Assembly: GCF_055900595.2 (NCBI RefSeq) | Contig: NZ_CM148325.1 | Reading direction: 5' to 3' (one strand) | Length of the DNA stretch: 64,000 nt | Notes under the pieces: generated by a model | Told to the model about the DNA's origin: nothing | The model's input: the letters and a program-made list of their open reading frames with translations, nothing else | Databases searched by the model: none | Position numbers and translations under genes: made by a program | In this document: positions 1 to 64,000 of the stretch, one piece after another | Layout: every line of letters starts with the position of its first letter | How positions within the stretch are numbered: position 1 is the first letter of the stretch

Positions 1-184
1 AGAGAATAAAGCGGTCGCGATCATACCAGGTTGGATCGGTGGGGTTATGTTTAAGAAAATCGTTCCACAGCACTTCGGCAATATCAGCCATGCCCATCGG
101 CGCGCCGGGATGACCAGAATTGGCTTTTTGTACCGCATCCATACTGAGCGCGCGAATCGCATTGGCAAGGTCTTTTCGGGACAT
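1..184 (-). CDS. tktB: transketolase 2, N-terminal fragment (gene continues past window start)
   Basis: Reverse complement of 1-184 translates [43 protein letters not shown]..., the recalled TktB N-terminus; ATG at 182-184; sits 19 bp downstream of talA as in the talA-tktB operon. Confidence 0.9.
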
Positions 185-203
185 ATAACACTCCGTGGCT
201 GGT

Positions 204-1154
204 TTATAGTTTGACGGCAAGAAGATCTTCCAGTTTGCGTTGATCAACGGCGAACAGGCGGATGCCTTCAGAGAGTTTTTCTACCGCCATTGCATCCTGA
301 TTGTGCTCCCAACGGAACTCCGCTTCGCTCATCGGGGCTGGGCGTGGGAACGTCTGAGAAGGCGGGATTAATTTACGCACTACTGGAGAAACTTTTTCCT
401 GCAGCTCCTTCAGCAAATTCGGCGCAATAGTCAGTCGATCGCAGCCGGTTAAGGCGAGGATTTGTTCGGTGCGACGGAAGCTCGCGCCCATTACAATGGT
501 TTCGTAGTGGTGTTGCTTATAGTAGTCGTAGATATTGCGCACTGACTTAACGCCCGGATCTTCTTCCACCACATACGGGTCCATCGGCTTACGCGCCTGA
601 TACCAGTCATAAATACGCCCGACAAACGGCGAAATCAGAAAAACGCCTGCTTCTGCACAGGCCCGCGCCTGAGCAAAAGAAAACAGTAGCGTCAGGTTGC
701 AGTTAATACCTTCTTTTTCCAGTTCTTCTGCCGCGCGAATTCCTTCCCAGGTTGAAGCCAGCTTGATCAGAATACGTGATTTCTCAACGCCTTGTTGCTG
801 ATACAAGTCCACCAAATGGCGCGCCTTCTCAATACTTTTTTCTTTATCAAAAGAGAGGCGTGCATCAACTTCTGTTGACACGCGACCGGGTACGATTTTG
901 AGAATTTCAGTACCGAAATTGACCGCCAGTTTGTCACATGCAGCGACCACCTGTTGTTCCTGGGTCTTGCCATTTTTTTTACCCCAGGCGATAGCATCGT
1001 CTATTAAATGCTCATATTGTGATAATCCGGCAGCCTTGAGTAACAGCGAAGGATTGGTGGTGGCATCCTGGGGATGATAATGGCGAATGGACTCAATATC
1101 GCCGCTGTCTGCCACGACAGTGGTGAACTGTTTGATGCCGTCTAACTCGTTCAT
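204..1154 (-). CDS. talA: transaldolase A
   Basis: 316-aa ORF in track; transaldolase sequence; position upstream of tktB and divergent from maeB. Confidence 0.93.
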
Positions 1155-1442
1155 AGGAAATACTCCTTGAAAAGTAAAGTGTTAGATGAGTGCGTTAATT
1201 CACACTTCTGAGAAATTTCGCTAAACGCATCAAAAAAGCATAGCAGACAGGCATGGTATTGCTGGATTAAGCAGGTAACATCAGTGTTATAGGATTATTA
1301 CCAAAACATTATATTAATGGTGAGAGTTTGGACTTGCTCAAAGTCTGTAGACTCCGGCAAGGTAATAATGTGCGCCACGTTGTGGGCAGGGGCTGTTGCC
1401 CACACACTTTATTTGTGAACGTTACGTGAAAGGAACAACCAA

Positions 1443-3722
1443 ATGGATGACCAGTTAAAACAAAGTGCACTTGATTTCCATGAATTTCCAGTTCCAGGGA
1501 AAATCCAGGTTTCTCCAACCAAGCCTCTGGCAACGCAGCGCGATCTGGCGCTGGCCTACTCACCAGGCGTTGCCGCACCTTGTCTAGAAATCGAAAAAGA
1601 CCCGTTAAAAGCCTACAAATATACCGCTCGTGGTAACCTGGTGGCGGTGATCTCTAACGGTACGGCGGTGCTGGGGTTAGGCAACATTGGCGCGCTGGCA
1701 GGCAAACCGGTGATGGAAGGCAAGGGCGTTCTGTTTAAGAAATTCGCCGGGATTGATGTATTTGACATTGAAGTTGATGAACTTGACCCGGACAAATTTA
1801 TTGAAGTTGTCGCTGCGCTCGAACCGACCTTCGGCGGCATCAACCTCGAAGACATTAAAGCGCCAGAATGTTTCTATATTGAACAGAAACTGCGCGAGCG
1901 GATGAATATTCCAGTATTCCACGACGATCAGCACGGCACGGCAATTATCAGCACTGCAGCCATCCTCAACGGATTGCGCGTGGTGGAGAAAAACATCTCC
2001 GACGTGCGGATGGTGGTTTCCGGCGCGGGTGCAGCAGCAATTGCCTGTATGAACCTGCTGGTGGCGCTGGGGCTGCAAAAACATAACATCGTGGTTTGTG
2101 ATTCAAAAGGCGTTATCTATCAGGGCCGTGAGCCAAATATGGCGGAAACCAAAGCCGCATATGCGGTGGTAGATGACGGCAAACGTACCCTCGATGATGT
2201 AATTGAAGGCGCGGATATTTTCCTGGGCTGTTCCGGCCCGAAAGTGCTGACCCAGGAAATGGTTAAGAAAATGGCTCGTGCGCCGATGATCCTGGCGCTT
2301 GCGAACCCGGAACCAGAAATTCTGCCGCCGCTGGCGAAAGAAGTGCGTCCGGATGCCATCATCTGTACCGGCCGTTCCGACTACCCGAACCAGGTTAATA
2401 ACGTGCTTTGCTTCCCATTCATCTTCCGTGGCGCGTTGGACGTTGGTGCAACAGCCATCAACGAGGAAATGAAACTGGCGGCGGTACGCGCGATTGCAGA
2501 ACTGGCCCATGCGGAACAGAGCGAAGTCGTTGCTTCGGCGTATGGCGATCAAGATCTGAGCTTCGGCCCGGAATACATCATTCCAAAACCGTTTGATCCG
2601 CGTTTGATCGTTAAGATCGCTCCTGCGGTCGCTAAAGCGGCGATGGAGTCGGGCGTGGCGACGCGTCCGATTGCTGATTTCGACGTCTACATCGACAAGC
2701 TGACTGAGTTCGTTTACAAAACCAACCTGTTTATGAAGCCGATTTTCTCCCAGGCCCGCAAAGCGCCGAAGCGCGTTGTTTTACCGGAAGGGGAAGAGGC
2801 ACGCGTTCTGCATGCTACTCAGGAACTGGTGACGCTGGGACTGGCGAAACCGATCCTTATCGGTCGTCCGAACGTGATCGAAATGCGCATTCAAAAACTG
2901 GGCTTGCAGATCAAAGCGGGCGTTGATTTTGAGATCGTCAATAACGAATCCGATCCGCGTTTTAAAGAATACTGGACCGAATACTTCCAGATCATGAAGC
3001 GCCGTGGTGTAACTCAGGAGCAGGCACAGCGGGCACTGATCAGTAACCCGACAGTGATCGGCGCGATCATGGTTCAGCGTGGCGAAGCCGATGCAATGAT
3101 TTGCGGTACGGTGGGCGATTATCATGAACACTTCAGCGTGGTGAAAAATGTCTTTGGTTATCGCGATGGCGTTCACACCGCAGGCGCAATGAACGCGCTG
3201 CTATTGCCGAGTGGTAACACTTTTATTGCCGATACCTACGTCAATGACGAGCCAGACGCAGAAGAGTTGGCGGAGATCACCTTGATGGCGGCAGAAACTG
3301 TTCGTCGTTTTGGTATTGAGCCGCGTGTGGCTCTGTTGTCACACTCCAACTTTGGTTCTTCTGACTGCCCGTCGTCGAGCAAAATGCGTCAAGCGCTGGA
3401 ACTGGTCAGGGAGCGTGCGCCAGAACTGATGATTGATGGTGAAATGCACGGCGATGCAGCGCTGGTGGAAGCGATTCGCAGCGATCGTATGCCGGACAGC
3501 CCTTTGAAAGGTTCCGCCAATATTCTGGTGATGCCGAACATGGAAGCTGCCCGTATTAGTTACAACTTACTGCGCGTTTCCAGCTCGGAAGGTGTGACTG
3601 TCGGTCCGGTGCTGATGGGTGTGGCGAAACCGGTTCACGTGTTAACACCAATCGCATCCGTACGTCGTATCGTCAACATGGTGGCGCTGGCCGTGGTTGA
3701 AGCGCAAACCCAACCGCTGTAA
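1443..3722 (+). CDS. maeB: NADP-dependent malic enzyme (malic enzyme domain fused to PTA-like domain)
   Basis: 759-aa ORF; N-terminal malic-enzyme and C-terminal phosphotransacetylase-like regions; K-12 synteny. Confidence 0.93.
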
Positions 3723-3740
3723 TTCATTCTTAACTCTCAC

Positions 3741-3775
3741 GCTTACCCTGAATATTCAGGGTAAGCGGTTTTACT
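3741..3775 (+). terminator. rho-independent terminator downstream of maeB
   Basis: Inverted repeat cgcttaccctg-aatatt-cagggtaagcg followed by a T-run, 19 bp after the maeB stop. Confidence 0.6.
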
Positions 3776-4013
3776 GCAATATATTAGTAAAGCTTATTAC
3801 TAAGTTTTCGAGTAATAAAAAAGCAGCATATAAACTATCTCGATATTATTTTATTTATATTCATGCGTTGCATATGAAAGTTTATGCATCACAGTAAATA
3901 TCTCTCCATTCTTAGTGATCTACCTCACCTTTTAAACGCGCTTGCCGAATTTTGTTATTTACTCTGACGAAAAATTGTCACGATACACGCAAGTTTTTCA
4001 CAGGCGGCGACTC

Positions 4014-4349
4014 ATGGATAAAGAACGCATCATTCAGGAATTTGTGCCCGGCAAACAGGTCACACTGGCGCATCTCATCGCGCATCCCGGCGAGGAACTG
4101 GCGAAGAAAATCGGCGTTCCGGATGCGGGCGCAATCGGCATTATGACGCTAACACCCGGCGAAACGGCGATGATCGCCGGTGATTTAGCGCTGAAAGCCG
4201 CCGATGTGCATATCGGTTTTCTCGACCGTTTTAGCGGCGCGCTGGTGATTTATGGCTCGGTGGGTGCAGTAGAAGAAGCGTTATCACAAACCGTCAGTGG
4301 TTTAGGTCGCTTATTAAATTATACGCTGTGTGAAATGACCAAAAGTTAA
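4014..4349 (+). CDS. eutS: ethanolamine utilisation microcompartment shell protein EutS
   Basis: Internal ATG of track ORF 3942-4349; product [15 protein letters not shown]... (111 aa), BMC shell family; first gene of eut operon. Confidence 0.88.
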
Positions 4350-4361
4350 TACGAGGCATTC

Positions 4362-4841
4362 ATGAAACGAATTGCGTTTGTGGGTACCGTCGGGGCAGGA
4401 AAAACAACGTTATTTAATGCGTTGCAGGGGAATTATACCCTCGCCAGAAAAACACAGGCCGTGGAATTTAATGATAAGGGCGATATTGATACGCCGGGTG
4501 AATATTTTAGCCATCCCCGCTGGTATCACGCCTTAATTACCACGCTACAGGATGTGGACATGCTGATTTATGTCCACGGCGCGAATGACCCGGAAAGCCG
4601 ATTGCCTGCCGGGTTGCTGGATATTGGTGCCAGCAAACGGCAAATCGCCGTCATCAGTAAAACGGACATGCCGGATGCTGACGTCGCAGCAACGCGAAAG
4701 TTATTGCTTGAAACTGGTTTTGAAGAGCCGATTTTCGAGCTAAACAGCCACGACCCGCAAAGCGTGCAGCAACTGGTGAATTATCTGGCATCTCTCACCG
4801 AACAGGAGGAAGCAGGTGAAAAAACTCATCACAGCGAATGA
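4362..4841 (+). CDS. eutP: ethanolamine utilisation GTPase/acetate kinase-like protein EutP
   Basis: 159-aa ORF with P-loop GTVGAGKTT; operon position. Confidence 0.9.
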   Translation: MKRIAFVGTVGAGKTTLFNALQGNYTLARKTQAVEFNDKGDIDTPGEYFSHPRWYHALITTLQDVDMLIYVHGANDPESRLPAGLLDIGASKRQIAVISKTDMPDADVAATRKLLLETGFEEPIFELNSHDPQSVQQLVNYLASLTEQEEAGEKTHHSE

Positions 4842-5517
4842 TATTCGTGAAGCACATGCGCGCGGCGAACAGGCAATGTCTGTGGTTCTGCGCGCCAGCA
4901 TTATTACCCCGGAAGCCCGCGAAGTGGCGGACTTGTTGGGGTTTACCATCACCGAATGCACTGAATCGACGCCAGTAGCGGCATCTGTTCCCGTCAGCGT
5001 GCCTGCCGATAAAACTGAAAGCCAGCGTATCCGCGAAACCATCATCGCCCAGCTGCCGGAAGGCCAGTTTACCGAAAGCCTGGTCGCGCAGCTGATGGAA
5101 AAAGTGATGAAGGAAAAACAGTCGCTGGAGCAGGGGGCAATGCAGCCGAGTTTTAAATCGGTGACCGGCAAAGGCGGCATCAAAGTTATTGATGGCAGCA
5201 GCGTGAAGTTTGGTCGTTTCGATGGCGCGGAACCGCACTGCGTAGGCTTGACTGATCTCGTGACCGGAGACGACGGCAGCAGCATGGCCGCCGGTTTTAT
5301 GCAGTGGGAGAACGCCTTCTTCCCGTGGACCCTGAACTACGACGAAATCGACATGGTACTGGAAGGGGAGCTTCATGTTCGCCATGAAGGCGAAACCATG
5401 ATCGCTAAAGCAGGCGACGTGATGTTTATCCCGAAAGGTTCCAGCATCGAATTTGGTACGACATCCAGTGTGAAATTCCTGTATGTCGCCTGGCCGGCTA
5501 ACTGGCAATCCCTATGA
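4816..5517 (+). CDS. eutQ: ethanolamine utilisation cupin protein EutQ
   Basis: 233-aa ORF; overlaps eutP 3' end by 26 nt; operon position. Confidence 0.9.
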   Translation: MKKLITANDIREAHARGEQAMSVVLRASIITPEAREVADLLGFTITECTESTPVAASVPVSVPADKTESQRIRETIIAQLPEGQFTESLVAQLMEKVMKEKQSLEQGAMQPSFKSVTGKGGIKVIDGSSVKFGRFDGAEPHCVGLTDLVTGDDGSSMAAGFMQWENAFFPWTLNYDEIDMVLEGELHVRHEGETMIAKAGDVMFIPKGSSIEFGTTSSVKFLYVAWPANWQSL

Positions 5518-6317
5518 AAGATTTCATCACCGAAGCATGGCTAAGAGCGAACCATACGCTCAGCGAAGGCGCAGAGATCCATCTCCCTGCGGACAGTCGC
5601 CTGACGCCCTCTGCCCGGGAGTTACTGGAAAGCCGCCATCTGCGCATCAAGTTTATTGACGAGCAGGGCCGCCTGTTTGTTGACGATGAACAGCAGCAGC
5701 TACAGCCCGTTCACGTGCTGACCAGTAGTGATGAACATCCGCAGGCGTGCTGCGAACTGTGTCACCAGCCAGTGGCGAAAAAGCCGGACACGCTGACTCA
5801 CCTGTCGGCGGAAAAAATGGTCGCCAAAAGCGATCCGCGCCTGGGTTTTCGCGCTGTTCTCGACAGCACCATTGCGCTGGTAGTGTGGCTGCAAATTGAG
5901 CTGACAGAACCGTGGCAGCCGTGGCTGGCGGATATCCGTTCGCGTCTTGGCAACATTATGCGTGCCGATGTGTTGGGCGAACCGATGGGCTGCCAGGCGA
6001 TTGTCGGGTTTTCTGACGAAGATCTGCATCGACTTTCTCACCAGCCACTGCGTTATCTCGACCACGATCATCTGGTGCCGGAAGCCAGCCACGGACGCGA
6101 TGCGGCGTTGCTGAATCTGCTACGCACCAAAGTGCGGGAAACCGAAACCGTCGCGGCGCAGGTGTTTATTACCCGTAGTTTTGAAGTATTACGCCCGGAC
6201 ATCTTGCAGGCGCTGAACCGCCTTTCCAGCACGGTTTACGTGATGATGATTTTGAGCGTAACGAAGCAGCCGCTAACGGTGAAGCAGATCCAACAACGAC
6301 TGGGGGAAACGCAATGA
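5514..6317 (+). CDS. eutT: ethanolamine utilisation corrinoid adenosyltransferase EutT
   Basis: 267-aa ORF; 4-nt overlap with eutQ; operon position. Confidence 0.9.
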
Positions 6318-7330
6318 TTATTGAACGTTGTCGTGAACTGGCGTTGCGAGCGCCCGCCAGAGTGGTTTTTCCTGATGCGTTAGACCAACGCGTGCTGAAA
6401 GCTGCGCAATATTTACATCAACAAGGTCTGGCAACGCCCATTCTGGTCGCCAATCCGTTTGAACTTCGTCAGTTTGCGCTCAGTCACGGCGTGGCGATGG
6501 ACGGGCTACAGGTGATAGATCCGCATGGCAACCTCGCAATGCGGGAAGAATTTGCTCTCCGCTGGCTGGCCCGTGCGGGCGAAAAAACGCCGCCGGATGC
6601 GCTGGAAAAACTCACCGATCCGCTGATGTTCGCTGCCGCAATGGTCAGCGCCGGGACAGCGGATGTCTGTATCGCGGGCAATCTCTCTTCCACGGCAAAT
6701 GTGCTGCGTGCCGGATTACGCATTATTGGCTTACAGCCAGGCTGTAAAACGCTCTCCTCCATTTTCCTGATGCTGCCACAGTACAGTGGCCCCGCGTTGG
6801 GCTTTGCCGATTGCAGCGTAGTGCCACAGCCGACGGCGGCACAACTGGCGGATATCGCGCTTGCCAGCGCCGAAACCTGGCGAGCCATCACCGGAGAAGA
6901 GCCGCGCGTGGCGATGTTGTCGTTCTCCAGTAACGGCAGCGCCCGTCACCCCTGCGTTGCCAACGTGCAGCAAGCGACAGAAATCGTCCGTGAGCGCGCA
7001 CCGCAGCTGGTCGTCGATGGCGAGTTGCAGTTTGACGCCGCCTTTGTGCCAGAAGTGGCGGCGCAAAAAGCGCCAGCCAGCCCGCTACAGGGCAAAGCCA
7101 ATGTGATGGTTTTTCCGTCGCTGGAGGCGGGAAATATTGGCTACAAAATCGCACAACGACTTGGCGGATATCGTGCCGTCGGGCCATTGATACAAGGACT
7201 TGCCGCGCCGATGCACGATCTCTCTCGTGGTTGTAGCGTGCAGGAAATTATCGAGCTGGCGCTGGTGGCAGCTGTGCCGCGTCAGACAGAAGTGAACCGC
7301 GAAAGCAGTTTACAAACACTGGTTGAATGA
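6314..7330 (+). CDS. eutD: ethanolamine utilisation phosphotransacetylase EutD
   Basis: 338-aa PTA-family ORF; 4-nt overlap with eutT. Confidence 0.9.
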
Positions 7331-7368
7331 ACGGTCCCGTTCTGGACCCTGATAAAGAGGAAAGCACA

Positions 7369-7662
7369 ATGGAAGCATTAGGAATGATCGAAACCCGGGG
7401 CCTGGTTGCACTGATTGAGGCTTCTGATGCGATGGTGAAAGCTGCGCGCGTCAAACTGGTTGGTGTTAAGCAGATTGGTGGCGGCCTGTGTACTGCCATG
7501 GTTCGCGGTGATGTTGCAGCCTGTAAAGCCGCGACCGATGCCGGTGCCGCAGCGGCACAGCGTATCGGTGAACTGGTATCCGTACATGTTATTCCGCGTC
7601 CGCACGGCGATCTGGAAGAGGTCTTCCCGATCGGCCTGAAAGGCGATAGCAGCAACCTGTAA
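7369..7662 (+). CDS. eutM: microcompartment shell protein EutM (BMC-H)
   Basis: Internal ATG of ORF 7327-7662; product [28 protein letters not shown]... (97 aa). Confidence 0.9.
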
Positions 7663-7767
7663 TCACCCTGTGTGACGTCGATCCGGGCGTCACGCTCTCT
7701 CCGTTTTCTTTTACCTTCCGCGGAGGGTAAGGAGAGCTTTTACCTGAAATACGCCACGGAGGCGGGT

Positions 7768-8055
7768 ATGAAACTGGCAGTCGTCACAGGACAAATTGTT
7801 TGTACCGTACGCCATCACGGACTGGCGCATGACAAATTGCTGATGGTGGAAATGATTGATCCACAAGGTAATCCTGATGGGCAATGTGCTGTCGCCATCG
7901 ACAATATTGGCGCGGGAACCGGGGAGTGGGTGTTGCTGGTGAGTGGCAGTTCCGCCCGCCAGGCGCATAAAAGCGAAACGTCACCGGTCGATCTGTGCGT
8001 AATTGGCATTGTCGATGAGGTGGTCTCTGGCGGTCAGGTAATTTTCCACAAATAA
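7768..8055 (+). CDS. eutN: microcompartment vertex protein EutN
   Basis: Internal ATG of ORF 7672-8055; product MKLAVVTGQIVCTVRHHGL... (95 aa). Confidence 0.88.
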   Translation: MKLAVVTGQIVCTVRHHGLAHDKLLMVEMIDPQGNPDGQCAVAIDNIGAGTGEWVLLVSGSSARQAHKSETSPVDLCVIGIVDEVVSGGQVIFHK

Positions 8056-8066
8056 GGCAGAACATC

Positions 8067-9470
8067 ATGAATCAACAGGATATTGAACAGGTGGTGAAAG
8101 CGGTACTGCTGAAAATGCAAAGCAGTGACACGTCGCCCGCCGCCGTTCATGAGATGGGCGTTTTTGCTTCCCTGGATGACGCCGTTGCGGCGGCCAAAAT
8201 TGCCCAGCAAGGGTTAAAAAGCGTGGCAATGCGCCAGTTAGCCATTGCTGCTATTCGTGAAGCAGGCGAAAAACACGCCAGAGATTTAGCGGAACTTGCC
8301 GTCAGTGAAACGGGTATGGGCCGCGTAGAAGATAAATTTGCCAAAAACGTCGCTCAGGCACGCGGTACGCCAGGCGTTGAGTGCCTCTCTCCACAGGTGC
8401 TGACCGGTGACAACGGCCTGACTTTAATTGAAAACGCGCCCTGGGGCGTGGTGGCTTCGGTGACGCCTTCCACTAACCCGGCGGCAACCGTAATTAATAA
8501 CGCCATCAGCCTGATTGCCGCGGGCAACAGCGTCATTTTTGCCCCGCATCCGGCGGCGAAAAAAGTCTCTCAACGGGCTATTACGTTGCTCAACCAGGCG
8601 ATTGTTGCCGCAGGCGGGCCGGAAAACTTACTGGTTACTGTGGCAAATCCAGATATCGAAACCGCGCAACGCTTATTCAAGTTTCCGGGCATCGGTCTGT
8701 TGGTGGTGACCGGCGGCGAAGCGGTGGTGGAAGCGGCGCGCAAACACACCAATAAACGTCTGATTGCCGCAGGTGCTGGCAACCCGCCGGTGGTGGTGGA
8801 TGAAACCGCCGACCTCGCCCGTGCCGCTCAGTCTATCGTCAAAGGCGCTTCTTTCGATAACAACATCATTTGTGCCGATGAAAAGGTACTGATTGTTGTT
8901 GATAGCGTAGCCGATGAACTGATGCGTCTGATGGAAGGCCAGCACGCGGTGAAACTGACCGCAGAACAGGCGCAGCGACTGCAACCGGTGTTGCTGAAAA
9001 ATATCGACGAGCGCGGAAAAGGCACCGTCAGCCGTGACTGGGTGGGGCGCGATGCGGCGAAAATCGCGGCGGCAATCGGCCTGAACGTGCCGCAAGAAAC
9101 GCGCTTGCTGTTTGTAGAAACCACCGAAGAACATCCGTTTGCCGTAACCGAATTGATGATGCCGGTGCTGCCGGTCGTGCGCGTCGCCAACGTGGAGGAT
9201 GCCATTGCGCTGGCGGTGAAACTGGAAGGCGGTTGCCACCACACGGCGGCAATGCACTCGCGCAATATCGAGAACATGAACCAAATGGCGAACGCCATTG
9301 ATACCAGTATTTTCGTTAAGAACGGACCGTGCATTGCCGGGCTGGGGCTGGGCGGGGAAGGCTGGACCACGATGACCATCACTACGCCAACCGGTGAAGG
9401 GGTAACCAGCGCGCGTACGTTTGTCCGTCTGCGTCGCTGTGTATTAGTCGATGCGTTTCGCATTGTTTAA
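8067..9470 (+). CDS. eutE: CoA-acylating acetaldehyde dehydrogenase EutE
   Basis: 467-aa aldehyde dehydrogenase family ORF; operon position. Confidence 0.92.
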   Translation: MNQQDIEQVVKAVLLKMQSSDTSPAAVHEMGVFASLDDAVAAAKIAQQGLKSVAMRQLAIAAIREAGEKHARDLAELAVSETGMGRVEDKFAKNVAQARGTPGVECLSPQVLTGDNGLTLIENAPWGVVASVTPSTNPAATVINNAISLIAAGNSVIFAPHPAAKKVSQRAITLLNQAIVAAGGPENLLVTVANPDIETAQRLFKFPGIGLLVVTGGEAVVEAARKHTNKRLIAAGAGNPPVVVDETADLARAAQSIVKGASFDNNIICADEKVLIVVDSVADELMRLMEGQHAVKLTAEQAQRLQPVLLKNIDERGKGTVSRDWVGRDAAKIAAAIGLNVPQETRLLFVETTEEHPFAVTELMMPVLPVVRVANVEDAIALAVKLEGGCHHTAAMHSRNIENMNQMANAIDTSIFVKNGPCIAGLGLGGEGWTTMTITTPTGEGVTSARTFVRLRRCVLVDAFRIV

Positions 9471-9480
9471 GGAGTAACCG

Positions 9481-10317
9481 ATGGCGCACGACGAACAATG
9501 GCTTACCCCGCGGCTGCAAACGGCGGCAACGCTGTGTAACCAGACGCCCGCCGCGTCGGAATCTCCGCTGTGGCTGGGGGTGGATCTGGGCACCTGCGAT
9601 GTGGTGTCGATGGTTGTCGACGGCGACGGTCAGCCGGTGGCGGTATGCCTCGACTGGGCCGATGTGGTCCGCGACGGCATCGTCTGGGATTTCTTCGGTG
9701 CTGTCACCATTGTTCGTCGCCATCTCGATACCCTTGAGCAGCAATTTGGTCGCCGTTTTAGCCATGCGGCGACCTCATTTCCTCCTGGTACGGACCCGCG
9801 TATTTCCATCAACGTGCTGGAGTCTGCCGGGCTGGAAGTGAGCCATGTGCTGGATGAGCCAACCGCAGTCGCGGATCTACTGCAACTGGATAACGCAGGC
9901 GTAGTGGATATTGGCGGCGGCACTACCGGAATTGCCATCGTGAAAAAGGGCAAGGTGACTTATTCAGCGGATGAAGCGACCGGCGGACATCACATTTCTC
10001 TGACTCTCGCCGGAAATCGCCGTATTTCGCTGGGAGAGGCAGAGCAGTACAAGCGCGGTCACGGTGACGAGATTTGGCCTGCGGTGAAGCCGGTGTACGA
10101 AAAAATGGCGGACATTGTTGCCCGACATATTGAAGGGCAGGGCATTACTGATTTATGGCTGGCGGGCGGCTCCTGTATGCAACCGGGCGTGGCGGAACTG
10201 TTTTGCAAACAATTCCCGGCGTTACAGGTGCATCTACCGCAGCACAGTTTGTTTATGACCCCGCTGGCGATCGCCAGTAGCGGGCGAGAGAAAGCGGAGG
10301 GGATCTATGCAAAATGA
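9481..10317 (+). CDS. eutJ: ethanolamine utilisation chaperone-like protein EutJ
   Basis: 278-aa ORF with actin/Hsp70-like ATPase motifs (DLGTCD, DIGGGTTG). Confidence 0.9.
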   Translation: MAHDEQWLTPRLQTAATLCNQTPAASESPLWLGVDLGTCDVVSMVVDGDGQPVAVCLDWADVVRDGIVWDFFGAVTIVRRHLDTLEQQFGRRFSHAATSFPPGTDPRISINVLESAGLEVSHVLDEPTAVADLLQLDNAGVVDIGGGTTGIAIVKKGKVTYSADEATGGHHISLTLAGNRRISLGEAEQYKRGHGDEIWPAVKPVYEKMADIVARHIEGQGITDLWLAGGSCMQPGVAELFCKQFPALQVHLPQHSLFMTPLAIASSGREKAEGIYAK

Positions 10318-11494
10318 ATTGCAGACCGCGCTCTTTCAGGCGTTCGATACCCTGAATCTGCAACGGGTAAAAACATTTAGCGTTCCACCGGTGACGCTTT
10401 GCGGCCCGGGCGCGGTGAGCAGTTGCGGACAGCAAGCACAAACGCGTGGGCTGAAACATCTGTTCGTGATGGCAGACAGCTTTTTGCATCAGGCGGGGAT
10501 GACCGCCGGGCTGACGCGCAGTCTGGCCGTTAAAGGCATCGCCATGACGCTCTGGCCATGTCCGGTGGGCGAACCGTGCATCACTGACGTGTGTGCCGCC
10601 GTGGCGCAACTGCGCGAATCAGGCTGTGACGGGGTGATCGCGTTTGGCGGTGGCTCGGTGCTGGATGCGGCAAAAGCCGTTGCGTTGCTGGTGACGAACC
10701 CCGACAGCACGCTGGCAGAAATGTCAGAAACCAGCGTTCTGCAACCGCGTCTGCCGCTGATTGCCATTCCAACTACCGCCGGAACCGGCTCTGAAACCAC
10801 CAATGTAACGGTGATTATCGACGCGGTGAGCGGGCGCAAGCAGGTGTTAGCACATGCCTCGTTGATGCCGGATGTGGCGATTCTCGATGCCGCGCTGACC
10901 GAAGGTGTGCCGTCGCATGTCACGGCAATGACCGGTATCGACGCGTTAACTCATGCCATTGAAGCGTACAGCGCGCTGAACGCTACACCGTTTACCGACA
11001 GTCTGGCGATTGGTGCCATTGCGATGATTGGCAAATCACTGCCGAAAGCAGTGGGCTACGGTCACGACCTTGCCGCGCGCGAGAGTATGTTGCTGGCTTC
11101 ATGCATGGCGGGAATGGCATTTTCCAGTGCCGGACTTGGGTTATGTCACGCGATGGCGCATCAGCCGGGGGCGGCGCTGCATATTCCGCACGGACTGGCG
11201 AACGCCATGCTGCTGCCCACGGTGATGGAGTTTAACCGGATGGTCTGTCGCGAACGCTTTAGTCAGATTGGTCGGGCGCTGCGAACTAAAAAATCCGACG
11301 ATCGTGATGCTATTAACGCGGTAAGTGAGCTGATTGCGGAAGTCGGGATTGGTAAACGACTGGGCGATGTTGGTGCGGCATCTGCGCATTACGGCGCATG
11401 GGCGCAGGCCGCGCTGGAAGATATTTGTCTGCGCAGCAACCCGCGTACCGCCAGCCTGGAGCAGATTGTCGGCTTGTACGCAGCGGCGCAATAA
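10307..11494 (+). CDS. eutG: iron-containing alcohol dehydrogenase EutG
   Basis: 395-aa Fe-ADH family ORF; overlaps eutJ by 11 nt. Confidence 0.9.
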   Translation: MQNELQTALFQAFDTLNLQRVKTFSVPPVTLCGPGAVSSCGQQAQTRGLKHLFVMADSFLHQAGMTAGLTRSLAVKGIAMTLWPCPVGEPCITDVCAAVAQLRESGCDGVIAFGGGSVLDAAKAVALLVTNPDSTLAEMSETSVLQPRLPLIAIPTTAGTGSETTNVTVIIDAVSGRKQVLAHASLMPDVAILDAALTEGVPSHVTAMTGIDALTHAIEAYSALNATPFTDSLAIGAIAMIGKSLPKAVGYGHDLAARESMLLASCMAGMAFSSAGLGLCHAMAHQPGAALHIPHGLANAMLLPTVMEFNRMVCRERFSQIGRALRTKKSDDRDAINAVSELIAEVGIGKRLGDVGAASAHYGAWAQAALEDICLRSNPRTASLEQIVGLYAAAQ

Positions 11495-11496
11495 AT

Positions 11497-11580
<84 letters not shown>

Positions 11581-11610
11581 ATAAATAACAACTAACAGGG
11601 AGTAAAGGCG

Positions 11611-12837
11611 ATGGGAATTAACGAAATCATCATGTACATCATGATGTTCTTTATGCTGATAGCTGCCGTGGACAGGATCCTGTCGCAGTTCGGCGGTTCT
11701 GCTCGTTTCCTCGGTAAGTTCGGTAAAAGTATCGAAGGATCCGGCGGCCAGTTCGAAGAAGGCTTTATGGCAATGGGCGCACTGGGCCTGGCGATGGTCG
11801 GTATGACCGCACTGGCACCAGTTCTGGCCCACGTACTTGGGCCGGTGATTATCCCGGTTTACGAAATGCTCGGTGCTAACCCATCGATGTTCGCCGGAAC
11901 ACTGCTGGCGTGCGACATGGGCGGCTTCTTCCTCGCGAAAGAGCTGGCGGGCGGCGATGTGGCAGCGTGGCTATACTCTGGGTTAATTCTCGGATCGATG
12001 ATGGGGCCAACGATTGTGTTTTCCATTCCGGTGGCGCTCGGCATTATCGAACCTTCTGACCGTCGTTATCTGGCGCTCGGCGTGCTGGCGGGCATTGTGA
12101 CCATTCCAATTGGCTGTATCGCTGGAGGTCTGGTAGCTATGTATTCCGGTGTGCAGATCAACGGGCAGCCGGTGGAATTCACCTTTGCGCTTATCCTGAT
12201 GAATATGATCCCGGTACTTATCGTCGCGGTACTGGTGGCGCTGGGGCTGAAATTCATCCCGGAAAAAATGATCAACGGCTTCCAGATCTTCGCCAAGTTC
12301 CTCGTTGCATTGATCACCCTCGGTCTTGCTGCCGCGGTAGTGAAATTCCTCCTTGGCTGGGAACTGATCCCCGGTCTTGATCCGATCTTTATGGCCCCTG
12401 GCGATAAACCCGGTGAAGTGATGCGCGCCATTGAAGTTATCGGTTCTATCTCCTGCGTGCTGTTAGGGGCGTATCCGATGGTGCTGCTGCTGACCCGCTG
12501 GTTTGAAAAACCGCTGATGAGCGTCGGTAAAGTGCTGAATATGAACAACATCGCGGCAGCCGGCATGGTGGCAACGCTTGCCAACAACATCCCGATGTTT
12601 GGCATGATGAAGCAGATGGATACCCGCGGCAAAGTCATCAACTGTGCCTTCGCCGTTTCCGCTGCTTTCGCCCTGGGTGACCACTTAGGCTTCGCCGCTG
12701 CCAACATGAACGCCATGATCTTCCCGATGATTGTCGGCAAGTTGATCGGCGGCGTAACGGCGATTGGCGTGGCGATGATGCTGGTGCCAAAAGAAGACGC
12801 GACCGCGGCTAAAACCGAAGCGGAGGCACAATCGTGA
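11611..12837 (+). CDS. eutH: ethanolamine permease EutH
   Basis: 408-aa polytopic membrane ORF; operon position. Confidence 0.92.
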   Translation: MGINEIIMYIMMFFMLIAAVDRILSQFGGSARFLGKFGKSIEGSGGQFEEGFMAMGALGLAMVGMTALAPVLAHVLGPVIIPVYEMLGANPSMFAGTLLACDMGGFFLAKELAGGDVAAWLYSGLILGSMMGPTIVFSIPVALGIIEPSDRRYLALGVLAGIVTIPIGCIAGGLVAMYSGVQINGQPVEFTFALILMNMIPVLIVAVLVALGLKFIPEKMINGFQIFAKFLVALITLGLAAAVVKFLLGWELIPGLDPIFMAPGDKPGEVMRAIEVIGSISCVLLGAYPMVLLLTRWFEKPLMSVGKVLNMNNIAAAGMVATLANNIPMFGMMKQMDTRGKVINCAFAVSAAFALGDHLGFAAANMNAMIFPMIVGKLIGGVTAIGVAMMLVPKEDATAAKTEAEAQS

Positions 12838-14237
12838 ACACTCGCCAGCTACTGAGCGTCGGTATCGATATCGGCACTACCACCACCCAGGTGATCTTCT
12901 CCCACCTGGAGCTGGTTAACCGTGCGGCGGTGTCGCAGGTGCCGCGCTACGAATTCATCAAACGCGAAATTAGCTGGCAAAGCCCGGTGTTCTTTACCCC
13001 TGTCGATAAACTGGGCGGTTTAAAAGAAGCGGAACTGAAAACCTTAATCCTCGAGCAATATCAGGCTGCGGGCATTGCGCCGGAAAGCGTTGATTCTGGT
13101 GCCATCATCATCACCGGTGAAAGCGCGAAAACCCGCAATGCTCGCCCGGCGGTGATGACGCTCTCCCAGTCGCTTGGCGATTTTGTCGTCGCCAGCGCCG
13201 GGCCGCATCTCGAATCCGTGATCGCCGGTCACGGTGCCGGGGCGCAAACCCTTTCTGAACAACGGCTGTGTCGGGTACTGAATATCGATATTGGCGGTGG
13301 CACCGCGAACTACGCTTTGTTCGATGCCGGAAAAATCAGCGGCACCGCTTGCCTCAACGTCGGCGGTCGCCTGCTGGAAACCGACAGCCAGGGGCGCGTG
13401 GTTTACGCTCATAAACCGGGGCAGATGATAGTGGATGAGTGCTTCGGTGCAGGCACTGACGCCCGTTCGCTGACTGGCGCGCAGCTGGTGCAGGTTACCC
13501 GGCGGATGGCGGAACTGATTGTCGAAGTGATTGACGGAACGCTCTCGCCGCTCGCGCAGGCATTGATGCAAACCGGTTTGCTGCCCGCAGGTGTTACGCC
13601 AGAAATCATTACGCTTTCTGGCGGCGTGGGCGAATGTTATCGCCACCAGCCCGCTGACCCGTTCTGTTTTGCCGATATTGGCCCGCTTCTGGCAACGGCG
13701 CTGCATGACCATCCGCGCCTGCGTGAGATGAACGTGCAGTTTCCGGCGCAAACCGTACGCGCCACGGTGATTGGCGCGGGCGCACATACCCTTTCGCTCT
13801 CTGGCAGCACAATCTGGCTGGAGGGGGTACAACTGCCGCTGCGCAATTTGCCGGTGGCGATCCCAATTGATGAAACGGATCTGGTGAGTGCCTGGCAACA
13901 AGCGCTAATTCAGCTGGATCTTTGCCCCAAAACTGACGCGTACGTGCTGGCGCTTCCCGCCTCGCTGCCTGTGCGTTACGCCGCGGTACTGACGGTCATC
14001 AACGCGCTGGTCGATTTCGTCGCGCGTTTTCCGAATCCGCATCCCCTGCTGGTGGTGGCCGGGCAGGATTTTGGTAAAGCTCTGGGCATGTTGTTGCGCC
14101 CACAGCTACAACAACTCCCGTTGGCAGTCATTGACGAAGTGATTGTCCGCGCGGGGGACTATATCGACATTGGTACGCCTCTTTTTGGCGGATCGGTTGT
14201 GCCGGTGACGGTGAAATCACTCGCATTTCCTTCCTGA
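12834..14237 (+). CDS. eutA: ethanolamine ammonia-lyase reactivase EutA
   Basis: 467-aa ORF; 4-nt overlap with eutH. Confidence 0.92.
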   Translation: MNTRQLLSVGIDIGTTTTQVIFSHLELVNRAAVSQVPRYEFIKREISWQSPVFFTPVDKLGGLKEAELKTLILEQYQAAGIAPESVDSGAIIITGESAKTRNARPAVMTLSQSLGDFVVASAGPHLESVIAGHGAGAQTLSEQRLCRVLNIDIGGGTANYALFDAGKISGTACLNVGGRLLETDSQGRVVYAHKPGQMIVDECFGAGTDARSLTGAQLVQVTRRMAELIVEVIDGTLSPLAQALMQTGLLPAGVTPEIITLSGGVGECYRHQPADPFCFADIGPLLATALHDHPRLREMNVQFPAQTVRATVIGAGAHTLSLSGSTIWLEGVQLPLRNLPVAIPIDETDLVSAWQQALIQLDLCPKTDAYVLALPASLPVRYAAVLTVINALVDFVARFPNPHPLLVVAGQDFGKALGMLLRPQLQQLPLAVIDEVIVRAGDYIDIGTPLFGGSVVPVTVKSLAFPS

Positions 14238-14248
14238 GGGAACGACTT

Positions 14249-15610
14249 ATGAAACTAAAGACCACATTGTTCGGCAATGTATATCAGTTTAAGGATGTAA
14301 AAGAGGTGCTGGCTAAAGCCAACGAACTGCGTTCGGGGGATGTGCTGGCGGGCGTTGCAGCGGCAAGTTCACAGGAGCGCGTGGCGGCAAAGCAGGTGTT
14401 GTCGGAAATGACCGTAGCGGACATCCGCAATAATCCGGTGATTGCCTATGAAGATGACTGCGTGACGCGGCTGATTCAGGACGACGTTAACGAAACGGCC
14501 TACAACCAGATTAAAAACTGGAGCATCAGCGAACTGCGTGAGTATGTGCTGAGTGATGAAACCAGCGTGGACGACATTGCCTTTACCCGCAAAGGGCTGA
14601 CCTCGGAAGTGGTCGCGGCGGTAGCGAAGATTTGCTCCAACGCGGACCTGATCTACGGCGCGAAGAAAATGCCGATTATCAAAAAGGCCAATACTACCAT
14701 CGGTATTCCGGGCACCTTTAGCGCCCGTTTGCAGCCGAACGATACCCGTGACGACGTGCAGAGTATCGCCGCGCAAATCTACGAAGGGCTTTCCTTCGGG
14801 GTAGGCGATGCGGTGATCGGCGTTAACCCGGTGACTGACGACGTGGAAAACTTAAGCCGCGTGCTGGATACCATCTATGGCGTGATCGACAAATTCAACA
14901 TTCCGACCCAGGGCTGCGTGCTGGCGCACGTTACTACCCAGATTGAAGCGATCCGTCGCGGCGCGCCGGGCGGGCTGATTTTCCAGAGCATCTGCGGCAG
15001 CGAAAAAGGGCTGAAAGAATTTGGCGTGGAGCTGGCGATGCTCGATGAAGCACGCGCAGTGGGCGCAGAGTTTAACCGTATCGCCGGGGAAAACTGCCTC
15101 TACTTCGAAACCGGGCAAGGTTCTGCGCTATCGGCGGGCGCTAACTTCGGCGCAGATCAGGTAACGATGGAAGCGCGTAACTACGGGCTGGCACGTCATT
15201 ACGATCCGTTTATCGTCAACACCGTAGTGGGCTTTATTGGGCCAGAGTATCTCTACAACGACCGGCAGATTATCCGTGCGGGCTTAGAAGATCACTTTAT
15301 GGGCAAACTGAGCGGCATTTCTATGGGCTGTGACTGCTGCTACACCAACCACGCTGACGCTGACCAGAACCTCAACGAAAACCTGATGATCCTGCTCGCC
15401 ACCGCAGGCTGCAACTACATCATGGGGATGCCGCTGGGTGATGACATCATGCTCAACTACCAGACCACCGCATTCCACGATACCGCCACTGTGCGTCAGT
15501 TACTCAACCTGCGCCCGTCACCGGAGTTTGAACGCTGGCTGGAAAGCATGGGCATTATGGCAAACGGTCGCCTGACCAAACGGGCGGGCGATCCGTCACT
15601 GTTCTTCTGA
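14249..15610 (+). CDS. eutB: ethanolamine ammonia-lyase heavy chain EutB
   Basis: 453-aa ORF starting 11 nt after eutA stop. Confidence 0.93.
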   Translation: MKLKTTLFGNVYQFKDVKEVLAKANELRSGDVLAGVAAASSQERVAAKQVLSEMTVADIRNNPVIAYEDDCVTRLIQDDVNETAYNQIKNWSISELREYVLSDETSVDDIAFTRKGLTSEVVAAVAKICSNADLIYGAKKMPIIKKANTTIGIPGTFSARLQPNDTRDDVQSIAAQIYEGLSFGVGDAVIGVNPVTDDVENLSRVLDTIYGVIDKFNIPTQGCVLAHVTTQIEAIRRGAPGGLIFQSICGSEKGLKEFGVELAMLDEARAVGAEFNRIAGENCLYFETGQGSALSAGANFGADQVTMEARNYGLARHYDPFIVNTVVGFIGPEYLYNDRQIIRAGLEDHFMGKLSGISMGCDCCYTNHADADQNLNENLMILLATAGCNYIMGMPLGDDIMLNYQTTAFHDTATVRQLLNLRPSPEFERWLESMGIMANGRLTKRAGDPSLFF

Positions 15611-15630
15611 TGACGCGGAGATAACACATC

Positions 15631-16518
15631 ATGGATCAAAAACAGATTGAAGAAATTGTACGCAGCGTGATGGCGTCAATGGGACAAGCGGCCCCCGCGC
15701 CGTCAGAAGCAAAATGCGCCACTACCACCTGTGCAGCACCGATGACCTCGGAAAGCTGCGCGCTGGATTTAGGTTCCGCAGAAGCAAAAGCGTGGATTGG
15801 CGTTGAAAACCCACATCGCGCAGACGTATTAACTGAACTGCGCCGCAGCACCGTGGCTCGCGTCTGTACCGGTCGTGCCGGTCCGCGTCCGCGTACCCAG
15901 GCGTTGCTGCGTTTCCTGGCCGATCACTCTCGTTCGAAAGACACCGTACTGAAAGAAGTGCCGGAAGAGTGGGTGAAAGCGCAGGGCTTGCTGGAGGTCC
16001 GCTCTGAAATTAGCGACAAAAATCTCTATCTGACTCGCCCGGATATGGGCCGCCGCTTGTGTGCAGAGGCTGTTGAAGCGCTGAAAGCGCAGTGTGTTGC
16101 CAATCCGGACGTACAGGTCGTTATTTCTGATGGCCTGTCAACTGATGCGATCACCGTGAACTACGAAGAGATCCTGCCACCGCTGATGGCGGGCCTGAAA
16201 CAGGCCGGGTTGAAAGTCGGCACACCGTTCTTTGTGCGTTACGGTCGCGTGAAGATTGAAGATCAGATTGGCGAACTTCTTGGCGCGAAAGTGGTGATCC
16301 TGCTGGTGGGGGAACGCCCAGGATTAGGGCAGTCAGAAAGCCTCTCCTGCTACGCCGTTTACTCGCCGCGTATGGCAACCACCGTTGAGGCCGATCGCAC
16401 CTGTATCTCTAACATTCACCAGGGCGGCACGCCGCCGGTTGAAGCCGCAGCCGTCATTGTGGATTTGGCGAAACGTATGCTGGAGCAGAAAGCATCCGGC
16501 ATCAACATGACCCGATAA
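15631..16518 (+). CDS. eutC: ethanolamine ammonia-lyase light chain EutC
   Basis: 295-aa ORF; operon position. Confidence 0.93.
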
Positions 16519-16527
16519 GGAGGCATC

Positions 16528-17187
16528 ATGCCAGCTTTAGATTTGATTCGACCGTCGGTAACCGCCATGCGGGTGATTGCCTCTGTCAACGCCGAATTTG
16601 CGCGTGAACTGAAATTGCCGCCGCATATTCGTAGCCTCGGGCTGATTTCTGCTGATTCCGATGACGTCACCTACATTGCGGCTGACGAAGCGACCAAGCA
16701 GGCGATGGTTGAAGTCGTGTATGGTCGCTCGCTGTATGCGGGAGCTGCACACGGGCCGTCACCGACTGCCGGTGAGGTGCTGATTATGCTTGGTGGGCCA
16801 AACCCGGCGGAAGTGCGTGCTGGTCTGGATGCGATGGTTGCGCATATTGAAAATGGCGCTGCTTTCCAGTGGGCTAATGATGCAGAAAACACAGCCTTCC
16901 TGGCGCATGTCGTTTCGCGTACCGGCTCTTATCTCTCATCAACCGCCGGGATCACGCTTGGCGATCCGCTGGCGTATCTGGTGGCACCGCCGCTGGAAGC
17001 GACCTACGGCATTGATGCAGCGTTGAAATCTGCCGACGTGCAGCTGGTGACCTATGTCCCGCCACCGTCTGAAACCAACTACTCGGCAGCATTTTTAACC
17101 GGTAGCCAGGCCGCGTGTAAAGCAGCCTGTAACGCCTTTACCGATGCAGTGCTGGAAATCGCGCGTAATCCAATCCAGCGTGCGTAA
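16528..17187 (+). CDS. eutL: microcompartment shell protein EutL (tandem BMC)
   Basis: 219-aa ORF; operon position. Confidence 0.92.
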
Positions 17188-17193
17188 CGGAGG

Positions 17194-17700
17194 TTGCCGA
17201 TGATCAATGCACTGGGATTGCTGGAAGTGGACGGCATGGTCGCCGCGATAGATGCAGCTGATGCCATGCTCAAAGCAGCTAACGTTCGTCTGCTCAGTCA
17301 CGAAGTGCTTGACCCTGGTCGCCTAACGCTGGTGGTGGAAGGCGATCTGGCGGCGTGTCGTGCGGCGCTGGACGCAGGTTGTGCTGCCGCGATGCGTACC
17401 GGGCGTGTCATCAGCCGTAAGGAGATCGGTCGGCCAGACGATGACACCCAGTGGCTGGTTACTGGCTTTAACCGCCAGCCGAAGCAACCCGTAAAGGAAC
17501 CCGACGCGCCAGTTATCGTCGCGGAATCTGCTGACGAGTTGTTGGCGCTGTTAACATCAGTACGTCAGGGAATGACGGCAGGAGAAGTGGCTGCCCACTT
17601 TGGCTGGCCGCTGGAAAAAGCCAGAAATGCGCTCGAACAGCTCTTTTCTGCCGGGACGTTACGTAAACGCAGTAGTCGTTATCGTCTCAAGCCCCATTAA
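17194..17700 (+). CDS. eutK: microcompartment shell protein EutK
   Basis: 168-aa ORF with BMC domain plus C-terminal basic tail; true start may be the ATG 6 nt downstream. Confidence 0.9.
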   Translation: MPMINALGLLEVDGMVAAIDAADAMLKAANVRLLSHEVLDPGRLTLVVEGDLAACRAALDAGCAAAMRTGRVISRKEIGRPDDDTQWLVTGFNRQPKQPVKEPDAPVIVAESADELLALLTSVRQGMTAGEVAAHFGWPLEKARNALEQLFSAGTLRKRSSRYRLKPH

Positions 17701-17745
17701 CCTGTCGGAGGTGCCGGGTGTCCTACAACACCCGGCATTAACATC

Positions 17746-18798
17746 ATGAAAAAGACCCGTACAGCTAATTTGCACCATCTTTATCATGAACCCTTACCCG
17801 AAAACCTGAAGCTAACGCCGAAGGTCGAAGTGGATAATGTTCATCAACGGCAAACAACGGATGTCTATGAACATGCTTTGACGATTACCGCCTGGCAGCA
17901 GATTTACGATCAGCTGCATCCGGGCAAATTTCATGGTGAATTTACGGAAATTCTGCTCGATGATATTCAGGTTTTCCGTGAATACACGGGGCTGGCGCTG
18001 CGTCAGTCGTGCCTGGTCTGGCCGAATTCGTTCTGGTTTGGCATTCCGGCGACGCGCGGTGAGCAGGGATTTATCGGTTCGCAATGTCTGGGAAGCGCAG
18101 AAATAGCGACGCGCCCTGGTGGAACCGAGTTTGAATTAAGTACGCCGGACGATTACACGATCCTTGGCGTGGTGCTTTCTGAAGATGTCATCACCCGGCA
18201 GGCTAACTTTTTGCATAACCCGGAAAGGGTGCTGCATATGTTACGTAACCAGTCGGCGCTGGAAGTGAAAGAGCAGCATAAAGCCGCGCTGTGGGGCTTT
18301 GTCCAACAGGCTCTGGCGACATTTTGCGAGAACCCGGAAAATCTCCATCAGCCTGCAGTGCGAAAAGTGCTGGGGGATAATTTGCTAATGGCGATGGGGG
18401 CGATGCTGGAAGAAGCGCAGCCAATGGTGACGGTGGAAAGCATCAGTCATCAGAGTTACCGTCGGTTGCTTTCCCGCGCCCGTGAATATGTGCTGGAAAA
18501 CATGTCCGAACCGGTGACGGTGCTGGACTTGTGTAATCAACTGCACGTCAGTCGCCGCACCTTGCAAAACGCATTTCACGCTATTTTGGGCATTGGCCCG
18601 AATGCGTGGCTGAAACGCATTCGCCTGAACGCCGTGCGCCGTGAACTGATTAGCCCGTGGTCGCAAAGTATGACGGTAAAAGACGCCGCCATGCAGTGGG
18701 GATTCTGGCATCTTGGGCAGTTTGCCACGGATTATCAGCAATTGTTTGCAGAAAAGCCTTCACTGACGCTGCATCAGCGGATGCAGGAACTGGAGTGA
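17746..18798 (+). CDS. eutR: AraC-family transcriptional activator of eut operon
   Basis: 350-aa ORF with C-terminal AraC-type HTH; last gene of operon. Confidence 0.92.
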
Positions 18799-18874
18799 GG
18801 GTGAGGGCCGGATGAGGATGGTGTTTGATCCGGTCCATAGTGAAGTTACAAATTACGTTGAATTGCTATGTATT

Positions 18875-19192
18875 TTATTGCCCAACGGGATAGGCGATAA
18901 ACAAACCGACAATTGTCAAAATACACGCCAGCAGGAATACCAACATACAATTTACGCGCTTTCGCGAAATTTTAAATAAATAGCAAAATAGTGTTGTTAC
19001 CACGATCACTACCGGGATAGTCATAAAATTAATAACGATGAGTGCTATCAATCCAAAACTTGCTCCTCCACCGTGGGGAATAAAAATGTGTTCTTCAAAA
19101 TAAACTTCTATAGCAAATGCCAGCACACATCCCAGAAAACTCATATCCAGATGAGGGTGCCATTTACTTTCTTTATGTGATGTGTCTGACAT
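18875..19192 (-). CDS. hypothetical small membrane protein (about three predicted TM segments), not recognised
   Basis: 105-aa ORF; hydrophobic stretches LGCVLAFAIEVYF, FGLIALIVINFMTIPVVIVVTTLFCYLF, MLVFLLACILTIVGLFIAYPV; SD-like gggag about 9 nt upstream of ATG; 40 bp downstream of the 420-aa ORF on same strand; AT-rich. Confidence 0.6.
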   Translation of the reverse strand: MSDTSHKESKWHPHLDMSFLGCVLAFAIEVYFEEHIFIPHGGGASFGLIALIVINFMTIPVVIVVTTLFCYLFKISRKRVNCMLVFLLACILTIVGLFIAYPVGQ

Positions 19193-19232
19193 TCTTAAAT
19201 GCTCCCGTGAGCAAACTGGCGCAAAATAATTT

Positions 19233-20495
19233 CTAAGATTGCTGATAAGACGTCGCTGTTGTCCGGCACTCCGGGCAGATAAACGCGTAAATTATCCCTT
19301 CGCCGTATTGTTCAATATCGGCATAATCCAGTTGCGCAAGAAACATCATTGTGTGGGAACATTGCGGACAGAGAGGATATTCCGCGTCCTGAATCCAGGT
19401 TGGATGCCCGCCAAGTTGCGAGAAAGAGACAGGTAAAAATGGGTCTGCGGCAAATAACGGTGACCTAAGGTTTCCCTGTCTCATGCTGTTTACAGGGAGT
19501 CGACGCCATTCCGATACATCATCCGGCAGCCAGGCAGGCGGGATATTTTTTGCAGACAAATGAGCGTTACCCTTTGAGTCCATGTAGCCGAAAATGGTGC
19601 TGTAGGCGGTGCAACATTCGCAAGTCACGACGCGAAAACTGCCGTTATCGCTAAGACCCGTTGCCTTCAGGTCAACGTCGAAAAGATTTGTTAGTGGCAA
19701 TGCGCAATTTGGACAGGTATCGTTGCGTTCATCAACAACACGCAAAGCTTCGCAAGACCCGGTGCTTTTCATCTCCAGATGAAAACATTGAGGAAAATAG
19801 AGATTACGCCTTTGATCTTCAGCGGTTAACTCCCAACCGGCCTCATGCGCATATTCTTCAGGCTCGATGTAAAGGGAGCTGCGCCACGGCGGTGGGCTAT
19901 TGCGCCAGTGGGCAAAACGTTCAACGACAACGTCATCCCCAATCCATGCCAGACATTGCAGAATACAATTTCTGTTTTCTGCATCATCCTCAACCCGTTC
20001 TAACAGCCTGTCGCGTACATCTGTGGGGGCGCGGTGGAAAGGCATATAAGAATCATTGTCCAAATCATCGTAAGAGATCCATTCTCTGAAATAGGCATTC
20101 AGATTCGCCTGGGTAAATGCCGCCAGACAAAGGCAAATCTCCTGAGCGAGCTTATATTCACCAGATGCAAAGCGTTCTGTGGCGTAATCAGCCATCAGCT
20201 GCGCTTGATCGGTGGTCAGTTGTTGATACAGGGCATCTGTGGGAACGGGGCAGGGAGTCCAGTCGATTAACGCATCGAATTTCCGCGGTTGGTGAATTAA
20301 TTTCAGCATGACAACCGGATCGCTTAACCCTGCAAACGCATTCACGATCTTTTTGTTTTTCTTGATATATTCGTCGTGCTCACGTTGCTGTTGGGCCTGC
20401 TCGCAGGGCATGCAGTATCCGTTAGTACGCGCTGCGGTTTCCGGAAGAATGGTTGATATACAAGCGGGGCTTTTACAGGGAATACGGTGAGTCAT
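19233..20495 (-). CDS. hypothetical cysteine-rich protein, unrecognised; C-terminal region resembles DUF1963/YwqG-type domain
   Basis: 420-aa ORF with aggag SD 7 nt upstream of ATG; three CxxC-containing pairs (CKSPAC/CMPC, CPNC/CECC, CPQC/CPEC); no signal peptide or TM segment; not in K-12 gene order between eutR and hemF. Confidence 0.8.
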   Translation of the reverse strand: MTHRIPCKSPACISTILPETAARTNGYCMPCEQAQQQREHDEYIKKNKKIVNAFAGLSDPVVMLKLIHQPRKFDALIDWTPCPVPTDALYQQLTTDQAQLMADYATERFASGEYKLAQEICLCLAAFTQANLNAYFREWISYDDLDNDSYMPFHRAPTDVRDRLLERVEDDAENRNCILQCLAWIGDDVVVERFAHWRNSPPPWRSSLYIEPEEYAHEAGWELTAEDQRRNLYFPQCFHLEMKSTGSCEALRVVDERNDTCPNCALPLTNLFDVDLKATGLSDNGSFRVVTCECCTAYSTIFGYMDSKGNAHLSAKNIPPAWLPDDVSEWRRLPVNSMRQGNLRSPLFAADPFLPVSFSQLGGHPTWIQDAEYPLCPQCSHTMMFLAQLDYADIEQYGEGIIYAFICPECRTTATSYQQS

Positions 20496-20633
20496 AGAGG
20501 CGCTCCTTGCCTGAGGATATTAAGTCGAAAGAGATTATTATTAGATATTAGGGTGTCACTATGGCACACAAATTAAAACAGCATTAATTTTATGCCACCA
20601 ACCGAGGGTTATTTTTCTTTTATTTTCATGATA

Positions 20634-21536
<903 letters not shown>

Positions 21537-22406
21537 TTACCGCTTTCTCGAGTGTGCTTTCTGGTTGTCAAACCAGTGGAAATAACTGATCACGCCTTCG
21601 GCAATGGCTGTGGCGATTTTCTGGCGAAATGCCGCCGTGCCTAACAGCCGCTCTTCTTCCGGGTTGGTGATAAAAGAAGTTTCCACCAGCACCGAAGGAA
21701 CAGATGGCGATTTCAACACTACAAACGCGGCTTGTTCGGTATTGCGGCTGTGCAGCTTATGCACCGGCTTAATCTTCTTCAGAATATGTGAGCCGAGCGT
21801 CAGGCTGTTTTTAATAGTATCGGTTTGTACCAGATCAAACAGCACTTGTTGCAATAGGTGATCCTTGTCAGTCGCTTTTTTACCGGCAACTTCATCAGCG
21901 CGGTTTTCGCGTTCAGACAGGTATTTCGCCATTGCGCTACTTGCCCCACGGTTAGAGAGAGCAAATACCGAAGCACCGGCAGCTTTCGGGTTGGTAAAGC
22001 CATCGGCATGAATTGACATAAACAGATCTGCGCCATGTTTATGGGCGATTTCAACGCGATCGTAAAGTGGGATAAACGTATCGCCAGAACGCGTTAAACG
22101 CGCATCAATGCCATGATTACGCAAAATGGAACGGACGTTTTTGGCAATTGCCAGCACCACATGTTTTTCTTTCGAACCGTTGCGACCAATCGCCCCGGTA
22201 TCAATCCCGCCGTGGCCTGGATCGAGAACAACGACACGTTTGCCGCCGTTTTTTTTTGCTTTCGGCTTGCTGTGTCCGTTGCTGGTTTTTAAAGGTTCTT
22301 CTTTGGCGATGGCTTGCGACATTCCTGACAACGTCAGGGCAGCCAATCCGGCTTTCAGCACCTGGCGGCGCGAAGTGAGTGTTTTTAGTGGTTTAAAAGT
22401 GCTCAT
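21537..22406 (-). CDS. amiA: N-acetylmuramoyl-L-alanine amidase A (Tat-exported)
   Basis: 289-aa ORF with twin-arginine signal SRRQVLKAG and amidase_3 domain; 3 bp upstream of hemF. Confidence 0.93.
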   Translation of the reverse strand: MSTFKPLKTLTSRRQVLKAGLAALTLSGMSQAIAKEEPLKTSNGHSKPKAKKNGGKRVVVLDPGHGGIDTGAIGRNGSKEKHVVLAIAKNVRSILRNHGIDARLTRSGDTFIPLYDRVEIAHKHGADLFMSIHADGFTNPKAAGASVFALSNRGASSAMAKYLSERENRADEVAGKKATDKDHLLQQVLFDLVQTDTIKNSLTLGSHILKKIKPVHKLHSRNTEQAAFVVLKSPSVPSVLVETSFITNPEEERLLGTAAFRQKIATAIAEGVISYFHWFDNQKAHSRKR

Positions 22407-22619
22407 ACGGCCTGAGTTGTAATAATAAAGTTCCAGATGTTATATCGTATCGCGTAATCCGTTACGACCGTTTGCTGTTGAGAATTGTTTTACTTTTCAT
22501 TTCAATAGTTGACAACTCCCCATTATGCCACTTTTTCAACCGATTTTCGTCAGATATTGGCTAATTCGACCGTTCACGCCATAATCAGCCTTTTAACCCG
22601 CAAAAAGGTAACGAATACC

Positions 22620-23045
22620 ATGGAGATACGCGTATTTCGCCAGGAAGATTTCGAAGAGGTCATCACCCTTTGGGAGCGTTGCGACTTGCTGCGTCCGTGG
22701 AACGATCCGGAAATGGACATCGAGCGTAAGATGAACCATGACGTCAGTTTGTTTCTGGTCGCTGAGGTAAACGGTGAAGTGGTCGGAACGGTGATGGGCG
22801 GTTATGACGGGCATCGCGGGTCTGCTTATTATCTTGGCGTGCATCCAGAGTTTCGTGGGCGTGGGATTGCTAATGCGTTGCTTAATCGGTTGGAGAAAAA
22901 GCTGATTGCTCGCGGCTGCCCGAAAATTCAGATCAACGTGCCGGAAGATAACGACATGGTGCTCGGAATGTATGAACGCCTGGGATATGAACACGCCGAC
23001 GTGCTGAGTCTGGGTAAGCGTTTGATTGAAGATGAAGAGTACTGA
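22620..23045 (+). CDS. ypeA: GNAT-family acetyltransferase
   Basis: Internal ATG of ORF 22509-23045; product [27 protein letters not shown]... (141 aa). Confidence 0.88.
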
Positions 23046-23481
23046 GTTTCATCCTGTCCATTATGATGCGCACGGTCGCCTGCGTTTACCCTTGCTCTTC
23101 TGGCTTGTGCTATTGCTTCAGGCGCGAACCTGGGTGCTGTTTGTCATTGCCGGTGCGTCGCGCGAGCAGGGTACTGCGCTGCTAAATCTGTTTTATCCCG
23201 ATCACGATAATTTCTGGCTGGGGTTGATTCCCGGTATTCCGGCGGTGCTGGCGTTTTTGTTGAGTGGTCGGCGGGCTTCATTTCCCCGTATCTGGCATGT
23301 GCTCTATTTTCTGTTGCTGTTGGCGCAGGTGGTTTTACTTTGCTGGCAACCGTGGCTGTGGCTGAACGGTGAATCCGTTAGCGGTATCGGTCTGGCGCTG
23401 GTGGTGGCGGATATTGTGGTGTTAATCTGGCTGCTGACCAATCGACGTTTACGCGCTTGTTTTAATGAAGAAAAAGAATAA
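23026..23481 (+). CDS. yfeZ: inner membrane protein YfeZ
   Basis: 151-aa hydrophobic ORF overlapping ypeA 3' end; start may be 6 nt downstream. Confidence 0.85.
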
Positions 23482-23541
23482 CGGCACTTTTTGGTGAATT
23501 TGCACTCCAAGCAACGTTATTGAATAACCAAAGGAAGTGAC

Positions 23542-24117
23542 ATGAAATCGCTGCGTTTAATGTTATGCGCTATGCCGTTGATGCTGACCGGCTGTTCCAC
23601 GATGTCGTCAGTTAACTGGTCTGCCGCTAACCCGTGGAACTGGTTTGGGTCGTCCACCAAAGTGAGCGAGCAGGGCGTTGGTGAATTAACGGCGTCCACA
23701 CCACTGCAAGAACAAGCCATTGCCGATGCGCTTGATGGCGATTATCGCCTGCGCAGCGGAATGAAAACCGCGAACGGCAACGTGGTGCGCTTTTTTGAAG
23801 TGATGAAAGGCGACAACGTGGCGATGGTAATTAACGGCGATCAGGGCACGATCAGCCGCATTGATGTGCTGGATAGCGATATTCCTGCTGACACCGGTGT
23901 TAAAATCGGTACACCGTTTAGCGACCTTTACAGCAAAGCATTTGGCAATTGCCAAAAAGCTGATGGTGATGATAATCGTGCCGTCGAATGTAAAGCCGAA
24001 GGCAGTCAACATATTAGCTACCAGTTCAGCGGGGAATGGAGTGGTCCTGAAGGGTTAATGCCTTCGGACGATACCCTGAAAAACTGGAAAGTCAGTAAAA
24101 TTATCTGGCGGCGTTAA
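23542..24117 (+). CDS. yfeY: lipoprotein YfeY
   Basis: 191-aa ORF with lipobox LMLTGC. Confidence 0.88.
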   Translation: MKSLRLMLCAMPLMLTGCSTMSSVNWSAANPWNWFGSSTKVSEQGVGELTASTPLQEQAIADALDGDYRLRSGMKTANGNVVRFFEVMKGDNVAMVINGDQGTISRIDVLDSDIPADTGVKIGTPFSDLYSKAFGNCQKADGDDNRAVECKAEGSQHISYQFSGEWSGPEGLMPSDDTLKNWKVSKIIWRR

Positions 24118-24128
24118 TTTGCGTCTGA

Positions 24129-25112
<984 letters not shown>

Positions 25113-25133
25113 GCGCTTCTGATTCGATGATTA

Positions 25134-25170
25134 AAGGCCAGCCAGTATCACAACTGACTGGCCTTTTTAT
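25134..25170. terminator. bidirectional rho-independent terminator between convergent yfeX and yfeW
   Basis: Hairpin ggccag...ctggcc followed by a T-run; located between the convergent stops. Confidence 0.6.
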
Positions 25171-26471
25171 TACTGCTTTAACGCCGCATACACCTGATCC
25201 ACCACCCAACCATAAGTTGCAATCGGTAACTGACCGCTTTCGAACATATTGGGATTTTTTTGTGGATCGGCAACTGGCGAATGTGGCTTGTTGCTTAACA
25301 TCACAATCGCCATATGATTGATAGGATCGATAACGGTCACCGTCCCGGTCCAGCCCGTGTGACCGTAGGTTTGCGGGCTTGCCAGCGTACCAAACGTCGG
25401 CGTCATGGTGGCATTACCATTCACGCGCCAGCCGAGGCCAAAAGTGGCGTCTTCCTTTGAGCTGGTGGTGAACATCTTAACCGTTTCCGCACTGAACAGC
25501 GTCACATCACCATAGCCGCCGCCGTTCAGCATCGTTTGCATTAACACCGCAATATCACCGGTATTGGAAAACAAACCTGCGTGCCCGGAAACGCCGCCCA
25601 TCGAATAGAATGCTTTTTCATCGTGCACCTGACCCCAGAGAGTGGAGGTGCGGATATTCGGGAAGTGAATCACGCCATCGCGGGTATTGCCGTTCAGTTC
25701 CGTGGCGGCAATTTGCTGTGGTTTAAAGCCTTTCAGCAGCGGATTAAACACCGTATGCGTCAGGCCGAGCGGGCGATAAATCGACTCTTCAACATAGCGG
25801 TCAAGCGGCTGACCAGTAACTGACTCGACGATAAATCCAAGCAGCATATAATCGACATCGCTGTAGATATGTTTGCTGCCGGGCTGATATTCCAGCGGCG
25901 TGCGCTTGATCATTTCCAGCGTCTGGCCTTTATCCTGGGAATATAACGCGCCCGCGACGGCTTTATTTGGGTATTGCGGGTCCGCCGGGAAACCGCCGCT
26001 GTGATGCAGCAGATCAGAAATCCGCAGCGTGTTTTTGCCTTTGATGGTGTCATTTGGACTGTCGGCAAATCCCGGAATATATTTCGCAATCAGATCGTCA
26101 GGATGTAGTTTGCCTTCGCTCATTAGCTTTTGTAGGGCGAAGTTAGTGGCGTACATTTTTGTGTTTGAGGCCAGGTCATACAGCGTCTCGGTGGTTGCTT
26201 TTACTGGCTGCTTCATTAACACGCTGCCATCGTACTTTTTCGCCGCGCCCCAGGCTTTGCGATACACAATCTGATTATCTTTTATAATCAGCAGGTTTAC
26301 GCCGGGATAACCATCATCAACTTGCTGGCTTATCCAGCGATCCATCTGGTTAAGCCGTTCCACATTGAACCCTGCTTTCTCTGGCGAACTTTCTGTCAGA
26401 ACAGGGTATTTTGCGGCGCTGACGCTACAGCTGACAGCCAGCAGAGAAAAATAGAGCATTGTCCGTTTCAT
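25170..26471 (-). CDS. yfeW: penicillin-binding protein 4B (class C beta-lactamase-like)
   Basis: 433-aa ORF with signal peptide and SxxK motif (ASNTK); K-12 synteny next to murP. Confidence 0.9.
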   Translation of the reverse strand: MKRTMLYFSLLAVSCSVSAAKYPVLTESSPEKAGFNVERLNQMDRWISQQVDDGYPGVNLLIIKDNQIVYRKAWGAAKKYDGSVLMKQPVKATTETLYDLASNTKMYATNFALQKLMSEGKLHPDDLIAKYIPGFADSPNDTIKGKNTLRISDLLHHSGGFPADPQYPNKAVAGALYSQDKGQTLEMIKRTPLEYQPGSKHIYSDVDYMLLGFIVESVTGQPLDRYVEESIYRPLGLTHTVFNPLLKGFKPQQIAATELNGNTRDGVIHFPNIRTSTLWGQVHDEKAFYSMGGVSGHAGLFSNTGDIAVLMQTMLNGGGYGDVTLFSAETVKMFTTSSKEDATFGLGWRVNGNATMTPTFGTLASPQTYGHTGWTGTVTVIDPINHMAIVMLSNKPHSPVADPQKNPNMFESGQLPIATYGWVVDQVYAALKQ

Positions 26472-26473
26472 AA

Positions 26474-27898
<1,425 letters not shown>

Positions 27899-27901
27899 GG
27901 G

Positions 27902-28798
27902 TTATTCCTTGTCTAAAACCTGACGAATAAAGCCGCCGTGTTGATCCAGGCGTTTTTTAGCTTCTGCGGCATCGAGATTTTTCAGCACCATCACAATGGC
28001 CGTTTTGCAGTTGCGCTCGCAAGCAATTAACGCCGCTTCCGCTTGTTCGGCGTTACATCCGGTGGCGTTTTTAACGATATTGACCTGGCGCACATGCAAT
28101 TTTTCGTTGGTGGCGACCACATCGACCATCAGGTTGCCAAACACTTTGCCGGATTTAATCATCAGCCCGGTAGAAAGCATATTGAGCACCAGTTTCTGCG
28201 CTGTGCCTGCTTTCATTCGCGAAGAACCGGTAACCACTTCGGCACCAACCACCGGAGTAATAGCAAACTCAGCGGTGGTTGAAACGGCGCTCCCCGGATT
28301 ACAGGAAATGCCCACTGTGCGGCAACCGAGTTGGCGTGCGTATTCCAGCCCGGCAATCACATACGGTGTGCGACCGCTGGCAGCAATACCAACCACCACA
28401 TCCTGTGCGGTTAAGCCGATATTTTTTAGATCGTTAACACCACCTTCCTGGCTATCTTCTGCGCCTTCCACCGCGTGCTGAATGGCATATTCACCGCCAG
28501 CAATCAAACCAACCACCAGGCCCGGTTTGACGCCGTAGGTCGGCGGACATTCGCTGGCATCAAGAATACCCAGACGACCGGAAGTCCCCGCACCGATGTA
28601 AATCAGTCGACCGCCGCCGCTTACCTGGGCGTGGATAACATCGATCGCTGCGGCGATATCCGGCAGTACACGCTCAACGGCAAGTGGTACGGTTTTATCT
28701 TCATCGTTGATAATCCGGCACATTTCCAGCGTTGATACGCGGTCAATTTCAGCCGAAGCGGCATTCGAGCCTTCGGTAATCATCTTTTCAAGTTGCAT
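27902..28798 (-). CDS. murQ: N-acetylmuramic acid 6-phosphate etherase
   Basis: 298-aa SIS-domain ORF; 3 bp upstream of murP. Confidence 0.92.
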
Positions 28799-28961
28799 CG
28801 GTGGTGACCTTACTATTTACGATCAAATAATTGCAGATGGATGGAATCATATATCCCGAATTGACAGACTTAAAGGAATCATTGAGTCTACACTCGCAGA
28901 GTGTGAAGAGCGTCATAAGAACTTAAGCGGAATTTTTGCTGCCAGCCCAGGAGAGTGGAAG
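28799..28961. promoter_or_regulatory. divergent murQ / murR promoter-operator region
   Basis: 163-bp intergenic region between divergent starts of murQ and murR; MurR operators expected here from published work, not individually resolved in sequence. Confidence 0.5.
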
Positions 28962-29819
28962 ATGTTGTACCTGACGAAAATACGCAATGCAGAAAGTGAA
29001 TTTACCGAGAACGAGCAAAAAATAGCTGACTTTCTGCAGGCTAAAGTGAGTGAGCTGAAATCCGTCTCTTCGCGCAAGATGGCGAAACAGCTCGGCATCA
29101 GCCAGTCGAGTATTGTGAAGTTTGCCCAGAAGCTCGGCGCGCAAGGATTTACTGAATTGCGTATGGCGTTAATTGGCGAATACAGTGCCAGCCGGGAGAA
29201 AACGAATGCCACGGCGCTGCACTTGCACAGTTCGATTACCAGTGATGATTCGCTGGAAGTGATTGCCCGCAAACTGAATCGCGAAAAAGAGCTGGCACTG
29301 GAGCAAACCTGCGCCTTACTCGATTACGCGCGGCTGCAAAAAATCATTGAGGTCATCAGTAAAGCGCCGTTTATCCAGATAACAGGCCTGGGCGGGTCGG
29401 CGCTGGTGGGGCGCGATCTTTCATTCAAACTGATGAAAATTGGTTATCGCGTGGCCTGTGAAGCCGACACGCACGTACAAGCTACCGTTTCCCAGGCGTT
29501 GAAAAAAGGTGATGTACAAATCGCTATCTCTTACAGCGGCAGTAAAAAAGAGATTTTGCTATGCGCCGAGGCAGCGCGAAAGCAGGGGGCAACGGTGATT
29601 GCCATTACTTCACTGACTGACTCTCCGCTGCGGCGGTTGGCACATTTCACCCTCGATACCGTTTCTGGTGAAACCGAATGGCGTAGCTCGTCGATGTCCA
29701 CCCGCACGGCGCAAAATTCGGTTACCGATTTACTGTTTGTTGGGCTGGTACAACTTAATGATGTCGAGTCATTGAAAATGATTGAGCGCAGCAGTGAGCT
29801 AACACAACGCCTGAAATGA
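28962..29819 (+). CDS. murR: RpiR-family repressor of murQP
   Basis: Internal ATG of track ORF 28707-29819; product [25 protein letters not shown]... (285 aa), HTH plus SIS domain. Confidence 0.9.
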
Positions 29820-29947
29820 TGCATAAAGCAGCGACTGGATTGAGATTTTCCTGAATTAGTGAGCTGATCCGCAGCAATATTTTGTTTATCCTGTATTTTC
29901 AGAGGGAATGGAGTGTAACGCTCTGTATTAACAAGGAGAGCATTAAA

Positions 29948-30739
29948 ATGGGTAAACTCACGGGCAAGACAGCACTGATTACGGGCGCATTGCAGGGAAT
30001 TGGCGAAGGAATTGCCAGAACTTTTGCGCGTCATGGCGCAAACCTAATCTTGCTGGATATCTCCCCTGAGATCGAAAAGCTGGCGGACGAACTGTGTGGT
30101 CGTGGTCATCGCTGTATGGCGGTTGTCGCCGATGTGCGTGACCCGGCGTCGGTAGCCGCAGCTATCAAGCGCGCAAAGGAAAAAGAAGGGCGCATTGATA
30201 TCCTGGTGAATAACGCAGGCGTTTGTCGTCTGGGCAGTTTCCTCGATATGAGCGATGAAGATCGCGATTTCCATATTGATATCAATATAAAAGGCGTATG
30301 GAACGTCACGAAGGCGGTGCTGCCGGAGATGATTGCCCGCAAAGATGGTCGCATTGTGATGATGTCTTCGGTCACTGGCGATATGGTGGCCGATCCGGGC
30401 GAAACGGCGTATGCCTTAACGAAAGCGGCGATTGTTGGCCTGACTAAATCGCTGGCGGTGGAGTACGCGCAGTCTGGTATTCGCGTTAACGCCATCTGCC
30501 CTGGATACGTTCGCACGCCAATGGCGGAAAGCATCGCGCGTCAGTCAAACCCGGAGGATCCGGAATCGGTGCTGACTGAAATGGCGAAAGCAATCCCGCT
30601 GCGTCGCCTCGCCGATCCGCTGGAAGTTGGCGAACTGGCGGCCTTCCTCGCATCCGATGAATCCAGCTATTTAACCGGTACACAGAATGTGATTGATGGC
30701 GGCAGCACACTGCCGGAGACGGTTAGCGTCGGCATCTGA
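29948..30739 (+). CDS. ucpA: short-chain dehydrogenase/reductase UcpA
   Basis: Internal ATG of ORF 29882-30739; product MGKLTGKTALITGALQGIGEG... (263 aa), Rossmann TGxxxGIG motif. Confidence 0.9.
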   Translation: MGKLTGKTALITGALQGIGEGIARTFARHGANLILLDISPEIEKLADELCGRGHRCMAVVADVRDPASVAAAIKRAKEKEGRIDILVNNAGVCRLGSFLDMSDEDRDFHIDINIKGVWNVTKAVLPEMIARKDGRIVMMSSVTGDMVADPGETAYALTKAAIVGLTKSLAVEYAQSGIRVNAICPGYVRTPMAESIARQSNPEDPESVLTEMAKAIPLRRLADPLEVGELAAFLASDESSYLTGTQNVIDGGSTLPETVSVGI

Positions 30740-31042
30740 TTCACCTCTGTTTCCTCCCTGTATTTGTGGGGAGGATTTCGTCTTGAACTAAGTTCACCAG
30801 GCTATTTTATTTGTCATTTTGGCCCCGGGCAGTGCTCGAAATCCTCACGTACTATGTGTACGCTCCGGTTTCTCCGCGCTGTTCGTGTCCAAACTGACTG
30901 CAACAATTACGCCTGTTGAACCAAGTTCTTATTCCCTTTTCAACTTCCAAATCACCAAACGGTATATAAAACCGTTACTCCTTTCACGTCCGTTATAAAT
31001 ATGATGACTAATAGAAAGTCATTTAATTAATAAGGGTGCGCA

Positions 31043-32059
31043 ATGGCCGTTAACTTACTGAAAAAGAACTCACTCGCGCTGGTCGCTTCTCTGCTGCTGG
31101 CGGGCCATGTACAGGCAACGGAACTGCTGAACAGTTCTTATGACGTCTCCCGCGAGCTCTTTGCCGCCCTGAATACCCCGTTTGAGCAACAATGGGCGAA
31201 AGATAACGGTGGCGACAAGCTAACGATTAAACAATCTCATGCCGGGTCATCAAAACAGGCGCTGGCGATTTTGCAGGGCTTAAAAGCAGACGTTGTCACT
31301 TATAACCAGGTGACCGACGTGCAGATCCTGCATGATAAAGGCAAGCTGATCCCGGCTGACTGGCAGTCGCGTCTGCCGAATAACAGCTCGCCATTTTACT
31401 CCACCATGGGCTTCCTGGTGCGTAAGGGCAACCCGAAGAATATCCATGACTGGAACGACCTGGTGCGCTCCGACGTGAAGCTGATCTTCCCGAACCCAAA
31501 AACCTCCGGTAACGCGCGTTATACCTATCTGGCGGCATGGGGTGCAGCGGATAAAGCTGACGGTGGCGATAAAGCCAAAACCGAACAGTTTATGACTCAG
31601 TTCCTGAAAAACGTGGAAGTGTTCGATACCGGCGGTCGTGGCGCAACTACCACCTTTGCCGAGCGCGGGCTGGGCGATGTGCTGATTAGCTTCGAATCGG
31701 AAGTGAACAACATCCGCAAGCAGTATGAAGCGCAGGGCTTTGAAGTGGTGATTCCGAAAACCAACATTCTGGCGGAATTCCCGGTAGCGTGGGTCGATAA
31801 AAACGTGCAGGCCAACGGCACGGAAAAAGCGGCAAAAGCTTACCTGAACTGGCTCTACAGCCCACAGGCGCAAACGATCATTACCGACTATTACTACCGC
31901 GTAAACAACCCGGAAGTCATGGACAAACTGAAAGACAAATTCCCGCAGACCGAGCTGTTTCGCGTGGAAGATAAATTTGGCTCCTGGCCGGAAGTGATGA
32001 AAACCCACTTCAACAGCGGCGGCGAGTTAGACAAGCTGTTAGCGGCGGGGCGTAACTAA
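31043..32059 (+). CDS. cysP: thiosulfate/sulfate-binding periplasmic protein
   Basis: 338-aa ORF with signal peptide; first of cysPUWA. Confidence 0.93.
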
Positions 32060-32892
32060 TGTTTGCAGTTTCTTCCAGACGCGTGCTGCCGGGCTTTACC
32101 TTAAGCCTCGGCACCAGTCTGCTGTTTGTGTGCCTGATTTTGCTGCTGCCGCTCTCCGCACTGGTGATGCAACTGGCTCAGATGAGCTGGGCGCAGTACT
32201 GGGAGGTGATCACCAACCCGCAGGTGGTCGCGGCCTATAAAGTGACGCTGCTGTCGGCGTTTGTGGCATCGATTTTTAACGGCGTTTTCGGCCTGCTTAT
32301 GGCGTGGATTTTAACCCGCTACCGCTTTCCGGGTCGCACGCTGCTCGATGCGTTGATGGATTTACCCTTTGCGCTGCCGACGGCGGTCGCAGGTTTGACG
32401 CTGGCCTCGCTCTTTTCCGTGAACGGTTTTTACGGCGAGTGGCTGGCGAAATTTGATATCAAAGTCACCTACACCTGGCTTGGTATTGCGGTGGCGATGG
32501 CCTTTACCAGCATTCCGTTTGTGGTGCGAACCGTGCAGCCGGTGCTGGAAGAGTTAGGCCCGGAATATGAAGAAGCGGCAGAAACGCTCGGCGCAACGCG
32601 CTGGCAGAGTTTCTGCAAAGTGGTGCTGCCGGAGCTTTCTCCGGCGCTGGTGGCGGGCGTGGCGCTGTCGTTTACCCGTAGTCTCGGTGAGTTTGGTGCG
32701 GTGATTTTTATCGCCGGGAACATCGCCTGGAAGACGGAAGTGACGTCGCTGATGATTTTTGTTCGCTTACAGGAGTTTGATTACCCGGCGGCGAGCGCAA
32801 TTGCTTCGGTGATCCTCGCGGCATCCCTGCTGCTGCTGTTCTCAATTAACACTCTGCAAAGTCGCTTTGGTCGGCGTGTGGTAGGTCATTAA
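32059..32892 (+). CDS. cysU: sulfate/thiosulfate ABC transporter permease
   Basis: 277-aa permease ORF; start overlaps cysP stop. Confidence 0.93.
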   Translation: MFAVSSRRVLPGFTLSLGTSLLFVCLILLLPLSALVMQLAQMSWAQYWEVITNPQVVAAYKVTLLSAFVASIFNGVFGLLMAWILTRYRFPGRTLLDALMDLPFALPTAVAGLTLASLFSVNGFYGEWLAKFDIKVTYTWLGIAVAMAFTSIPFVVRTVQPVLEELGPEYEEAAETLGATRWQSFCKVVLPELSPALVAGVALSFTRSLGEFGAVIFIAGNIAWKTEVTSLMIFVRLQEFDYPAASAIASVILAASLLLLFSINTLQSRFGRRVVGH

Positions 32893-33767
32893 TGGCGGAA
32901 GTTACCCAATTGAAGCGTTATGACACGCGCCCAATTAACTGGGGCAAATGGTTTCTGATTGGCACCGGAATGCTGGTTTCGGCGTTCATCCTGCTGGTGC
33001 CGATGATTTACATTTTCGTGCAGGCATTCAGCAAAGGGCTGATGCCGGTGTTACAGAATCTGGCCGATCCGGACATGCTGCACGCCATCTGGCTGACGGT
33101 GATGATCGCGCTGATTGCCGTACCGGTAAACCTGGTGTTCGGGATTCTGCTGGCCTGGCTGGTGACGCGCTTTAACTTCCCCGGACGCCAGTTGCTGCTG
33201 ACGCTGCTGGACATTCCGTTTGCCGTGTCGCCGGTGGTTGCCGGTCTGGTCTATCTGCTTTTCTACGGCTCTAACGGCCCGCTCGGCGGCTGGCTGGATG
33301 AACATAATCTGCAAATTATGTTCTCCTGGCCGGGAATGGTGCTGGTCACCATCTTCGTGACCTGTCCGTTTGTGGTGCGCGAGCTGGTGCCGGTGATGTT
33401 AAGCCAGGGCAGCCAGGAAGACGAAGCGGCGATTTTGCTTGGCGCGTCTGGCTGGCAGATGTTCCGCCGCGTCACGCTGCCGAACATCCGCTGGGCTCTG
33501 CTTTATGGCGTGGTGCTGACCAACGCCCGTGCGATTGGCGAGTTTGGCGCGGTGTCGGTGGTTTCCGGCTCGATTCGCGGTGAAACACTTTCGCTGCCGT
33601 TACAGATTGAATTGCTGGAGCAGGACTACAACACCGTCGGCTCCTTTACCGCCGCGGCGCTGTTGACGCTGATGGCGATTATCACCCTGTTTTTAAAGAG
33701 TATGTTGCAGTGGCGCCTGGAGAATCAGGAAAAACGCGCGCAACAGGAGGAACATCATGAGCATTGA
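32892..33767 (+). CDS. cysW: sulfate/thiosulfate ABC transporter permease
   Basis: 291-aa permease ORF; start overlaps cysU stop. Confidence 0.93.
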
Positions 33768-34854
33768 GATTGCCAATATTAAGAAGTCGTTTGGTCGCAC
33801 CCAGGTGCTGAACGATATCTCACTGGATATTCCTTCTGGTCAGATGGTCGCATTGCTGGGGCCGTCCGGTTCCGGGAAAACCACGCTGCTGCGGATTATC
33901 GCCGGGCTGGAGCATCAAACCAGCGGGCATATTCGTTTCCACGGCACCGACGTCAGCCGCCTTCACGCGCGCGATCGTAAAGTCGGTTTCGTGTTTCAGC
34001 ATTACGCCCTGTTCCGCCATATGACGGTGTTCGACAATATCGCCTTCGGCCTGACGGTGCTGCCGCGTCGCGAGCGCCCGAATGCCGCAGCCATCAAAGC
34101 GAAAGTGACAAAATTGCTGGAAATGGTGCAGCTTGCGCATCTGGCGGATCGTTATCCGGCCCAGCTTTCCGGCGGCCAGAAACAGCGTGTGGCGCTGGCG
34201 CGGGCGCTGGCTGTCGAACCGCAAATTCTGCTGCTTGATGAACCGTTTGGCGCGCTGGATGCGCAGGTGCGTAAAGAGCTGCGTCGTTGGCTGCGTCAGT
34301 TGCATGAAGAGCTGAAATTCACCAGCGTGTTCGTGACCCACGACCAGGAAGAAGCGATGGAAGTCGCCAACCGCGTGGTGGTCATGAGCCAGGGCAATAT
34401 CGAACAGGCCGATGAACCGGATCAGGTCTGGCGCGAGCCGGCGACCCGTTTTGTGCTGGAGTTTATGGGCGAAGTGAACCGCTTGCAGGGAACGATTCGC
34501 GGTGGGCAGTTCCACGTTGGTGCGCACCGCTGGCCGCTGGGATACACCCCTGCGTATCAGGGGCCGGTGGATCTCTTCCTGCGCCCGTGGGAAGTGGATA
34601 TCAGCCGCCGCACCAGCCTCGATTCGCCGCTGCCGGTGCAGGTGCTGGAAGCCAGCCCGAAAGGTCACTACACCCAATTAGTCGTGCAGCCGCTGGGGTG
34701 GTATGAAGATCCGCTCACCGTGGTAATGCGTGGTGATGATGCGCCGGTGCGCGGCGATCGTTTGTTCGTCGGGCTGCAACATGCGCGGCTGTATAACGGC
34801 GACGAGCGTATTGAAACCCGCGATGAGGAACTTGCTCTCGCACAAAGCGCCTGA
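33757..34854 (+). CDS. cysA: sulfate/thiosulfate ABC transporter ATP-binding protein
   Basis: 365-aa ORF with Walker [10 protein letters not shown] and ABC signature LSGGQKQR. Confidence 0.93.
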
Positions 34855-34875
34855 TAGGTTGAGTGAATGTTAAAC

Positions 34876-34908
34876 GCCCGGAGGCGCTTCCCGCGATCCG
34901 GGCTTTTT
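34876..34908 (+). terminator. rho-independent terminator after cysA
   Basis: Stem gcccgga / tccgggc followed by ttttt, 22 bp after the cysA stop. Confidence 0.6.
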
Positions 34909-34929
34909 AATGGCAAGGTTTTGTAACCT

Positions 34930-34970
34930 GTAGGCCTGATAAGACGCGTAAACGTCGCATCAGGCAACAC
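34930..34970. repeat. REP element
   Basis: gtaggcctgataagacgcg...cgtcgcatcaggca palindromic REP consensus. Confidence 0.7.
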
Positions 34971-34988
34971 CACGTATGGACAGAAATC

Positions 34989-35900
34989 GTGAGTACATTA
35001 GAACAAACAATAGGCAATACGCCTCTGGTGAAATTACAACGAATGGGGCCGGATAACGGCAGTGAAGTGTGGTTAAAGCTGGAAGGCAATAATCCGGCCG
35101 GTTCGGTGAAAGATCGTGCGGCGCTTTCGATGATCGTCGAGGCGGAAAAGCGCGGGGAAATTAAACCGGGTGATGTGTTAATCGAAGCCACCAGTGGTAA
35201 CACCGGGATTGCGCTGGCAATGATCGCTGCGCTAAAAGGCTATCGCATGAAATTGCTGATGCCCGATAACATGAGCCAGGAGCGTCGCGCGGCGATGCGT
35301 GCCTACGGTGCGGAGCTGATTCTGGTCACCAAAGAGCAGGGCATGGAAGGTGCGCGCGATCTGGCGCTGGAGATGGCGAATCGTGGCGAAGGCAAGCTGC
35401 TCGATCAGTTTAATAATCCCGATAATCCTTATGCGCATTACACCACCACCGGGCCGGAAATCTGGCAGCAAACCGGCGGTCGCATTACCCATTTTGTCTC
35501 CAGCATGGGGACGACCGGTACGATTACCGGCGTGTCGCGCTTTATGCGCGAGCAATCCAAACCGGTGGCGATTGTTGGTCTGCAGCCGGAAGAGGGCAGC
35601 AGCATTCCCGGCATTCGTCGCTGGCCTGAGGAATATCTGCCAGGCATCTTCAACGCTTCGCTGGTGGATGAGGTGCTGGATATTCATCAGCGTGATGCGG
35701 AAAACACCATGCGCGAACTGGCAGTGCGGGAAGGGATTTTCTGCGGTGTAAGTTCCGGTGGCGCGGTTGCCGGAGCACTGCGGGTGGCAAAAGCCAACCC
35801 CGGCGCTGTAGTGGTGGCGATCATCTGCGATCGCGGCGATCGCTACCTTTCTACCGGGGTGTTTGGGGAAGAGCACTTTAGTCAGGGGGCGGGGATTTAA
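34989..35900 (+). CDS. cysM: cysteine synthase B (O-acetylserine sulfhydrylase B)
   Basis: 303-aa PLP-enzyme ORF with lysine motif SVKDR. Confidence 0.93.
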   Translation: MSTLEQTIGNTPLVKLQRMGPDNGSEVWLKLEGNNPAGSVKDRAALSMIVEAEKRGEIKPGDVLIEATSGNTGIALAMIAALKGYRMKLLMPDNMSQERRAAMRAYGAELILVTKEQGMEGARDLALEMANRGEGKLLDQFNNPDNPYAHYTTTGPEIWQQTGGRITHFVSSMGTTGTITGVSRFMREQSKPVAIVGLQPEEGSSIPGIRRWPEEYLPGIFNASLVDEVLDIHQRDAENTMRELAVREGIFCGVSSGGAVAGALRVAKANPGAVVVAIICDRGDRYLSTGVFGEEHFSQGAGI

Positions 35901-35937
35901 GGATTAATAGCATTGGAGGCTGATGACAAACGCAAAA

Positions 35938-36038
35938 CTGCCTGATGCGCTACGCTTATCAGGCCTACAAGGTTCCTGTAATATATTGAATTAGCAATAT
36001 TTTGTAGGCCGAATAAGGCGTTTACGCTGCATCTGGCA
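35938..36038. repeat. BIME (two inverted REP units)
   Basis: tgcctgatgcgctacgcttatcaggcctaca and inverted tgtaggccgaataaggcgtttacgctgcatctggca. Confidence 0.7.
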
Positions 36039-36104
36039 TAAACAAAGTGCACTTTGTCAATAATCTGCTTTGTCGGCAGTTGTTGCTGCCGACAAATGCA
36101 GTTT

Positions 36105-36839
36105 TTAATTTTCGTGTGGAAACGTAGTAAGGTCATCAATCATTTTTTGAAGTATTGGTGAGTCCTGACCATCACCCCATTGAAGAATTTTTGCGGTAAG
36201 CTGATGACGGGCTAGTGCATTGAGTCCCATCTTTTTAAGTTTATGGGAGATTTTACCCATGACTTTAATCTGACCGAATGCAGTTGCGTAGGTAATCATA
36301 TTGCTCTGGATAGTGCTCATTTCATCGGCTAGTAATTGCGCACGAATATCCTCTTCAAGAATACTTTCCATAGCGATATATTTCATACCCCAGATAGTTT
36401 CAATTAACATTTGAGGGAAATCAGCACAATCTAGATCCGGCTCTTTACGCAGGCTATTTTCAAGAACGTTTAGAGCATCAGCACCTTCATCGCTGCCAAA
36501 AGGAGATTCTTCATCCCAGCAACACACATAAAGTGGATCAGTAAAATGGCACTGGAAGTTTGGGTGTGACGTTTTAACATGTAACCCAATTTCTTCATCA
36601 TCAAAATAGTAGCGATCCATGTAGTTAAAGTTTGGATCTTCTTGATAGCCTTTCTTCATTTTTGCGGCAATCAATTTACTGGCTTCTTTCAGACACTGTT
36701 CTTCATTATCGAACTCTTTTGTCTGGAATTTACCAATACTACCTACCTTGCCATAGTTGATGGCTAAACTATCCCCTTCGTAATCTATCCACCAAAATTT
36801 ATTCGATTTTTCATCGTTATAAATAAAGCATTTTTTCAT
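36105..36839 (-). CDS. yfeS: WGR-domain protein YfeS
   Basis: 244-aa ORF MKKCFIYNDEKSNKFWWIDYEGDSL...; K-12 synteny. Confidence 0.88.
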   Translation of the reverse strand: MKKCFIYNDEKSNKFWWIDYEGDSLAINYGKVGSIGKFQTKEFDNEEQCLKEASKLIAAKMKKGYQEDPNFNYMDRYYFDDEEIGLHVKTSHPNFQCHFTDPLYVCCWDEESPFGSDEGADALNVLENSLRKEPDLDCADFPQMLIETIWGMKYIAMESILEEDIRAQLLADEMSTIQSNMITYATAFGQIKVMGKISHKLKKMGLNALARHQLTAKILQWGDGQDSPILQKMIDDLTTFPHEN

Positions 36840-36871
36840 GTTACCTCCTGTAAATGCCTTGCCAAAGCGGA

Positions 36872-37246
36872 TTAATTCCCTTCCGCAGGCACCGTTTTAT
36901 CCGTCTGCGCAATTAACGCATGTAAAAAAGGTTGCGCGTTTTCATCGCTCTTACCGGGCATCTTCACGATATACGGCTTCCCGGTAATCGATGATGACGA
37001 AGCAACCTTATCAATAAATTGCTCAGCAGTATCAATGCGATTACGGGTATTGCCCAGCTTCAGACGCAAATGGGAAACCGCTTCATCGCAGGTATGTTCA
37101 TCGCCGTTGCGCACAAATATCAAATCCTTTTTCTGTGCTAATCCCTCCAGCATGGCGTTGATGCGGGCTTCTTCGTGGGCGGTTAACTTCGCGTAAGCGG
37201 GGAGTGTCATTAGCAGCGTAATGACCAGACAAATGATTTTCTTCAT
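36872..37246 (-). CDS. yfeK: exported protein YfeK
   Basis: 124-aa ORF with signal peptide; synteny. Confidence 0.85.
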
Positions 37247-37271
37247 TGAATTACCTTATCCTTGTTTTGTG

Positions 37272-37337
<66 letters not shown>

Positions 37338-37350
37338 GAGAAAAAATTAA

Positions 37351-38202
37351 ATGAGTAGTTTGTTGTTGTTTAACGATAAGAGCAGGGCATTGCAGGCGGA
37401 TATCGTCGCCGTGCAGTCGCAGGTAGTGTACGGCAGCGTAGGCAACAGCATTGCCGTGCCTGCTATCAAACAGAACGGCCTGAATGTCTTTGCCGTGCCG
37501 ACGGTATTGCTGAGCAATACGCCGCATTATGACACTTTCTACGGTGGTGCGATTCCGGACGAATGGTTTAGCGGTTATTTGCGTGCGCTTCAGGAGCGTG
37601 ATGCGCTGCGCCAGCTGCGCGCTGTCACCACGGGCTATATGGGAACGGCATCGCAAATCAAAATCCTTGCCGAGTGGCTGACTGCGCTACGCAAAGACCA
37701 TCCTGACTTATTGATTATGGTCGATCCGGTGATTGGCGATATTGATAGCGGAATTTATGTCAAACCTGACCTTCCTGAGGCATACCGACAATATTTACTG
37801 CCTCTGGCGCAGGGTATTACGCCTAATATCTTTGAGCTGGAAATCCTGACCGGTAAAGATTGCCGCGATCTCGACAGTGCCATTGCCGCAGCAAAAAGTC
37901 TGCTTTCAGACACCTTAAAATGGGTGGTCATTACCAGCGCCTCCGGTAACGAAGAAAATCAGGAGATGCAGGTGGTGGTGGTCAGTGCCGACAGCGTGAA
38001 TGTCATTTCCCATTCTCGGGTAAAGACGGATCTTAAAGGAACAGGCGATCTGTTTTGCGCCCAGCTTATCAGTGGCTTGTTGAAAGGTAAGGAATTAACT
38101 GACGCGGTACATAGCGCGGGATTACGCGTGCTGCAGGTGATGCGCTATACCCAGCAGCATGGTAGTGATGAATTGATTTTGCCGCCCCTGACGGAAGCAT
38201 AA
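37351..38202 (+). CDS. pdxK: pyridoxal/pyridoxine/pyridoxamine kinase
   Basis: 283-aa ORF; ribokinase-like PdxK sequence; synteny next to crr. Confidence 0.92.
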
Positions 38203-38231
38203 AAAAATGGCGCCCATCGGCGCCATTTTTC
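38201..38231. terminator. bidirectional terminator between convergent pdxK and crr
   Basis: Perfect hairpin atggcgcc-catc-ggcgccat flanked by an A-run on one side and a T-run on the other. Confidence 0.7.
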
Positions 38232-38244
38232 ACTGCGGCAAGAA

Positions 38245-38754
38245 TTATTTCTTGATGCGAATAACCGGAGTTTCACCCACAGTCACGCTACCGGACAGTT
38301 TGATCAGTTCTTTGATTTCGTCCATGTTGGAGATAACAACCGGAGTCAGGGTAGACTTGGCTTTCTCTTCCAGCAGCGGCAGATCGAATTCAATCACAGT
38401 ATCGCCAACTTTCACGCGCTGACCTTCTTCAGCAATACGCTTGAAGCCTTCGCCTTTCAGTTCAACAGTGTCGATACCGAAGTGAACGAACAACTCAACG
38501 CCGCTATCAGATTCGATAGAGAACGCGTGGTTGGTTTCAAAGATTTTACCAATGGTGCCGTCTACAGGCGCGACCATTTTGTTACCAGTTGGTTTGATAG
38601 CAATACCATCACCAACGATTTTTTCCGCAAAAACGACATCCGGCACGTCTTCGATATTGACGATCTCGCCAGAGAGCGGAGCAATGATCTCAATAGTTCC
38701 GGTATCCTTCTTGTCGTCGGAAACCAGAGATTTCAGTTTATCGAACAAACCCAT
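38245..38754 (-). CDS. crr: PTS glucose-specific EIIA (EIIA-Glc)
   Basis: 169-aa [42 protein letters not shown]... Confidence 0.95.
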
Positions 38755-38794
38755 GATCTTCTCCTAAGCAGTAAATTGGGCCGCATCTCGTGGA

Positions 38795-40522
38795 TTAGCA
38801 GATTGTTTTTTCTTCAATGAACTTGTTAACCAGCGTCATTAACTCGTCCGTTGTCGGTTGAGCAAGAGCCTGCTCTGCTAACACCTTCGCATCTTCGAAG
38901 TTCGTGTTACGGATAATCTTCTTAATGCGCGGGATAGAAATGGCGCTCATAGAGAATTCGTCCAGACCCATCCCCAGCAACAGAAGTGTAGCACGTTCAT
39001 CGCCAGCAAGCTCACCACACATGCCAGTCCATTTGCCTTCAGCATGAGAAGCATCAATAACTTGCTTGATCAAGTTCAGCACGGACGGTGACATTGGCTG
39101 GTAAAGGTGTGAAATCATATCATTACCACGGTCAACTGCCAGAGTGTACTGCGTTAAATCATTGGTGCCGATACTAAAGAAATCAACTTCTTTGGCTAAA
39201 TGACGTGCAATTGTTGCGGCCGCTGGTGTTTCCACCATTACGCCGATTTCAATTGACTCGTCAAACGCTTTACCTTCGTCGCGCAGTTCCTGTTTGTAGA
39301 TTTCGATCTCTTTGCGCAGTGCACGCACTTCTTCAACAGAGATGATCATCGGGAACATGATGCGCAATTTACCGAAAGCAGAGGCACGCAGGATAGCGCG
39401 GAGCTGATCGCGCAGGATCTCTTTACGATCCATCGCGATACGGATAGCGCGCCAGCCGAGGAACGGGTTCTCTTCTTTCGGGAAGTTCATGTATGGCAGC
39501 TCTTTGTCGCCGCCGATGTCCATGGTACGAACGATAACCGCTTGTGAGCCACACGCTTCAGCTACTGCTTTGTAAGCAGCAAACTGTTCTTCTTCAGTGG
39601 GCAGCGCGTCGCGGTCCATGAACAGGAACTCAGTACGATACAGACCAACGCCTTCAGCGCCGTTACGCTCTGCACCTTCAACGTCACGAACCGTACCGAT
39701 GTTAGCGCACACTTCTACCTGGTGACCGTCCAGCGTAATAGCTGGCAGATCTTTCAGTTTAGCAAGCTCTGCTTTTTCAGAAGCCACTTGCTCCTGAACA
39801 GCGCGCATTTTATCAATAACTTCGTTGGTTGGATTGACGTAAACCTGATTATTTACGGCATCCAGAATCAGATAGTCGTCATTTTTCACCTGAGAGGTGA
39901 CGCTACCGGTACCCACGATAGCAGGCAGTTCCAGAGAACGCGCCATGATAGAGGTGTGGGAAGTACGGCCACCCGCGTCGGTGATGAAACCCAGCACCTT
40001 CTTCAGGTTCAGCTGTGCGGTTTCGGACGGCGTCAGATCAGCGGCAACCAGAATGACTTCATCCTGAATGGCGCTCAGGTCGATAATCTTCAGGCCCAGG
40101 ATGTTGCGCAGCAGGCGCTTACCGATATCACGTACGTCAGCCGCACGCTCTTTCAGGTATTCATCATCCAGCTCTTCCAGGGCAGAAGCCTGACCTTCGA
40201 TAACTTCATGAGCAGCTGCGTCAGCTGTCATGTGCTTATCTTTAATCAGGGCTATGATTTCCTGCTCCAGCTCCTCATCTTCGAGTAGCATAATATGCCC
40301 TTCAAAGATGGCTTCTTTTTCTTCACCGAACGTTTCACCAGCTTTCGTTTTGATCGTTTCCAGCTGGGCTGATGCCTTGGCACGACCGCTCAGAAAACGT
40401 TCAACTTCCTGATCAACCTGGTCGGCAGAAATTTTTTTCCGGTCAATGACAATTTCGTCTTCTTTCAGAAGCAGAGCTTTACCGAAAGCGATACCCGGGG
40501 ATGCTAAAATGCCTGAAATCAT
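38795..40522 (-). CDS. ptsI: PTS enzyme I
   Basis: 575-aa [28 protein letters not shown]... Confidence 0.95.
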
Positions 40523-40566
40523 AACCCTACCTTACTTGTGACTGATTTTTAAAAGAACCCGGGAAA

Positions 40567-40824
40567 TTACTCGAGTTCCGCCATCAGTTTAACCAGATGT
40601 TCAACCGCTTTCTGTTCGTCTTCGCCTTCTGCGGAGATAGTCACAACGGTACCTTGAGTCAGGCCCAGAGTCTGCAGTTTAAACAGGCTTTTCGCGCTGG
40701 CGCTTTTGCCGTTGGAAGTCACAGTAATTTCAGAAGTGAAGCCCTTAGCTTCTTTTACAAACTGGGCAGCAGGGCGGGTGTGCAGACCGTTCGGAGCGGT
40801 AATGGTAACTTCTTGCTGGAACAT
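40567..40824 (-). CDS. ptsH: PTS phosphocarrier protein HPr
   Basis: 85-aa [32 protein letters not shown]... with active-site His15. Confidence 0.95.
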
Positions 40825-41156
40825 TGTATTTCCCCAACTTATAGGTTTAGTGTTGTGGAACTAAAGTCTAGCCTGGCGGTTCGACTTTAGCCTGTATTGT
40901 TAGCGCCAGTTTTTAACAGACGCGACGCACGAAGAGCGCAATACAGTCCTTTGCTGGCGGGTGTTGACCGCTGACGTTTCGTACGTCATTAAACATTATG
41001 CCGCTAAAGGAAGAATTGAACCAAATCATAAAATCGATTCAGCTATGGCTTTTCCTGTAACGATTAATTTCGCGCATCAAAATAATTAGTCTGGTTAAAT
41101 ACCAGTTCCGACAGGCTGAATCAATGCCAGGAGGGGCGAAAGTTTGAAGCAGGCCA

Positions 41157-41187
41157 CAAAAAAGCACCTGAAAAGGTGCTTTTTTAC
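41157..41187. terminator. rho-independent terminator downstream of cysK
   Basis: Hairpin agcacctg-aa-aaggtgct flanked by A- and T-runs, 20 bp beyond the cysK stop. Confidence 0.65.
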
Positions 41188-41207
41188 GCATTTTTAACAA
41201 GCTGGCA

Positions 41208-42179
41208 TTACTGTTGCAATTCTTTCTCAGTGAAGAGATCGGCAAACAATGCGGTGCTTAAATAACGCTCACCCGATGACGGTAGAATAACCACAATATT
41301 CTTGTTGGTAAAGCTTTCATCTTCTTGTAGTTTCAACGCTGCAGCAACAGCCGCTCCAGAAGAGATACCTGCAAGAATACCTTCCTCTTCCATCAGACGA
41401 CGCGCGGTAGAAATAGCTTCTTCATTGGTGATGCCAATGACTTTATCGACCAGCTTGAGATCAAGATTAGCCGGGATAAAACCAGCGCCAATCCCCTGAA
41501 TTTTATGCGGGCCAGGTTTAATCTCTTCACCTGCCAGCGCCTGGGCGATAACCGGAGAATCGGTTGGCTCCACGGCGACAGAGATGAGATCAGTCTTGCC
41601 TTTAGTGCCTTTAATGTAGCGGCTGACGCCGGTCAGCGTACCGCCAGTCCCAACACCAGCAATAAATACATCAACCTGACCGTCGGTATCTTCCCAGATC
41701 TCCGGACCGGTGGTTTTTTCGTGAATTTCAGGGTTTGCCGGATTGCTGAATTGTTGCAGCAGTAGGTATTTCTCTGGATTGCTGGCGACAATTTCTTCTG
41801 CTTTTTGGATTGCGCCTTTCATGCCTTTAGCACCTTCGGTCAGCACCAGGTTTGCACCTAACGCTTTCAGCAGCTTGCGGCGTTCAATACTCATGGTTTC
41901 TGGCATGGTCAGGGTGAGTTTGTAACCGCGAGCGGCAGCCACATAGGCCAGTGCAATCCCGGTATTACCGCTGGTTGGTTCAACCAGTTCAACGCCTGGT
42001 TTCAGCACGCCGCGCTTTTCGGCATCCCAAATCATATTGGCACCGATACGGCACTTAACGCTGAAGCTGGGGTTACGAGATTCCACCTTCGCCAGAATGC
42101 GTCCGTTACCGATGCGATTCAGGCGAACCAGCGGTGTGTGACCGATAGTCAGCGAGTTATCTTCAAAAATCTTACTCAT
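41208..42179 (-). CDS. cysK: cysteine synthase A (O-acetylserine sulfhydrylase A)
   Basis: 323-aa [27 protein letters not shown]... Confidence 0.95.
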
Positions 42180-42363
42180 GGCCTGTCCTTAACTGTATGA
42201 AATTGGGATACAACAGGTAGCATACCCGCTCAGAGAATATGCGGAAGTAAGGATTTAGCATATCTATATACAGAAGGGAAATAATGACATGCAAGATGGA
42301 ATAAGGGGTGGCATAAGCCACCCCTGTTTCACACAAACGGTTTACAAAATAACCGGTAGATTG

Positions 42364-43125
42364 TTACCGCCACATCGCGTGTTTATCGCGATAGCAATCG
42401 ACCCACATCGCCGTCGCGCCACAAACGGCAACGGGCATAATGAACAGATTAAGCAGCGGGATCATCGTAAACAGGCTGGTTAAAGCACCAAACTGCATAT
42501 TGGTGATTTTGCGTGTGCGCAGGGCGGTGCGCATCTCTTTAAACGGCACTTTGTGGTTATCGAAGGGGTAATCGCAATACTGGATGGCTAACATCCAGGC
42601 GCTAAACAGGAACCACAGTACCGGTGCGACGGTTTGCCCAATGCCAGGGATGAAGTAAAGAATTAGCAATACAATTGCGCGCGGCAGATACCAGGCAAAT
42701 TTTTGCCATTCGCGTTTCATGATTCGCGGCACATCTTTCATGATACCGAAAATTCCGGTATCTGGCGGTGTAGCGCCAGTCAGTCTTGCTTCCAGTTGTT
42801 CAGCCAATAAACCGTTGAACGGAGCAGCAATCCAGTTAGCAATCGTTGAGAAGAAATAGCCAAACACTAACAGCACAGAGATGACAGCCAGGGGCCACAA
42901 CAGATAGCTCAGCCATTGTAACCAGTCCGGAACATAACTCATGAGAGTCGGGATCCAGACATCGAGTTGCGTAAAGAGCCACCAGAATGCGCCCCCCATC
43001 AACAAAATATTGACCAACAGCGGTAAAATAACAAAACGCCGAATCCCAGGTTGCGAGACGAGCTTCCAGCCTTGCGCAAAATAGTAAAAACCGCTGCGTG
43101 GGGCAGATGTGAATGATGAAACCAT
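42364..43125 (-). CDS. cysZ: sulfate transporter CysZ
   Basis: 253-aa membrane ORF; synteny between cysK and zipA. Confidence 0.9.
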
Positions 43126-43354
43126 AATCAGGATGAGCTCCTTTTGACCAATCCCAGGAAAATTCTGCGTATTTTACCGGGTAATTGCGCAATGGACAGT
43201 TAGGATATGTTCGAAAAAACAGCAAAAAGCACGATTTCATCTATCTTTGTGCTGTGAAAGTTAATAGTGCACTTGCACTTGAGGTAATCGGCAAATACTC
43301 TTAGTGAGTAAATGTTTGCCGTGGTGGCAAGGTGTTAGAACAACAGAGAATATA

Positions 43355-44353
43355 ATGATGCAGGATTTGCGTCTGATATTAATCATTGTTGGCGCGATCG
43401 CCATAATCGCTTTACTGGTACATGGTTTCTGGACCAGCCGTAAAGAACGATCTTCTATGTTCCGCGATCGGCCATTAAAACGAATGAAGTCAAAACGTGA
43501 CGACGATTCTTATGACGAGGATGTCGAAGATGATGAGGGCGTTGGTGAGGTTCGTGTTCACCGCGTGAATCATGCCCCGGCTAACGCCCAGGAGCATGAG
43601 GCTGCTCGTCCGTCGCCGCAACACCAGTACCAACCGCCTTATGCGTCTGCGCAGCCGCGTCAACCGGTCCAGCAGCCGCCTGAAGCGCAGGTACCGCCGC
43701 AACATGCTCCGCGTCCAACGCAGCCGGTGCAGCAACCCGTGCAGCAGCCTGCCTATCAGCCTCAGCCTGAACAGCCGTTGCAGCAGCCAGTTTCGCCACA
43801 GGTCGCGTCAGCGCCGCAGCCAGTGCATTCAGCACCGCAACCGGCACAACAGGCTTTCCAGCCTGCAGAACCTGTAGCGGCACCACAGCCTGAGCCTGTA
43901 GCGGAACCGGCTCCAGTTATGGATAAACCGAAGCGCAAAGAAGCGGTGATTATCATGAACGTCGCGGCGCATCATGGTAGCGAGTTAAACGGTGAACTGC
44001 TTCTTAACAGCATTCAACAAGCGGGCTTTATTTTTGGCGATATGAACATTTACCATCGTCATCTTAGCCCGGATGGCAGCGGCCCGGCGTTATTCAGCCT
44101 GGCGAATATGGTGAAACCGGGAACCTTCGATCCTGAAATGAAGGATTTCACTACTCCGGGTGTCACTATCTTTATGCAGGTACCGTCTTACGGTGACGAG
44201 CTGCAGAACTTTAAGCTGATGCTGCAATCTGCGCAGCATATTGCCGATGAAGTGGGCGGTGTAGTGCTTGACGATCAGCGCCGTATGATGACTCCGCAGA
44301 AATTGCGCGAGTACCAGGACATCATCCGCGAAGTCAAAGACGCCAACGCCTGA
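43355..44353 (+). CDS. zipA: cell division protein ZipA
   Basis: Internal ATG of ORF 43304-44353; product [31 protein letters not shown]..., N-terminal TM anchor, P/Q-rich linker, C-terminal FtsZ-binding domain. Confidence 0.92.
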
Positions 44354-44414
44354 TACACTTAAGGCAAATTAACTTATCTTCGAACCCCCGCTTGTCGGGG
44401 GTTTTTAGCATTGA

Positions 44415-46439
<2,025 letters not shown>

Positions 46440-46440
46440 G

Positions 46441-46659
46441 ATGGAAAAAGAGCAGCTGATTGAAATAGCCAATACGATAATGCCGTTTGGCAAATACAAA
46501 GGGCGTCGCTTAATCGACCTGCCGGAGGAGTATCTTCTGTGGTTTGCCCGCAAAGATGAGTTCCCGGCAGGGAAGCTCGGTGAGCTAATGCAAATCACGC
46601 TGCTGATTAAAACCGAGGGGCTGACGCAACTGGTCCAGCCCCTGAAACGCCCACTTTAA
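46441..46659 (+). CDS. ypeB: small protein YpeB (DUF3820-like)
   Basis: Internal ATG of ORF 46348-46659; product MEKEQLIEIANTIMPFGKYKGRRLIDLPEEYLLWFARK... (72 aa); starts 2 nt after ligA stop. Confidence 0.8.
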   Translation: MEKEQLIEIANTIMPFGKYKGRRLIDLPEEYLLWFARKDEFPAGKLGELMQITLLIKTEGLTQLVQPLKRPL

Positions 46660-47654
46660 GCTTTATCGGCGCTGCTTTCCTGCTGCGCCTGTAACTGTTC
46701 GGTCTGGCGTTTGTATCGACGCGCCAGCACCGCACAGACCATCAATTGGATCTGATGGAAAATCATCAGAGGCAGCACCATCATACCGATCACCGATGTG
46801 GGGAACAGAATGTTTGCCATCGGGATGCCATTTGCCAGACTCTTTTTCGAACCACAAAAGACGATAGTAATTTCATCTGCCTTATTGAAGCCCAGTCGGC
46901 GTGCCATAAAGACGTTAACTACAATCACGATAGCCAGAAGAACGCAGCTGACCACCACGATAAACAGCAATGATCCCCAGCCAACTTTATGCCAGATGCC
47001 GTTAACGACGGCTTCGCTGAATGCCGTATAAACCACCAACAGAATGGACGTCTGGTCAGTTTTCGCAATCCATTTTTTATTACGCGACACCCAGTTGCCA
47101 ATCCAAGGGCGGGAAAGATGCCCCAACACAAATGGCAGCAACAGTTGCAGCATAATTTTACCGACCTGCTCAAGGCTGCCCCCTGCACCGTGAACATTCA
47201 TCACCAGACCAACCAGCAATGGTGAAAGGAAAATCCCCAGTAGGCTGGATGCCGACGCAGAACAAACCGCCGCCGCGACGTTACCGCCCGCCATTGACGT
47301 GAAGGCGATTGCAGACTGCACGGTAGCAGGAAGAATGCACAAGTAGAGAAAACCGGAATAGAGCATCGGGTCGACATTTACCGGTTTCCACCAGGCAAAC
47401 AGCACGCCCAAAATTGGGAACAGCACGAAGGTGCTACACATCACCCATAAATGCAGTCGCCAATGACCACCGCCTGCAATAATGGCCTCTCGCGATAACT
47501 TCGCACCGTGCATAAAGAACAGCAGGGCAATAGCTGCGGTAGTCAGATTTTCAAAGAAGGGAACGAAATCGCCCCTGGCCGGAAAGAAAGAGGCCAGCAA
47601 CACCACCGTGATCAGGGTTAAGGTGAAAGGATCGAGGATACGAAAAAGTTTCAT
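46656..47654 (-). CDS. yfeH: bile acid:sodium symporter-family membrane protein YfeH
   Basis: 332-aa polytopic membrane ORF; 3' end overlaps ypeB 3' end by 4 nt. Confidence 0.88.
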   Translation of the reverse strand: MKLFRILDPFTLTLITVVLLASFFPARGDFVPFFENLTTAAIALLFFMHGAKLSREAIIAGGGHWRLHLWVMCSTFVLFPILGVLFAWWKPVNVDPMLYSGFLYLCILPATVQSAIAFTSMAGGNVAAAVCSASASSLLGIFLSPLLVGLVMNVHGAGGSLEQVGKIMLQLLLPFVLGHLSRPWIGNWVSRNKKWIAKTDQTSILLVVYTAFSEAVVNGIWHKVGWGSLLFIVVVSCVLLAIVIVVNVFMARRLGFNKADEITIVFCGSKKSLANGIPMANILFPTSVIGMMVLPLMIFHQIQLMVCAVLARRYKRQTEQLQAQQESSADKA

Positions 47655-47743
47655 AAAGACTCCAGATGATCGATGGTTCTATTGTGCTTCTTCCAGTTTG
47701 AGAAATAAAATCGATTTATTGCATCCATTCATGAAGAAAACAG

Positions 47744-48670
47744 ATGAATTATTCTTTAAAGCAATTAAAGGTTTTCGTCACAGTAGCGCAGGAGAAAAGT
47801 TTTAGTCGTGCAGGAGAGCGTATCGGCCTGAGCCAGTCGGCAGTGAGTCACAGTGTGAAGGAGCTGGAAAATCATACTGGTGTTCGCCTGCTGGACAGAA
47901 CCACGCGTGAAGTGGTGCTTACAGATGCAGGGCAGCAGTTGGCTTTGCGTCTTGAGCGACTGCTGGATGAACTTAACAGCACGTTGCGCGATACCGGGCG
48001 TATGGGGCAACAACTGAGCGGAAAAGTTCGGGTCGCTGCCAGCCAGACCATTTCCGCGCATCTTATTCCGCAATGCATTGCTGAAAGCCATCGCCGCTAT
48101 CCAGATATTCAGTTTGTCCTGCACGATCGTCCGCAGCAGTGGGTGATGGAAAGTATTCGCCAGGGAGATGTCGATTTTGGCATCGTCATCGATCCAGGCC
48201 CAGTGGGCGATCTGCAATGTGAAGCGATTCTTTCCGAGCCTTTCTTTCTGCTTTGCCATCGCGATAGCGCTTTGGCCGTGGAAGATTATGTACCCTGGCA
48301 GGCATTACAGGGAGCGAAATTGGTGTTGCAGGATTACGCGTCAGGCAGCCGACCGCTGATTGACGCAGCGCTGACGCGCAATGGTATTCAGGCGAATATT
48401 GTGCAGGAGATTGGTCATCCGGCGACGCTGTTCCCGATGGTAGCCGCAGGCATCGGCATCAGTATTCTTCCCGCACTGGCGCTACCATTGCCTGAAGGTA
48501 GCCCACTGGTGGTAAAGCGCATTACGCCGGTGGTTGAACGCCAGTTGATGCTGGTGCGCAGGAAGAACCGTTCACTTTCCACCGCCGCTGAAGCGTTATG
48601 GGACGTAGTACGAGACCAGGGCAATGCGCTAATGGCTGGGCGGGAAGGGGATCCGTTGTATCAGATATAG
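47744..48670 (+). CDS. yfeR: LysR-family transcriptional regulator YfeR
   Basis: 308-aa ORF with N-terminal LysR HTH; divergent from yfeH. Confidence 0.88.
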
Positions 48671-48708
48671 AGTGAATTCATACTGCCGGGAGCTCCGGCA
48701 GTAATCAA

Positions 48709-49473
48709 TCAGAAATTAAATTTGATGGAGTAGATTATCGCATCCTGGTAAAAATCTTCGCCCAGTTTGTCATCCGCATAACGATACTGAATCCCTGTGG
48801 TGATGTGTGAAGTTGCATTCCACCAAAGTGCGACGGCACCGTTCAGACCTTCTTTGCCGCCATTACCTGCCGCGTAGGTGGCATCACGATCAAACTCGTA
48901 CTCGTTCCAGTTGGTGAGGGTGAATTTCTCACTGCCCAGCATAAAGCTGTAACCTGCAACCCAACCGGCGACATAACCGTTATCGCCGGTATAATAGGTT
49001 TGGTCTGTATAGCGTTTTGCAAAGAACGGTTTGAACCACCAACCGCTGCCGGTGAAATTGTAGCCGATCCCGTAAAGGAACATATCGTCATGGAAATTCA
49101 CACGATTCGCAGAACCGTAGGTGCCATACGCATGCAAGTAGAGATTAAATCCGGTGTCACCCAGGTAAATACGGTTGGTATTTTTAAATGTATAACGCTG
49201 CTCGCTACCCTGTTTATCATGACGATCATTATAAAAGTTTTCCCAGTCGAAGAACCCGTACATTTCTCCCCAACTAAAGTTAGCGCCGCCTTCCAGTTCC
49301 AGATATCCAAAATCATCTTTGTGTGATTTGGTCGACGATTTCTCAGTGGTTCTGCTAGTCCAGTCAAGATAATGAATACCTATATCAGCAAAACCGCCTT
49401 TAAATTCTGCATGGGATACTGCTGGTATCGCCAATACAAAAGAGAGTGTCAGAGTAAAAAGATGTTTTTTCAT
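48709..49473 (-). CDS. yfeN: outer-membrane beta-barrel protein YfeN
   Basis: 254-aa ORF with signal peptide and C-terminal aromatic residue (F); synteny. Confidence 0.85.
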   Translation of the reverse strand: MKKHLFTLTLSFVLAIPAVSHAEFKGGFADIGIHYLDWTSRTTEKSSTKSHKDDFGYLELEGGANFSWGEMYGFFDWENFYNDRHDKQGSEQRYTFKNTNRIYLGDTGFNLYLHAYGTYGSANRVNFHDDMFLYGIGYNFTGSGWWFKPFFAKRYTDQTYYTGDNGYVAGWVAGYSFMLGSEKFTLTNWNEYEFDRDATYAAGNGGKEGLNGAVALWWNATSHITTGIQYRYADDKLGEDFYQDAIIYSIKFNF

Positions 49474-49721
49474 AGCATAATTCCCTATGCCGATCGTTAT
49501 TAGTTGATTGCTTAATAAAAAGGTTGATTAAAAGCGGCATATTGTTAATGCAAGGGAAAGGAGAGTACCAATACAGTTTTTTCAGCCTATTAATAGTGAA
49601 AAAATATAAATATATCGATATCGAATAACTATCGGATACATGAAAAAAGTGTATTGGTATGAGGTAGGGCAATCTCGTTATAAAAAGGCGTTAGATTCCA
49701 CCCTACAAAAAAAGGATATAT

Positions 49722-50555
49722 ATGTATCAGGCTCAGTTTTCTCATAACCCACTGTATTGCGTAGATATTATCAAGACTTATAAACCTGATTTCACGCCAC
49801 GAGTGGCCTTTATTTTAGGTTCCGGGCTGGGCGCGCTGGCCGATCAGATTGAGAACGCGGTCGCAATTTCCTACGAAAAGCTGCCTGGGTTCCCGGTAAG
49901 TACCGTACACGGTCATGCGGGTGAGCTGGTGCTGGGTTATCTCCAGGGGGTGCCAGTGGCGTGCATGAAAGGTCGCGGACATTTCTACGAAGGTCGTGGG
50001 ATGACCATCATGACGGATGCAATCCGTACCTTTAAGTTGCTGGGCTGCGAGTTGCTGTTCTGCACCAATGCGGCTGGCTCACTGCATCCTGAAGTGGGGG
50101 CCGGCAGTCTGGTCGCATTGAAAGATCACATCAACACCATGCCGGGAACGCCGATGGTGGGTCTTAATGATGAACGTTTTGGTGAGCGCTTCTTCTCGCT
50201 GGCGAATGCCTACGATGCGGAATACCGCGCACTGTTACAAAAAGTGGCGAAAGAAGAGGGGTTCCCTCTGACGGAGGGCGTGTTCGTCTCGTATCCGGGG
50301 CCGAATTTCGAGACTGCGGCGGAAATTCGCATGATGCAAATTATTGGTGGGGATGTTGTTGGTATGTCTGTGGTGCCTGAGGTTATTTCAGCTCGCCATT
50401 GCGAACTTAAAGTCGTTGCGGTCTCTGCGATTACCAACATGGCGGAAGGTCTGAGTGACGTGAAGCTTTCTCATGCCCAAACGCTGGCAGCAGCGGAACT
50501 CTCAAAGCAAAACTTTATTAATCTTATTTGCGGCTTTCTGCGCAAAATTGCCTGA
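49722..50555 (+). CDS. xapA: xanthosine phosphorylase (purine nucleoside phosphorylase II)
   Basis: 277-aa PNP-family ORF; xapAB-xapR synteny. Confidence 0.92.
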   Translation: MYQAQFSHNPLYCVDIIKTYKPDFTPRVAFILGSGLGALADQIENAVAISYEKLPGFPVSTVHGHAGELVLGYLQGVPVACMKGRGHFYEGRGMTIMTDAIRTFKLLGCELLFCTNAAGSLHPEVGAGSLVALKDHINTMPGTPMVGLNDERFGERFFSLANAYDAEYRALLQKVAKEEGFPLTEGVFVSYPGPNFETAAEIRMMQIIGGDVVGMSVVPEVISARHCELKVVAVSAITNMAEGLSDVKLSHAQTLAAAELSKQNFINLICGFLRKIA

Positions 50556-50615
50556 GTAAAACAACAATAAACGGCCTCACTGAGTGAGGCCATATGATGC
50601 GACAAGGAAACGATT

Positions 50616-51872
50616 ATGAGCATCGCTTTGCGCTTAAAGGTAATGTCCTTTTTGCAATATTTTATCTGGGGGAGCTGGCTGGTTACCCTCGGTTCTTACA
50701 TGATTAATACCCTTCATTTCACCGGCGCTAATGTTGGCATGGTTTACAGTTCCAAAGGGATCGCCGCGATTATTATGCCTGGTATAATGGGGATCATCGC
50801 AGACAAATGGCTGCGTGCAGAACGTGCATACATGCTGTGTCACCTGGTGTGTGCGGGCGTACTTTTTTATGCGGCATCCGTAACTGATCCGGATATGATG
50901 TTTTGGGTGATGTTAGTCAATGCGATGGCGTTTATGCCGACTATTGCGTTATCGAACAGCGTCTCTTATTCCTGTCTTGCCCAGGCAGGGCTTGACCCGG
51001 TGACCGCTTTCCCGCCCATTCGCGTTTTTGGTACGGTGGGGTTCATTGTCGCCATGTGGGCAGTAAGCCTGCTGCATCTGGAATTGAGTAGTCTGCAACT
51101 GTATATCGCGTCCGGTGCGTCATTGCTGCTGTCGGCTTATGCGCTGACTTTGCCGAAGATTCCGGTTGCGGAGAAAAAAGCGACTACATCGCTTGCCAGC
51201 AAGCTGGGTCTGGATGCCTTCGTGCTGTTTAAAAATCCACGCATGGCTATCTTTTTCCTCTTCGCCATGATGCTGGGTGCGGTGCTGCAAATTACCAACG
51301 TTTTTGGCAACCCGTTCCTGCATGATTTCGCCCGTAATCCTGAGTTTGCTGATAGCTTCGTGGTGAAATATCCGTCCATTTTACTGTCAGTTTCACAGAT
51401 GGCTGAAGTCGGTTTCATTCTGACGATACCGTTCTTTTTGAAGCGTTTCGGTATTAAAACCGTCATGCTGATGAGTATGGTGGCGTGGACGCTGCGCTTT
51501 GGCTTCTTTGCCTATGGCGATCCATCACCAACCGGGTTTATTTTGCTGTTGCTGTCGATGATTGTTTACGGTTGTGCATTCGATTTCTTCAATATTTCTG
51601 GTTCGGTCTTTGTCGAACAGGAAGTTGATTCCAGCATTCGTGCCAGCGCCCAGGGCCTTTTTATGACGATGGTAAATGGCGTCGGCGCATGGGTTGGCTC
51701 GATTCTGAGCGGTATGGCAGTGGATTACTTCTCGGTGGATGGCGTAAAAGATTGGCATACCATTTGGCTGATGTTTGCAGGGTATGCTCTTTTCCTCGCA
51801 GTGATATTTTTCTTTGGGTTTAAATATAACCATGACCCTGAAAAGATAACGCATCGTTCAGTTACACATTAA
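50616..51872 (+). CDS. xapB: xanthosine:H+ symporter (MFS)
   Basis: 418-aa MFS ORF. Confidence 0.92.
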   Translation: MSIALRLKVMSFLQYFIWGSWLVTLGSYMINTLHFTGANVGMVYSSKGIAAIIMPGIMGIIADKWLRAERAYMLCHLVCAGVLFYAASVTDPDMMFWVMLVNAMAFMPTIALSNSVSYSCLAQAGLDPVTAFPPIRVFGTVGFIVAMWAVSLLHLELSSLQLYIASGASLLLSAYALTLPKIPVAEKKATTSLASKLGLDAFVLFKNPRMAIFFLFAMMLGAVLQITNVFGNPFLHDFARNPEFADSFVVKYPSILLSVSQMAEVGFILTIPFFLKRFGIKTVMLMSMVAWTLRFGFFAYGDPSPTGFILLLLSMIVYGCAFDFFNISGSVFVEQEVDSSIRASAQGLFMTMVNGVGAWVGSILSGMAVDYFSVDGVKDWHTIWLMFAGYALFLAVIFFFGFKYNHDPEKITHRSVTH

Positions 51873-51924
51873 AAGGATTCGCAGCTCTGTTCCTTGGGGC
51901 TGCTTTTATGATAAAGGTTAATTA

Positions 51925-52083
51925 GTGAAAGATATTTTATTTTCTTCTGGCGTTGGTTTTGGCATTGGTGCTTTGTTTACAATCGTGCGATTACCTATTC
52001 CTGTTCCAAATGTATTGCCGGGTATATTATCCATCGTGTTTATGTATGTCGGATATCTGGTGGTGAAATACTTTATGCCATGA
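51925..52083 (+). CDS. xapX: putative small hydrophobic protein (XapX-like), GTG start
   Basis: 52-codon ORF from GTG at 51925 to TGA at 52081-52083, absent from track (under 60 aa, non-ATG start); aagg SD-like about 9 nt upstream; product VKDILFSSGVGFGIGALFTIVRLPIPVPNVLPGILSIVFMYVGYLVVKYFMP is one predicted TM helix; location matches recalled XapX family downstream of xapB. Confidence 0.45.
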   Translation: MKDILFSSGVGFGIGALFTIVRLPIPVPNVLPGILSIVFMYVGYLVVKYFMP

Positions 52084-52123
52084 TAATTTAATATGATGTA
52101 TTTTTTATATGGAGCACTTAATT

Positions 52124-53008
52124 ATGGAACGCGTATATAGAACAGATCTTAAGTTGCTCCGTTATTTTCTTGCCGTAGCGGAAGAGTTGCATTTTGGTCG
52201 CGCAGCAGCGCGTTTAAATATGTCTCAGCCTCCGCTCAGTATTCATATTAAAGAGCTGGAAAATCAACTCGGCACGCAGCTTTTTATTCGCCATTCGCGC
52301 AGCGTCGTACTGACACACGCGGGCAAAATCTTGATGGAAGAATCGCGTCGATTGCTGGTGAATGCAAATAATATATTGGCTCGGGTTGAACAAATAGGTC
52401 GGGGAGAAGCAGGGCGGATTGAACTCGGGGTTGTGGGAACGGCAATGTGGGGACGGATGCGCCCGGTTATGCGGCGATTCCTTAGAGAAAATCCTAACGT
52501 TGAAGTTCTGTTTCGCGAAAAGATGCCCGCGATGCAAATGGCCTTGCTGGAACGCCGCGAACTTGATGCCGGGATCTGGCGAATGGCGACAGAACCACCG
52601 ACTGGTTTTACCAGCTTACGGTTGCATGAATCGGCGTTTCTGGTGGCGATGCCTGAAGAGCATCATCTCTCATCATTTTCCACCGTCCCGCTGGAAGCGC
52701 TACGTGACGAGTATTTCGTTACAATGCCGCCCGTGTACACTGACTGGGATTTTTTGCAGCGAGTTTGCCAGCAGGTGGGATTTTCACCGGTTGTTATTCG
52801 CGAAGTTAATGAACCGCAAACGGTACTCGCCATGGTCAGTATGGGTATTGGTATCACATTGATAGCGGACAGCTACGCGCAGATGAACTGGCCCGGTGTC
52901 ATATTCCGTCCGCTCAAAGAACGCATCCCGGCAGACTTATATATTGTTTATGAAACGCAGCAGGTGACGCCCGCGCTGGTTAAACTGCTGGCGGCGTTGG
53001 CGCAGTAG
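52124..53008 (+). CDS. xapR: LysR-family activator of xapAB
   Basis: Internal ATG of ORF 52109-53008; product MERVYRTDLKLLRYFLAVAEELHFGRAAARL... (294 aa). Confidence 0.9.
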   Translation: MERVYRTDLKLLRYFLAVAEELHFGRAAARLNMSQPPLSIHIKELENQLGTQLFIRHSRSVVLTHAGKILMEESRRLLVNANNILARVEQIGRGEAGRIELGVVGTAMWGRMRPVMRRFLRENPNVEVLFREKMPAMQMALLERRELDAGIWRMATEPPTGFTSLRLHESAFLVAMPEEHHLSSFSTVPLEALRDEYFVTMPPVYTDWDFLQRVCQQVGFSPVVIREVNEPQTVLAMVSMGIGITLIADSYAQMNWPGVIFRPLKERIPADLYIVYETQQVTPALVKLLAALAQ

Positions 53009-53078
53009 ATGAGAGGCACGGGAACTGCCGGACATAGTTGGTCTGATAAGCGAAGCGCATCAGGCAATTTCGCAAATT

Positions 53079-53135
53079 GCAGATAGCAAAAAAGCGCCTT
53101 TAGGGCGCTTTTTTACATTGGTGGGTCGTGCAGGA
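53079..53135. repeat. 57-bp direct repeat copy 1: terminator hairpin plus 3'-terminal fragment of tRNA-Lys
   Basis: Identical to 53235-53291 (gcagatagcaaaaaagcgcctttagggcgcttttttacattggtgggtcgtgcagga); diverges after tgcagga. Confidence 0.8.
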
Positions 53136-53234
53136 TGACTCGCTTCGCTCGCCCTTCGGGCCGTCGCCGCGAGCGGCTCCGTTGTTTCGCTGCGCTCAAC
53201 TCGAACCTGCTGCAGGTTCGAATCTTTGAGTATC

Positions 53235-53291
53235 GCAGATAGCAAAAAAGCGCCTTTAGGGCGCTTTTTTACATTGGTGGGTCGTGCAGGA
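53235..53291. repeat. 57-bp direct repeat copy 2 (terminator plus authentic 3' end of lysV)
   Basis: Identical to 53079-53135; overlaps the 3' 17 nt of lysV. Confidence 0.8.
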
Positions 53292-53350
53292 TTCGAACCT
53301 GCGACCAATTGATTAAAAGTCAACTGCTCTACCAACTGAGCTAACGACCC
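53275..53350 (-). tRNA. lysV: tRNA-Lys (anticodon UUU)
   Basis: Reverse complement reads GGGTCGTTAGCTCAGTTGGTAGAGCAGTTGACTTTTAATCAATTGGTCGCAGGTTCGAATCCTGCACGACCCACCA. Confidence 0.95.
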
Positions 53351-53354
53351 GAAG

Positions 53355-53430
53355 TGGTGGGTGATGACGGGATCGAACCGCCGACCCCCTCCTTGTAAGG
53401 GAGGTGCTCTCCCAGCTGAGCTAATCACCC
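53355..53430 (-). tRNA. valY: tRNA-Val (anticodon UAC)
   Basis: Reverse complement reads GGGTGATTAGCTCAGCTGGGAGAGCACCTCCCTTACAAGGAGGGGGTCGGCGGTTCGATCCCGTCATCACCCACCA. Confidence 0.93.
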
Positions 53431-53476
53431 ACTTCGGTACTTCACATTTTTACAAGAAATCTAGCTGGCGAGAAAG

Positions 53477-53552
53477 TGGTGGGTGATGACGGGATCGAAC
53501 CGCCGACCCCCTCCTTGTAAGGGAGGTGCTCTCCCAGCTGAGCTAATCACCC
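53477..53552 (-). tRNA. valX: tRNA-Val (anticodon UAC)
   Basis: Same 76-nt sequence as valY. Confidence 0.93.
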
Positions 53553-53596
53553 ACTTCTCAATTTCTTGCTACACGGCGGAGACTACATAAAGTAGT

Positions 53597-53672
53597 TGGT
53601 GGGTGATGACGGGATCGAACCGCCGACCCCCTCCTTGTAAGGGAGGTGCTCTCCCAGCTGAGCTAATCACCC
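53597..53672 (-). tRNA. valU: tRNA-Val (anticodon UAC)
   Basis: Same 76-nt sequence; promoter-proximal copy of the cluster. Confidence 0.93.
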
Positions 53673-53930
53673 CCGCTGTGTGGAGTCGCATTATAGGGAG
53701 AGTTCAAAATGAGTCAACGCATTTTCTAAAGAAATTGTTCGTTCGTCGTAAATTTAAGCAAGATGATCGCAAAACAGACCGTGTTGCGCAATTTGTCAAC
53801 GAAAACAATAATGCGTAAGGTTGCAACCCGAACTACATTGAGGAATCAGGCGGGAGTGATAGAATATCGCCCACTCAATTTTTCCAGGATTTGCCGGTTG
53901 TCGGCATCTTTCTAAACGTAAGGCCATTTC

Positions 53931-55346
53931 ATGAAAATCAAAACTCGCTTCGCGCCAAGCCCAACAGGCTATCTGCACGTTGGCGGCGCGCGTACTGCTC
54001 TTTACTCCTGGCTTTTTGCACGTAACCACGGCGGTGAGTTCGTGCTGCGTATTGAAGACACCGATCTTGAGCGTTCCACGCCGGAAGCTATCGAAGCCAT
54101 TATGGATGGTATGAACTGGCTGAGCCTGGAGTGGGATGAAGGTCCGTACTTCCAGACCAAACGTTTTGATCGCTACAACGCGGTGATCGATCAGATGCTG
54201 GAAGAGGGCACTGCCTATAAATGCTACTGCTCCAAAGAGCGTCTGGAAGCGCTGCGTGAAGAGCAAATGGCAAAAGGTGAGAAACCACGTTATGACGGTC
54301 GCTGCCGCCACAGTCATGAGCATCACGCTGATGATGAGCCGTGTGTCGTACGTTTTGCTAACCCGCAGGAAGGTTCTGTTGTTTTTGACGATCAGATCCG
54401 TGGTCCGATCGAGTTCAGCAACCAGGAGCTGGATGATCTGATTATCCGCCGTACCGATGGTTCCCCAACCTATAACTTCTGTGTGGTTGTCGATGACTGG
54501 GATATGGAAATCACCCACGTTATACGTGGCGAAGACCATATCAACAACACACCGCGCCAGATTAACATTCTGAAAGCGCTGAAAGCACCGGTACCGGTTT
54601 ACGCGCACGTTTCTATGATCAACGGCGATGACGGTAAAAAACTGTCCAAACGACACGGGGCGGTCAGCGTCATGCAGTATCGTGACGACGGTTATCTGCC
54701 AGAAGCATTGCTGAACTATCTGGTGCGTCTGGGCTGGTCCCACGGCGATCAGGAAATCTTCACTCGTGAAGAGATGATCAAATACTTCACTCTGAATGCC
54801 GTCAGCAAATCTGCCAGTGCGTTCAACACCGACAAGCTGCTGTGGCTGAACCATCACTACATTAACGCGTTGCCGCCGGAGTATGTTGCTACTCATTTAC
54901 AGTGGCACATTGAGCAGGAAAATATCGATACCCGTAACGGCCCGCAGCTGGCTGATCTGGTGAAACTGCTGGGCGAACGCTGCAAGACGCTGAAAGAGAT
55001 GGCACAGAGCTGCCGTTATTTCTACGAAGATTTTGCTGAGTTCGATGCTGACGCCGCGAAAAAACATCTGCGTCCGGTTGCGCGTCAGCCGCTGGAAGTG
55101 GTTCGTGACAAACTGACTGCGATTACTGACTGGACCGCTGAAAACGTTCATCACGCTATTCAGGCGACGGCGGATGAGCTGGAAGTGGGTATGGGTAAAG
55201 TTGGTATGCCGCTGCGTGTCGCCGTAACCGGTGCGGGGCAGTCTCCGGCGCTGGATGTTACCGTTCACGCAATCGGTAAGACCCGCAGTATCGAGCGTAT
55301 CAACAAAGCGCTGGCTTTTATTGCTGAACGCGAAAATCAGCAGTAA
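53931..55346 (+). CDS. gltX: glutamyl-tRNA synthetase
   Basis: 471-aa [30 protein letters not shown]... with HIGH-type and KMSKS-type (KLSKR) motifs. Confidence 0.95.
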
Positions 55347-55363
55347 TTAGCGCATAAAAGATA

Positions 55364-55396
55364 AACGGCAGGAGAGATCCCCCTGCCGTTTTTTAT
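55364..55396. terminator. terminator between convergent gltX and yfeD
   Basis: Hairpin cggcagg...cctgccg followed by a T-run immediately after the gltX stop. Confidence 0.65.
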
Positions 55397-55789
55397 TTAT
55401 TCTGATTCATCTATGTCGAGACGAGCAAGGAAATGACGAATTCCTTCACGTGACAAAAATTGCGCAACTTTTTCCTGCTCACTGTGAGTCATGTTGTCTA
55501 TTGCGCTGATGATTTGCCGATAAGCGGGAGTGCGAATCCCCGGTGCATATTCGGCAAGCGGTTCTTCGGCTTCCAGAAGCATCGGCGTGTTATGGAAGGC
55601 TGGCGTGTTCTGAATAAACTCGCAAACTTGCGTATCGACCAGAATAAGTCTGGCACGACCGCCTTTCACGCCGGGAAATTTTTCCGTTTTCCAGCCTTTC
55701 TCTCTGATCCAACGGTTAACAGTTTGTTTAGCCACACCGAGGCATTCCGCCAGTTCTTCGGTGGTCATTTTATTGCGTAATCTTTTCAT
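55397..55789 (-). CDS. yfeD: DNA-binding protein YfeD
   Basis: 130-aa ORF with HTH (EELAECLGVAKQTVNRWIRE); paralogous to adjacent yfeC. Confidence 0.85.
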   Translation of the reverse strand: MKRLRNKMTTEELAECLGVAKQTVNRWIREKGWKTEKFPGVKGGRARLILVDTQVCEFIQNTPAFHNTPMLLEAEEPLAEYAPGIRTPAYRQIISAIDNMTHSEQEKVAQFLSREGIRHFLARLDIDESE

Positions 55790-55790
55790 A

Positions 55791-56135
55791 TTATTTGCTA
55801 TCGCGAATCCCTAAGCGTTGTAATAACCCGATAATCCCTTCCCGCAGAAGCAAGGATGTAAACTGTTTTTGTTCAACTGGCGTCATCTCTTTCGCCAGTG
55901 TCACAAGCAACACTTCAAGCGGCGCATCACCAGAAAGGGCTGGCGCTTCTCCCTGACCTTCTGGACGTTCAGCATTGCGAATATATTCACGAACCTGTTC
56001 ATTGACGTGAACCAGTCGAGCTTTGCCACCCTGGACGCCTGGTTTTGGTGATGTCGTCCAGCCTTCCTTGCGTACCCATTTATTAATGGTCTGACGGCTA
56101 TAACCGGTCAGTCTGGCAAGTTCATCTGGCGTCAT
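55791..56135 (-). CDS. yfeC: DNA-binding protein YfeC
   Basis: ORF 55791-56150; the 114-aa form starting MTPDELARLTGYSRQTINKWVRKEG... preferred, alternative ATG at 56150. Confidence 0.83.
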   Translation of the reverse strand: MTPDELARLTGYSRQTINKWVRKEGWTTSPKPGVQGGKARLVHVNEQVREYIRNAERPEGQGEAPALSGDAPLEVLLVTLAKEMTPVEQKQFTSLLLREGIIGLLQRLGIRDSK

Positions 56136-56370
56136 CCTCTCCTTGAACATAACAATTCCCTGAATGTATGTAGGTCTATTAGCGGTTCATTTTATAACAC
56201 CACTTTACAGGAAACCGTGACATGAATAACTACTGAATGCGAGCGGTTTTCCAAAATTGTTCATTTGCCTGATTTTTCAGCGATTGAAACTACACGCTGC
56301 AATTTGCCGTTGACACATTCGGGCGGAATTCATATGATGCCGCCCGTCAACTCGACAAGCTTTACGTGAT

Positions 56371-56446
<76 letters not shown>

Positions 56447-56485
56447 AATTTTGCACCCAGCAAATTTGGTACGTAAACGACTCGT

Positions 56486-56561
<76 letters not shown>

Positions 56562-56570
56562 AATTTCAAA

Positions 56571-56597
56571 CCCTCGCTGTAAAGCGGGGGTTTTTTG
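56571..56597 (+). terminator. terminator after tRNA-Ala pair
   Basis: Imperfect GC-rich hairpin ccctcgc-tgtaa-agcgggg followed by tttttt. Confidence 0.55.
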
Positions 56598-56768
56598 TCT
56601 CTGCTTTTTGCCGCTTTTGTAATACAGTCTACGTCCGGGTCAGCGCCGCCTGGTGAAAGCATCATTGGATGAAAAATCGGCAACAGGCTGGCCTCTGTTT
56701 GCTTCGCGATGCGAATAAACTTATTATTTGTGTGCCTGAAAACCCCGATCAGTGAGAGTAGTGTACTC

Positions 56769-58958
56769 ATGTTTGTGGAGCATAACCTGATAAAAAATAT
56801 CAAGATATTCACACTAGCGTTTACGCTCACCGTGGTACTTATTCAGCTATCCCGTTTTATTTCGCCACTTGCCGTTATCCATTCCAGTTATATCTTTTTG
56901 GCGTGGATGCCACTGTGCGTAATGCTGGCAATCTTGTTTATCTTTGGCTGGCGCGGTGTCGTTCCTGTTTTAGGCGGGATGTTTTGCACCAATCTGTGGA
57001 ATTTTCATCTCTCTTTTTTACAGAACTCCGTCATGCTCGGCAGCCAGACGTTTGCAGTCCTGTGTGCCTGTGCAATATTACGCTGGCAATTGGGAACGCG
57101 TTGGCGTTATGGTTTGACCAGCCGATACGTCTGGCAACGTCTCTTCTGGCTTGGTTTGGTGGCACCGATTGGCATCAAATGCAGCATGTATCTTGTGGGG
57201 AATTTCTTTGATTTTCCGCTAAAGATATCTACCTTTTTCGGCGATGCGGATGCCATTTTCACGGTCGTTGATTTGCTAAGCCTTTTCACCGCAGTGCTGA
57301 TTTACAACATGCTGTTTTACTATCTCACCCGCATGATTGTAAGTCCCCACTTTGCGCAGATACTGTGGCGCAGGGATATCGCTCCGTCGTTGAGCAAAGA
57401 GAAACGCGTATTTACCTTAAGCTGGCTGGCAGCTCTTAGCGTGCTGCTACTTCTGATGTGTACACCGTATGAAAATGACTTCATTGCCGGTTACCTGGTA
57501 CCTGTTTTCTTTATCATCTTTACCCTCGGGGTCGGTAAGCTTCGCTATCCGTTTTTAAATCTCACCTGGGCTGTTTCAACGCTTTGCCTTCTGAATTACA
57601 ACCAGAACTTTTTGCAAGGGGTACTAACCGAATATTCGCTGGCATTTATTCTCGCGGTGCTGATTTCCTTTAGTGTTTGCCTGCTCTATATGGTGCGCAT
57701 TTATCATCGTAGTGAATGGCTTAACCGACGCTGGCATTTGCAGGCGCTGACCGATCCGTTAACGCTCTTACCCAACTTTCGCGCGTTGGAACAAGCACCA
57801 GAGCAAGAGGCTGGCAAGAGTTTTTGCTGCCTGCGTATTGATAACCTTGAGTTTATGAGTCGTCATTACGGGTTAATGATGCGCGTTCACTGTATCCGCT
57901 CAATTTACCGTACGTTAATGCCGCTGATGCAGGAAAACGAAAAGTTGTATCAATTGCCGGGGAGTGAACTGCTATTAGTACTGAGCGGGCCGGAAACGGA
58001 AGGGCGACTCCAGCATATGGTTAACATCCTGAATAGTCGGCAAATTCACTGGAACAATACCGGGCTGGATATGGGCTATGGTGCCGCCTGGGGGCATTTC
58101 GATGGAAATCAGGAAACCCTGCAACCCTTGTTGGGGCAGTTAAGCTGGCTGGCGGAGCAATCCTGCGCACATCATCATGTGCTGGCGCTGGATAGCAGAG
58201 AGGAGATGGTTTCCGGGCAAACCACTAAACAGGTGCTATTGCTGAATACCATTCGCACGGCGTTAGATCAGGGTGATTTGCTGCTCTACGCCCAGCCAAT
58301 TCGCAACAAAGAGGGTGAAGGTTATGATGAGATCCTCGCGCGACTGAAGTATGACGGCGGCATTATGACCCCGGATAAGTTTCTGCCCCTTATTGCTCAG
58401 TTTAACCTTAGCGCGCGTTTTGATTTGCAAGTGCTGGAATCCTTGTTGAAGTGGCTGGCAACACACCCTTGCGACAAAAAAGGTCCGCGCTTTTCAGTCA
58501 ATTTAATGCCGCTCACGCTGCTGCAAAAAAATATCGCCGGGCGGATTATTCGTCTGTTTAAGCGTTATCACATCTCCCCGCAGGCGGTCATTCTTGAGAT
58601 CACCGAGGAACAGGCGTTTTCTAACGCAGAAAGCAGTATGTACAACATCGAGCAGCTGCATAAGTTTGGTTTCCGGATTGCGATTGATGATTTTGGCACC
58701 GGCTATGCCAACTACGAACGGCTAAAGCGTTTGCAGGCTGATATCATCAAAATTGATGGCGTCTTTGTGAAAGATATCGTCACGAACACGCTGGATGCGA
58801 TGATTGTGAGATCAATTACCGATCTGGCGAAAGCGAAGTCATTGAGTGTGGTCGCGGAGTTTGTCGAGACGCCACAGCAGCAGGCGCTATTGCATAAGCT
58901 CGGGGTGCAATATCTGCAAGGGTATTTGATTGGTCGCCCTCAGCCATTAACTGATTAA
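56769..58958 (+). CDS. pdeA: membrane-anchored c-di-GMP phosphodiesterase-type protein (EAL domain; GGDEF-like region without GGDEF motif)
   Basis: Internal ATG of ORF 56709-58958; product MFVEHNLIKNIKIFTLAFTL... (729 aa); multi-TM N-terminus; C-terminal EAL-domain motifs (YAQPI, DDFGTGYANYERL). Confidence 0.88.
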   Translation: MFVEHNLIKNIKIFTLAFTLTVVLIQLSRFISPLAVIHSSYIFLAWMPLCVMLAILFIFGWRGVVPVLGGMFCTNLWNFHLSFLQNSVMLGSQTFAVLCACAILRWQLGTRWRYGLTSRYVWQRLFWLGLVAPIGIKCSMYLVGNFFDFPLKISTFFGDADAIFTVVDLLSLFTAVLIYNMLFYYLTRMIVSPHFAQILWRRDIAPSLSKEKRVFTLSWLAALSVLLLLMCTPYENDFIAGYLVPVFFIIFTLGVGKLRYPFLNLTWAVSTLCLLNYNQNFLQGVLTEYSLAFILAVLISFSVCLLYMVRIYHRSEWLNRRWHLQALTDPLTLLPNFRALEQAPEQEAGKSFCCLRIDNLEFMSRHYGLMMRVHCIRSIYRTLMPLMQENEKLYQLPGSELLLVLSGPETEGRLQHMVNILNSRQIHWNNTGLDMGYGAAWGHFDGNQETLQPLLGQLSWLAEQSCAHHHVLALDSREEMVSGQTTKQVLLLNTIRTALDQGDLLLYAQPIRNKEGEGYDEILARLKYDGGIMTPDKFLPLIAQFNLSARFDLQVLESLLKWLATHPCDKKGPRFSVNLMPLTLLQKNIAGRIIRLFKRYHISPQAVILEITEEQAFSNAESSMYNIEQLHKFGFRIAIDDFGTGYANYERLKRLQADIIKIDGVFVKDIVTNTLDAMIVRSITDLAKAKSLSVVAEFVETPQQQALLHKLGVQYLQGYLIGRPQPLTD

Positions 58959-59017
58959 CAGGCGTAAAAAAAGCAGGGAATTATCCCCGGCTTTTGTGGC
59001 TGATGACAAACAGAAAA

Positions 59018-59049
59018 ATGCCTGATGCGCTACGCTTATCAGGCCTACA
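59018..59049. repeat. REP element between pdeA and nupC
   Basis: tgcctgatgcgctacgcttatcaggcctaca, same unit as at 35938-35969. Confidence 0.7.
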
Positions 59050-59100
59050 TGGAATTGAAGCCGGGGAATTATCCCCGGCTTTTTAATTAATGAATTGGAC

Positions 59101-60303
59101 TTACAGCACCAGTGCTGCGATTGACGCAGACAGCACACTCACCAGAGTAGAGCCGTAAACCAGTTTCAGACCGAAGCGAGAAACCACGTTACCTTGTTCT
59201 TCATTCAGGCCTTTAACCGCACCGGCGATAATCCCGATAGAAGAGAAGTTAGCGAAGGAAACCAGGAACACAGAGATGATGCCTTCAGCACGCGGAGAGA
59301 GCGTGGAAGCAATTTTCTGCAGATCCATCATTGCAACGAACTCGTTGGAAACCAGTTTGGTCGCCATAATACTGCCCACCTGCAGTGCTTCACTGGAAGG
59401 AACACCCATCACCCACGCAACCGGATAGAAGATGTAGCCCAGGATGCCCTGGAAGGAGATGCTGTAGCCAAACCAGCCAGTCACAGTGGCAAACAGTGCG
59501 TTCAGCGCAGCGATCAGGGCGATAAAGCCGATCAGCATCGCGGCAACGATAATAGCAACTTTGAAACCTGCCAGAATGTATTCACCCAGCATTTCGAAGA
59601 AGCTCTGACCTTCGTGCAGGTTGGACATCTGAATGTTTTCTTCACTGGCATCAACACGGTAAGGGTTGATCAGTGACAGCACGATAAAGGTGCTGAACAT
59701 GTTCAGTACCAGCGCCGCAACGACGTATTTCGGCTCCAGCATCGTCATGTATGCACCAACGATGGACATCGACACGGTGGACATCGCCGTAGCTGCCATG
59801 GTGTACATACGATTGCGGGAGATTTTGCCGAGGATATCTTTATAGGCAATAAAGTTTTCAGACTGACCCAGAATCAGAGAGCTGACGGCGTTGAAGGATT
59901 CCAGTTTGCCCATACCGTTGACTTTGGAGAGCAGGAAACCAATTGCGCGGATAATCACCGGCAACACGCGAATGTGCTGGAGAATACCAATCAGCGCAGA
60001 GATAAAGACGATTGGGCACAGCACTTTCAGGAAGAAGAATGCCAGGCCTTGATCATTCATGCTACCAAAGACGAAGTTAGTCCCTTCGTTGGCAAATCCG
60101 AGCAGTTTCTCAAACATTTCGGAGAAGCCTTTCACGAAGCCCAAACCAACGTCGGAGTTCAGGAAGAACCACGCCAGTAACACTTCGATAACAAGCAGTT
60201 GAATAACATAACGGATACGAATTTTTTTGCGGTCGCTGCTTACCAGCAGTGCGAGAATCGCAACAACGGCAAGTGCCAGTACAAAATGAAGGACGCGGTC
60301 CAT
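59101..60303 (-). CDS. nupC: nucleoside:H+ symporter NupC
   Basis: Internal ATG of ORF 59101-60342; product [24 protein letters not shown]... (400 aa). Confidence 0.92.
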
Positions 60304-60567
60304 ATTTGCTCCAAATATGAGGCAGGTTAAATTTCCGTGCACATTCTATGTAACATGGTTAAGGAAAACGAGATCTGACACACACTATAATGACGTCCTG
60401 TGACAAGCTTCAAAAATAGTGAGCTGTCATACATTTCTGCTATGTTGTGTATGGAAGCTGAAAGTTATGTAAATGTGCTAACATTAAACATAATCACAAC
60501 ATTCAAGTCATCAATCTTTTCGTCGTCATAGTTCTGGTCTTTCAAAGAAATCATCACAATCCATTTA

Positions 60568-60589
60568 AATGAATTTGATAATCATTCTC
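60568..60589. promoter_or_regulatory. Fur box-like operator upstream of mntH
   Basis: aatgaatttgataatcattctc resembles Fur consensus GATAATGATAATCATTATC; about 50 bp upstream of mntH start. Confidence 0.6.
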
Positions 60590-60604
60590 GTTTGACATAG
60601 CATG

Positions 60605-60626
60605 AAACATAGCAAAGGCTATGTTT
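60605..60626. promoter_or_regulatory. MntR operator (perfect palindrome) upstream of mntH
   Basis: aaacatagc-aaag-gctatgttt, 9-bp perfect inverted repeat ending 12 bp upstream of mntH ATG. Confidence 0.7.
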
Positions 60627-60629
60627 TAG

Positions 60630-61877
<1,248 letters not shown>

Positions 61878-61905
61878 TTCAACTGGCGTCGTACCAGGCA
61901 TCACT

Positions 61906-61995
61906 GGCGGATGCGGCGTAAAACGCCTTATCCGCCCTACGCGTTAAAGAGCCGGTTTGTAGGCCTGATAAGACGCGCTAGCGTCGCATCAGGCA
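61906..61995. repeat. BIME (two inverted REP units) between mntH and ypeC
   Basis: ggcggatgcggcgtaaaacgccttatccgcc and gtaggcctgataagacgcgctagcgtcgcatcaggca. Confidence 0.7.
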
Positions 61996-62018
61996 TTGTG
62001 CTCCAGTGGCGAATGTGT

Positions 62019-62345
62019 TTAATGGCGATGCCCATGTCCGCGGCCCTTTCCGCGATGATCATCACGATCGCGCCAGCCTTCACGATAGCCACGCTCATAG
62101 GCTTTACGCTTATCCCAGCCACGGTGGTAGCCATTATCATGACGCCACCAGCGGTTCTTACGCCATTCATAATTGCGATGCCAGTAGTCACGGTCGCGCC
62201 AGTGACCACCGTCCCAGTAATTACCGTAATGATCGCGATCGCCAATTTGTAATTTGATTGATGGCAGTAGGGTGATTTCACCTGCGTTTGCCGCAAGCGG
62301 GGTAAATGCCATCAGGGCGGCCGCCAGAAACAGTGACCTGAACAT
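62019..62345 (-). CDS. ypeC: periplasmic W/R/H/D-rich protein YpeC (DUF2502)
   Basis: 108-aa ORF with signal peptide and repetitive WxxRD/YxRxW composition; synteny. Confidence 0.85.
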
Positions 62346-62459
62346 TGTTATTCTCCTTCACGATCGAAGCCGTCAGCGGCCTGTTAACGCAATATTACGG
62401 GGAGGTAAAGCCCCGTATCATCGCCATAACTCTTAAATCATAAAGGAGAGCATTTTTTG

Positions 62460-63716
62460 CTAAACGTTATCGTGGGGTGGCTGTTGCTTCGGACGATTGA
62501 CCATCATCATCGGCTTACCGGCTAATAACAGCCATGCAGGAAGCATGACGATACAGAGCAGCGGTAGCAATGTGGTGTTAGGGACAACAACCGCAGCCAT
62601 AAATAGACTTAACCAGCCATCGCGTGTTACCACCAGCACGATGCCGAGAATAGCGCAGGAAACGGTTATTGCCGCCGGGACAGCGGGAACGTGCTCATGT
62701 AGCATCAATCCTAATGCCACGCCGACAAACACTGCCGGGAAGATTCGCCCACCGCGAAAGCCGCTGGCGGCAGCAACCACGAGAGCGGCAAGTTTAATCA
62801 CTGCCAGCAAAAAGTAATCGCTGGTGCTGAAAGCCTGATTTGCCACCATCTGCTGCATCTCATCCAGCCCTTTAAATAGCGAAACCGGTCCAGCAATAAC
62901 CCCCAGAATACCGAGAATAAATCCGCCCACTCCCAGCATTAGCACCGGATTTTTAATCTGATGCATCATCGCGTGCAACCGTGGCAGACACCATACGGCA
63001 ACCATCCCTGCTGCGATGGCAATCGCCGCCACAATTGCACCGCTGAGAATATCGGTCATCTCCATCTGCCCATAATGCGCAATGGGCAGTGAAAAATGAG
63101 GATGGAAAAATAATCCGGTAGTAAGTGCACCAGCTGCTGCGGCCATTAACGGCGCAAAGAGACGGTCCCATAGCGGAACCTCATTACTGCCATTTAAGGT
63201 TTGCGAAAATATCAACGCCGCCGCAACAGGTGTGCCAAACAGCGCGCCGATGGTTCCGGCAGAGGCTAAAATAGTCCACTCCATTCGGTTGACGCGCGGT
63301 AACAGACGAGCGCCAATGGCGACGGCAAGGGCGATATTGACGGTCATGATCGGATGTTCCGGCCCCAGGCTGACGCCGCCAGCAAGACCGAGAATTAATG
63401 CTACGATAAGTCCTGGTAGCGCAGAGGGCGGAACGGGTGCGCCGATCAGCGGTTCACAGGCGGGGTCTGGTCCAGCATGCCCCTGGCTGAAACGGATAAC
63501 CAACCCCACCGCAATACCCGTTAGCGTTAATATGGCGATGATCCAGAAAGGTGAATCCTGGGCTATTCCCAGAGTTCCCGGCAGTCGTTGCCAGAGCAGA
63601 GTCTGTAATACCGAGGCGATTTTCATCACCACAATCAGAATAAGACTGGACGCAATCCCAATTGCCACGGCGGGGAGTGATAATAACAACATGGTTCTGG
63701 CTCGCGGATGGAGCAT
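62460..63716 (-). CDS. yfeO: ClC-type chloride channel-family membrane protein YfeO
   Basis: 418-aa polytopic membrane ORF; synteny next to glk. Confidence 0.88.
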
Positions 63717-63919
63717 GGTCTATTCCTTATGCGGGGTCAGATACTTAGTTTGCCCAGCTTGCAAAAAGGCATCGCTGCAATTGGTGCTGAAACGATAAAG
63801 TAATTGTGTGACCCAGATCGATATTTACAGGGAGCCTGCCTTTCCGGCGTTGTTGTTATGCCCCCAGGTATTTACAGTGTGAGAAAGAATTATTTTGACT
63901 TTAGCGGAGCAGTTGAAGA

Positions 63920-64000
63920 ATGACAAAGTATGCATTAGTCGGTGATGTGGGCGGCACCAACGCACGTCTTGCTCTGTGTGATATTGCCAGTGGTGAAATC
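63920..64000 (+). CDS. glk: glucokinase, N-terminal fragment (continues past window end)
   Basis: ATG at 63920; translation MTKYALVGDVGGTNARLALCDIASGEI matches recalled Glk N-terminus. Confidence 0.9.
   Translation, partial: MTKYALVGDVGGTNARLALCDIASGEI

Follow-up and report, generated by a model that had tools for sequence, protein, structure and literature searches.

The five gene overlaps of an Escherichia coli eut operon are likely ordinary same-strand overlaps whose mode of translation initiation would differ by junction

About one in three prokaryotic genes shares bases with an adjacent gene, more than 80% of the overlaps are shorter than 30 bp and a spacing of -4 nt (four shared nucleotides) is the commonest among same-strand genes (PMC12548453, PMC10666635). 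Translational coupling works best at spacings of -4 to +3 nt and drops faster with overlap than with spacing, and a systematic reporter series found no coupling at about -25 nt (reviewed in PMC12548453). A spacing between -8 and +10 nt has been taken as a predictor of reinitiation, and gene pairs in this range are enriched for heteromeric complexes (PMC10666635); four of five native E. coli pairs at -4 nt were strictly coupled when tested (PMC6728339). Longer out-of-frame overlaps are ascribed to an upstream gene that was lengthened at its 3′ end after stop-codon loss or a frameshift (Fukuda et al. 2003; Johnson and Chisholm 2004, cited in PMC12548453). The closest described locus is the EUT1 operon of Salmonella enterica, where the overlap of eutP and eutQ has been stated for strain LT2: codons 1–9 of eutQ overlap eutP, and residues 1–9 were therefore kept in deletions (PMC12487888). 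In the same organism EutQ binds the shell through its N-terminal H1/H2 region, which shell–cargo association requires, and residues 1–99, counted from the same start, target GFP to the compartment (PMC12487888). A paper devoted to overlapping genes of Salmonella does not mention eut (PMC3843671).

The locus analysed here lies in a window of 64,000 nucleotides of E. coli DNA (contig NZ_CM148325.1 of RefSeq assembly GCF_055900595.2) that holds a complete, uninterrupted eut operon of 17 genes on the + strand, in the order eutSPQTDMNEJGHABCLKR (Table 1). Its identity as an EUT1-type operon is given by the gene order and by matching protein families (RefSeq annotation of the identical sequence; Pfam matches for EutP, EutQ and EutT), and it is unbroken at eutA–eutB, where the gap is 11 nt. 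Positions 3900–18900 are 100% identical over 15 kb to eight E. coli chromosomes in RefSeq. The allele is rare, since identity of at least 99% over the operon was found in 8 of 5428 matching E. coli records and nearly all others fall between 95 and 99%. Gene coordinates are those of the PGAP annotation of the closest record, NZ_CM128605.1, moved to the window (window position = coordinate in that locus, L001, + 3699), and the start and stop codons of each junction were also read directly from the sequence. Outside eut, NZ_CM128605.1 differs by an IS3 element in pdxK, an IS421 element near nupC and a frameshifted talA; in the window both IS elements are absent and the talA reading frame is intact (316 aa, 204–1154, minus strand).

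The comparison with Salmonella that the initial annotation had proposed gives a match junction for junction, save for a difference of one codon at eutP/eutQ. The S. enterica operon shares the gene order, the GTG start of eutQ with its SD, the N-terminus MKKLITAND and an eutP that runs into eutQ, and the subspecies arizonae and diarizonae show the same spacings at eutQ/eutT (-4), eutT/eutD (-4) and eutJ/eutG (-11). The Salmonella eutP/eutQ overlap is 23 nt (TAA within GCT AAC) against 26 nt in the window (TGA within AAT GAT). In VR50, a typical E. coli strain, the junction sequence matches that of the window exactly between the SD and the eutP stop, both included. Three of the five pairs (eutQ/eutT, eutT/eutD and eutH/eutA) fall in the NTGA class at -4 nt and so carry the motif of the coupled E. 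coli pairs hyfHI, astDB and menDH, two of the three with a typical intragenic SD. The eut pairs are not known to be subunits of one complex. The other two, eutP/eutQ (-26) and eutJ/eutG (-11), resemble the overlaps formed by 3′ extension in having an unconstrained tail that reaches to the first off-frame stop; nothing sets them apart from that class and the eut case is textbook-like.

Table 1. Positions of the eut genes, of the overlaps and SD sequences at their junctions, and of other overlaps used for comparison
Feature	Position	Strand	Details
eutS	4014–4349	+	PGAP transfer
eutP	4362–4841	+	159 aa; Pfam PF10662 (PduV-EutP), residues 1–143; aa 144–159 variable tail
eutQ	4816–5517	+	233 aa, GTG start; Pfam PF06249, residues 85–232; PDB 2PYT, residues 102–232
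eutT	5514–6317	+	267 aa; Pfam PF01923
eutD (pta)	6314–7330	+	338 aa; PGAP transfer
eutM	7369–7662	+	PGAP transfer
eutN	7768–8055	+	PGAP transfer
eutE	8067–9470	+	PGAP transfer
eutJ	9481–10317	+	278 aa; PGAP transfer
eutG	10307–11494	+	395 aa; PGAP transfer
eutH	11611–12837	+	408 aa; PGAP transfer
eutA	12834–14237	+	467 aa, GTG start; PGAP transfer
eutB	14249–15610	+	PGAP transfer
eutC	15631–16518	+	PGAP transfer
eutL	16528–17187	+	PGAP transfer
eutK	17200–17700	+	PGAP transfer
eutR	17746–18798	+	PGAP transfer
eutP/eutQ overlap	4816–4841	+	26 nt, GTG start, TGA stop at 4839–4841
eutQ/eutT overlap	5514–5517	+	4 nt, ATGA
eutT/eutD overlap	6314–6317	+	4 nt, ATGA
eutJ/eutG overlap	10307–10317	+	11 nt, ATGCAAAATGA; eutJ stop within eutG codons 3–4 (AAT GAA)
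eutH/eutA overlap	12834–12837	+	4 nt, GTGA
eutQ SD AGGAGG	4804–4809	+	within eutP CDS, 6 nt before GTG; anti-SD duplex -10.3 kcal/mol
eutD SD-like GGGGGA	6302–6307	+	inside eutT
eutG SD GGAGG	10296–10300	+	inside eutJ
eutA SD GGAGG	12822–12826	+	inside eutH
ypeA/yfeZ overlap	23032–23045		14 nt
cysP/cysT overlap	32059		1 nt (TAATG)
cysT/cysW overlap	32892		1 nt (TAATG)
cysW/cysA overlap	33757–33767		11 nt, ATGAGCATTGA; ATGnnnnnTGA, like eutJ/eutG
upstream ORF/mntH overlap	uORF 60602–60646; mntH ATG 60639		8 nt; uORF of 14 codons, PGAP annotation in related record

All five overlaps claimed initially were recovered at the claimed sizes (26, 4, 4, 11 and 4 nt), by codon reading as well as in the RefSeq annotation of the identical operon, and their placement is confirmed. 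The label ATGA-type that had been given to the 4-nt overlaps applies to eutQ/eutT and eutT/eutD but not to eutH/eutA, which reads GTGA. In each of these co-directional pairs at least one nucleotide is shared between correctly bounded genes, and at the remaining 11 eut junctions the genes are +9 to +116 nt apart. The annotated start of every downstream gene (eutQ, eutT, eutD, eutG and eutA) is the earliest possible start codon of its reading frame, so that alternatives could lie downstream only. Starts were compared over 55 EutQ-relative loci with 10-kb flanks, one genome per species, from Escherichia, Salmonella, Citrobacter, Klebsiella, Pseudocitrobacter, Intestinirhabdus, Buttiauxella, Yokenella, Pluralibacter, Morganella, Serratia, Entomohabitans, Pseudomonas and Xenophilus; the eut genes of these relatives were located by blastp and each start was assigned by homology. 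Citrobacter koseri NCTC10786 (L045) and parts of a further locus (L014), with apparent frameshifts throughout, were left out of the junction displays and SD comparisons, and the cross-genus junction totals given below still include a few of their junctions. The eutQ start column, conserved in about 50 loci, is GTG or ATG in all usable ones, followed by an almost unchanged MKKLITANDIR, and conserved N-termini were likewise found across genera for EutT (M(K/N)DFITE.WLR), EutD (MIIERCR or MLLDRCR), EutG (MQ.ELQTALFQA) and EutA (M.TRQLLSVGID). The use of alternative downstream starts, which the initial annotation had named as evidence that would count against its reading, is thus unsupported, given start columns and N-termini conserved from residue 2 across genera.

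The frequency of overlaps in eut is no higher than chance or the local background. Overlaps occur at 5 of the 16 eut junctions and in 5 of 28 other same-strand pairs of the window (Fisher p = 0.46), and when only pairs at most 20 nt apart are considered the shares are 5/12 and 5/11 (p = 1.0); the 28 background pairs are adjacent same-strand CDSs of the homologous RefSeq annotation, minus the two IS elements missing from the window. Off-frame stops occur in the eut genes at 0.046–0.055 per codon, which means that a frame stays open for at least eight codons about two-thirds of the time (chance of an 8-codon off-frame run-on ~0.64–0.69, once a stop at the start codon has been missed). Such overlaps would then originate simply by the upstream frame running on to the first chance stop within codons 1–9 of the downstream gene. 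A convergent overlap of 4 nt is also present in the window, between ypeB and yfeH (46656–46659).

At the eutP/eutQ junction, positions 4816–4841 read GTG AAA AAA CTC ATC ACA GCG AAT GA.. (MKKLITAND) in the eutQ frame and end EutP with ..GEKTHHSE before TGA in the eutP frame. The EutQ start column and MKKLITANDIR are fixed while the junction varies from -26 to +15 nt: an overlap of 26 nt is shared by Escherichia, C. sedlakii, Yokenella and Entomohabitans and one of 23 nt by Salmonella, Citrobacter, Klebsiella and Pseudocitrobacter, while Buttiauxella, Pseudomonas and Xenophilus have the ATGA form at -4 nt. Spacers replace the overlap in two Serratia (+4 or +11 nt), in Morganella and Pluralibacter (both +12 nt) and in Intestinirhabdus (+15 nt). 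What separates the -23 from the -26 form is a synonymous eutQ change, GCT AAC (TAA in the eutP frame) against GCG AAT GAT (TGA one codon later). Among the 18 distinct sequences with a GTG start and an overlap of 23 or 26 nt, six of the seven variable columns fall on the third position of eutQ codons, which is the first position of eutP codons, and the same nucleotides encode two EutQ N-terminal peptides versus ten EutP tails. The tail of EutP is hypervariable across genera and lies beyond the PduV-EutP domain, which ends at residue 143 of 159. From the third-position changes, the two versus ten peptides and the end of the EutP domain it follows that the shared 26 nt are constrained by EutQ alone, and that the EutP tail is unselected run-on sequence. 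The strong conservation of the EutQ N-terminus is explained by the H1/H2 shell-binding region, which starts there; EutQ is laid out as an N-terminal shell- and cargo-binding region followed by a C-terminal cupin domain. A search of the PDB returned no solved structure of EutP and, for EutQ, structures of the C-terminal cupin only.

The SD of eutQ is among the strongest in the operon and is kept in all loci with the -23 or -26 form, its mean energy being -10.4 to -11.1 kcal/mol with the long overlaps, -7.9 at ATGA junctions and -5.9 at +12 junctions. Translation of eutQ would most likely begin mainly de novo on its own AGGAGG-N6-GTG, a strong site from which EutQ could be made at about 14 times the level of EutP, with the rare ribosomes on eutP only traversing it. 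In this arrangement the 26-nt overlap is unlikely to couple eutQ translation to that of eutP. Sigma-70-like promoter sites, sought as a cause of the excess of EutQ over EutP, were not found in 3700–5600, the inside of eutP included. In E. coli E2863 (NZ_AP018802.1, 3080298–3080622) an IS1203 insertion leaves only the last 66 nt of eutP, with the SD, start and CDS of eutQ intact, which offers a natural test of the need of eutQ for eutP translation.

The eutQ/eutT junction is the sole one at which the sequence itself argues, suggestively, for coupling. In the window eutT has no SD (-1.7 kcal/mol). The spacing of this pair ranges from -4 to +12 nt among genera; the SD is missing in 8 of 8 distinct sequences at -4 (mean -1.6 kcal/mol) and present in all 17 distinct sequences in which the two genes lie +4 to +12 nt apart (-6.6 to -8.2). 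Its absence from the -4 forms is due to the conserved C-terminal codons of EutQ, ..AACTGGCAATC.., which fill that position. Since it has no SD, eutT would most likely be translated at a low level through termination at the eutQ stop and reinitiation, which would amount to true yet inefficient coupling. Citrobacter sp. NCU1 carries a 156-nt insertion between eutQ and eutT.

The three other downstream genes have favourable anti-SD energies (eutG -10.0, eutA -9.5 and eutD -8.4 kcal/mol). The overlap of eutT and eutD is found in 47 of 48 loci (-4 nt in 29 and -11 nt in 18), that of eutJ and eutG in 34 of 43 (-11 nt in 32 of the 43), and eutH/eutA overlap by 4 nt in 32 of 41 loci, the spacing being +9 to +11 nt in Pseudomonas and Xenophilus. 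Initiation at eutD, eutG and eutA may occur by SD-assisted reinitiation, de novo or in both ways.

Several readings compete with the one in which eutP simply runs on into an independently initiated eutQ. The start of eutQ could be misannotated, the true one lying downstream (next in-frame ATG at 4876, Met21) with no functional 26-nt overlap; GTG is the rarer start codon and automatic pipelines lean to long reading frames, but from Escherichia through to Pseudomonas and Xenophilus residues 2–20 hardly vary, ATG or GTG always fills the start column, with a conserved SD 5–7 nt upstream, and the substitutions in 4816–4841 are synonymous in the eutQ frame. The conserved start columns and N-termini, the 20 residues that would be lost at Met21 and the targeting by Salmonella EutQ 1–99 from the same start (PMC12487888) make the overlaps real and no artefacts of annotation, and only a very slim chance is left to misannotation. 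Coupling through RNA unfolding, in which the eutQ ribosome-binding site sits in a hairpin opened only by ribosomes reaching the end of eutP, draws on the opening cost of that site (-18 to +10 around the start), 11.7 kcal/mol and above the operon median, so that eutP ribosomes unfolding the mRNA could help eutQ. A stable structure hiding the downstream site was, however, seen neither in the 120-nt region of eutP/eutQ, whose folding is not more stable than that of shuffled controls (z = -0.21; equalled or surpassed by 79 of 200 shuffles), nor at eutQ/eutT, where the same holds (z = -0.40), and an EutQ level far above that of EutP (PMC11334477) is hard to square with one opening per eutP ribosome, all of which leaves this reading rather improbable. 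Recoding is a further idea: as the eutQ frame is +1 of eutP, slippage of tRNA-Lys by +1 along the A6 run (4819–4824; eutP GAA AAA ACT), with AAA to AAA re-pairing possible at 4821–4824, would yield an EutP–EutQ fusion. Here the A-run simply encodes the two lysines of EutQ and is interrupted in Klebsiella species (GTG AAG AAA), the zero frame offers neither a slow codon nor a stop to stimulate slippage, the eutP frame of many genera closes ahead of the eutQ start or at it and a fusion protein is unreported, so that such a slip is scarcely believable. Two bolder proposals, that slippage by a few of the eutP ribosomes yields a fusion anchoring the cytosolic, GTPase-like EutP to the shell-binding EutQ or, more mildly, that the ATGA without SD is a deliberate device holding EutT at a low, constant proportion of the very abundant EutQ, are given hardly any weight, because the A6 run is accounted for by EutQ lysine codons and is not kept in Klebsiella.

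Another reading is that all five overlaps serve tight termination–reinitiation coupling and thereby fixed ratios of microcompartment components. It has in its favour three junctions at the canonical NTGA -4 spacing, at which four of five native pairs were strictly coupled (PMC6728339), the persistence of the eutT/eutD, eutJ/eutG and eutH/eutA overlaps in most loci and the lack of an SD for eutT wherever it overlaps eutQ. Against it, none of the shell genes eutS, eutM, eutN, eutL and eutK belongs to an overlapping pair, and EutB/EutC, the only obligate hetero-oligomer, is encoded by genes +20 nt apart. Additionally, the range for reinitiation of -8 to +10 nt (best -4 to +3) takes in eutQ/eutT, eutT/eutD and eutH/eutA and leaves out eutJ/eutG at -11 and eutP/eutQ at -26 (PMC10666635), the latter near the -25 nt at which no coupling was found (PMC12548453), the eutP/eutQ and eutQ/eutT junctions alternate between overlap and spacer among genera, and the frequency of overlaps equals the local background. 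Abundances also speak against it: label-free proteomics of E. coli K-12 W3110, a strain other than that of the window, on ethanolamine and B12 gave EutQ 100, EutM 96, EutL 39, EutB 37, EutE 27, EutC 24, EutS 11, EutD 10, EutK 8, EutG 7, EutP 7 and EutN 1, with EutT unlisted (PMC11334477). With EutQ at 100 and EutP, EutD and EutG at 7, 10 and 7, outputs across the overlapping junctions are far from proportional, although the 14-fold ratio of EutQ to EutP alone cannot exclude some coupling, as the level of a protein depends on its stability and not only on its synthesis; the missing EutT may be a matter of detectability and not of low synthesis. A single coupling device behind all five overlaps is thus judged unlikely.

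It is considerably more plausible that the eut overlaps are ordinary same-strand overlaps in a compact operon, with no uniform coupling device and with a likely mode of initiation, as we infer it from the sequence, that varies by junction. What had been proposed initially, tight coupling of microcompartment components, survives in part, as coupling is suggested at eutQ/eutT and plausible at the three NTGA spacings; it is not well supported for eutP/eutQ with its strong SD, for spacings of -26 and -11 nt or for proteins of such uneven abundance, nor for microcompartment parts as a group, given the five shell genes outside all overlapping pairs, the spaced eutB and eutC and the labile spacing at eutP/eutQ and eutQ/eutT. 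The accompanying remark that the overlaps are a known and unremarkable property is borne out: the Salmonella eutP/eutQ overlap is on record (PMC12487888), -4 nt is the commonest spacing (PMC12548453, PMC10666635) and the eut overlaps are already known and ordinary. The direction of constraint in the eutP/eutQ overlap and the dichotomy between SD and overlap at eutT are small additions.

The discovery value is accordingly little; the eut gene boundaries in the window are confirmed as correct and the overlaps as routine. For practical work, a deletion or tagging of eutP must keep about 40 nt of its 3′ end (4804–4841), which hold the SD, the start and the first nine codons of eutQ. An overlap should not be taken as proof of equimolar coupling, EutQ far exceeding EutP. 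On the other hand, eutT is probably the one gene of the operon whose translation depends on its upstream neighbour, which would be relevant to the refactoring of eut genes for synthetic microcompartments.

Some observations were made on neighbouring features. In Escherichia, an ATG at the eutD stop opens an in-frame extension of eutM by 14 codons (7327–7368), and the resulting 111-aa reading frame, starting from the ATGA at 7327–7330, was considered as a sixth overlap and rejected, being closed upstream in most other genera; the annotated start of the 97-aa eutM at 7369 is the conserved one, since most of them have a stop 12 nt ahead of the eutM ATG. The eutD–eutM spacer holds a small hairpin (GGTCC-cgttct-GGACC, 7333–7348), which directly follows the eutD stop and precedes the eutM SD. 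Salmonella, Citrobacter, Klebsiella, Yokenella, Morganella and Serratia have an element that resembles it (GGTCCC-tgat-GGGATC), and larger GC-rich hairpins are found at the same place in Pseudomonas. No compensatory pairs appeared in the alignment of this hairpin, whose conservation is of sequence only, and a scan of the whole window against Rfam returned tRNAs and RtT only, with no match in eut. The hairpin could be an element of mRNA processing or stability ahead of a highly expressed shell gene (EutM 96 versus EutD 10). The same spacer is enlarged to 243 nt in Buttiauxella agrestis through tandem copies of a unit of ~31 nt (gatcccctctcctggggagagggaggaaaca), which look like a REP-like or palindromic array within the operon.

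The spacer between eutM and eutN (7663–7767) is unusually long for one within the operon, with 105 nt in the window and 52–146 nt across all taxa compared. Opening the eutN ribosome-binding site has a high calculated cost (13.2 kcal/mol), and no other Eut protein is as scarce as EutN (1 versus 96 for EutM); spacer and binding site may act as a translational throttle for this vertex protein. Downstream of the operon, between eutR and hemF, which are neighbours in K-12, the window carries on the minus strand (18875–20495) the genes of a 105-aa hypothetical membrane-like protein and of a 420-aa DUF1963 protein, a two-gene segment that may be a strain-variable insert.

Follow-up and report, generated by a model that had tools for sequence, protein, structure and literature searches.

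The eutA-eutB junction as an unoccupied CPZ-55 attachment site in a complete eut operon of Escherichia

The eutA and eutB genes of the window (the whole 64-kb stretch of DNA that was analysed) are separated by 11 nt, and their junction is proposed here to be a native, unoccupied attachment site within a complete ethanolamine utilization (eut) operon on a cryptic clade I (ST485-like) chromosome, with no element integrated (probability about 93%). An earlier note on this DNA had placed the end of eutA at 14237 and the start of eutB at 14249, and both coordinates are exact according to the ORF list and the NCBIfam identities of the two proteins. EutA matches NF007991 (equivalog) with 1070.9 bits against a cutoff of 799, aligned over residues 1-467 of 467, and EutB matches NF011649 with 664 bits against a cutoff of 554. 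The direct read-out of 14220-14251 is ctcgcatttccttccTGAgggaacgacttATG, and 14223-14257 contains the codons GCA TTT CCT TCC TGA, the spacer and then ATG AAA CTA. The eutA stop codon TGA occupies 14235-14237, and the Shine-Dalgarno sequence of eutB, GAGG(G), lies at 14236-14240, overlapping this stop and held by the stop codon together with the spacer. No terminator-like site was found on the plus strand at the junction.

The eut operon and its function

The genes eutSPQTDMNEJGHABCLKR are found in this order on one strand at 4014-18798, all 17 of them full length. The features of the operon and of the junction are listed below; each gene given without further remark has the K-12 length and a full-length NCBIfam match above the cutoff.

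3723-4013, plus strand: maeB-eutS intergenic region with the terminator hairpin of maeB (3740-3767) and the principal promoter region of eut, from near-identity to K-12
4014-4349, plus strand: eutS
4362-4841, plus strand: eutP
4816-5517, plus strand: eutQ
5514-6317, plus strand: eutT
6314-7330, plus strand: eutD
7369-7662, plus strand: eutM
7768-8055, plus strand: eutN
8067-9470, plus strand: eutE
9481-10317, plus strand: eutJ
10307-11494, plus strand: eutG
11611-12837, plus strand: eutH
12834-14237, plus strand: eutA, ethanolamine ammonia-lyase reactivase, 467 aa, GTG start, 98.29% amino-acid identity to K-12
14230-14237, plus strand: unoccupied attB core CTTCCTGA of CPZ-55/IntZ-family elements, including the eutA stop codon, from the comparison of prophage ends
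14238-14248, plus strand: eutA-eutB spacer GGGAACGACTT, 11 nt, from the sequence and the ORF list
14249-15610, plus strand: eutB, ethanolamine ammonia-lyase large subunit, 453 aa, 99.78% amino-acid identity to K-12
15631-16518, plus strand: eutC
16528-17187, plus strand: eutL
17200-17700, plus strand: eutK
17746-18798, plus strand: eutR

In a gene-by-gene comparison, 17/17 eut genes had the MG1655 lengths and no internal stops, and adjacent genes are separated or overlapped by -26 to +116 nt. These lengths, together with the full-length NCBIfam matches, bear out the description of a continuous, intact 17-gene eut operon in the earlier note. The PGAP annotation of a 99.97%-identical genome has an identical eut gene order. 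Across the 17 genes, the codon differences from K-12 comprise 558 synonymous and 68 nonsynonymous changes, a ratio which indicates strong purifying selection on the operon. The locus agrees with the EUT1 type in its 17 genes, their order and single strand, in its intact reading frames under purifying selection, and in having a regulatory region 5' of eutS and eutR at the 3' end.

The regulatory sequences are also conserved. The maeB-eutS region is identical to K-12 in 274 of 293 alignment columns, and its last ~190 nt contain 3 differences; in the eutK-eutR spacer, 45/45 positions are identical. An EutR-dependent promoter P1 upstream of eutS is described in PMC7617246. A strict consensus scan found no sigma-70 promoter upstream of eutS, as expected for an activator-dependent promoter.

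Two side observations concern the spacing of these genes. The eutG-eutH gap (11495-11610) has one REP/BIME-like palindromic unit of ~100 bp, compared with two tandem copies in K-12 (116 vs 216 bp), and a related copy, 77-82% identical, is present at 61905-62015. Between eutR and hemF there is a 1.8-kb insert (18802-20633) absent from K-12, which holds two minus-strand ORFs, one of 105 aa (18875-19192) with no family match and one of 420 aa (19233-20495) with a weak Pfam match to DUF1963/YwqG. Of 5,426 complete E. coli genomes, only 28 have the insert, among them EPEC E2348/69 (92%), and it has homologues in E. albertii (80%), Citrobacter (72%), Salmonella Paratyphi A (54%) and Paenibacillus (~40%). 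It was considered as a defence system and rejected, having no PADLOC or NCBIfam match and only the weak DUF1963 match in Pfam.

E. coli requires external cobalamin, and the cobalamin uptake genes lie outside the window. The function of the operon can be read against strains that differ at the junction. In BW25113, which carries the prophage, eutS and eutR were induced and eutB was not, as measured by qPCR, and no microcompartments were formed (PMC7617246); this strain resembles a delta-eut strain, and once the prophage has been scarlessly removed, BW25113 can use ethanolamine as nitrogen source for growth, as the eut+ W3110 does (PMC11334477). Intact eut operons are functional in K-12 backgrounds and in Nissle, and B12-dependent growth on ethanolamine as well as microcompartments have been published for intact operons of other E. 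coli strains (PMC11334477, PMC7617246). On the basis of the purifying selection and of the published restoration by scarless prophage removal, the operon of the window is probably expressed and would support B12-dependent use of ethanolamine in its strain.

The proposed sequence of events at the junction is as follows. The last 8 bp of eutA (CTTCCTGA, stop codon included) are the crossover core for tyrosine-integrase elements of the CPZ-55/IntZ family. Because no element is integrated at this attB, eutA and eutB would be co-transcribed from the promoter upstream of eutS, and a ribosome terminating on eutA would have the ribosome-binding site of eutB (GAGG, overlapping the eutA stop) immediately behind it. 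The 6.8-kb prophage of K-12, whose orientation opposes eut transcription, separates eutA from eutB and would block the induction of eutB.

A contiguous operon could still be non-functional in the window's strain, through a regulatory or missense defect invisible in the ORFs, and this is considered unlikely. The evidence base is the sequence, the operon has 68 amino-acid differences from K-12 to accommodate, and the consensus promoter was not detected upstream of eutS; however, the 558:68 ratio indicates that purifying selection continues, all 17 proteins are full length and above curated cutoffs, the promoter region and the eutK-eutR spacer are near-identical to K-12, and intact eut operons work in K-12 backgrounds and in Nissle (PMC11334477, PMC7617246). 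Annotation and metabolic models for the lineage of the window should count ethanolamine use as present.

CPZ-55, the empty site and the lineage of the window

The MG1655 RefSeq record has a feature named 'cryptic prophage CPZ-55' at 2558691-2565480, of 6,790 bp, with intZ and yffL-yffS, flanked by eutB (b2441) and eutA (b2451). The prophage begins 12 nt past the start codon of eutB, directly adjoins the stop codon of eutA, and has its genes on the strand opposite to eut. The statement of the earlier note that CPZ-55 lies between eutA and eutB in MG1655 is confirmed by this annotation, and the alignment to MG1655 and other E. coli references that it had proposed as a check showed the insertion in K-12 and, in the window, the host flanks of CPZ-55 joined to each other. 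The left prophage end in K-12 reads CGCATTTCCTTCCTGA|ATGCGG and the right end ATCGATTCTTCCTGA|GGGAACGACTTATG, and the window corresponds exactly to the left host flank of attL, the core CTTCCTGA and the right host flank of attR. Three different elements (loci L001, L002 and L005) have a copy of the core at each end, which agrees with the published 8-bp duplication TCAGGAAG (PMC6379469). The eutA-eutB junction has also been described as a 'prophage insertion hot spot' (PMC6652756).

The junction therefore has the composition of an attB, with attL flank, core and attR flank as in the K-12 6.8-kb, L002 and L005 elements, and with integrase and element DNA absent from the site. Where the K-12 type has an intZ-type integrase and cargo, the window has 11 nt only. 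No CPZ-55 DNA was detected by blastn in the 64-kb window, the nine CPZ-55 proteins gave nothing at E<=1e-3 by tblastn, and three IntZ-family integrases gave nothing below E=4.5 by tblastn; these searches discard CPZ-55 remnants elsewhere in the window. Integration retains the eutA stop codon and the eutB Shine-Dalgarno sequence, and the damage in K-12 would be a transcriptional separation, with no gene disruption, consistent with the induction of eutS and eutR and not of eutB in BW25113 (PMC7617246).

Other elements use the same site. The element of S1-CAM-01-A at eutA/eutB (~12.5 kb) has IS elements and a gadC/decarboxylase/murI cargo, the one of 1504D004 (~12.4 kb) has a terminase-small-subunit-like gene, and both have the core CTTCCTGA and integrases 92-93% identical to IntZ. 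As a side observation, the cargo of non-CPZ-55 elements (L002, 2463-15000; L006, 20357-32344) resembles an acid-resistance module, with gadC, pyridoxal-dependent decarboxylase fragments and a murI-like glutamate racemase, accompanied by several IS elements. In strain 102651, eutA is truncated and eutB is split by IS903B copies.

The frequency of the empty state was obtained with a probe of 1,011 nt centred on the junction, which matched 5,423 of 5,426 complete E. coli genomes; the junction was counted as contiguous when at least 80% of the probe was covered at a single place. By this count, eutA and eutB are contiguous in 4,964 of the 5,426 genomes (91.5%). An intZ-type integrase adjoins eutB in 397 genomes (7.3%), as counted with a probe joining the eutB start to K-12 intZ and covered by at least 80%, many of these intZ regions being only 80-90% identical to K-12. 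From these two counts, the interrupted junctions are therefore mostly due to IntZ-family elements, and the remainder to IS-mediated rearrangements, e.g., L006. A previous survey reported CPZ-55 in 8% of 638 genomes (PMC6379469). The K-12 exception is already known in the literature, including the position of the prophage, the 8-bp duplication, the ~8% prevalence, the hot spot, and how function is lost and restored.

The exact 22-nt empty junction was found in 34 species-representative genomes, with members of Citrobacter, Klebsiella, Salmonella, Yokenella, Pluralibacter, Pseudocitrobacter, Intestinirhabdus and Escherichia, and in all 34 it is flanked by the EutA C-terminus and the EutB N-terminus. 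Because this junction is present across genera, the empty state is read as ancestral and as the norm, and as ordinary in this window, which falls among the ~91% of E. coli whose eut operon is uninterrupted, K-12 being the exception.

The lineage of the window is given by its divergence. Its identity to MG1655 is 95.50% across the 17 eut genes and that to K-12 strains is 97.0% in ptsI-ligA-zipA-cysK, and the near-identity to MG1655 core genes that defines the K-12 lineage was not found. In ptsI-ligA-zipA-cysK, an identity of at least 99% to the window is reached by only about 15 of 5,426 complete genomes, and on these comparisons the window is placed in a rare deep lineage. Strain E200086, typed as phylogroup 'Cryptic I', ST485, OND:H45 (PMC13064198), is 100% identical in the compared stretches 13738-14748, 18799-20633 and 36000-46000. 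Z0117EC0005 is 99.966% identical over 29.7 kb, and its empty site is identical to the junction of the window.

The absence of the prophage is a separate matter. The K-12 strain DH1Ec169 (L004, NZ_CP012127.1) has an empty junction identical base for base to that of the window, ER2796 lost CPZ-55 through precise excision (PMC4444293), XL1-Blue is without CPZ-55 (PMC11148124), and a laboratory W3110 is eut+ (PMC11334477). The earlier note had deduced a non-K-12 background from the missing prophage; the background itself is upheld by divergence (95.50% in eut, ~97.0% in housekeeping genes), but the deduction fails, because K-12 derivatives without CPZ-55 exist (DH1Ec169, ER2796 and XL1-Blue) and prophage absence is not diagnostic of background. 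The absence of CPZ-55 must not serve as a non-K-12 marker. In the match table, eutB also adjoins eutA without intZ in two further K-12 or K-12-like records, the O16:H48 mouse-gut strain PG20180060 and the laboratory-derived strain TUM24566.

These derivatives also bear on whether the site of the window was formerly occupied and lost its element through precise IntZ-mediated excision, the empty state being then secondary. CPZ-55 excision occurs at low frequency, in less than 1 per 100,000 cells (PMC3105296), K-12 derivatives have lost it precisely (PMC4444293 and the DH1Ec169 junction), and a precise excision regenerates attB scarlessly, with no trace of past occupancy in the sequence. However, eight records 99.9-100% identical to the window all have the contiguous junction, the site is empty in ~91% of E. 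coli, many genera share the identical junction, and there is no prophage remnant in the window, so that parsimony favours a never-occupied site and secondary loss is judged very improbable. An assembly artefact, with the prophage collapsed out, can be practically dismissed: nothing specific points to it beyond the many indel errors elsewhere in the near-identical assembly Z0117EC0005, and it is opposed by the identical contiguous junction of eight complete genome records and by a perfect attB with no truncated element ends.

The Z0117EC0005 assembly (L008, NZ_CP098223.1) differs from the window in other places. Its alignment to 28432-62936 has 104 gap openings over 28 kb, and many of its genes are annotated as 'frameshifted', including ligA, zipA and ptsI, most likely as a result of assembly indel errors. 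It has an IS421 between nupC and pdeA (window ~59064-59075) and three tRNA-Ala genes compared with two in the window (56371-56558). At 53076-53672, the window has four tRNA genes, followed by an RtT repeat element (Rfam RF00391, 53119-53244), and the corresponding tRNA cluster is annotated in Z0117EC0005 as three tRNA-Val and one tRNA-Lys.

Sequence conservation around the junction

The native, unoccupied site lies at the centre of a short island of conserved sequence, whose synonymous sites hardly vary across Enterobacteriaceae (Escherichia, Salmonella, Klebsiella, Citrobacter and relatives), with the following features.

~14155-14347, plus strand: island of ~190 nt with the last ~27 eutA codons, the spacer and the first ~33 eutB codons, from cross-species conservation
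14165-14210: predicted long hairpin (RNAalifold)
14226-14242, plus strand: predicted small hairpin UUUCCUU/CCU/GAGGGAA, in which the eutB Shine-Dalgarno sequence is paired to the last eutA codons (RNAalifold)

In an alignment of 25 species, the conservation per 30-nt bin increases from ~0.72-0.96 to 0.96-0.999 at 14170-14349 and falls again at 14350. Synonymous diversity is 0.075 inside the island vs 0.347 outside (Mann-Whitney p = 4e-17), and among the codons with an invariant amino acid, 31/50 inside are themselves invariant vs 32/274 outside (Fisher p = 1.7e-13). Among eight loci selected via EutA protein homology, S. enterica has 3/60 third-position differences inside vs 96/333 outside, K. 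quasivariicola has 5/60 vs 129/333 and E. albertii 0/60 vs 59/333; the difference is weaker in the operons most distant from the window (p = 0.09-0.16). A scan of the whole operon in 38 non-Escherichia loci, using 735 windows of 60 nt (mean identity 0.835, sd 0.054), ranked the island first with 0.977-0.992, including windows without overlap to the 22-mer, and other eut gene junctions peak at 0.94-0.96 only. The 60 nt with the highest conservation have the att core at their centre.

An origin of the island in ascertainment bias from the searched 22-mer was rejected. The flanks of the 22-mer, 30 nt to each side and outside the query, are 97-100% identical across genera, the windows without the 22-mer are 97.7-98.8% identical, and the eight loci chosen via EutA protein homology, with the junction sequence ignored, agree. 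In these loci the 11-nt eutA-eutB spacing is kept in 8/8, and the spacer sequence is identical to that of the window in 6/8 and GGGAACGATTT in 2/8. The C. koseri and C. amalonaticus loci, which show an abrupt loss of ungapped similarity, were examined as mobile copies of the junction and turned out to be ordinary eut operons with indels and ~85% identity.

Homogenisation by a copy of the flank carried on an element is not supported, with integrative islands poorly sampled in the phage, plasmid and IMG/VR collections. No copy of the island was found in 50,697 phage records, 72,556 plasmid records and IMG/VR, except in contiguous host DNA, and the IntZ elements examined have only ~20 nt of degenerate similarity to the junction flanks. 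Contiguous eutA-eutB junctions are present in the 4,935-bp unannotated GenBank record OR850921.1, named 'Salmonella phage S.Kent 1-2-1', and in a 5.4-kb IMG/VR contig (L051), both of which look like host rather than phage DNA. Another contig (L047, JGI 3300018405; junction 2904/2916), with an EutA 79% identical to that of the window, is mosaic: it matches the common type perfectly over ~95 nt upstream of the att core, and the first ~100 nt of its eutB are divergent, and the break at the core hints at recombination there.

On both strands, the RNA fold of the junction has an ordinary stability (z = 0.05 and -1.0), and Rfam gave no match to the island at E<=10. In the 14226-14242 hairpin, 7/7 pairs are invariant and hence uninformative for covariation. 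For the predicted structure, 97.0% of cells pair vs 96.3% in shuffles, most pairs never vary, and its covariation score, reached by 52/500 shuffles, is not significant. As an overlapping gene, the sole candidate is a 49-aa antisense ORF at 14128-14277, unconvincing with its TTG start and no visible ribosome-binding site.

The comparisons across species show constraint, not mechanism. Tentatively, the island may be an undescribed cis-acting element setting EutB expression; none of the top-ranked literature results mentions eutA or eutB, so that no prior description of an element at the eutA-eutB junction was found among them. Such an element may take the form of an mRNA structure that couples the initiation of eutB translation to the termination of eutA, of a processing site, or of a promoter, internal or antisense, and a translation-initiation or coupling element for eutB is offered as the best guess, itself a doubtful one. 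If true, a cis-acting element would also explain the choice of attB by the IntZ family, as a target invariant across hosts, and would give a second reason for the silencing of eutB by insertion, the upstream half of the element being severed from eutB. If real, the element would be a handle on the control of EutB dosage within the operon and on the reason for which the junction is a preferred landing site.

Comparison with known systems

Like the EUT1 locus of E. coli Nissle 1917, eut+ W3110 and S. enterica LT2, the window has the 17 genes with their order, protein lengths and 11-nt spacer, and it shares the flanks, with maeB upstream and hemF downstream. It differs in its ~4.5% nucleotide divergence from the K-12 eut genes, in having one REP/BIME unit between eutG and eutH vs two in K-12, and in the rare 1.8-kb two-gene insert separating eutR from hemF. 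MG1655 and BW25113 share with the window the eut genes, the core CTTCCTGA and an identical region at the eutA 3' end and eutB start; however, in these strains the eutA stop is parted from the spacer by 6,790 bp (intZ, yffL-yffS), and the window has nothing at this place. DH1Ec169, ER2796 and XL1-Blue are K-12 strains with a secondary loss of CPZ-55, and the window is ~95-96% identical to K-12 across eut; unlike in these derivatives, its empty state is most likely ancestral.

Prophages are known to integrate into conserved gene ends, e.g., e14 in icd, and P4-like and other elements in tRNA/tmRNA genes. As in the integration of e14 and P4-like elements, a tyrosine integrase, a short core within highly conserved sequence and the regeneration of a gene end (here, the eutA stop codon) are involved at the eutA-eutB site. 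In contrast to e14 and P4-like elements, the eutA/eutB elements were not found to carry a long duplicate of the gene end, and the target is an intra-operon junction, where the flanking genes are left intact and the operon is split transcriptionally.

Follow-up and report, generated by a model that had tools for sequence, protein, structure and literature searches.

Within the 64,000-nucleotide stretch of DNA analysed here (the window; contig NZ_CM148325.1 of NCBI RefSeq assembly GCF_055900595.2), the stop codons of eutR and hemF were found to lie 1,835 bp apart (18799-20633), with two minus-strand genes between them. One encodes a protein of 420 aa that carries a TYPP domain and the other, ypfK, a protein of 105 aa; these genes, their flanks, the spacers and the domains of the larger product are given in Table 1. 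An earlier sequence-only reading had described the two as an operon-like pair, and the coordinates, orientation, sizes and 40-bp gap that it reported all agreed with the ORF list. The pair runs in the same direction as amiA-hemF and lies directly downstream of hemF, an arrangement that this reading had missed.

Table 1. Genes, spacers and protein domains at the hemF-eutR junction (positions in the window).
Feature	Position	Strand	Remarks
eutR	17746-18798	+	Left flank, runs towards ypfK; ORF list and RefSeq annotation
eutR-ypfK spacer, 76 bp	18799-18874	.	Between convergent stops
ypfK, 105 aa	18875-19192	-	ORF; RefSeq WP_032184838.1
TYPP-ypfK spacer, 40 bp	19193-19232	-	Read from sequence
TYPP gene, 420 aa	19233-20495	-	ORF; RefSeq WP_032303504.1 'DUF1963 domain-containing protein'
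TYPP (YwqG/DUF1963-PDCD2/TSR4) two-repeat beta domain	19236-19838	-	Codons 220-420; two CxxC pairs, GGHP, conserved Q
Alpha-helical HEAT/ARM-like solenoid domain	19839-20318	-	Codons 60-219
N-terminal C4 zinc ribbon (C7, C12, C28, C31) and long helix	20355-20495	-	Codons 1-47
hemF-TYPP spacer, 138 bp	20496-20633	-	hemF stop to TYPP start; GC 0.348
hemF	20634-21533	-	Right flank; ORF list and RefSeq annotation
amiA	21537-22406	-	Right flank; ORF list and RefSeq annotation

The GC content was 0.495 for the TYPP gene, 0.384 for ypfK and 0.348 for the hemF-TYPP spacer, compared to a window mean of 0.519, and the region upstream of the pair is thus AT-rich, as had been noted from the sequence. The SD-like motifs that had been noted for both ORFs were likewise read in the sequence: AAGGAG is located 8 nt ahead of the ATG of the TYPP gene, and GGGAG is located approximately 11 nt ahead of the ypfK ATG, within the 40-bp spacer. 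Scans of the locus for consensus sigma-70 promoters and for intrinsic terminators gave 0 sites each, and the 40-bp spacer at 19193-19232 accordingly held no terminator-like site in the latter scan. In predicted folds, the hemF-TYPP spacer contained an AT-rich hairpin at approximately 20561-20598, with a fold that was not significantly better than those of shuffled sequences (z +0.58), and the eutR-ypfK spacer contained a REP-like palindrome at approximately 18806-18836 that formed a weak hairpin (z -1.55) with no terminator-like T-run. An Rfam search of 18700-20750 returned zero matches.

Both ORFs are real genes rather than chance reading frames, because they have full-length homologues in other genera and are under purifying selection, with dN/dS values of 0.16 to 0.33 for the TYPP gene in three pairwise comparisons and 0.24 to 0.30 for ypfK. 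Homologues of the TYPP protein, including those from other genera, were 38 to 80% identical to it over their full length, and an alignment of 43 sequences contained 38 invariant columns. The AF2 model of this protein had a pLDDT of 93.6 and a pTM of 0.88. At its N terminus, residues 5-6 and 15-16 form beta-hairpins and residues 29-47 a helix, and the four cysteines of the zinc ribbon (C7, C12, C28, and C31) were invariant in all 43 sequences. They form the motif Cx4C-x15-CxxC, which is followed by the long helix. PMC4275035 assigns the ribbon to the DksA/TraR type; the Pfam family zf-dskA_traR was not matched even at an E value of 10. The TYPP domain has the two-repeat all-beta fold of YwqG (PDB 1PV5), and the residues that define the superfamily, GGxP and a Gln, are present as GGHP (G362, G363, and P365), Q369, and Q388, all invariant in the 43 sequences; in the first repeat, AGWE (G220 and W221) stands where GGxP would be. 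Paired CxxC motifs, which are known in a subset of superfamily members, were found as C261/C264 with C292/C295 and as C376/C379 with C407/C410, and all of these cysteines were invariant except C410, which was at least 90% conserved. The N-terminal alpha-helical domain that marks family two of the superfamily was also found.

More distant similarity to the TYPP protein was faint. The match to Pfam DUF1963 (PF09234) had an E value of 5.8e-5 and was short, aligning 48 residues (359-406) with positions 1-51 of the 216-position model, and the precomputed DUF1963 matches on TYPP orthologues were rated weak or faint. When the full-length model was compared to the PDB with Foldseek, the best E value was 0.07 and Bacillus subtilis YwqG was not detected, nor was it detected in a profile search of PDB sequences, which gave nothing relevant. 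Structural neighbours in AFDB were all uncharacterised DUF1963 or 'putative cytoplasmic' proteins, among them proteins from Campylobacter, species of which supplied bridging sequences in the analysis of the superfamily (PMC4275035). Taken together, these results demonstrate that the product of the first gene is a soluble protein with three Cys4 clusters, which would hold three Zn per chain, and that it combines a zinc ribbon, a HEAT-like solenoid and a TYPP domain (a 'family-two TYPP' protein). Since it has no predicted membrane helix, it is probably cytoplasmic.

The second gene product, YpfK, is a membrane protein restricted to the Enterobacteriaceae. Its family has only 32 protein clusters, for which all of the source names given were enterobacterial, and 28 of these 32, which were found with an alignment, carried matches to Pfam PF26378 ('YpfK'), as did the orthologues from E. 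albertii, a Klebsiella-like genome and Salmonella in precomputed matches. A Pfam profile search with the YpfK of the window itself gave no match, PF26378 included. The AF2 model placed helices at residues 14-32, 42-72, and 77-104, and three membrane helices were predicted, which suggests a three-helix inner-membrane protein. Its topology would be N-in/C-out, with the conserved IFIPHGGG loop on the periplasmic side; a second motif, ACILTIxGLFIAYPV, is also conserved, as is the N-tail (KWHPHLD), in which W11, H14, and L15 are invariant. The sequence-only reading had matched neither product to a characterised E. coli protein. Families for both are already present in RefSeq, UniProt and Pfam, the larger protein belonging to TYPP family two (PMC4275035) and the smaller to PF26378; what stands of that claim is that neither has been studied experimentally, as no such study was found. 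A literature search on ypfK and on STM2452/STM2453 gave nothing relevant, and one on bacterial family-two TYPP proteins turned up nothing on clients, ligands, phenotypes or expression.

We then compared the junction across genomes. In MG1655 there are 5 nt between the eutR stop and the hemF stop (TGA GGGAG TTA) and neither gene nor a remnant, so the K-12 order given in the earlier reading, in which hemF and eutR are immediate neighbours, was right. An identical empty junction was found in 5,396 of 5,426 complete E. coli genomes. Both genes were present in 25 of the 5,426 and the TYPP gene only in 3 more (28 in total, or approximately 0.5%), which bears out the earlier proposal of a strain-variable module; enteropathogenic E. 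coli (EPEC) strain E2348/69 was among the carriers (E2348C_RS14080 and RS14085). There the distance to a divergently oriented SNF2 gene is 98 bp, from which a promoter specific to the locus is predicted. The same position is occupied in other genera. The order amiA-hemF-TYPP-ypfK was found in E. albertii and in the Klebsiella-like genome, and S. Paratyphi A has hemF-ypfK-TYPP, with the order of the pair swapped. In Yokenella and Superficieibacter the order is hemF-TYPP and ypfK is absent, and in a Salmonella-like contig, with a YpfK that shares 99% identity with that of S. Paratyphi A, an intact ypfK lies beside a TYPP remnant. Between the window and E2348/69, dS was 0.22 for the TYPP gene and 0.12 for ypfK, compared to 0.27 for each of hemF and eutR, and between the window and E. 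albertii it was 0.47 to 0.62 for TYPP-ypfK and 0.54 to 0.66 for hemF. The dN/dS values of the pair were 3 to 10 times those of the flanks.

Because the position is occupied across genera, dS is like that of the flanks and the empty junction is a single shared allele, these sequence comparisons show an ancestral accessory locus of enterobacteria that was deleted once, long ago and cleanly, from nearly all other E. coli. The second of the two origins first offered, an ancestral segment lost from K-12, therefore agrees with the data as the first does, and the word 'insert' under which the locus had been introduced is a misnomer, K-12 being the carrier of a deletion. A tRNA search of the locus, a search for direct or inverted repeats bracketing the pair, and a search for integrase or IS genes among the ORFs were all negative, in keeping with what had been reported from the sequence and extending it to inverted repeats. 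A search of the literature for the hemF-eutR junction as a hotspot found nothing relevant. The two findings that had been named as fatal to the original description were also absent: the genes do not occur in K-12, and neither product belongs to a well-characterised family with a housekeeping role.

The reading that we favour, to which we assign a probability of approximately 0.6, is that of an ancestral locus in which the product of the first gene acts as an adaptor or chaperone that binds proteins and is stabilised by zinc, and YpfK is a largely independent neighbour. By analogy with the eukaryotic TYPP proteins PDCD2 and Tsr4, whose TYPP domain holds a disordered part of the ribosomal protein uS5, a client protein would be gripped along an extended segment by the conserved pocket (GGHP, Q369, Q388, and the C-terminal YQQ), and the solenoid and zinc ribbon would add further protein contacts. 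In PDCD2, mutations in either TYPP repeat abolish the binding of uS5, and the authors of that study expect bacterial TYPP proteins to chaperone other clients (PMC7736825). The N-terminal extension of uS5 that forms the eukaryotic client region is missing in bacteria (PMC7736825), and for this reason the analogy gives a mode of action and not a target. YpfK would be a lineage-specific neighbour, mostly independent of the first gene product and not its obligate partner. Both genes would be dispensable, and their role is probably related to niche or conflict. Two observations count against parts of this reading: the many invariant polar residues of the TYPP domain are compatible with an enzyme as well as an adaptor, and the 40-bp spacing of the genes, together with their adjacency across several genera despite the swapped order, could mean that they act jointly. 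A housekeeping role in ribosome biogenesis was considered separately and ruled out, since the TYPP gene is missing from 99.5% of E. coli.

The alternative that survives best, although we consider it appreciably less probable than an adaptor with an independent neighbour, is that the locus is an immunity-like or conflict module, in which the TYPP protein clamps part of an incoming protein toxin (T6SS, CDI, T7SS or bacteriocin) or of a phage protein and so neutralises it, YpfK separately guards the inner membrane, and the hemF-eutR junction is a small islet of 'orphan immunity'. The company that the TYPP gene keeps points in this direction. At the hemF-eutR junction of E. coli 2017-02-2CC it lies beside genes for a Tli3-family T6SS immunity protein, SEL1 and TPR proteins, and at the same junction in other E. 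coli beside a TacA/GNAT toxin-antitoxin pair or a ZorD/DpdE-like SNF2 helicase. At approximately 15 loci of Paenibacillus, Sporosarcina, Lysinibacillus, and Fontibacillus it is found among SUFU, ankyrin, DUF6138, and other cassettes in arrays of varying order; at one Shewanella locus it is adjoined by an SMI1_KNR4/SUKH-1 gene, and one TYPP relative is fused to a SUKH domain. The patchy distribution of the family across phyla at approximately 40 to 50% identity, the elevated dN/dS relative to the flanks and the frequent loss or decay of the genes are also consistent with such a role, as is the lack of a conserved operon partner: clustering of the neighbours of 93 TYPP loci revealed none conserved past lineage-level synteny. 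This argument nevertheless relies on guilt by association at a minority of loci, uncorrected for a background rate, and no toxin gene adjoins the pair in the window or at any enterobacterial locus examined. PADLOC, NCBIfam and PHROGs have no family for either protein, both gave zero families at E values up to 0.1 in the defence models of PADLOC-DB 2.0, and YpfK matched none of the Pfam colicin or microcin immunity families. YwqG/DUF1963 is not mentioned in the first 300,000 characters of the catalogue of polymorphic-toxin immunity proteins (Zhang et al. 2012). Finally, a pocket that is nearly invariant across phyla favours a conserved target over an arms race. More speculative again is the broader proposal that TYPP family two, with YpfK, constitutes an unrecognised class of conflict proteins, a cytoplasmic clamp and a membrane immunity factor in a recurrently reloaded hemF-eutR islet, in which the clamp would disarm an injected toxin or phage protein via its unstructured segment.

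It is rather unlikely that the two products form one machine, in which YpfK anchors the TYPP protein to the membrane or is its client, and the pair acts as a membrane-associated sensor or adaptor; as one example, the TYPP pocket could hold the conserved cytoplasmic N-tail of YpfK. The co-oriented genes are separated by only a short, terminator-free gap and adjoin each other in Escherichia, the Klebsiella-like genome and Salmonella, there in swapped order. The invariant residues of the N-tail fit as well, since eukaryotic TYPP domains bind unstructured N-terminal segments (PMC7736825). Against joint action, the TYPP gene occurs without ypfK in Yokenella, Superficieibacter, UBA3516, three E. coli genomes and all of the non-enterobacterial taxa, and ypfK remains intact beside the decayed TYPP gene of the Salmonella-like contig. 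An AF2 model of the fusion TYPP-(GGGGS)6-YpfK was undocked, with pLDDT values below 50 for the YpfK N-tail and loop, but this is a weak negative, given that it was built for a membrane protein with an artificial linker and only 7 paired sequences. Its pTM of 0.70 is approximately what we estimated, without a control model, for undocked domains.

An enzymatic TYPP domain, for instance one that modifies peptides or proteins via its conserved Gln pocket rather than binding them passively, is improbable. The invariant polar set is dense (S359, Q360, Q369, D370, Y373, Q388, E399, Q418, Q419, and R229/R230), and Burroughs and Aravind, who describe a deep pocket with a conserved Q, raise catalysis explicitly, a proposal that they termed 'radical' and judged the less plausible one (PMC4275035). 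No catalytic triad or cofactor motif was recognisable, however, the paired CxxC cysteines have the look of structural zinc sites, and the TYPP proteins that have been studied experimentally are all chaperones (PMC7736825).

Least probable of all is a recent, horizontally delivered mobile insert or toxin-antitoxin cassette: rarity in E. coli (0.5% of genomes), the low GC of ypfK, the AT-rich spacer upstream of the pair and the landing of other cargo at this junction would fit, but recent insertion is largely refuted by dS values that match those of the neighbouring core genes in every comparison and by a position filled in several genera, and the single common empty allele, the absence of repeats, tRNA, integrase and IS and a TYPP GC content close to the window mean also stand against it. 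Neither protein had a toxin-antitoxin or defence match in Pfam, NCBIfam or PADLOC. A type II toxin-antitoxin pair was ruled out, as the genes occur solo and a 420-aa partner is far above the typical component size; an obligate pair of this kind is unlikely because each gene exists alone, which such pairs would not tolerate.

The locus provides a clean natural experiment: 28 of 5,426 E. coli, the genetically tractable EPEC strain E2348/69 among them, carry at least the TYPP gene, and both genes are precisely missing in K-12. It is also a record of an old presence/absence polymorphism between two core genes, at a junction where toxin-antitoxin, T6SS-immunity and SNF2-helicase cargo has come to land. 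We found no bacterial TYPP (YwqG/DUF1963) protein with a known function in the literature searched. If the family were indeed a class of conflict proteins, this would be the first function for the bacterial TYPP superfamily. Aside from these points, the locus is one more functionally uncharacterised accessory pair.

Immunity proteins against pore-forming colicins and microcins are small inner-membrane proteins with three or four helices. YpfK is like them in size and helix count (105 aa, three predicted helices), but this is a resemblance only, with no Pfam match and no bacteriocin gene nearby. The closest known relatives of the TYPP protein are those of TYPP family two (Burroughs and Aravind 2014, PMC4275035), which have the same architecture of a C4 zinc finger, an uncharacterised alpha-helical domain and a TYPP domain with GGxP, Q, and CxxC motifs; a full-length protein from Salmonella enterica was one of the seeds of that study. 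The protein of the window is a member of this family with no difference in kind; that description does not extend to the hemF-linked locus of enterobacteria, its pairing of the gene with ypfK or the near-complete loss from E. coli. B. subtilis YwqG (PDB 1PV5), a functionally uncharacterised single-domain DUF1963 protein, is 12% identical to the TYPP protein and, at 261 residues, is too short to hold the zinc-ribbon and solenoid region of approximately 220 residues. PDCD2, PDCD2L, and Tsr4, the dedicated chaperones of uS5, of which PDCD2/Tsr4 are required for small-subunit biogenesis, share the TYPP domain with its GGxP, CxxC, and Q motifs, and PDCD2 needs both repeats to bind the unstructured segment of its client (PMC7736825). 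They differ in architecture, PDCD2 having a MYND finger between the repeats where the protein described here has an N-terminal ribbon and solenoid, and in standing, as the eukaryotic proteins are essential and universal whereas the TYPP protein of the window is apparently dispensable and patchy in its distribution.

The 1,835-bp interval between the eutR and hemF stops contains both minus-strand ORFs, which are separated by 40 bp (see table). A sequence-only reading of the window had every coordinate right when compared with the ORF table and the sequence, and the two co-oriented ORFs, their SD-like motifs, and the AT-rich 5' spacer that it described were all seen. The SD-like motif of the 420-aa ORF (the TYPP gene, encoding a zinc-binding TYPP/DUF1963 protein) is AAGGAG, 8 nt 5' of the ATG, and that of the 105-aa ORF (ypfK, encoding the membrane protein YpfK) is GGGAG, approximately 11 nt 5' of the ATG. 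The spacer 5' of the TYPP gene is 138 bp with a GC content of 0.348, and the GC content of ypfK is 0.384. The pair lies directly 3' of hemF on the same strand as amiA-hemF, with eutR alone convergent. The gap separating the convergent stops of eutR and ypfK carries a REP-like palindrome (GGCCGGATGAGG...GATCCGGTCC) at 18806-18836, which makes a weak hairpin (z of -1.55) and lacks a T-run. The segment contains no Rfam element.

Features at the eutR-hemF junction of the window
Feature	Position	Strand	Basis
eutR	17746-18798	+	ORF table and sequence
ypfK (small gene) ORF, 105 aa	18875-19192	-	ORF table and sequence
TYPP (large) gene ORF, 420 aa	19233-20495	-	ORF table and sequence
hemF	20634-21533	-	ORF table and sequence

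As the earlier reading had stated, no gene lies between hemF and eutR in K-12: the two stops are five bases apart in MG1655 (TGA-GGGAG-TTA), and tblastn detected no remnant of either the TYPP gene or ypfK there. A 91-bp probe across the K-12 junction was aligned to 5,426 complete E. coli genomes and found to be unbroken in 5,396, and the empty junction is thus one allele rather than many independent deletions. Most of the segment was present in 25 of these genomes, and only the large gene in 3 more. The window represents a rare and deeply branching E. coli lineage, since a core segment 25 kb from the junction (window 44000-48000, ligA-zipA) was at least 99% identical in only 9 of the 5,426 genomes (the same 9; hosts, 1 dog and 8 humans) and at most approximately 97% identical in the rest. 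Identity between the window and K-12 was approximately 95.5% over 40 kb, and in the 250-bp bins adjoining the junction (window 18500-18801 and 20634-21000) it was 84 to 93%, versus approximately 95 to 96% regionally. Such a drop would be expected if recombination were suppressed around an old indel, and it fits diverged flanks that have long been linked to the presence and absence alleles.

Other differences were noted in the region. In NZ_CP010440.1, a record labeled K-12 MG1655, eutA adjoins eutB (14235-17011 of the extracted locus) and the record is approximately 20 kb shorter than the reference, in which the CPZ-55 prophage lies between these two genes; this may be a cured or derivative strain, and its hemF-eutR junction is unaffected. 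Two parts of the window, approximately 25205-26388 and 35906-36881, had no match in the E2348/69 locus L015 and correspond by position to pbp4b and yfeS (a WGR-domain protein), respectively. K-12 has annotations for both genes and E2348/69 for neither, giving two more presence/absence differences within the same 40 kb. Fusions of WGR to YwqG-family TYPP domains were noted by Burroughs and Aravind (PMC4275035), so that a link is conceivable.

The occupied junction is the ancestral state, and a single deletion has come close to fixation in E. coli, because the same position is filled in several genera, the dS of the pair resembles that of the flanks, and signs of mobile elements are lacking. In E. 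albertii, amiA-hemF-TYPP is followed by ypfK and then the eut operon, and in a Klebsiella-like genome it is followed by ypfK and then maeB. In Yokenella and Superficieibacter, the TYPP gene directly follows amiA-hemF without ypfK, and in S. Paratyphi A the order is hemF-ypfK-TYPP, the reverse of that of the pair in Escherichia and the Klebsiella-like genome. A Salmonella-like contig (L096, 4579-5357) carries an intact ypfK 20 bp after the hemF stop, its product sharing 99% identity with YpfK of S. Paratyphi A, and a TYPP gene cut down to a C-terminal remnant (4963-5190); several truncated Salmonella versions of the large protein (255 to 364 aa) are present in AFDB. The synonymous divergence of the pair matches that of its flanks, with dS values between the window and E2348/69 of 0.22 for TYPP, 0.12 for ypfK, and 0.27 for both hemF and eutR, and values against E. 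albertii of 0.47 to 0.62 for the pair and 0.54 to 0.66 for hemF. No tRNA, bracketing repeats, integrase, or IS was found at the segment, as the sequence-only reading had reported. These results support its option of an ancestral segment lost from K-12 and mean that its term "insert" should be replaced by a retained ancestral locus. Some occupied E. coli alleles were possibly re-imported from another Escherichia lineage by homologous recombination, but even then the genes would have been inherited at the homologous locus rather than brought in by mobile insertion.

Both exact proteins are already in RefSeq and UniProt, and literature searches found no published work on the function, pairing, or locus history of TYPP-YpfK. 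The architecture of the 420-aa protein is exactly that of family two of the TYPP superfamily, in which a TYPP domain with CxxC pairs, a GGxP motif, and a conserved Q is joined to an uncharacterized alpha-helical domain at the N terminus; several members also have a C4 finger of the DksA/TraR type (PMC4275035). The protein has each of the defining features of the superfamily and of family two that were tested; the DksA/TraR label of its N-terminal C4 finger was not confirmed by Pfam, which returned only a short DUF1963 match (E of 5.8e-5). The AF2 model (pLDDT 93.6, pTM 0.88) consists of a zinc ribbon and long helix (1-47), approximately eleven helices (60-219), and a beta domain (220-420). The family alignment contains 38 invariant columns, among them C7, C12, C28, C31, G220, W221, C261, C264, C292, C295, S359, G362, G363, P365, W367, Q369, Y373, C376, C379, Q388, C407, and Q418. 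Homologues of approximately 420 aa aligning over the whole length were found, for example, in E. albertii (80% identity) and Citrobacter (73%), in Kluyvera, Phytobacter, Salmonella, Klebsiella, and Yokenella (54 to 57%), more distantly in Chitinimonas (52%), Clostridium (41%), and many Paenibacillus (approximately 39%), and also in Planctomycetota and Verrucomicrobiota MAGs. An exhaustive profile search gave 539 clusters (50% identity) at E<=1e-30 and 2,790 at E<=1e-3; many of these have different N termini and resemble the protein only in the helical-plus-beta core. Neither Foldseek nor a sequence profile search matched the protein to the PDB. Its structural neighbors in AFDB are all uncharacterized DUF1963 or "putative cytoplasmic" proteins and include those of Campylobacter showae and related species; a sequence from Campylobacter bridged the TYPP families (PMC4275035).

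The small protein belongs to the Pfam family YpfK, its orthologues having precomputed matches to PF26378. When 5.8 billion proteins were searched with a profile, only 32 clusters were recovered, and all of those with a named source were enterobacterial. Two features stand out in the alignment, a conserved loop (IFIPHGGG) and a helix at the C terminus (ACILTIxGLFIAYPV), and AF2 places helices at residues 14-32, 42-72, and 77-104. The predicted topology is N-in/C-out, with the conserved loop likely periplasmic, as the positive-inside rule would place the KISRKRVN loop in the cytoplasm.

The hemF-eutR junction is a small variable islet that has extra cargo in other carriers. In E2348/69 (L002, 7795-11912), a 1,149-aa SNF2 helicase gene and a convergent gene for a 223-aa hypothetical protein lie between hemF and the TYPP gene. 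The helicase is ZorD/DpdE-like in PADLOC, matches phrog_29996 over its full length, and has its best NCBIfam match, below cutoff, to the SCO1167/SCO6262 family (679 bits); the two could be an uncharacterized defense-type pair. The same interval in E7-1N7 (L098, 4793-5585) holds a TacA-family antitoxin and a TacT-like GNAT acetyltransferase toxin. Strain 2017-02-2CC (L097, 647-2940) has, in place of ypfK, a gene whose 221-aa product shares 58% identity with the 223-aa protein of E2348/69, together with genes for Tli3-family T6SS immunity, SEL1-like, and TPR proteins. The 221/223-aa family, for which Pfam and NCBIfam gave no match, recurs at this junction in two different arrangements. In E2348/69, eutC is interrupted approximately 3 kb from the junction by a Mu-like prophage (with Mu transposase, Mor activator, and terminase; L015, 1-17000), and the eut operon is therefore broken in that strain.

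This conflict cargo at the same junction supports the main rival to a client-binding function, an immunity-like or conflict role for TYPP-YpfK, as do approximately 15 Bacillales loci in which the TYPP gene lies within shuffled arrays of SUFU, ankyrin, DUF6138, and other cassettes, a Shewanella locus shared with SUKH-1, and one relative fused to SUKH. However, only a minority of loci show this association, which is given without a background rate, no Enterobacteriaceae locus has an adjacent toxin, PADLOC gave no match for the two proteins, and the first 300,000 characters of a polymorphic-toxin catalogue make no mention of the family.

TYPP and ypfK are neighbors that are probably coexpressed: their spacing is tight, an intrinsic-terminator scan found no terminator between them, and they remain side by side in several genera, even where their order is reversed. 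We do not treat the products as an obligate complex, because each gene is found alone (TYPP without ypfK, and ypfK without an intact TYPP gene), YpfK is missing from every one of the 80 non-window loci that lie outside a few enterobacterial genera, and the fused AF2 model is not docked. Its pTM of 0.70, read without a control model, is near the value estimated for undocked domains, and the YpfK tail and loop have a pLDDT of <50. The solo occurrence of each gene also argues against a toxin-antitoxin pair.

The pair is dispensable and under purifying but relaxed selection, with dN/dS values of 0.16 to 0.33 versus 0.03 to 0.06 for the flanks. We regard it as an uncharacterized accessory pair whose mechanism can be proposed by analogy, and its locus as a tidy and tractable starting point for learning what bacterial TYPP proteins do. 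Besides its fold, the 420-aa protein has cysteine clusters of the zinc type and a polar pocket motif that is strongly conserved, and by analogy it is most likely a zinc-stabilized protein-binding adaptor or chaperone that would clamp an extended segment of a client. In PDCD2, mutation of either TYPP repeat abolishes uS5 binding, and the authors of that work predict other clients for bacterial TYPP proteins because the uS5 extension is eukaryote specific (PMC7736825). The likeness to PDCD2/Tsr4 thus concerns the proposed binding mode only, and the 420-aa protein does not belong to their functional class.

Follow-up and report, generated by a model that had tools for sequence, protein, structure and literature searches.

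What is the product of the small, AT-rich gene that separates eutR from a larger ORF in this chromosome, and does it act together with the protein that the larger ORF encodes? The DNA analyzed here, a stretch of 64,000 nucleotides referred to below as the window, is a segment of an Escherichia coli chromosome, and the region in question is 100% identical in several complete E. coli genomes. A preliminary description of the window noted an AT-rich gene for a 105-aa membrane protein just downstream of a 420-aa ORF, and the ORF list, the RefSeq CDS, the computed G+C content, and the hydropathy profile all agree with it. We call the small gene ypfK, for the YpfK family to which its product belongs, and the larger one the TYPP gene, for the superfamily of its product described below.

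The gene, its family, and its base composition

RefSeq carries the identical CDS as “hypothetical protein” WP_032184838.1. We are nearly certain that ypfK (Table 1) is a genuine protein-coding gene with the identity and anatomy set out here. Specifically, the ORF is conserved to 44–55% identity in other genera, and pairwise dN/dS values among its homologs range from 0.09 to 0.35, with dS saturated between genera. Thus, the ORF is beyond chance. The contrary notion, that it is no gene at all but an open frame produced by chance in AT-rich intergenic sequence, could appeal to the low confidence of the AlphaFold model (pLDDT 59.6) and to the absence of a promoter consensus close by. However, the ORF is kept intact down to 44% identity across four genera with dN/dS well below 1, it follows a good Shine–Dalgarno sequence, and it possesses a RefSeq annotation and a Pfam family. 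The dN/dS values and the cross-genus conservation effectively refute the chance frame, whose probability is close to nil.

Table 1. Features of the window around ypfK (positions in the window)
Feature	Position	Strand	Remarks
eutA-eutB-eutC-eutL-eutK-eutR	12834-18798	+	Window gene order
Accessory islet (TYPP gene and ypfK)	18802..20633		1,832 bp; BLASTN breakpoints vs K-12
Weak hairpin between convergent eutR and ypfK	18806..18836		-10.7 kcal/mol, z = -1.55, no U tract
ypfK-family CDS	18875..19192	-	105 aa, ATG start; ORF list and RefSeq CDS
Shine–Dalgarno-like GGGAG	19202..19206	-	9 nt 5' of the ypfK ATG; read from sequence
420-aa TYPP/DUF1963 protein gene	19233..20495	-	Stop codon 40 nt upstream of the ypfK start
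AT-rich intergenic region	20496..20633	-	34.8% G+C; between hemF stop and TYPP gene start
hemF	20634-21533	-	Followed in the table's direction by amiA, same strand
ypeA, yfeZ, yfeY	Beyond amiA	+

The AT-rich intergenic region is a possible promoter region; alternatively, the two genes may be read through from amiA–hemF. A consensus scan of positions 18700–20750 revealed neither a sigma-70-like site nor a terminator, the hairpin downstream of ypfK is not convincing as an intrinsic terminator, and an Rfam scan found no families across the islet.

The two genes form an islet of accessory DNA. Homology to E. coli K-12 breaks at 18801/18802 and at 20633/20634, between the convergent eutR and hemF stops. 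K-12 lacks the islet, and its eutR and hemF stop codons lie, likewise convergent, 5 bp apart. This empty junction is present in 5,394 of 5,426 complete E. coli genomes (99.4%). The 420-aa gene occurs in 28 of the 5,426; 25 of these also carry ypfK, and the remaining three carry an unrelated gene for a soluble 221-aa protein in its place. In some Enterobacteriaceae, the cassette, TYPP gene first and ypfK second, lies close downstream of hemF; roughly 99.4% of E. coli lack it.

From its sequence, the window protein is a direct member of the YpfK family (PF26378), with nothing to set it apart from the other members. The assignment is an indirect one, via the precomputed tags of homologs; the Pfam-A copy scanned here presumably does not contain PF26378. 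Specifically, 18 of 19 homologs bear a precomputed PF26378.1 match, including one 98%-identical protein, and the exact window protein, which occurs on 758 contigs, shares a 90% cluster with a representative (P0004) that bears PF26378.1. Full-length homologs from Escherichia, Salmonella, Kluyvera, and Klebsiella are all tagged PF26378, named YpfK. Homologs at 98–44% identity come from E. coli, E. fergusonii, E. albertii, Salmonella enterica serovars, Kluyvera georgiana, and Klebsiella spp., the most distant (44%) being a metagenomic enteric protein. Conservation in other genomes, which the preliminary description had raised as a check on the gene, is therefore found in Escherichia, Salmonella, Klebsiella, and Kluyvera.

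The family is small. When 1.84 billion representative proteins were searched exhaustively with a profile, eight representatives of the YpfK family emerged, all enterobacterial. Species-representative genomes scanned with the YpfK alignment gave no confirmed relative, consistent with reference genomes that do not carry the gene. Comparison of the 105-aa protein with NCBIfam, PADLOC, PHROGs, and Pfam returned sub-threshold noise only; in the Pfam-A scan, this noise consisted of two unrelated entries, CPP1-like and DUF819, at E >= 0.3. Sequence and profile searches of the PDB with both proteins of the islet returned nothing useful. All sources name YpfK members “hypothetical protein,” and a full-text literature search found no relevant paper on YpfK, PF26378, or the protein accessions. 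Thus far, then, little changes: the ORF is already correctly annotated as hypothetical, and its family is already catalogued. What is new lies in the context. Only a few Enterobacteriaceae possess YpfK; in each context examined, its gene is next to a TYPP gene, apparently of family two, or to a remnant of that gene, even after a change of gene order; and the pair marks a variable hemF–eutR site that in other strains is filled by immunity-type genes.

The base composition of ypfK is unusual. Its computed G+C content is 38.4% (GC3, 35.8%), compared with 49.5% for the 420-aa gene, 52.4% for eutR, 54.3% for hemF, and 51.9% for the whole window, and only 1.7% of 318-bp windows are equally AT-rich. 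The earlier estimate by eye, 35–40% against about 50% in the flanking genes, was accurate. To obtain the G+C content expected for this protein, synonymous codons were resampled from the window’s own codon usage with the YpfK protein held fixed. The expectation is 46.5% and the observed value, start codon excluded, is 38.8% (z = -4.7); ypfK thus deviates from its neighbors in G+C content and from the window in codon usage. From this expectation, approximately 40% of the G+C deficit derives from the hydrophobic amino-acid composition of the product and the remainder from AT-biased codons. The codons of the 420-aa gene are likewise biased toward AT (z = -4.0), and hemF gives z = +0.3.

The preliminary description had taken the AT-richness to suggest a different evolutionary history. 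That history is visible in the 1,832-bp islet absent from K-12; the AT-richness itself, by contrast, is no evidence of recent import, because the deficit relative to hemF is present in all hosts examined and stems partly from amino-acid composition. In each host (E. coli, Salmonella, Kluyvera, and Klebsiella), ypfK lies 10–19 G+C points under hemF, and its GC3 partly follows the GC3 of the host. The window holds a second AT-rich ORF, at 36105-36839 on the minus strand (244 aa; G+C 38.3%, GC3 34.8%), whose G+C content is the lowest among the window’s 51 long ORFs. Its match to the NCBIfam fibronectin-binding family LIC_11051 covers only the first 67 residues and scores 69.9 bits against a cut-off of 1000, so the ORF falls outside that family; it is possibly a further accessory gene.

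The restricted range of YpfK raises the idea that this small membrane protein is lineage-restricted, that its role is unrelated, minor, or dispensable (it might, say, modulate another membrane protein), and that its adjacency to the TYPP gene is historical. Such a protein may have been born de novo out of T-rich sequence next to the TYPP gene and may be undergoing slow loss. The eight enterobacterial representatives fit this notion, as does the coding strand of ypfK, which is 35.5% T and specifies a product rich in L, I, V, and F. Also in keeping with it, truncated or frameshifted alleles are frequent and accompanied by an in-frame 12-aa deletion allele, 99.4% of E. coli do without the gene, and the divergences of the two islet proteins are uncorrelated. 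Nonetheless, we consider this role somewhat unlikely: purifying selection (dN/dS 0.09-0.35) extends over four genera with dS saturated, 22 positions, including intramembrane E29 and N55, are invariant, and the adjacency has been kept after a change of gene order in Salmonella.

A predicted three-helix membrane protein

Hydropathy analysis of YpfK shows a hydrophilic segment at residues 1–16 and hydrophobic segments at approximately 17–38, 44–73, and 82–103, in agreement with the hydrophilic first 16 residues and the three or so hydrophobic helices noted earlier. The low-confidence AlphaFold2 model places helices at 14–35, 44–72, and 77–100. Residues 74–79 form a basic loop, KISRKR, which under the positive-inside rule would put the N-terminus and loop 2 on the cytoplasmic side and expose loop 1 and the C-terminus to the periplasm. 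YpfK is thus predicted to be a three-helix inner-membrane protein with a cytoplasmic N-terminus and a periplasmic C-terminus.

Among the 22 invariant positions are E29 (helix 1), N55 and P60 (both helix 2), and those of the IFIPxGGG loop motif; E29 and N55 are an intramembrane Glu and Asn. The best-conserved elements are the IFIPxGGG loop and the C-terminal YPVG, both of which, we infer, would face the periplasm. The least conserved parts are the N-tail and loop 2, which are predicted to be cytoplasmic. Among the alleles, P0017 from Salmonella (L009:6001-6294; 97 aa) carries an in-frame 12-residue deletion inside helix 2. This allele, which several contigs carry (serovar Havana is one example), may be non-functional. 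Other alleles with frameshifts or truncations (P0008, P0009, P0015, P0141, and P0144) come from E. coli and Salmonella.

Immunity proteins against E1-, Ia-, and K-type colicins are approximately 95–115 aa long, have three transmembrane helices in an N-in/C-out arrangement, and are encoded by small, AT-rich, strain-variable genes. YpfK is like them in size, in its three predicted helices and predicted N-in/C-out topology, and in having an AT-rich, strain-variable gene. By this analogy, YpfK could be a stand-alone inner-membrane protein of the “orphan immunity” kind, acting against an envelope toxin coming from the periplasmic side, for instance a pore-forming colicin or the membrane effector of a T6SS or CDI system, and its adjacency to the TYPP gene would reflect no more than a shared variable locus. 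The conserved surfaces are predicted to be periplasmic, where such a toxin would arrive, and ypfK is rare (0.5% of E. coli) and fast-evolving as well as AT-rich. Furthermore, the eutR–hemF site elsewhere holds genes for Tli3-family T6SS immunity, SEL1/TPR-repeat, or ankyrin-repeat proteins.

We nevertheless judge stand-alone immunity improbable. YpfK has no detectable sequence or profile similarity to the colicin immunity proteins in the Pfam-A scan, nor does it resemble any immunity family of Pfam, NCBIfam, or PADLOC. Unlike the colicin immunity genes, ypfK is chromosomal and syntenic across genera, no colicin, lysis, or other toxin gene lies nearby, and it is never plasmid-borne: a tblastn search of 72,556 plasmids with YpfK found no copy. 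Its selection regime is purifying, with invariant motifs, rather than diversifying. Finally, in the contexts examined, YpfK is never found away from a TYPP gene or its remnant.

We considered and rejected two further possibilities. The first is carriage on a mobile element. In addition to the negative plasmid search, YpfK has no match in 50,697 phage genomes (tblastn) or in IMG/VR viral contigs (scan), and tblastn with the 420-aa protein likewise found nothing in plasmids or phages; on the basis of these searches, we reject such carriage. The second is a phage holin. No PHROG matches YpfK below E = 0.2, there is no copy in the phage genomes or viral contigs and no lysis gene nearby, and the protein ends 5 residues past helix 3, unlike a holin with its charged cytoplasmic C-terminal tail.

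The TYPP neighbor and a possible membrane partnership

The larger gene of the islet specifies a cytoplasmic protein, named “DUF1963 domain-containing protein” in RefSeq, that appears to combine a C4 zinc finger at its N-terminus with HEAT-like helical repeats and a YwqG-like beta domain. The TYPP superfamily (TSR4/YwqG/PDCD2L/PDCD2; Pfam DUF1963) is treated by Burroughs & Aravind (2014, PMC4275035), who propose that its members function in protein–protein interaction or in a chaperone-like role and that the TYPP channel binds extended peptides. The 420-aa protein exhibits the DUF1963 profile, the YwqG-like fold, the GGxP motif, and the conserved Gln of the superfamily. Its layout, C4 zinc finger followed by an alpha-helical region and a TYPP domain, appears to be that of TYPP “family two,” in which an N-terminal alpha-helical domain is often preceded by a C4 zinc finger of the DksA/TraR type (PMC4275035). 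The idea that YwqG/DUF1963 is a polymorphic-toxin immunity family was dropped; the family is absent from the 2012 survey of such systems (PMC3482391).

The two genes of the islet differ greatly in range. Relatives of the 420-aa protein, at approximately 35–55% full-length identity, occur in Paenibacillus, Lysinibacillus, Clostridium, Planctomycetota, Verrucomicrobiota, Chitinimonas, and Shewanella. A YpfK homolog lies beside none of the TYPP genes in 80 species-representative loci from several phyla, and these 80 loci hold no consistent small membrane neighbor of any kind, only sporadic non-homologous cases. Closer to home, the TYPP gene stands without YpfK in Citrobacter, Superficieibacter, an uncultured enterobacterium, and three E. 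coli genomes.

From the YpfK side, the association is strict. In all eight distinct YpfK contexts examined, a TYPP gene or its remnant is directly adjacent on the same strand, and in all of them ypfK is neighbored by hemF, the TYPP gene, and either eutR or maeB. The order hemF–TYPP–YpfK is found in E. coli (two haplotypes), Kluyvera, Klebsiella, and the metagenomic enteric bacterium with the 44%-identical protein; one of the two E. coli haplotypes is that of EPEC E2348/69, in which the pair lies beside an SNF2-related gene. In many Salmonella, the order is reversed to hemF–YpfK–TYPP, and because the genes are adjacent in spite of the reversal, the adjacency has outlived a rearrangement of gene order. 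Other Salmonella have hemF–YpfK followed by a decayed C-terminal TYPP remnant, and locus L011 has hemF, an N-terminal TYPP remnant, YpfK, and then a gene for a 223-aa protein. The intergenic gaps between TYPP and YpfK are 15–128 nt across contexts. Thus, the co-occurrence with the 420-aa gene that the preliminary description had proposed as a check holds in one direction and fails in the other: YpfK is beside TYPP or its remnant in every context examined, whereas TYPP is often without YpfK.

Decay of the TYPP gene is documented by several pseudogenes. In L011 (5808-6020), an N-terminal 55-aa remnant is fused just upstream of ypfK, and in Salmonella (L010:4954-5190 and L009:6337-6576), a C-terminal remnant (aa ~290-412) lies between ypfK and eutR. 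The TYPP gene decayed independently in these two cases, and ypfK is intact in both. In a sample of 48 Salmonella contigs, 29 carry both genes and 19 carry a decayed TYPP gene. The YpfK sequence is identical in the two states, which indicates that the loss of TYPP in Salmonella is recent.

The account that we rank first, possible but tentative, is that YpfK is a co-transcribed membrane partner to which the TYPP protein is functionally coupled. The TYPP gene and ypfK would be transcribed as one unit, given their shared strand, the 40-nt gap, and a scan that detected neither a promoter nor a terminator between them. YpfK would sit in the inner membrane as the partner of the cytoplasmic, protein-binding, and perhaps chaperone-like TYPP/HEAT protein, and could link something at the periplasmic face of that membrane to it. 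The membrane partnership that the preliminary description had offered as an alternative is modestly favored by the strict adjacency in the YpfK loci examined, which persists with short gaps through the change of order. Both genes share AT-biased codons (z = -4.7 and -4.0), and both evolve fast relative to hemF: cross-genus identity is 44–63% for YpfK, 55–76% for the TYPP protein, and 85–94% for HemF. In addition, the literature proposes a peptide-binding TYPP channel and reports some YwqG-family TYPP proteins that are fused to transmembrane helices (PMC4275035). The islet resembles those fusions in that a TYPP protein is paired with a membrane protein; it differs in that the membrane helices are specified by a separate gene and in that the reported fusions belong to the YwqG family, not to family two.

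Several observations weigh against a partnership. The range of the TYPP family greatly exceeds that of YpfK, as the 80 loci without YpfK illustrate, and YpfK is intact beside a decayed TYPP gene in the 19 Salmonella contigs and in L011, although in Salmonella the loss is recent. The conserved parts of YpfK are predicted to be periplasmic, away from a cytoplasmic partner, and its cytoplasmic parts are the variable ones. In a mirror-tree style comparison, the pairwise divergences of YpfK and TYPP are uncorrelated, with the low power of a small sample (r = 0.19, n = 10). Adjacency, moreover, could merely reflect the birthplace of the gene. If the two proteins do cooperate, the islet would offer a first testable handle on the function of bacterial TYPP (YwqG/DUF1963) proteins, whose eukaryotic relatives are dedicated chaperones.

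Comparison with defense modules, and the variable eutR–hemF site

A larger soluble protein followed in one operon by a small membrane protein is also the layout of defense modules that combine a soluble sensor with a small membrane effector, and the cassette, like them, is rare and strain-variable. The hypothesis, voiced in the preliminary description as an undemonstrated toxin–immunity or defense role, is that TYPP and YpfK form a toxin–antitoxin, abortive-infection, or other defense pair in which YpfK would depolarize the cell on a signal from TYPP. The islet’s AT-richness and fast evolution would suit such a pair, as would the SNF2-related helicase gene that adjoins it in E2348/69 and L011. 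Yet the sequence comparisons do not support a toxin–immunity, toxin–antitoxin, or defense pair, and we consider one very unlikely. Specifically, the 105-aa, 420-aa, and alternative 221-aa proteins hit no family at E <= 1 among the 5,027 models of PADLOC-DB 2.0, and neither islet protein shows similarity to a toxin, antitoxin, or immunity protein in NCBIfam, PADLOC, PHROGs, or Pfam. In many phyla, the large protein is common and stands alone, and no phage or plasmid copies exist in the collections searched.

Nor do the two genes depend on each other. TYPP is without ypfK in 80 of 80 loci, and ypfK outlasts a decayed TYPP gene. Because many Salmonella keep an intact YpfK while its partner gene has decayed, it is no unneutralized toxin at its native expression level. 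The pair is therefore not obligate, in contrast to the modules that it resembles, and it has no association with mobile elements or defense islands; its constant position downstream of hemF in different genera points to vertical descent and not to the mobility of a defense island. One variant of the conflict idea adds an origin: YpfK would have been born de novo from T-rich DNA beside TYPP in an enterobacterial ancestor and recruited to act at the membrane as the partner of the zinc-finger/HEAT/TYPP protein, a sensor or chaperone on this view, giving a new two-gene conflict module (defense or immunity) that persists as a rare polymorphism at the hemF–eutR site. To this variant, too, we assign only a slight probability.

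Other strains carry alternative occupants at the eutR–hemF site, which identifies it as a variable locus and a hotspot for accessory cassettes. In E. coli 2017-02-2CC and WL297, for example, the 221-aa gene resides there (L003:147-2440 and L004:146-2440), and beside it, on the opposite strand, lie TPR and SEL1-repeat genes together with a gene annotated “T6SS immunity protein Tli3 family.” The 221-aa protein has no family match and is 62% identical to the product of the 223-aa gene that follows ypfK in L011. The SNF2-related helicase gene (~1,147 aa; DUF3670, DUF8276) adjoins the cassette at L002:4302-6658 in EPEC E2348/69 and at L011:7121-10564. In Citrobacter sp. S2-9 (L015:2784-3833), which has no ypfK, a 349-aa ankyrin-repeat gene lies between hemF and the TYPP gene.

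The core DNA on either side of the islet is divergent as well. The flanks at 17529-18801 (3' part of eutR) and 20634-21755 (hemF/amiA) are 95.1% and 93.2% identical to K-12, respectively, and in a set of 5,424 genomes identity to the K-12 junction segment is 90–95% in 876 and 95–99% in 3,232. Such diversity is unusually high for E. coli core genes, which suggests recombination around the variable site. Finally, we note that eutA is followed directly by eutB in the window (12834-15610), whereas in K-12 (L012:7319-10001) the cryptic prophage CPZ-55 (intZ) adjoins eutB. Thus, with no CPZ-55 at this position, the eut operon of the window is uninterrupted at eutA–eutB.

Follow-up and report, generated by a model that had tools for sequence, protein, structure and literature searches.

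The product of the gene at positions 19,233–20,495 of the DNA analyzed here is probably a protein binder without enzymatic activity, soluble and cytoplasmic, that belongs to the TYPP superfamily (TSR4/YwqG/PDCD2L/PDCD2; DUF1963) and that, by homology with PDCD2 and Tsr4, would function by clamping a peptide. From our analysis, the 420-residue product consists of three modules, namely a C4 finger (residues 1–47), a HEAT-like solenoid (48–204), and a complete two-repeat TYPP beta domain (205–420). The gene is old, vertically inherited, fast-evolving, and under purifying selection, and has been lost by most E. coli. The family itself is already known: RefSeq annotates the protein with DUF1963, the architecture was described computationally in 2014, and the outcome of our genome scan mostly re-derives existing database annotation. 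No experimental study of any bacterial TYPP protein was found in the searchable literature.

The window, a stretch of 64,000 nucleotides from an E. coli chromosome (NCBI RefSeq assembly GCF_055900595.2, contig NZ_CM148325.1), holds the complete ORF at exactly the coordinates and with the length that an earlier note, made from the sequence alone, had assigned to it; the coding strand, absent from that note, is the minus strand. The ORF starts with ATG, and its product is identical (100%) to a RefSeq protein. The minus-strand gene order is amiA, hemF, the TYPP gene, and a 105-aa ORF, and eutR on the plus strand converges on them. The features of the locus are as follows.

21537–22406, minus strand: amiA
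20634–21533, minus strand: hemF
20503–20507, minus strand: Shine-Dalgarno sequence AGGAG, 7 nt 5' of the ATG, read directly from the sequence
20496–20633, minus strand: spacer of 138 bp between hemF and the TYPP gene
19233–20495, minus strand: TYPP gene, complete CDS of 420 aa plus stop (RefSeq WP_032303504.1, "DUF1963 domain-containing protein")
18875–19192, minus strand: ORF downstream of the TYPP gene for YpfK (Pfam PF26378, the Pfam label of its orthologues), a small membrane protein of 105 aa
17746–18798, plus strand: eutR, convergent with the TYPP gene and its minus-strand neighbours

A scan of positions 18700–20750 returned neither promoter-like nor terminator-like sites, which is a weak negative; as neither a consensus promoter nor an intrinsic terminator was found in the 138-bp spacer, read-through from amiA-hemF into the TYPP gene is possible. 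The G+C content of the gene (0.495) is close to that of the window (0.519), so that the host-like composition judged earlier by eye holds roughly, and the reported lack of a transmembrane segment agrees with a Kyte-Doolittle maximum of 1.28 over 19-residue windows. The downstream ypfK, which starts 40 bp past the stop codon of the TYPP gene, has a G+C content of 0.38, and its product shows hydropathy segments at residues ~44–72 and ~79–103.

The earlier note had pointed to a resemblance of the C-terminus to DUF1963/YwqG proteins, and the Pfam model of DUF1963 (PF09234) gives a match to residues 359–406 that is significant by its E-value but partial (i-E 5.8e-5, 24 bits, model positions 1–51 of 216). 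The same model matched 18 of 40 homologues at E ≤ 1e-3 and all 40 at E ≤ 0.1, and the precomputed DUF1963 matches are flagged "weak" or "faint". When the second TYPP repeat was aligned by hhalign with a profile of canonical YwqG/DUF1963 proteins, the probability was 94.7% (E 5.7e-8), and Q388 of the FLAQ motif fell on the FLAQ of the canonical proteins. Among the 958 ORFs of a local set, every one of the 79 family members was recovered by an HMM derived from 10 canonical YwqG proteins. The family comprises 1435 clusters (50% identity) at E ≤ 1e-3 and 273 at E ≤ 1e-30. Conservation runs end to end, at ~40% identity, among Enterobacteriaceae, Chitinimonas, Paenibacillus, and uncultured lineages, and the genome scan found further members in Clostridium, Planctomycetota, and Verrucomicrobiota. 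A Foldseek search with the AlphaFold2 model led to a protein of Campylobacter showae (E 8e-22), a species also retrieved in the searches of Burroughs and Aravind (2014; PMC4275035), for which a full-length Salmonella enterica protein served as a seed.

These authors unite DUF1963/YwqG with the eukaryotic TSR4, PDCD2, and PDCD2L in the TYPP superfamily, defined by two all-beta repeats, each with a GGxP motif, a conserved glutamine, and, in a subset, two paired CxxC motifs; the glutamine is highly conserved in the second repeat (PMC4275035). In most members of their "family two", the N-terminal part is an uncharacterised alpha-helical domain, and several have in addition a C4 finger at the extreme N-terminus, which in some members is of the DksA/TraR type (PMC4275035). 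The 420-aa protein likewise joins an N-terminal alpha-helical domain to a TYPP domain and agrees with family two, an assignment made on architecture and not on a member list. Membership in the canonical YwqG group, whose proteins stand alone at ~250–300 aa, was considered and rejected, as the protein has 420 aa and two extra N-terminal modules and clusters apart from its canonical DUF1963 neighbours in all-against-all BLAST. In NCBIfam, we found solely a sub-threshold match to an FmdB zinc ribbon (13.7 bits against a cutoff of 31.3), and a sequence-profile search of the PDB, at a depth where the YwqG structure 1PV5 is not detectable, gave chance matches only (E > 0.1). No enzyme family was matched in NCBIfam, PADLOC, Pfam, or the PDB sequence searches, in keeping with the earlier statement that no catalytic motif is recognisable.

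The AlphaFold2 model built on an alignment of 40 sequences from Proteobacteria, Firmicutes, and metagenomes (mean pLDDT 93.9, pTM 0.88) shows a zinc-finger-like N-terminus, about ten helices, and a beta-rich C-terminal half, and the predicted protein contains two tandem all-beta repeats with the fold of YwqG (1PV5). The modules are placed as follows.

20355–20495, minus strand: N-terminal C4 zinc finger, residues 1–47, from the conservation of four cysteines and the AlphaFold2 secondary structure (pLDDT 88–94)
19884–20354, minus strand: HEAT/ARM-like alpha-helical solenoid of about ten helices, residues 48–204 (AlphaFold2 helices extend to 219)
19485–19883, minus strand: TYPP repeat 1, residues 205–337, with a degenerate GGxP equivalent and a putative zinc ribbon (C261/C264/C292/C295)
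19236–19484, minus strand: TYPP repeat 2, residues 338–420, with the SQLGGHPTWIQDAEYP motif and a putative zinc ribbon (C376/C379/C407/C410), from Pfam and hhalign

The N-terminal 200 residues thus consist of the C4 finger followed by the HEAT-like solenoid, an arrangement absent from the earlier description. The finger has the spacing C7-x4-C12-x15-C28-x2-C31, with its second cysteine pair at the start of a helix (residues 29–47), and matched none of the zinc-finger families of Pfam. In repeat 1, the GGxP equivalent has degenerated to A219-G220-W221-E222, and repeat 2 carries the pocket glutamine Q388 (FLAQ) and ends in the conserved TTATxYQQ(S/T). An internal hhalign comparison of the CPNC...CECC segment (260–305) with CPQC...CPEC (375–420) gave an E-value of 2.6e-4, which substantiates the suspicion of a degenerate second copy in the central segment and agrees with the two-repeat definition of TYPP (PMC4275035).

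Of the 20 cysteines in the protein, 12 make up three clusters (C7/C12/C28/C31, C261/C264/C292/C295, and C376/C379/C407/C410). In the 40-sequence alignment, 11 of these 12 are invariant (C7, C12, C28, C31, C261, C264, C292, C295, C376, C379, and C407), and C410 is near-invariant. We then turned to 150 representatives of the 50%-identity clusters, where the eight C-terminal cysteines are kept in 96–100% of the covering sequences and the four N-terminal ones in 59–75 of the 59–75 representatives that bear the N-terminus, with a single exception, at C12. Invariance of this order places the cysteine pattern beyond chance; the three clusters noticed earlier are thus real and conserved, and three metal sites, as proposed then, are supported to the extent that cysteine conservation can indicate them, with one Cys4 zinc ribbon predicted per TYPP repeat. 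The GGHPTW...FLAQ motif is equally well kept: G362, G363, and W367 occur in 140 of 140 cluster representatives, P365 of GGxP in 136 of 140, and Q388 in 138 of 139, and D370, E399, and Y403 are further conserved residues of the deep pocket around Q388. Near-invariant columns (≥90%) number 27 of 83 in repeat 2, the densest part of the protein, and 18 of 133 in repeat 1. Since the near-invariant positions of repeat 2 are the densest across Proteobacteria, Firmicutes, and metagenomic sequences, a ligand conserved among bacteria is to be expected.

Probably, the protein is no catalyst but a dedicated chaperone, an adaptor, or an inhibitor. The three zinc sites would be structural, as suggested by homology with PDCD2/Tsr4 and by what has been published on the structure of YwqG. 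The pocket of repeat 2, formed by GGHPxW...Q388, would together with the cleft grip a peptide, extended or disordered, that belongs to a single specific partner protein, and the solenoid and the N-terminal finger may add contact surfaces. The TYPP gene may act alone or, in enterics, perhaps with the adjacent YpfK. The ribosomal protein uS5 has dedicated chaperones in PDCD2 and Tsr4; human PDCD2 no longer binds uS5 when conserved residues of either TYPP repeat are mutated, and Tsr4 recognises the unstructured N-terminal region of uS5 (PMC7736825). It is this binding role, along with the lack of a match to a catalytic family in any library searched, that leads us to a non-enzymatic binder. The N-terminal extension of uS5 is specific to eukaryotes, and therefore the clients of bacterial TYPP proteins must differ (PMC7736825); the analogy would extend to the mode of binding only.

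We estimated the spread of the gene among complete E. coli genomes and found it in 25–28 of 5426, that is, ~99.5% lack it; a typical E. coli has 5 bp between the stop codons of eutR and hemF. A TYPP gene after hemF is also present in E. albertii, Citrobacter, Kluyvera, Yokenella, and Salmonella. The dS of the gene to E. albertii is 0.62, and that of hemF/amiA is 0.54–0.62. This equality, together with the shared position after hemF, indicates old and vertical inheritance and makes a recent horizontal acquisition in E. coli unlikely. The dN/dS of the gene is ~0.17 (0.16–0.18 against E. albertii and Citrobacter), which is 3–10 times that of its flanking genes (hemF/amiA, 0.02–0.05). In the carrier EC42405, the reading frame is interrupted by a stop at codon 322; given this allele and the absence of the gene from nearly all complete E. 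coli genomes, the function must be dispensable. That the gene is decaying junk was rejected for intact alleles, whose dN/dS is 0.16–0.22. An origin from a mobile element or phage was likewise rejected, with no relative in 50,697 phage records or in IMG/VR and one weak partial match among plasmids; in PADLOC, there was no match to anti-phage defence models. Elevated divergence flanking the islet, which would be a sign of an ancient haplotype, gave no clear signal (89–100% per 200 bp, patchy across the region).

The gene neighbourhoods, taken from 80 loci in a scan of species-representative genomes (neighbours were tallied over 78), bear on a narrower form of the binder model, in which the protein would be of the immunity type and would neutralise a polymorphic toxin, incoming or resident, in pre-emptive defence as SUKH, SuFu, and ankyrin proteins do. 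In 22 of the 78 loci, all of them in Bacillales (Sporosarcina, Lysinibacillus, Solibacillus, Paenibacillus, and Fontibacillus), the TYPP gene is part of a co-directional array whose make-up varies, with matches to SMI1_KNR4/SUKH (E 1e-24), SUFU (3e-19), and canonical DUF1963 (5e-36), and with ankyrin, DUF6138, and unnamed 224-aa and 134-aa proteins; the genes for the latter two, upstream in these islands, are without a match in Pfam. SUKH, SuFu, and ankyrin proteins are defined as immunity proteins and signature families of heterogeneous polyimmunity loci in the part of the survey by Zhang et al. (2012; PMC3482391) on which we draw. Furthermore, an ankyrin-repeat gene lies between hemF and the TYPP gene in Citrobacter, and the raised dN/dS, the patchy presence in E. 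coli, and the one pseudogene allele would all suit an immunity function. However, no toxin gene was seen alongside in any examined locus, be it the E. coli locus or the recurring neighbour clusters, and none of the neighbour families is conserved from phylum to phylum, the top cluster (16 of 78 loci) reflecting Paenibacillus synteny. Outside Bacillales, the recurring neighbours are ABC transporters, AraC regulators, and glycosidases only, without a recurring immunity family, and the Bacillales islands could stem from one ancestral arrangement. Conservation as strong as that of the putative binding repeat across Proteobacteria, Firmicutes, and metagenomic sequences is unusual for proteins that track diversifying toxins, and DUF1963/YwqG has zero occurrences among immunity families in the same part of the 2012 survey (PMC3482391). 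Because no toxin was seen, the signal is confined to a single order, and the binding repeat is better conserved than is usual for an immunity protein, we regard the immunity function as a minority reading, possible but on the unlikely side.

The enteric neighbourhoods raise a different partner, as the two genes could form a module in which the TYPP protein chaperones or regulates YpfK, for instance via the short hydrophilic N-terminal tail of the latter. In Escherichia, Kluyvera, and Salmonella, ypfK is the neighbour that the TYPP gene usually has: the gap is 40 bp in E. coli and 15 bp in Kluyvera, and lies within 15–50 bp for these two and E. albertii, whereas in Salmonella the order is inverted, with ypfK upstream. 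Both genes evolve fast (dN/dS 0.16 for the TYPP gene and 0.30 for ypfK). The linkage within enterics is suggestive. YpfK as a universal partner was rejected, since it is limited to Escherichia, Salmonella, and Kluyvera, with no homologue found in the 80 loci of other taxa, and the TYPP family spans many phyla. Even among enterics, YpfK is missing beside the TYPP gene of Yokenella and Citrobacter, some Salmonella have YpfK without the TYPP gene, and the two may simply share a variable spot downstream of hemF; a two-gene module is, in our estimate, improbable. A literature search on YpfK and on STM2452/STM2453, which we take to be the Salmonella locus tags, returned nothing relevant. A role in transcription, with the C4 finger contacting RNA polymerase in the manner of DksA/TraR, or nucleic acid, and the TYPP domain being regulatory, is very improbable. 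The finger is invariant where present, yet its C-x4-C-x15-C-x2-C spacing is unlike the CxxC-x17-CxxC of DksA, neither the protein nor 40 homologues match Pfam zf-dskA_traR, and the protein matches no other Pfam family that binds DNA or RNA. Moreover, in over half of the cluster representatives the finger is missing or the N-terminus is of another kind, and still the TYPP domain is kept; the point in favour is the DksA/TraR-type finger of some family-two members (PMC4275035). An enzymatic, e.g., peptide-modifying, activity that uses the pocket glutamine and its polar neighbours is scarcely credible. The deep pocket with a near-invariant glutamine and the conserved D370, E399, and Y403 would accommodate it, and Burroughs and Aravind raised catalysis as a "radical" alternative, but they judged it to have little enzymological precedent (PMC4275035). 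Neither a catalytic motif nor similarity to an enzyme family was found, and the eukaryotic relatives act as chaperones (PMC7736825).

The preferred reading, a peptide-clamping binder, gains interest from its eukaryotic relatives PDCD2 and Tsr4, which are essential dedicated chaperones of uS5. As the gene of E. coli, Salmonella, and Kluyvera sits at a fixed spot of the chromosome, is under purifying selection, and is naturally absent from most strains, it offers an easy genetic and biochemical model for the ancestral ligand of the TYPP pocket, and the Bacillales context suggests a testable link to toxin immunity. In a broader and rather doubtful conjecture, bacterial TYPP proteins, both HEAT-fused and canonical YwqG, could be conflict-related binders that serve as immunity proteins or decoys against interbacterial toxins and are kept in polyimmunity islands. 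If so, PDCD2/Tsr4 would be another eukaryotic recruitment from the bacterial pool of immunity proteins, as has been proposed for SUKH and SuFu, and the hemF-proximal gene of E. coli and Salmonella would be a genetically tractable entry point.

Among known systems, the immunity proteins of polymorphic toxins (SUKH, Imm-SuFu, Imm-Ank, and Imm-HEAT; PMC3482391) are similar in being solitary cytoplasmic binders with fast evolution and patchy distribution, and genes for SUKH, SuFu, and Ank proteins accompany the TYPP gene in Bacillales arrays. It differs from them in that no adjacent toxin is seen, the TYPP core is conserved between phyla, and the genomic context outside Bacillales is ordinary. With B. 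subtilis YwqG (PDB 1PV5), the sequence identity is 11–12%; the canonical YwqG proteins sampled here (246–297 aa) are too short for an N-terminal finger and a HEAT-like domain, and their segment aligned to repeat 2 is without the Cys4 zinc ribbon. The best sequence match pairs repeat 2 of the 420-aa protein with repeat 1 of canonical YwqG, only one repeat aligns by profile, and repeat 1 of the 420-aa protein has lost GGxP (AGWE). PDCD2, PDCD2L, and Tsr4 belong to the same superfamily and share the two repeats, GGxP, the glutamine, and CxxC-like motifs, whereas the MYND insert of PDCD2 has no counterpart here, neither MYND nor a low-complexity insert being visible between the repeats. The DksA/TraR affinity of the finger was not reproduced by Pfam. 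The protein resembles prokaryotic family 2 of TYPP in several respects: it is bacterial and free of a ribosome-biogenesis context, has the N-terminal alpha-helical domain and the C4 finger of some members, and carries the two-repeat TYPP domain with GGxP, the conserved glutamine, and a CxxC pair per repeat.

Comparison with a typical E. coli locus without the TYPP gene (L095:4399-4405) delimited a two-gene islet between eutR and hemF, in which the TYPP gene is accompanied by a gene for a small membrane protein:

Window 18799-20633: two-gene segment of 1.83 kb (TYPP gene and YpfK gene)
Window 18875-19192, minus strand: YpfK (Pfam PF26378), small membrane protein of 105 aa

The segment lies exactly between the stop codons of the convergent genes eutR and hemF; in typical E. 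coli, just 5 bp separate these two stops. Only 25-28 of 5426 complete E. coli genomes carry the segment. In one of the carriers, E. coli EC42405, codon 322 of the TYPP gene (L090:1934-3196) is an internal stop and the annotation marks the gene as a pseudogene, so E. coli appears to be still losing it.

Between window positions 14400 and 25100, identity to L095 is mosaic (89-100% per 200 bp), with a minimum of 90-92% in the 200-400 bp flanking the islet on either side and comparable troughs at 14800-15200 and 16200-16400. This mosaic in the eut-hemF region might reflect old recombination tracts. In Citrobacter sp. S2-9, a further gene lies between hemF and the TYPP gene:

L009:3784-4833: ankyrin-repeat protein of 349 aa

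This insertion suggests that the spot downstream of hemF is a small variable region in Enterobacteriaceae.

The G+C content of the YpfK gene (0.38) is far below that of the window (0.52), and YpfK occurs only in Escherichia, Salmonella, and Kluyvera. It adjoins the TYPP gene in either gene order, and some Salmonella carry it without the TYPP gene; we found no literature on YpfK. Among the TYPP relatives, variant architectures were also observed: P0104 (Paenibacillus, 667 aa) is a complete family member with a DUF2625 domain fused N-terminally, and P0178, P0201, and P0233 (about 500 aa) carry an extra helical region in place of the zinc finger.

In Bacillales, the TYPP gene was found within larger gene arrays:

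L040:57-12127, L029, L034, L022, and 18 further Bacillales loci: co-directional arrays of varying content
L029:1755-3373, edge of one Paenibacillus island: predicted kinase+HD protein beside a predicted RNA-ligase-like protein (called by eye from the sequences)

Across these 22 loci, the array families comprise SUFU, SMI1_KNR4/SUKH (one protein with a TPR fusion), ankyrin, canonical DUF1963 (one or two genes), and DUF6138 (proteins of about 555-580 aa). Immediately upstream of the TYPP gene, with gaps of 12-18 bp, lie genes for unnamed proteins of 224 aa and 134 aa. The Bacillales arrays resemble heterogeneous polyimmunity islands (Zhang et al., 2012), a type of locus for which no earlier report of TYPP proteins is known.

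Follow-up and report, generated by a model that had tools for sequence, protein, structure and literature searches.

A REP-with-flank repeat in two spacers of an Escherichia coli window is probably the Z1-side end of BIME-1, complete at cysM-yfeS and inserted with duplication of a terminator hairpin at pdeA-nupC

The REP and BIME repeats of Escherichia coli have been catalogued from 1984-1994 onward. BIME-1, a Z1 REP, a linker L and a Y REP of E. coli, is said to be the same element as RIP and RIB, reportedly going back to Gilson in 1991, Boccard and Prentki as well as Oppenheim in 1993, and Bachellier in 1994. This composite of Z1, L and Y is described as a single-copy element, whose L often carries an IHF site (PMC3333891). 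Two REPs and L add up to ~100 bp, less than the ~140 bp published for the element (PMC1187871), which implies that conserved sequence exists outside the two REPs. The mechanism by which REP/BIME elements insert is still described as not established (bioRxiv 2026.03.23.713779; PMC3333891). RAYT binds E. coli REPs and cleaves single-stranded DNA at C/T, and the HUH Y1 family leaves no duplications (PMC3333891). REPs are also said to lack the signatures of MITEs (Delihas, 2011, PMC3184786).

The DNA considered here, referred to as the window, is a stretch of 64,000 nucleotides of E. coli in inverted orientation to K-12; over 36 kb the two share ~95.7% identity, which marks the lineage of the window as divergent. 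Only ~10-20 of 5,426 complete “E. coli” genomes match the window at ≥99%; its lineage is rare as well as divergent, and perhaps a cryptic clade. Two copies of the sequence GGCTGATGACAAAC..AAAA.T, followed by a Z1-type REP and ACA.GG, lie on the + strand at 35918-35973 and 58998-59053, each between the members of a gene pair that is annotated as convergent, cysM/yfeS and pdeA/nupC, respectively. Both gene labels had been assigned in the original prediction and agree with the RefSeq annotation of identical genomes. The similarity is contiguous over 56 nt with 4 mismatches, and a repeat search of the window extends the pair to 63 nt at 89% identity. The 29-nt REP core GCCTGATGCGCTACGCTTATCAGGCCTAC shows no difference between 35940-35968 and 59020-59048, and because the shared sequence reaches 22 nt upstream and 4 nt downstream of the REP palindrome, the similarity is not confined to the REP consensus. 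The original prediction, near-identical REP-with-flank copies of ~50 bp in two intergenic regions, therefore holds, although its coordinates (35921 and 58996 were given) are 2-3 nt off, its own string mapping to 35919-35969 and 58999-59049. Likewise, the extension that it noticed beyond the REP is real, but longer than the ~17 bp proposed, the arm measuring 24 nt, and its guess of a known REP subfamily proved apt: the REP belongs to the short Z1 type, with the outer arm of BIME-1 as its extension. A 19-nt flank pattern, GCTGATGACAAACNNAAAA, has two exact matches in the window and no third site when up to 3 mismatches are allowed (0.37 expected by chance at ≤3). At gathering thresholds, Rfam matched tRNAs and RtT alone in the whole window and neither repeat locus, and in the stretches compared, RefSeq NC_000913 has no annotated REP/RIP features.

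At cysM-yfeS, the repeat is part of a larger unit with the following features:

35916-36068, + strand: complete BIME-1 between cysM and yfeS (alignment, consensus)
35916-35939, + strand: left terminal arm GAGGCTGATGACAAACGCAAAACT, the previously noticed extension; matches the consensus GAGACTGATGACAAACGCAAAATT, with conservation falling sharply upstream, and aligned with 6 other loci
35940-35968, + strand: Z1-type REP, read as an iREP with its GTAG head on the - strand; exact match to GCCTGATGCGCTACGCTTATCAGGCCTAC
35969-36003, + strand: L linker, AT-rich, with an IHF-like core ATTCAATATATTA on the - strand (direct reading; conserved in alignments)
36004-36038, + strand: Y-type REP, inverted, GTAGGCCGAATAAGGCGTTTACGCTGCATCTGGCA; aligns with Y units at 5 other loci and pairs with Z1 in the predicted fold
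36039-36068, + strand: right terminal arm TAAACAAAGTGCACTTTGTCAATAATCTGC, imperfect inverted partner of the left arm (12/14 arm-to-arm; consensus TGAACAAAGCGCACTTTGTCAACAATCTGA)
36068-36098, unstranded: single terminator-like hairpin at the right end of the element (fold and sequence)

The linker core differs from WATCAANNNNTTR by 1 mismatch and is a predicted IHF site, read from the sequence alone. With Z1, inverted Y, an L with an IHF-like core, a length of ~150 bp, a single copy and a position at convergent 3' ends, the cysM-yfeS copy reads as a canonical BIME-1. Left of the element at this locus, there is no copy of the hairpin. K-12 has the element too, and Escherichia sp. MOD1-EC7003 carries it in the orthologous spacer position (L094); it is therefore old.

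The family to which both stretches belong was delimited by alignment. Seven loci, i.e., the two window copies and five additional E. coli loci found by BLAST (rhlE-ybiA, obg-dacB, entD-fepA, yphH-glyA and glpD), align over arm, Z1, L, Y and arm. A scan of species-representative genomes with the pattern GCGTAGCGCATCAGGCN{7,10}GTTTRT returned 108 loci with 133 oriented matches. The 133 matches come from nine Escherichia/Pseudocitrobacter genomes (E. albertii, E. whittamii, two more Escherichia species, two divergent “E. coli” representatives and three Pseudocitrobacter), and a Y REP is found at the expected distance in 100 of them. This sample is skewed to well-conserved copies, since the scan counted only exact matches to a pattern of 22 bases and none came from the main E. 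coli representative genome. Further matches were rejected: those in Prevotella and Segatella have the pattern alone in common and look like chance, and those on short contigs of a Collinsella MAG and of Bacillus coahuilensis look like contamination. The Collinsella contig (L056, 1.9 kb) carries a full Escherichia-type BIME-1 and the B. coahuilensis contig (L083, 184 bp) an Escherichia-type pattern match, both most likely enterobacterial contaminants, given that the two assemblies belong to unrelated phyla.

In its full form of ~153 bp, BIME-1 opens with a left arm of 24 nt and closes with a right arm of 30 nt, and between them lie the Z1 REP, an IHF-type linker L of 35 nt and the Y REP; the consensus of 95 copies runs GAGACTGATGACAAACGCAAAATT (left arm), GCCTGATGCGCTACGCTTATCAGGCCTAC (Z1), GTGGTTTCTGCAATATATTGAATTTGCATGATTTT, GTAGGCCGGATAAGGCGTTCACGCCGCATCCGGCA and TGAACAAAGCGCACTTTGTCAACAATCTGA (right arm). 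Conservation in this consensus sets in with GAGACTG... and ends with ...AATCTGA, with column values of 0.7-0.9 inside the element that drop to ~0.4-0.5 just beyond its ends. These 153 bp between sharp edges fit a BIME-1 of ~140 bp that includes outer motifs. The linker (~35 nt, AT-rich) has ..TGCAATATATTGAATTTGCA.. conserved across the aligned loci and the consensus. The arms, AGACTGATGACAAA and AGATTGTTGACAAA, are imperfect inverted repeats that match at 12 of 14 positions and thus form terminal inverted repeats; they pair with each other in the centroid fold of the cysM-yfeS element, and Z1 and Y pair as one hairpin in the predicted fold (z-score -6.6). As all aligned copies, whatever their locus or species, have the left arm conserved, the additional bases are part of the copied unit and not of the local spacer. 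We take the arms to be the published outer BIME “A/B” motifs of Gilson and Bachellier; a full-text literature search for the arm sequence gave unrelated primers as its sole matches. The genome-wide copy number of the extended unit, which the original prediction had suggested determining, was estimated with a 32-nt probe composed of the arm and 12 nt from the start of the REP, which is found at a median of 23 places per genome in 5,425 E. coli genomes.

Could the two stretches simply be ordinary REP palindromes whose flanks match by chance? REPs are abundant enough to make the idea reasonable, a 63-nt query giving at least 40 matches in most genomes. The flank pattern is exact at both sites, though, and has no other match in the window, the same arm precedes Z1 at the 133 sites in nine genomes, and the Z2-type REPs in the window have flanks that are unrelated to the BIME-1 arm. 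A chance resemblance thus has next to no probability and is ruled out by the alignments of the window pair, of the seven loci and of the 95-copy consensus. One further REP in the window retains part of the arm:

53037-53065, - strand: degenerate solitary Z1 REP with a partial arm (..GCGAAATT), 3 mismatches

The second stretch, at pdeA-nupC, is organized differently:

58973-58995, unstranded: hairpin copy 1, GCAGGGAATTATCCCCGGCTTTT, left and slightly degenerate; 20/20 core identity with copy 2; predicted terminator on the - strand
58996-59019, + strand: left terminal arm GTGGCTGATGACAAACAGAAAAAT of a truncated BIME-1 (alignment)
59020-59048, + strand: Z1-type REP, identical to the cysM-yfeS copy (exact core match)
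59049-59059, + strand: 11-nt remnant ATGGAATTGAA (alignment and consensus ends)
59060-59083, unstranded: hairpin copy 2, GCCGGGGAATTATCCCCGGCTTTT, identical to the single hairpin of the empty alleles

Here the Y unit and the full L are missing, with only 11 nt between Z1 and hairpin copy 2, so that in contrast to BIME-1 as described, this copy has no Y, no IHF site and little of L; it is a fragment and not a complete member. The 11 nt are either the start of L or the retained right terminus (AAT(C)TG/A) of an internally deleted element. The fragment is bracketed by hairpins of 23 and 24 nt, whose cores are identical at 20 of 20 positions. The repeat family as such is already known, and the two stretches are a canonical BIME-1 at cysM-yfeS and a truncated, lineage-restricted member at pdeA-nupC. 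While the original prediction was right that the two spacers share a repeat, it treated the copies as equivalent, which they are not: one is complete and old, the other truncated and recent.

The filled pdeA-nupC allele is present in 12 of 5,426 complete genomes, and five further genomes have it with IS421 in hairpin 2, for a total of ~17. The 64-nt insert is found at ≥99% identity in 19 records, consistent with 12 plus 5 genomes plus a plasmid. All other complete E. coli genomes have one hairpin at this position (...GTAAAAAAGCCGGGGAATTATCCCCGGCTTTTTT...), which in K-12 is split by IS186C. This rarity and the duplicated target hairpin around the insert bear out the earlier suspicion of a mobile or recombinogenic repeat. 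The genome RMDEC465 has the downstream variant of the window's lineage, TAATTAATGAATTGGAC, yet is empty at pdeA-nupC, and its hairpin reads an unmutated GCCGGGG with 6 A's before it, while the window's left copy reads AAAAAAAGCAGGG. A crossover in the shared core cannot regenerate the GCCGGGG of RMDEC465, so that the empty state would be ancestral in the window's lineage. The comparison of alleles therefore favours an empty ancestor and a derived filled allele.

The reverse polarity has to be considered: hairpin, half-BIME and hairpin might be ancestral, and nearly all E. coli might have lost the insert via the 24-bp direct repeats. Precise loss occurs elsewhere, at yfeX-pbp4b, where the elements of K-12 and E. 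whittamii are orthologous and O157:H7 and the window are empty, and at pdeA-nupC filled and empty alleles are found on both variants of the downstream flank. An ancestral insert is nevertheless unlikely, as just ~17 of 5,426 genomes are filled, the hairpin of RMDEC465 with its 6 A's is not obtainable by crossover from the left copy, and no scan match adjoins nupC in E. albertii, E. whittamii, E1V33 or MOD1-EC7003. The four combinations of filled or empty allele with either flank variant all exist, and this implies that recombination occurred no more than a few tens of bases from the insert. In EC42405 (L128), for example, a filled allele is followed by the typical E. coli downstream flank TTATGTATGG at the place that corresponds to 59084-59100 of the window.

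Alternatively, ectopic recombination or gene conversion might have made the pdeA-nupC copy directly from the one at cysM-yfeS, at a distance of 23 kb. Both are found within the 64 kb of the window and agree at 52 of 56 bases, but copies at unrelated loci, such as entD-fepA, are just as close to the insert (94.3% over 53 nt), the two spacers have no flanking homology, and no sequence outside the pdeA-nupC locus matches the 64-nt insert at ≥99%. For these reasons, the two window copies are not taken as donor and recipient, and direct copying between them is very improbable. As a whole, the explanation in which there is good confidence is that both stretches are Z1-side ends of BIME-1, that the cysM-yfeS element is complete and ancient, and that the copy at pdeA-nupC is derived and lineage-restricted, having been inserted into the bidirectional terminator of pdeA and nupC, whose hairpin was duplicated in the process.

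Since the whole 24-nt hairpin was duplicated, pdeA and nupC each still end at a hairpin. Read from the pdeA side, transcription meets hairpin 1 and then TTTTGT; from the nupC side, it meets hairpin 2 without a U-tract, the REP, and then hairpin 1 with U7. With the REP inside this order, the 3' UTR of nupC has gained a REP. Both hairpins are palindromic, and they are predicted to be able to pair with each other around it.

The pdeA-nupC hairpin has also been entered by insertion sequences. In K-12, IS186C (L001 4274-5618, nupC-pdeA) sits in the terminator hairpin, and an IS421-family copy (L129 ~2697-4033) occupies hairpin copy 2 of the filled allele in Z0117EC0005, likewise in E200086, E600003, 100117 and 100248. 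Both made the same 12-bp duplication, GGGAATTATCCC, in opposite orientations. Together with the BIME fragment, one hairpin would thus have been struck at least three times by mobile DNA. A 50-kb plasmid of Z0117EC0005 (NZ_CP098226.1, 26128-26322) has a segment, 99.5% identical, that runs from the 3' end of pdeA through hairpin 1 and the BIME fragment into hairpin 2. Its end coincides with the beginning of IS421 in the chromosome and suggests that the IS mediated the capture of chromosomal DNA.

Filled and empty alleles were also compared at two further loci, and at all three (pdeA-nupC, rutG-ymdF and yfeX-pbp4b) the empty allele always has exactly one hairpin. For rutG-ymdF (alleles drawn from the loci L043, L121 and L120), the empty allele with one hairpin is found in APEC O18 and another isolate, a forward allele (hairpin, element, hairpin) in a few genomes of SCPM-O-B-8794-like strains, and a reverse allele with the element the opposite way and two hairpins in ~1,700 E. 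coli genomes, e.g., NCCP12480. The forward and reverse elements are identical at 131 of 153 positions to each other and at 141 and 133 of 153, respectively, to the consensus. That they are closer to the consensus than to each other argues for two independent insertions into one hairpin, in opposite orientations. For the zapB-side element of SCPM-O-B-8794 (L041), the flanks are too diverged from E. coli for filled and empty alleles to be matched.

At yfeX-pbp4b, the polarity is the opposite one. The window is empty here:

25135-25164, unstranded: vacant target hairpin of 30 nt in the yfeX-pbp4b(yfeW) spacer (alignment with filled alleles)

O157:H7 is empty as well, with one 30-nt hairpin, whereas K-12 MG1655 (NC_000913 ~2549406-2549646) and E. 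whittamii have hairpin, element and hairpin with private variants in common. Between one and three elements lie between hairpin copies in E. whittamii, E. albertii, E1V33, MOD1-EC7003 and K-12. Judged by these alignments, the filled state is ancestral and the empty alleles represent precise losses between the repeats. Presence or absence alone consequently does not polarise an event. Loss at yfeX-pbp4b agrees with the mention of BIME-1 elements that are present or absent between strains in the passage of PMC1187871 that cites Bachellier (1997).

Duplicated hairpins can also be multiplied. In MOD1-EC7003, hairpin and element recur together in tandem every ~168-173 bp, up to ~7 times in an array (L119 120-1300; also L099, L101, L112 and L113), the outcome expected of unequal exchange between duplicated hairpins, and this genome has 51 pattern matches, as opposed to 4-17 in other genomes. 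Arrays and match number suggest that BIME-1 was active there not long ago. A single copy of BIME-1 per locus is thus not universal; both window loci lie between convergent genes.

How general the duplication is was assessed with 72 solitary full elements for which both flanks were available, by local alignment of flank against flank (score ≥10). Flanking hairpin repeats were found at 30 of the 72 (42%), compared to 0.7% of 3,000 mismatched left/right flank pairs. The repeats measure 16-33 bp (median 22), and they form hairpins over their whole length: the median number of unpaired bases is 0 on both sides, and the median dG is -13 kcal/mol. The left copy stops just before GAG..., the right copy begins at or after ...ATCTG, and the length of the duplication follows the local palindrome and is not fixed. 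No duplication is visible at the other 42 elements (58%), 25 of which have a strong hairpin on one side only, versus 12% of random 30-mers. Age is not supported as the reason for the missing duplications, since elements without them are not more diverged than those with them (p = 0.21). Short duplications of 5-8 bp at the elements without hairpin repeats are isolated cases and not enriched. One site outside a hairpin, at 23479-23483, is empty in the window and occupied by BIME-1 in E. albertii (L013), E1V33 (L078) and MOD1-EC7003 (L093); the element there has a 5-bp repeat (CGTTA) alone and an aberrant right arm.

The pdeA-nupC alleles and the comparison of K-12 with O157:H7 at yfeX-pbp4b provide clean before and after sequences. 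The mobile unit is the whole element including its arms, palindromic terminators are a preferred target, the entire palindrome is duplicated upon insertion, both orientations are used, and loss can be precise. A possible mechanism would start from an extruded palindrome with a single strand transfer at either of its two feet, and gap repair would then copy the palindrome, such that the length of the duplication would equal that of the palindrome; the duplicated hairpins might later mediate precise loss and tandem amplification. The corresponding hypothesis, which is put forward tentatively and at somewhat less than even odds, is that BIME-1 integrates specifically at palindromic hairpins by attack at both feet, the duplication being the whole hairpin with a length set by the target structure and not by the enzyme, and that it is afterwards excised precisely, inverted in place or amplified in tandem by way of these hairpins.

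RAYT would be the obvious candidate for the enzyme, though duplications are not expected of it. No rayT homologue adjoins any BIME-1 at the sampled loci, the sole homologue lying 6 kb from a BIME-1. One might argue that BIME-1 moves in a RAYT/IS200-like manner without duplication and that the paired hairpins are a separate matter, either a slippage-type tandem duplication that was later split or the product of selection for terminators. For binding and cleavage of E. coli REPs, RAYT is the sole enzyme known (PMC3333891), 58% of the elements have no duplication, and convergent genes may plausibly benefit from having a terminator on both sides. On the other hand, the repeats abut both ends of the element to the nucleotide with a length that tracks the palindrome, the empty alleles at three loci always have one hairpin, and both independent insertions at rutG-ymdF are duplicated. 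Separate origins of element and hairpin pair are accordingly regarded as improbable. BIME-1 may further be compared with REPIN/RAYT systems (Bertels and Rainey, 2011; Nunvar, 2010; Ton-Hoang, 2012). Both have inverted REPs that fold into one long hairpin, and BIME-1 is likewise non-autonomous, multi-copy, found in tandem arrays and persistent over long times. Nevertheless, the IS200/IS605-type Y1 leaves no duplication, whereas BIME-1 has 16-33 bp in 30 of 72 cases and at three filled/empty loci. Moreover, rayT of K-12 is flanked by Z2/Y and not by Z1, the REP of the BIME-1 described here, and the junctions read T/GAGAYTG and not C/T.

BIME-1 also resembles MITEs such as Correia, ERIC/IRU and RUP elements in being shorter than 300 bp and non-coding, with terminal inverted repeats, flanking direct repeats and filled/empty alleles; Correia elements have an IHF site as well, which in the BIME-1 linker is predicted. 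The duplications of MITEs are short and fixed (2-9 bp), while those of BIME-1 comprise the target palindrome of 16-33 bp, and to our knowledge, no parent IS with BIME-1-like ends has been described. IS186 and IS421 (IS4 family) similarly target GC-rich palindromes with a duplication that covers the palindrome core, but they are autonomous IS of 1.3 kb that duplicate 12 bp within the stem and not the whole hairpin. During CRISPR adaptation, Cas1-Cas2 performs strand transfers at both borders of a palindromic repeat, and gap filling duplicates the repeat, assisted by IHF in E. coli. Duplication of a whole palindrome would be a parallel to BIME-1 by analogy; the insert is a 33-bp spacer in one case and a 153-bp element with defined ends in the other, and we know of no evidence that ties Cas proteins to BIMEs.

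A hairpin-sized duplication is absent from Ton-Hoang (2012), Nunvar (2010), Di Nocera (2013) and Bertels and Rainey (2011; PMC3337134); the BIME papers of the 1990s were outside this comparison and may already have it. If BIME-1 does integrate at both feet of hairpins as hypothesized, the duplication would be the first sequence-level footprint of enterobacterial REP/BIME insertion and would represent a mode of transposition unlike both the fixed stagger of DDE enzymes and the duplication-free mode of HUH enzymes. Targeting of hairpins would account for the position of BIME-1 at 3' ends between convergent genes, and duplication of hairpins for its presence or absence between strains and for the origin of tandem arrays. 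The footprint thereby hints at how BIME-1 repeats spread. Apart from the BIME-1 pair, the window contains a 61-nt direct repeat at 53076-53136 and 53232-53292, which contains a terminator hairpin and the start of a tRNA in the valU-lysV tRNA cluster and overlaps, in the stretch 53119-53244, the Rfam match to RtT (RF00391, 51.6 bits).
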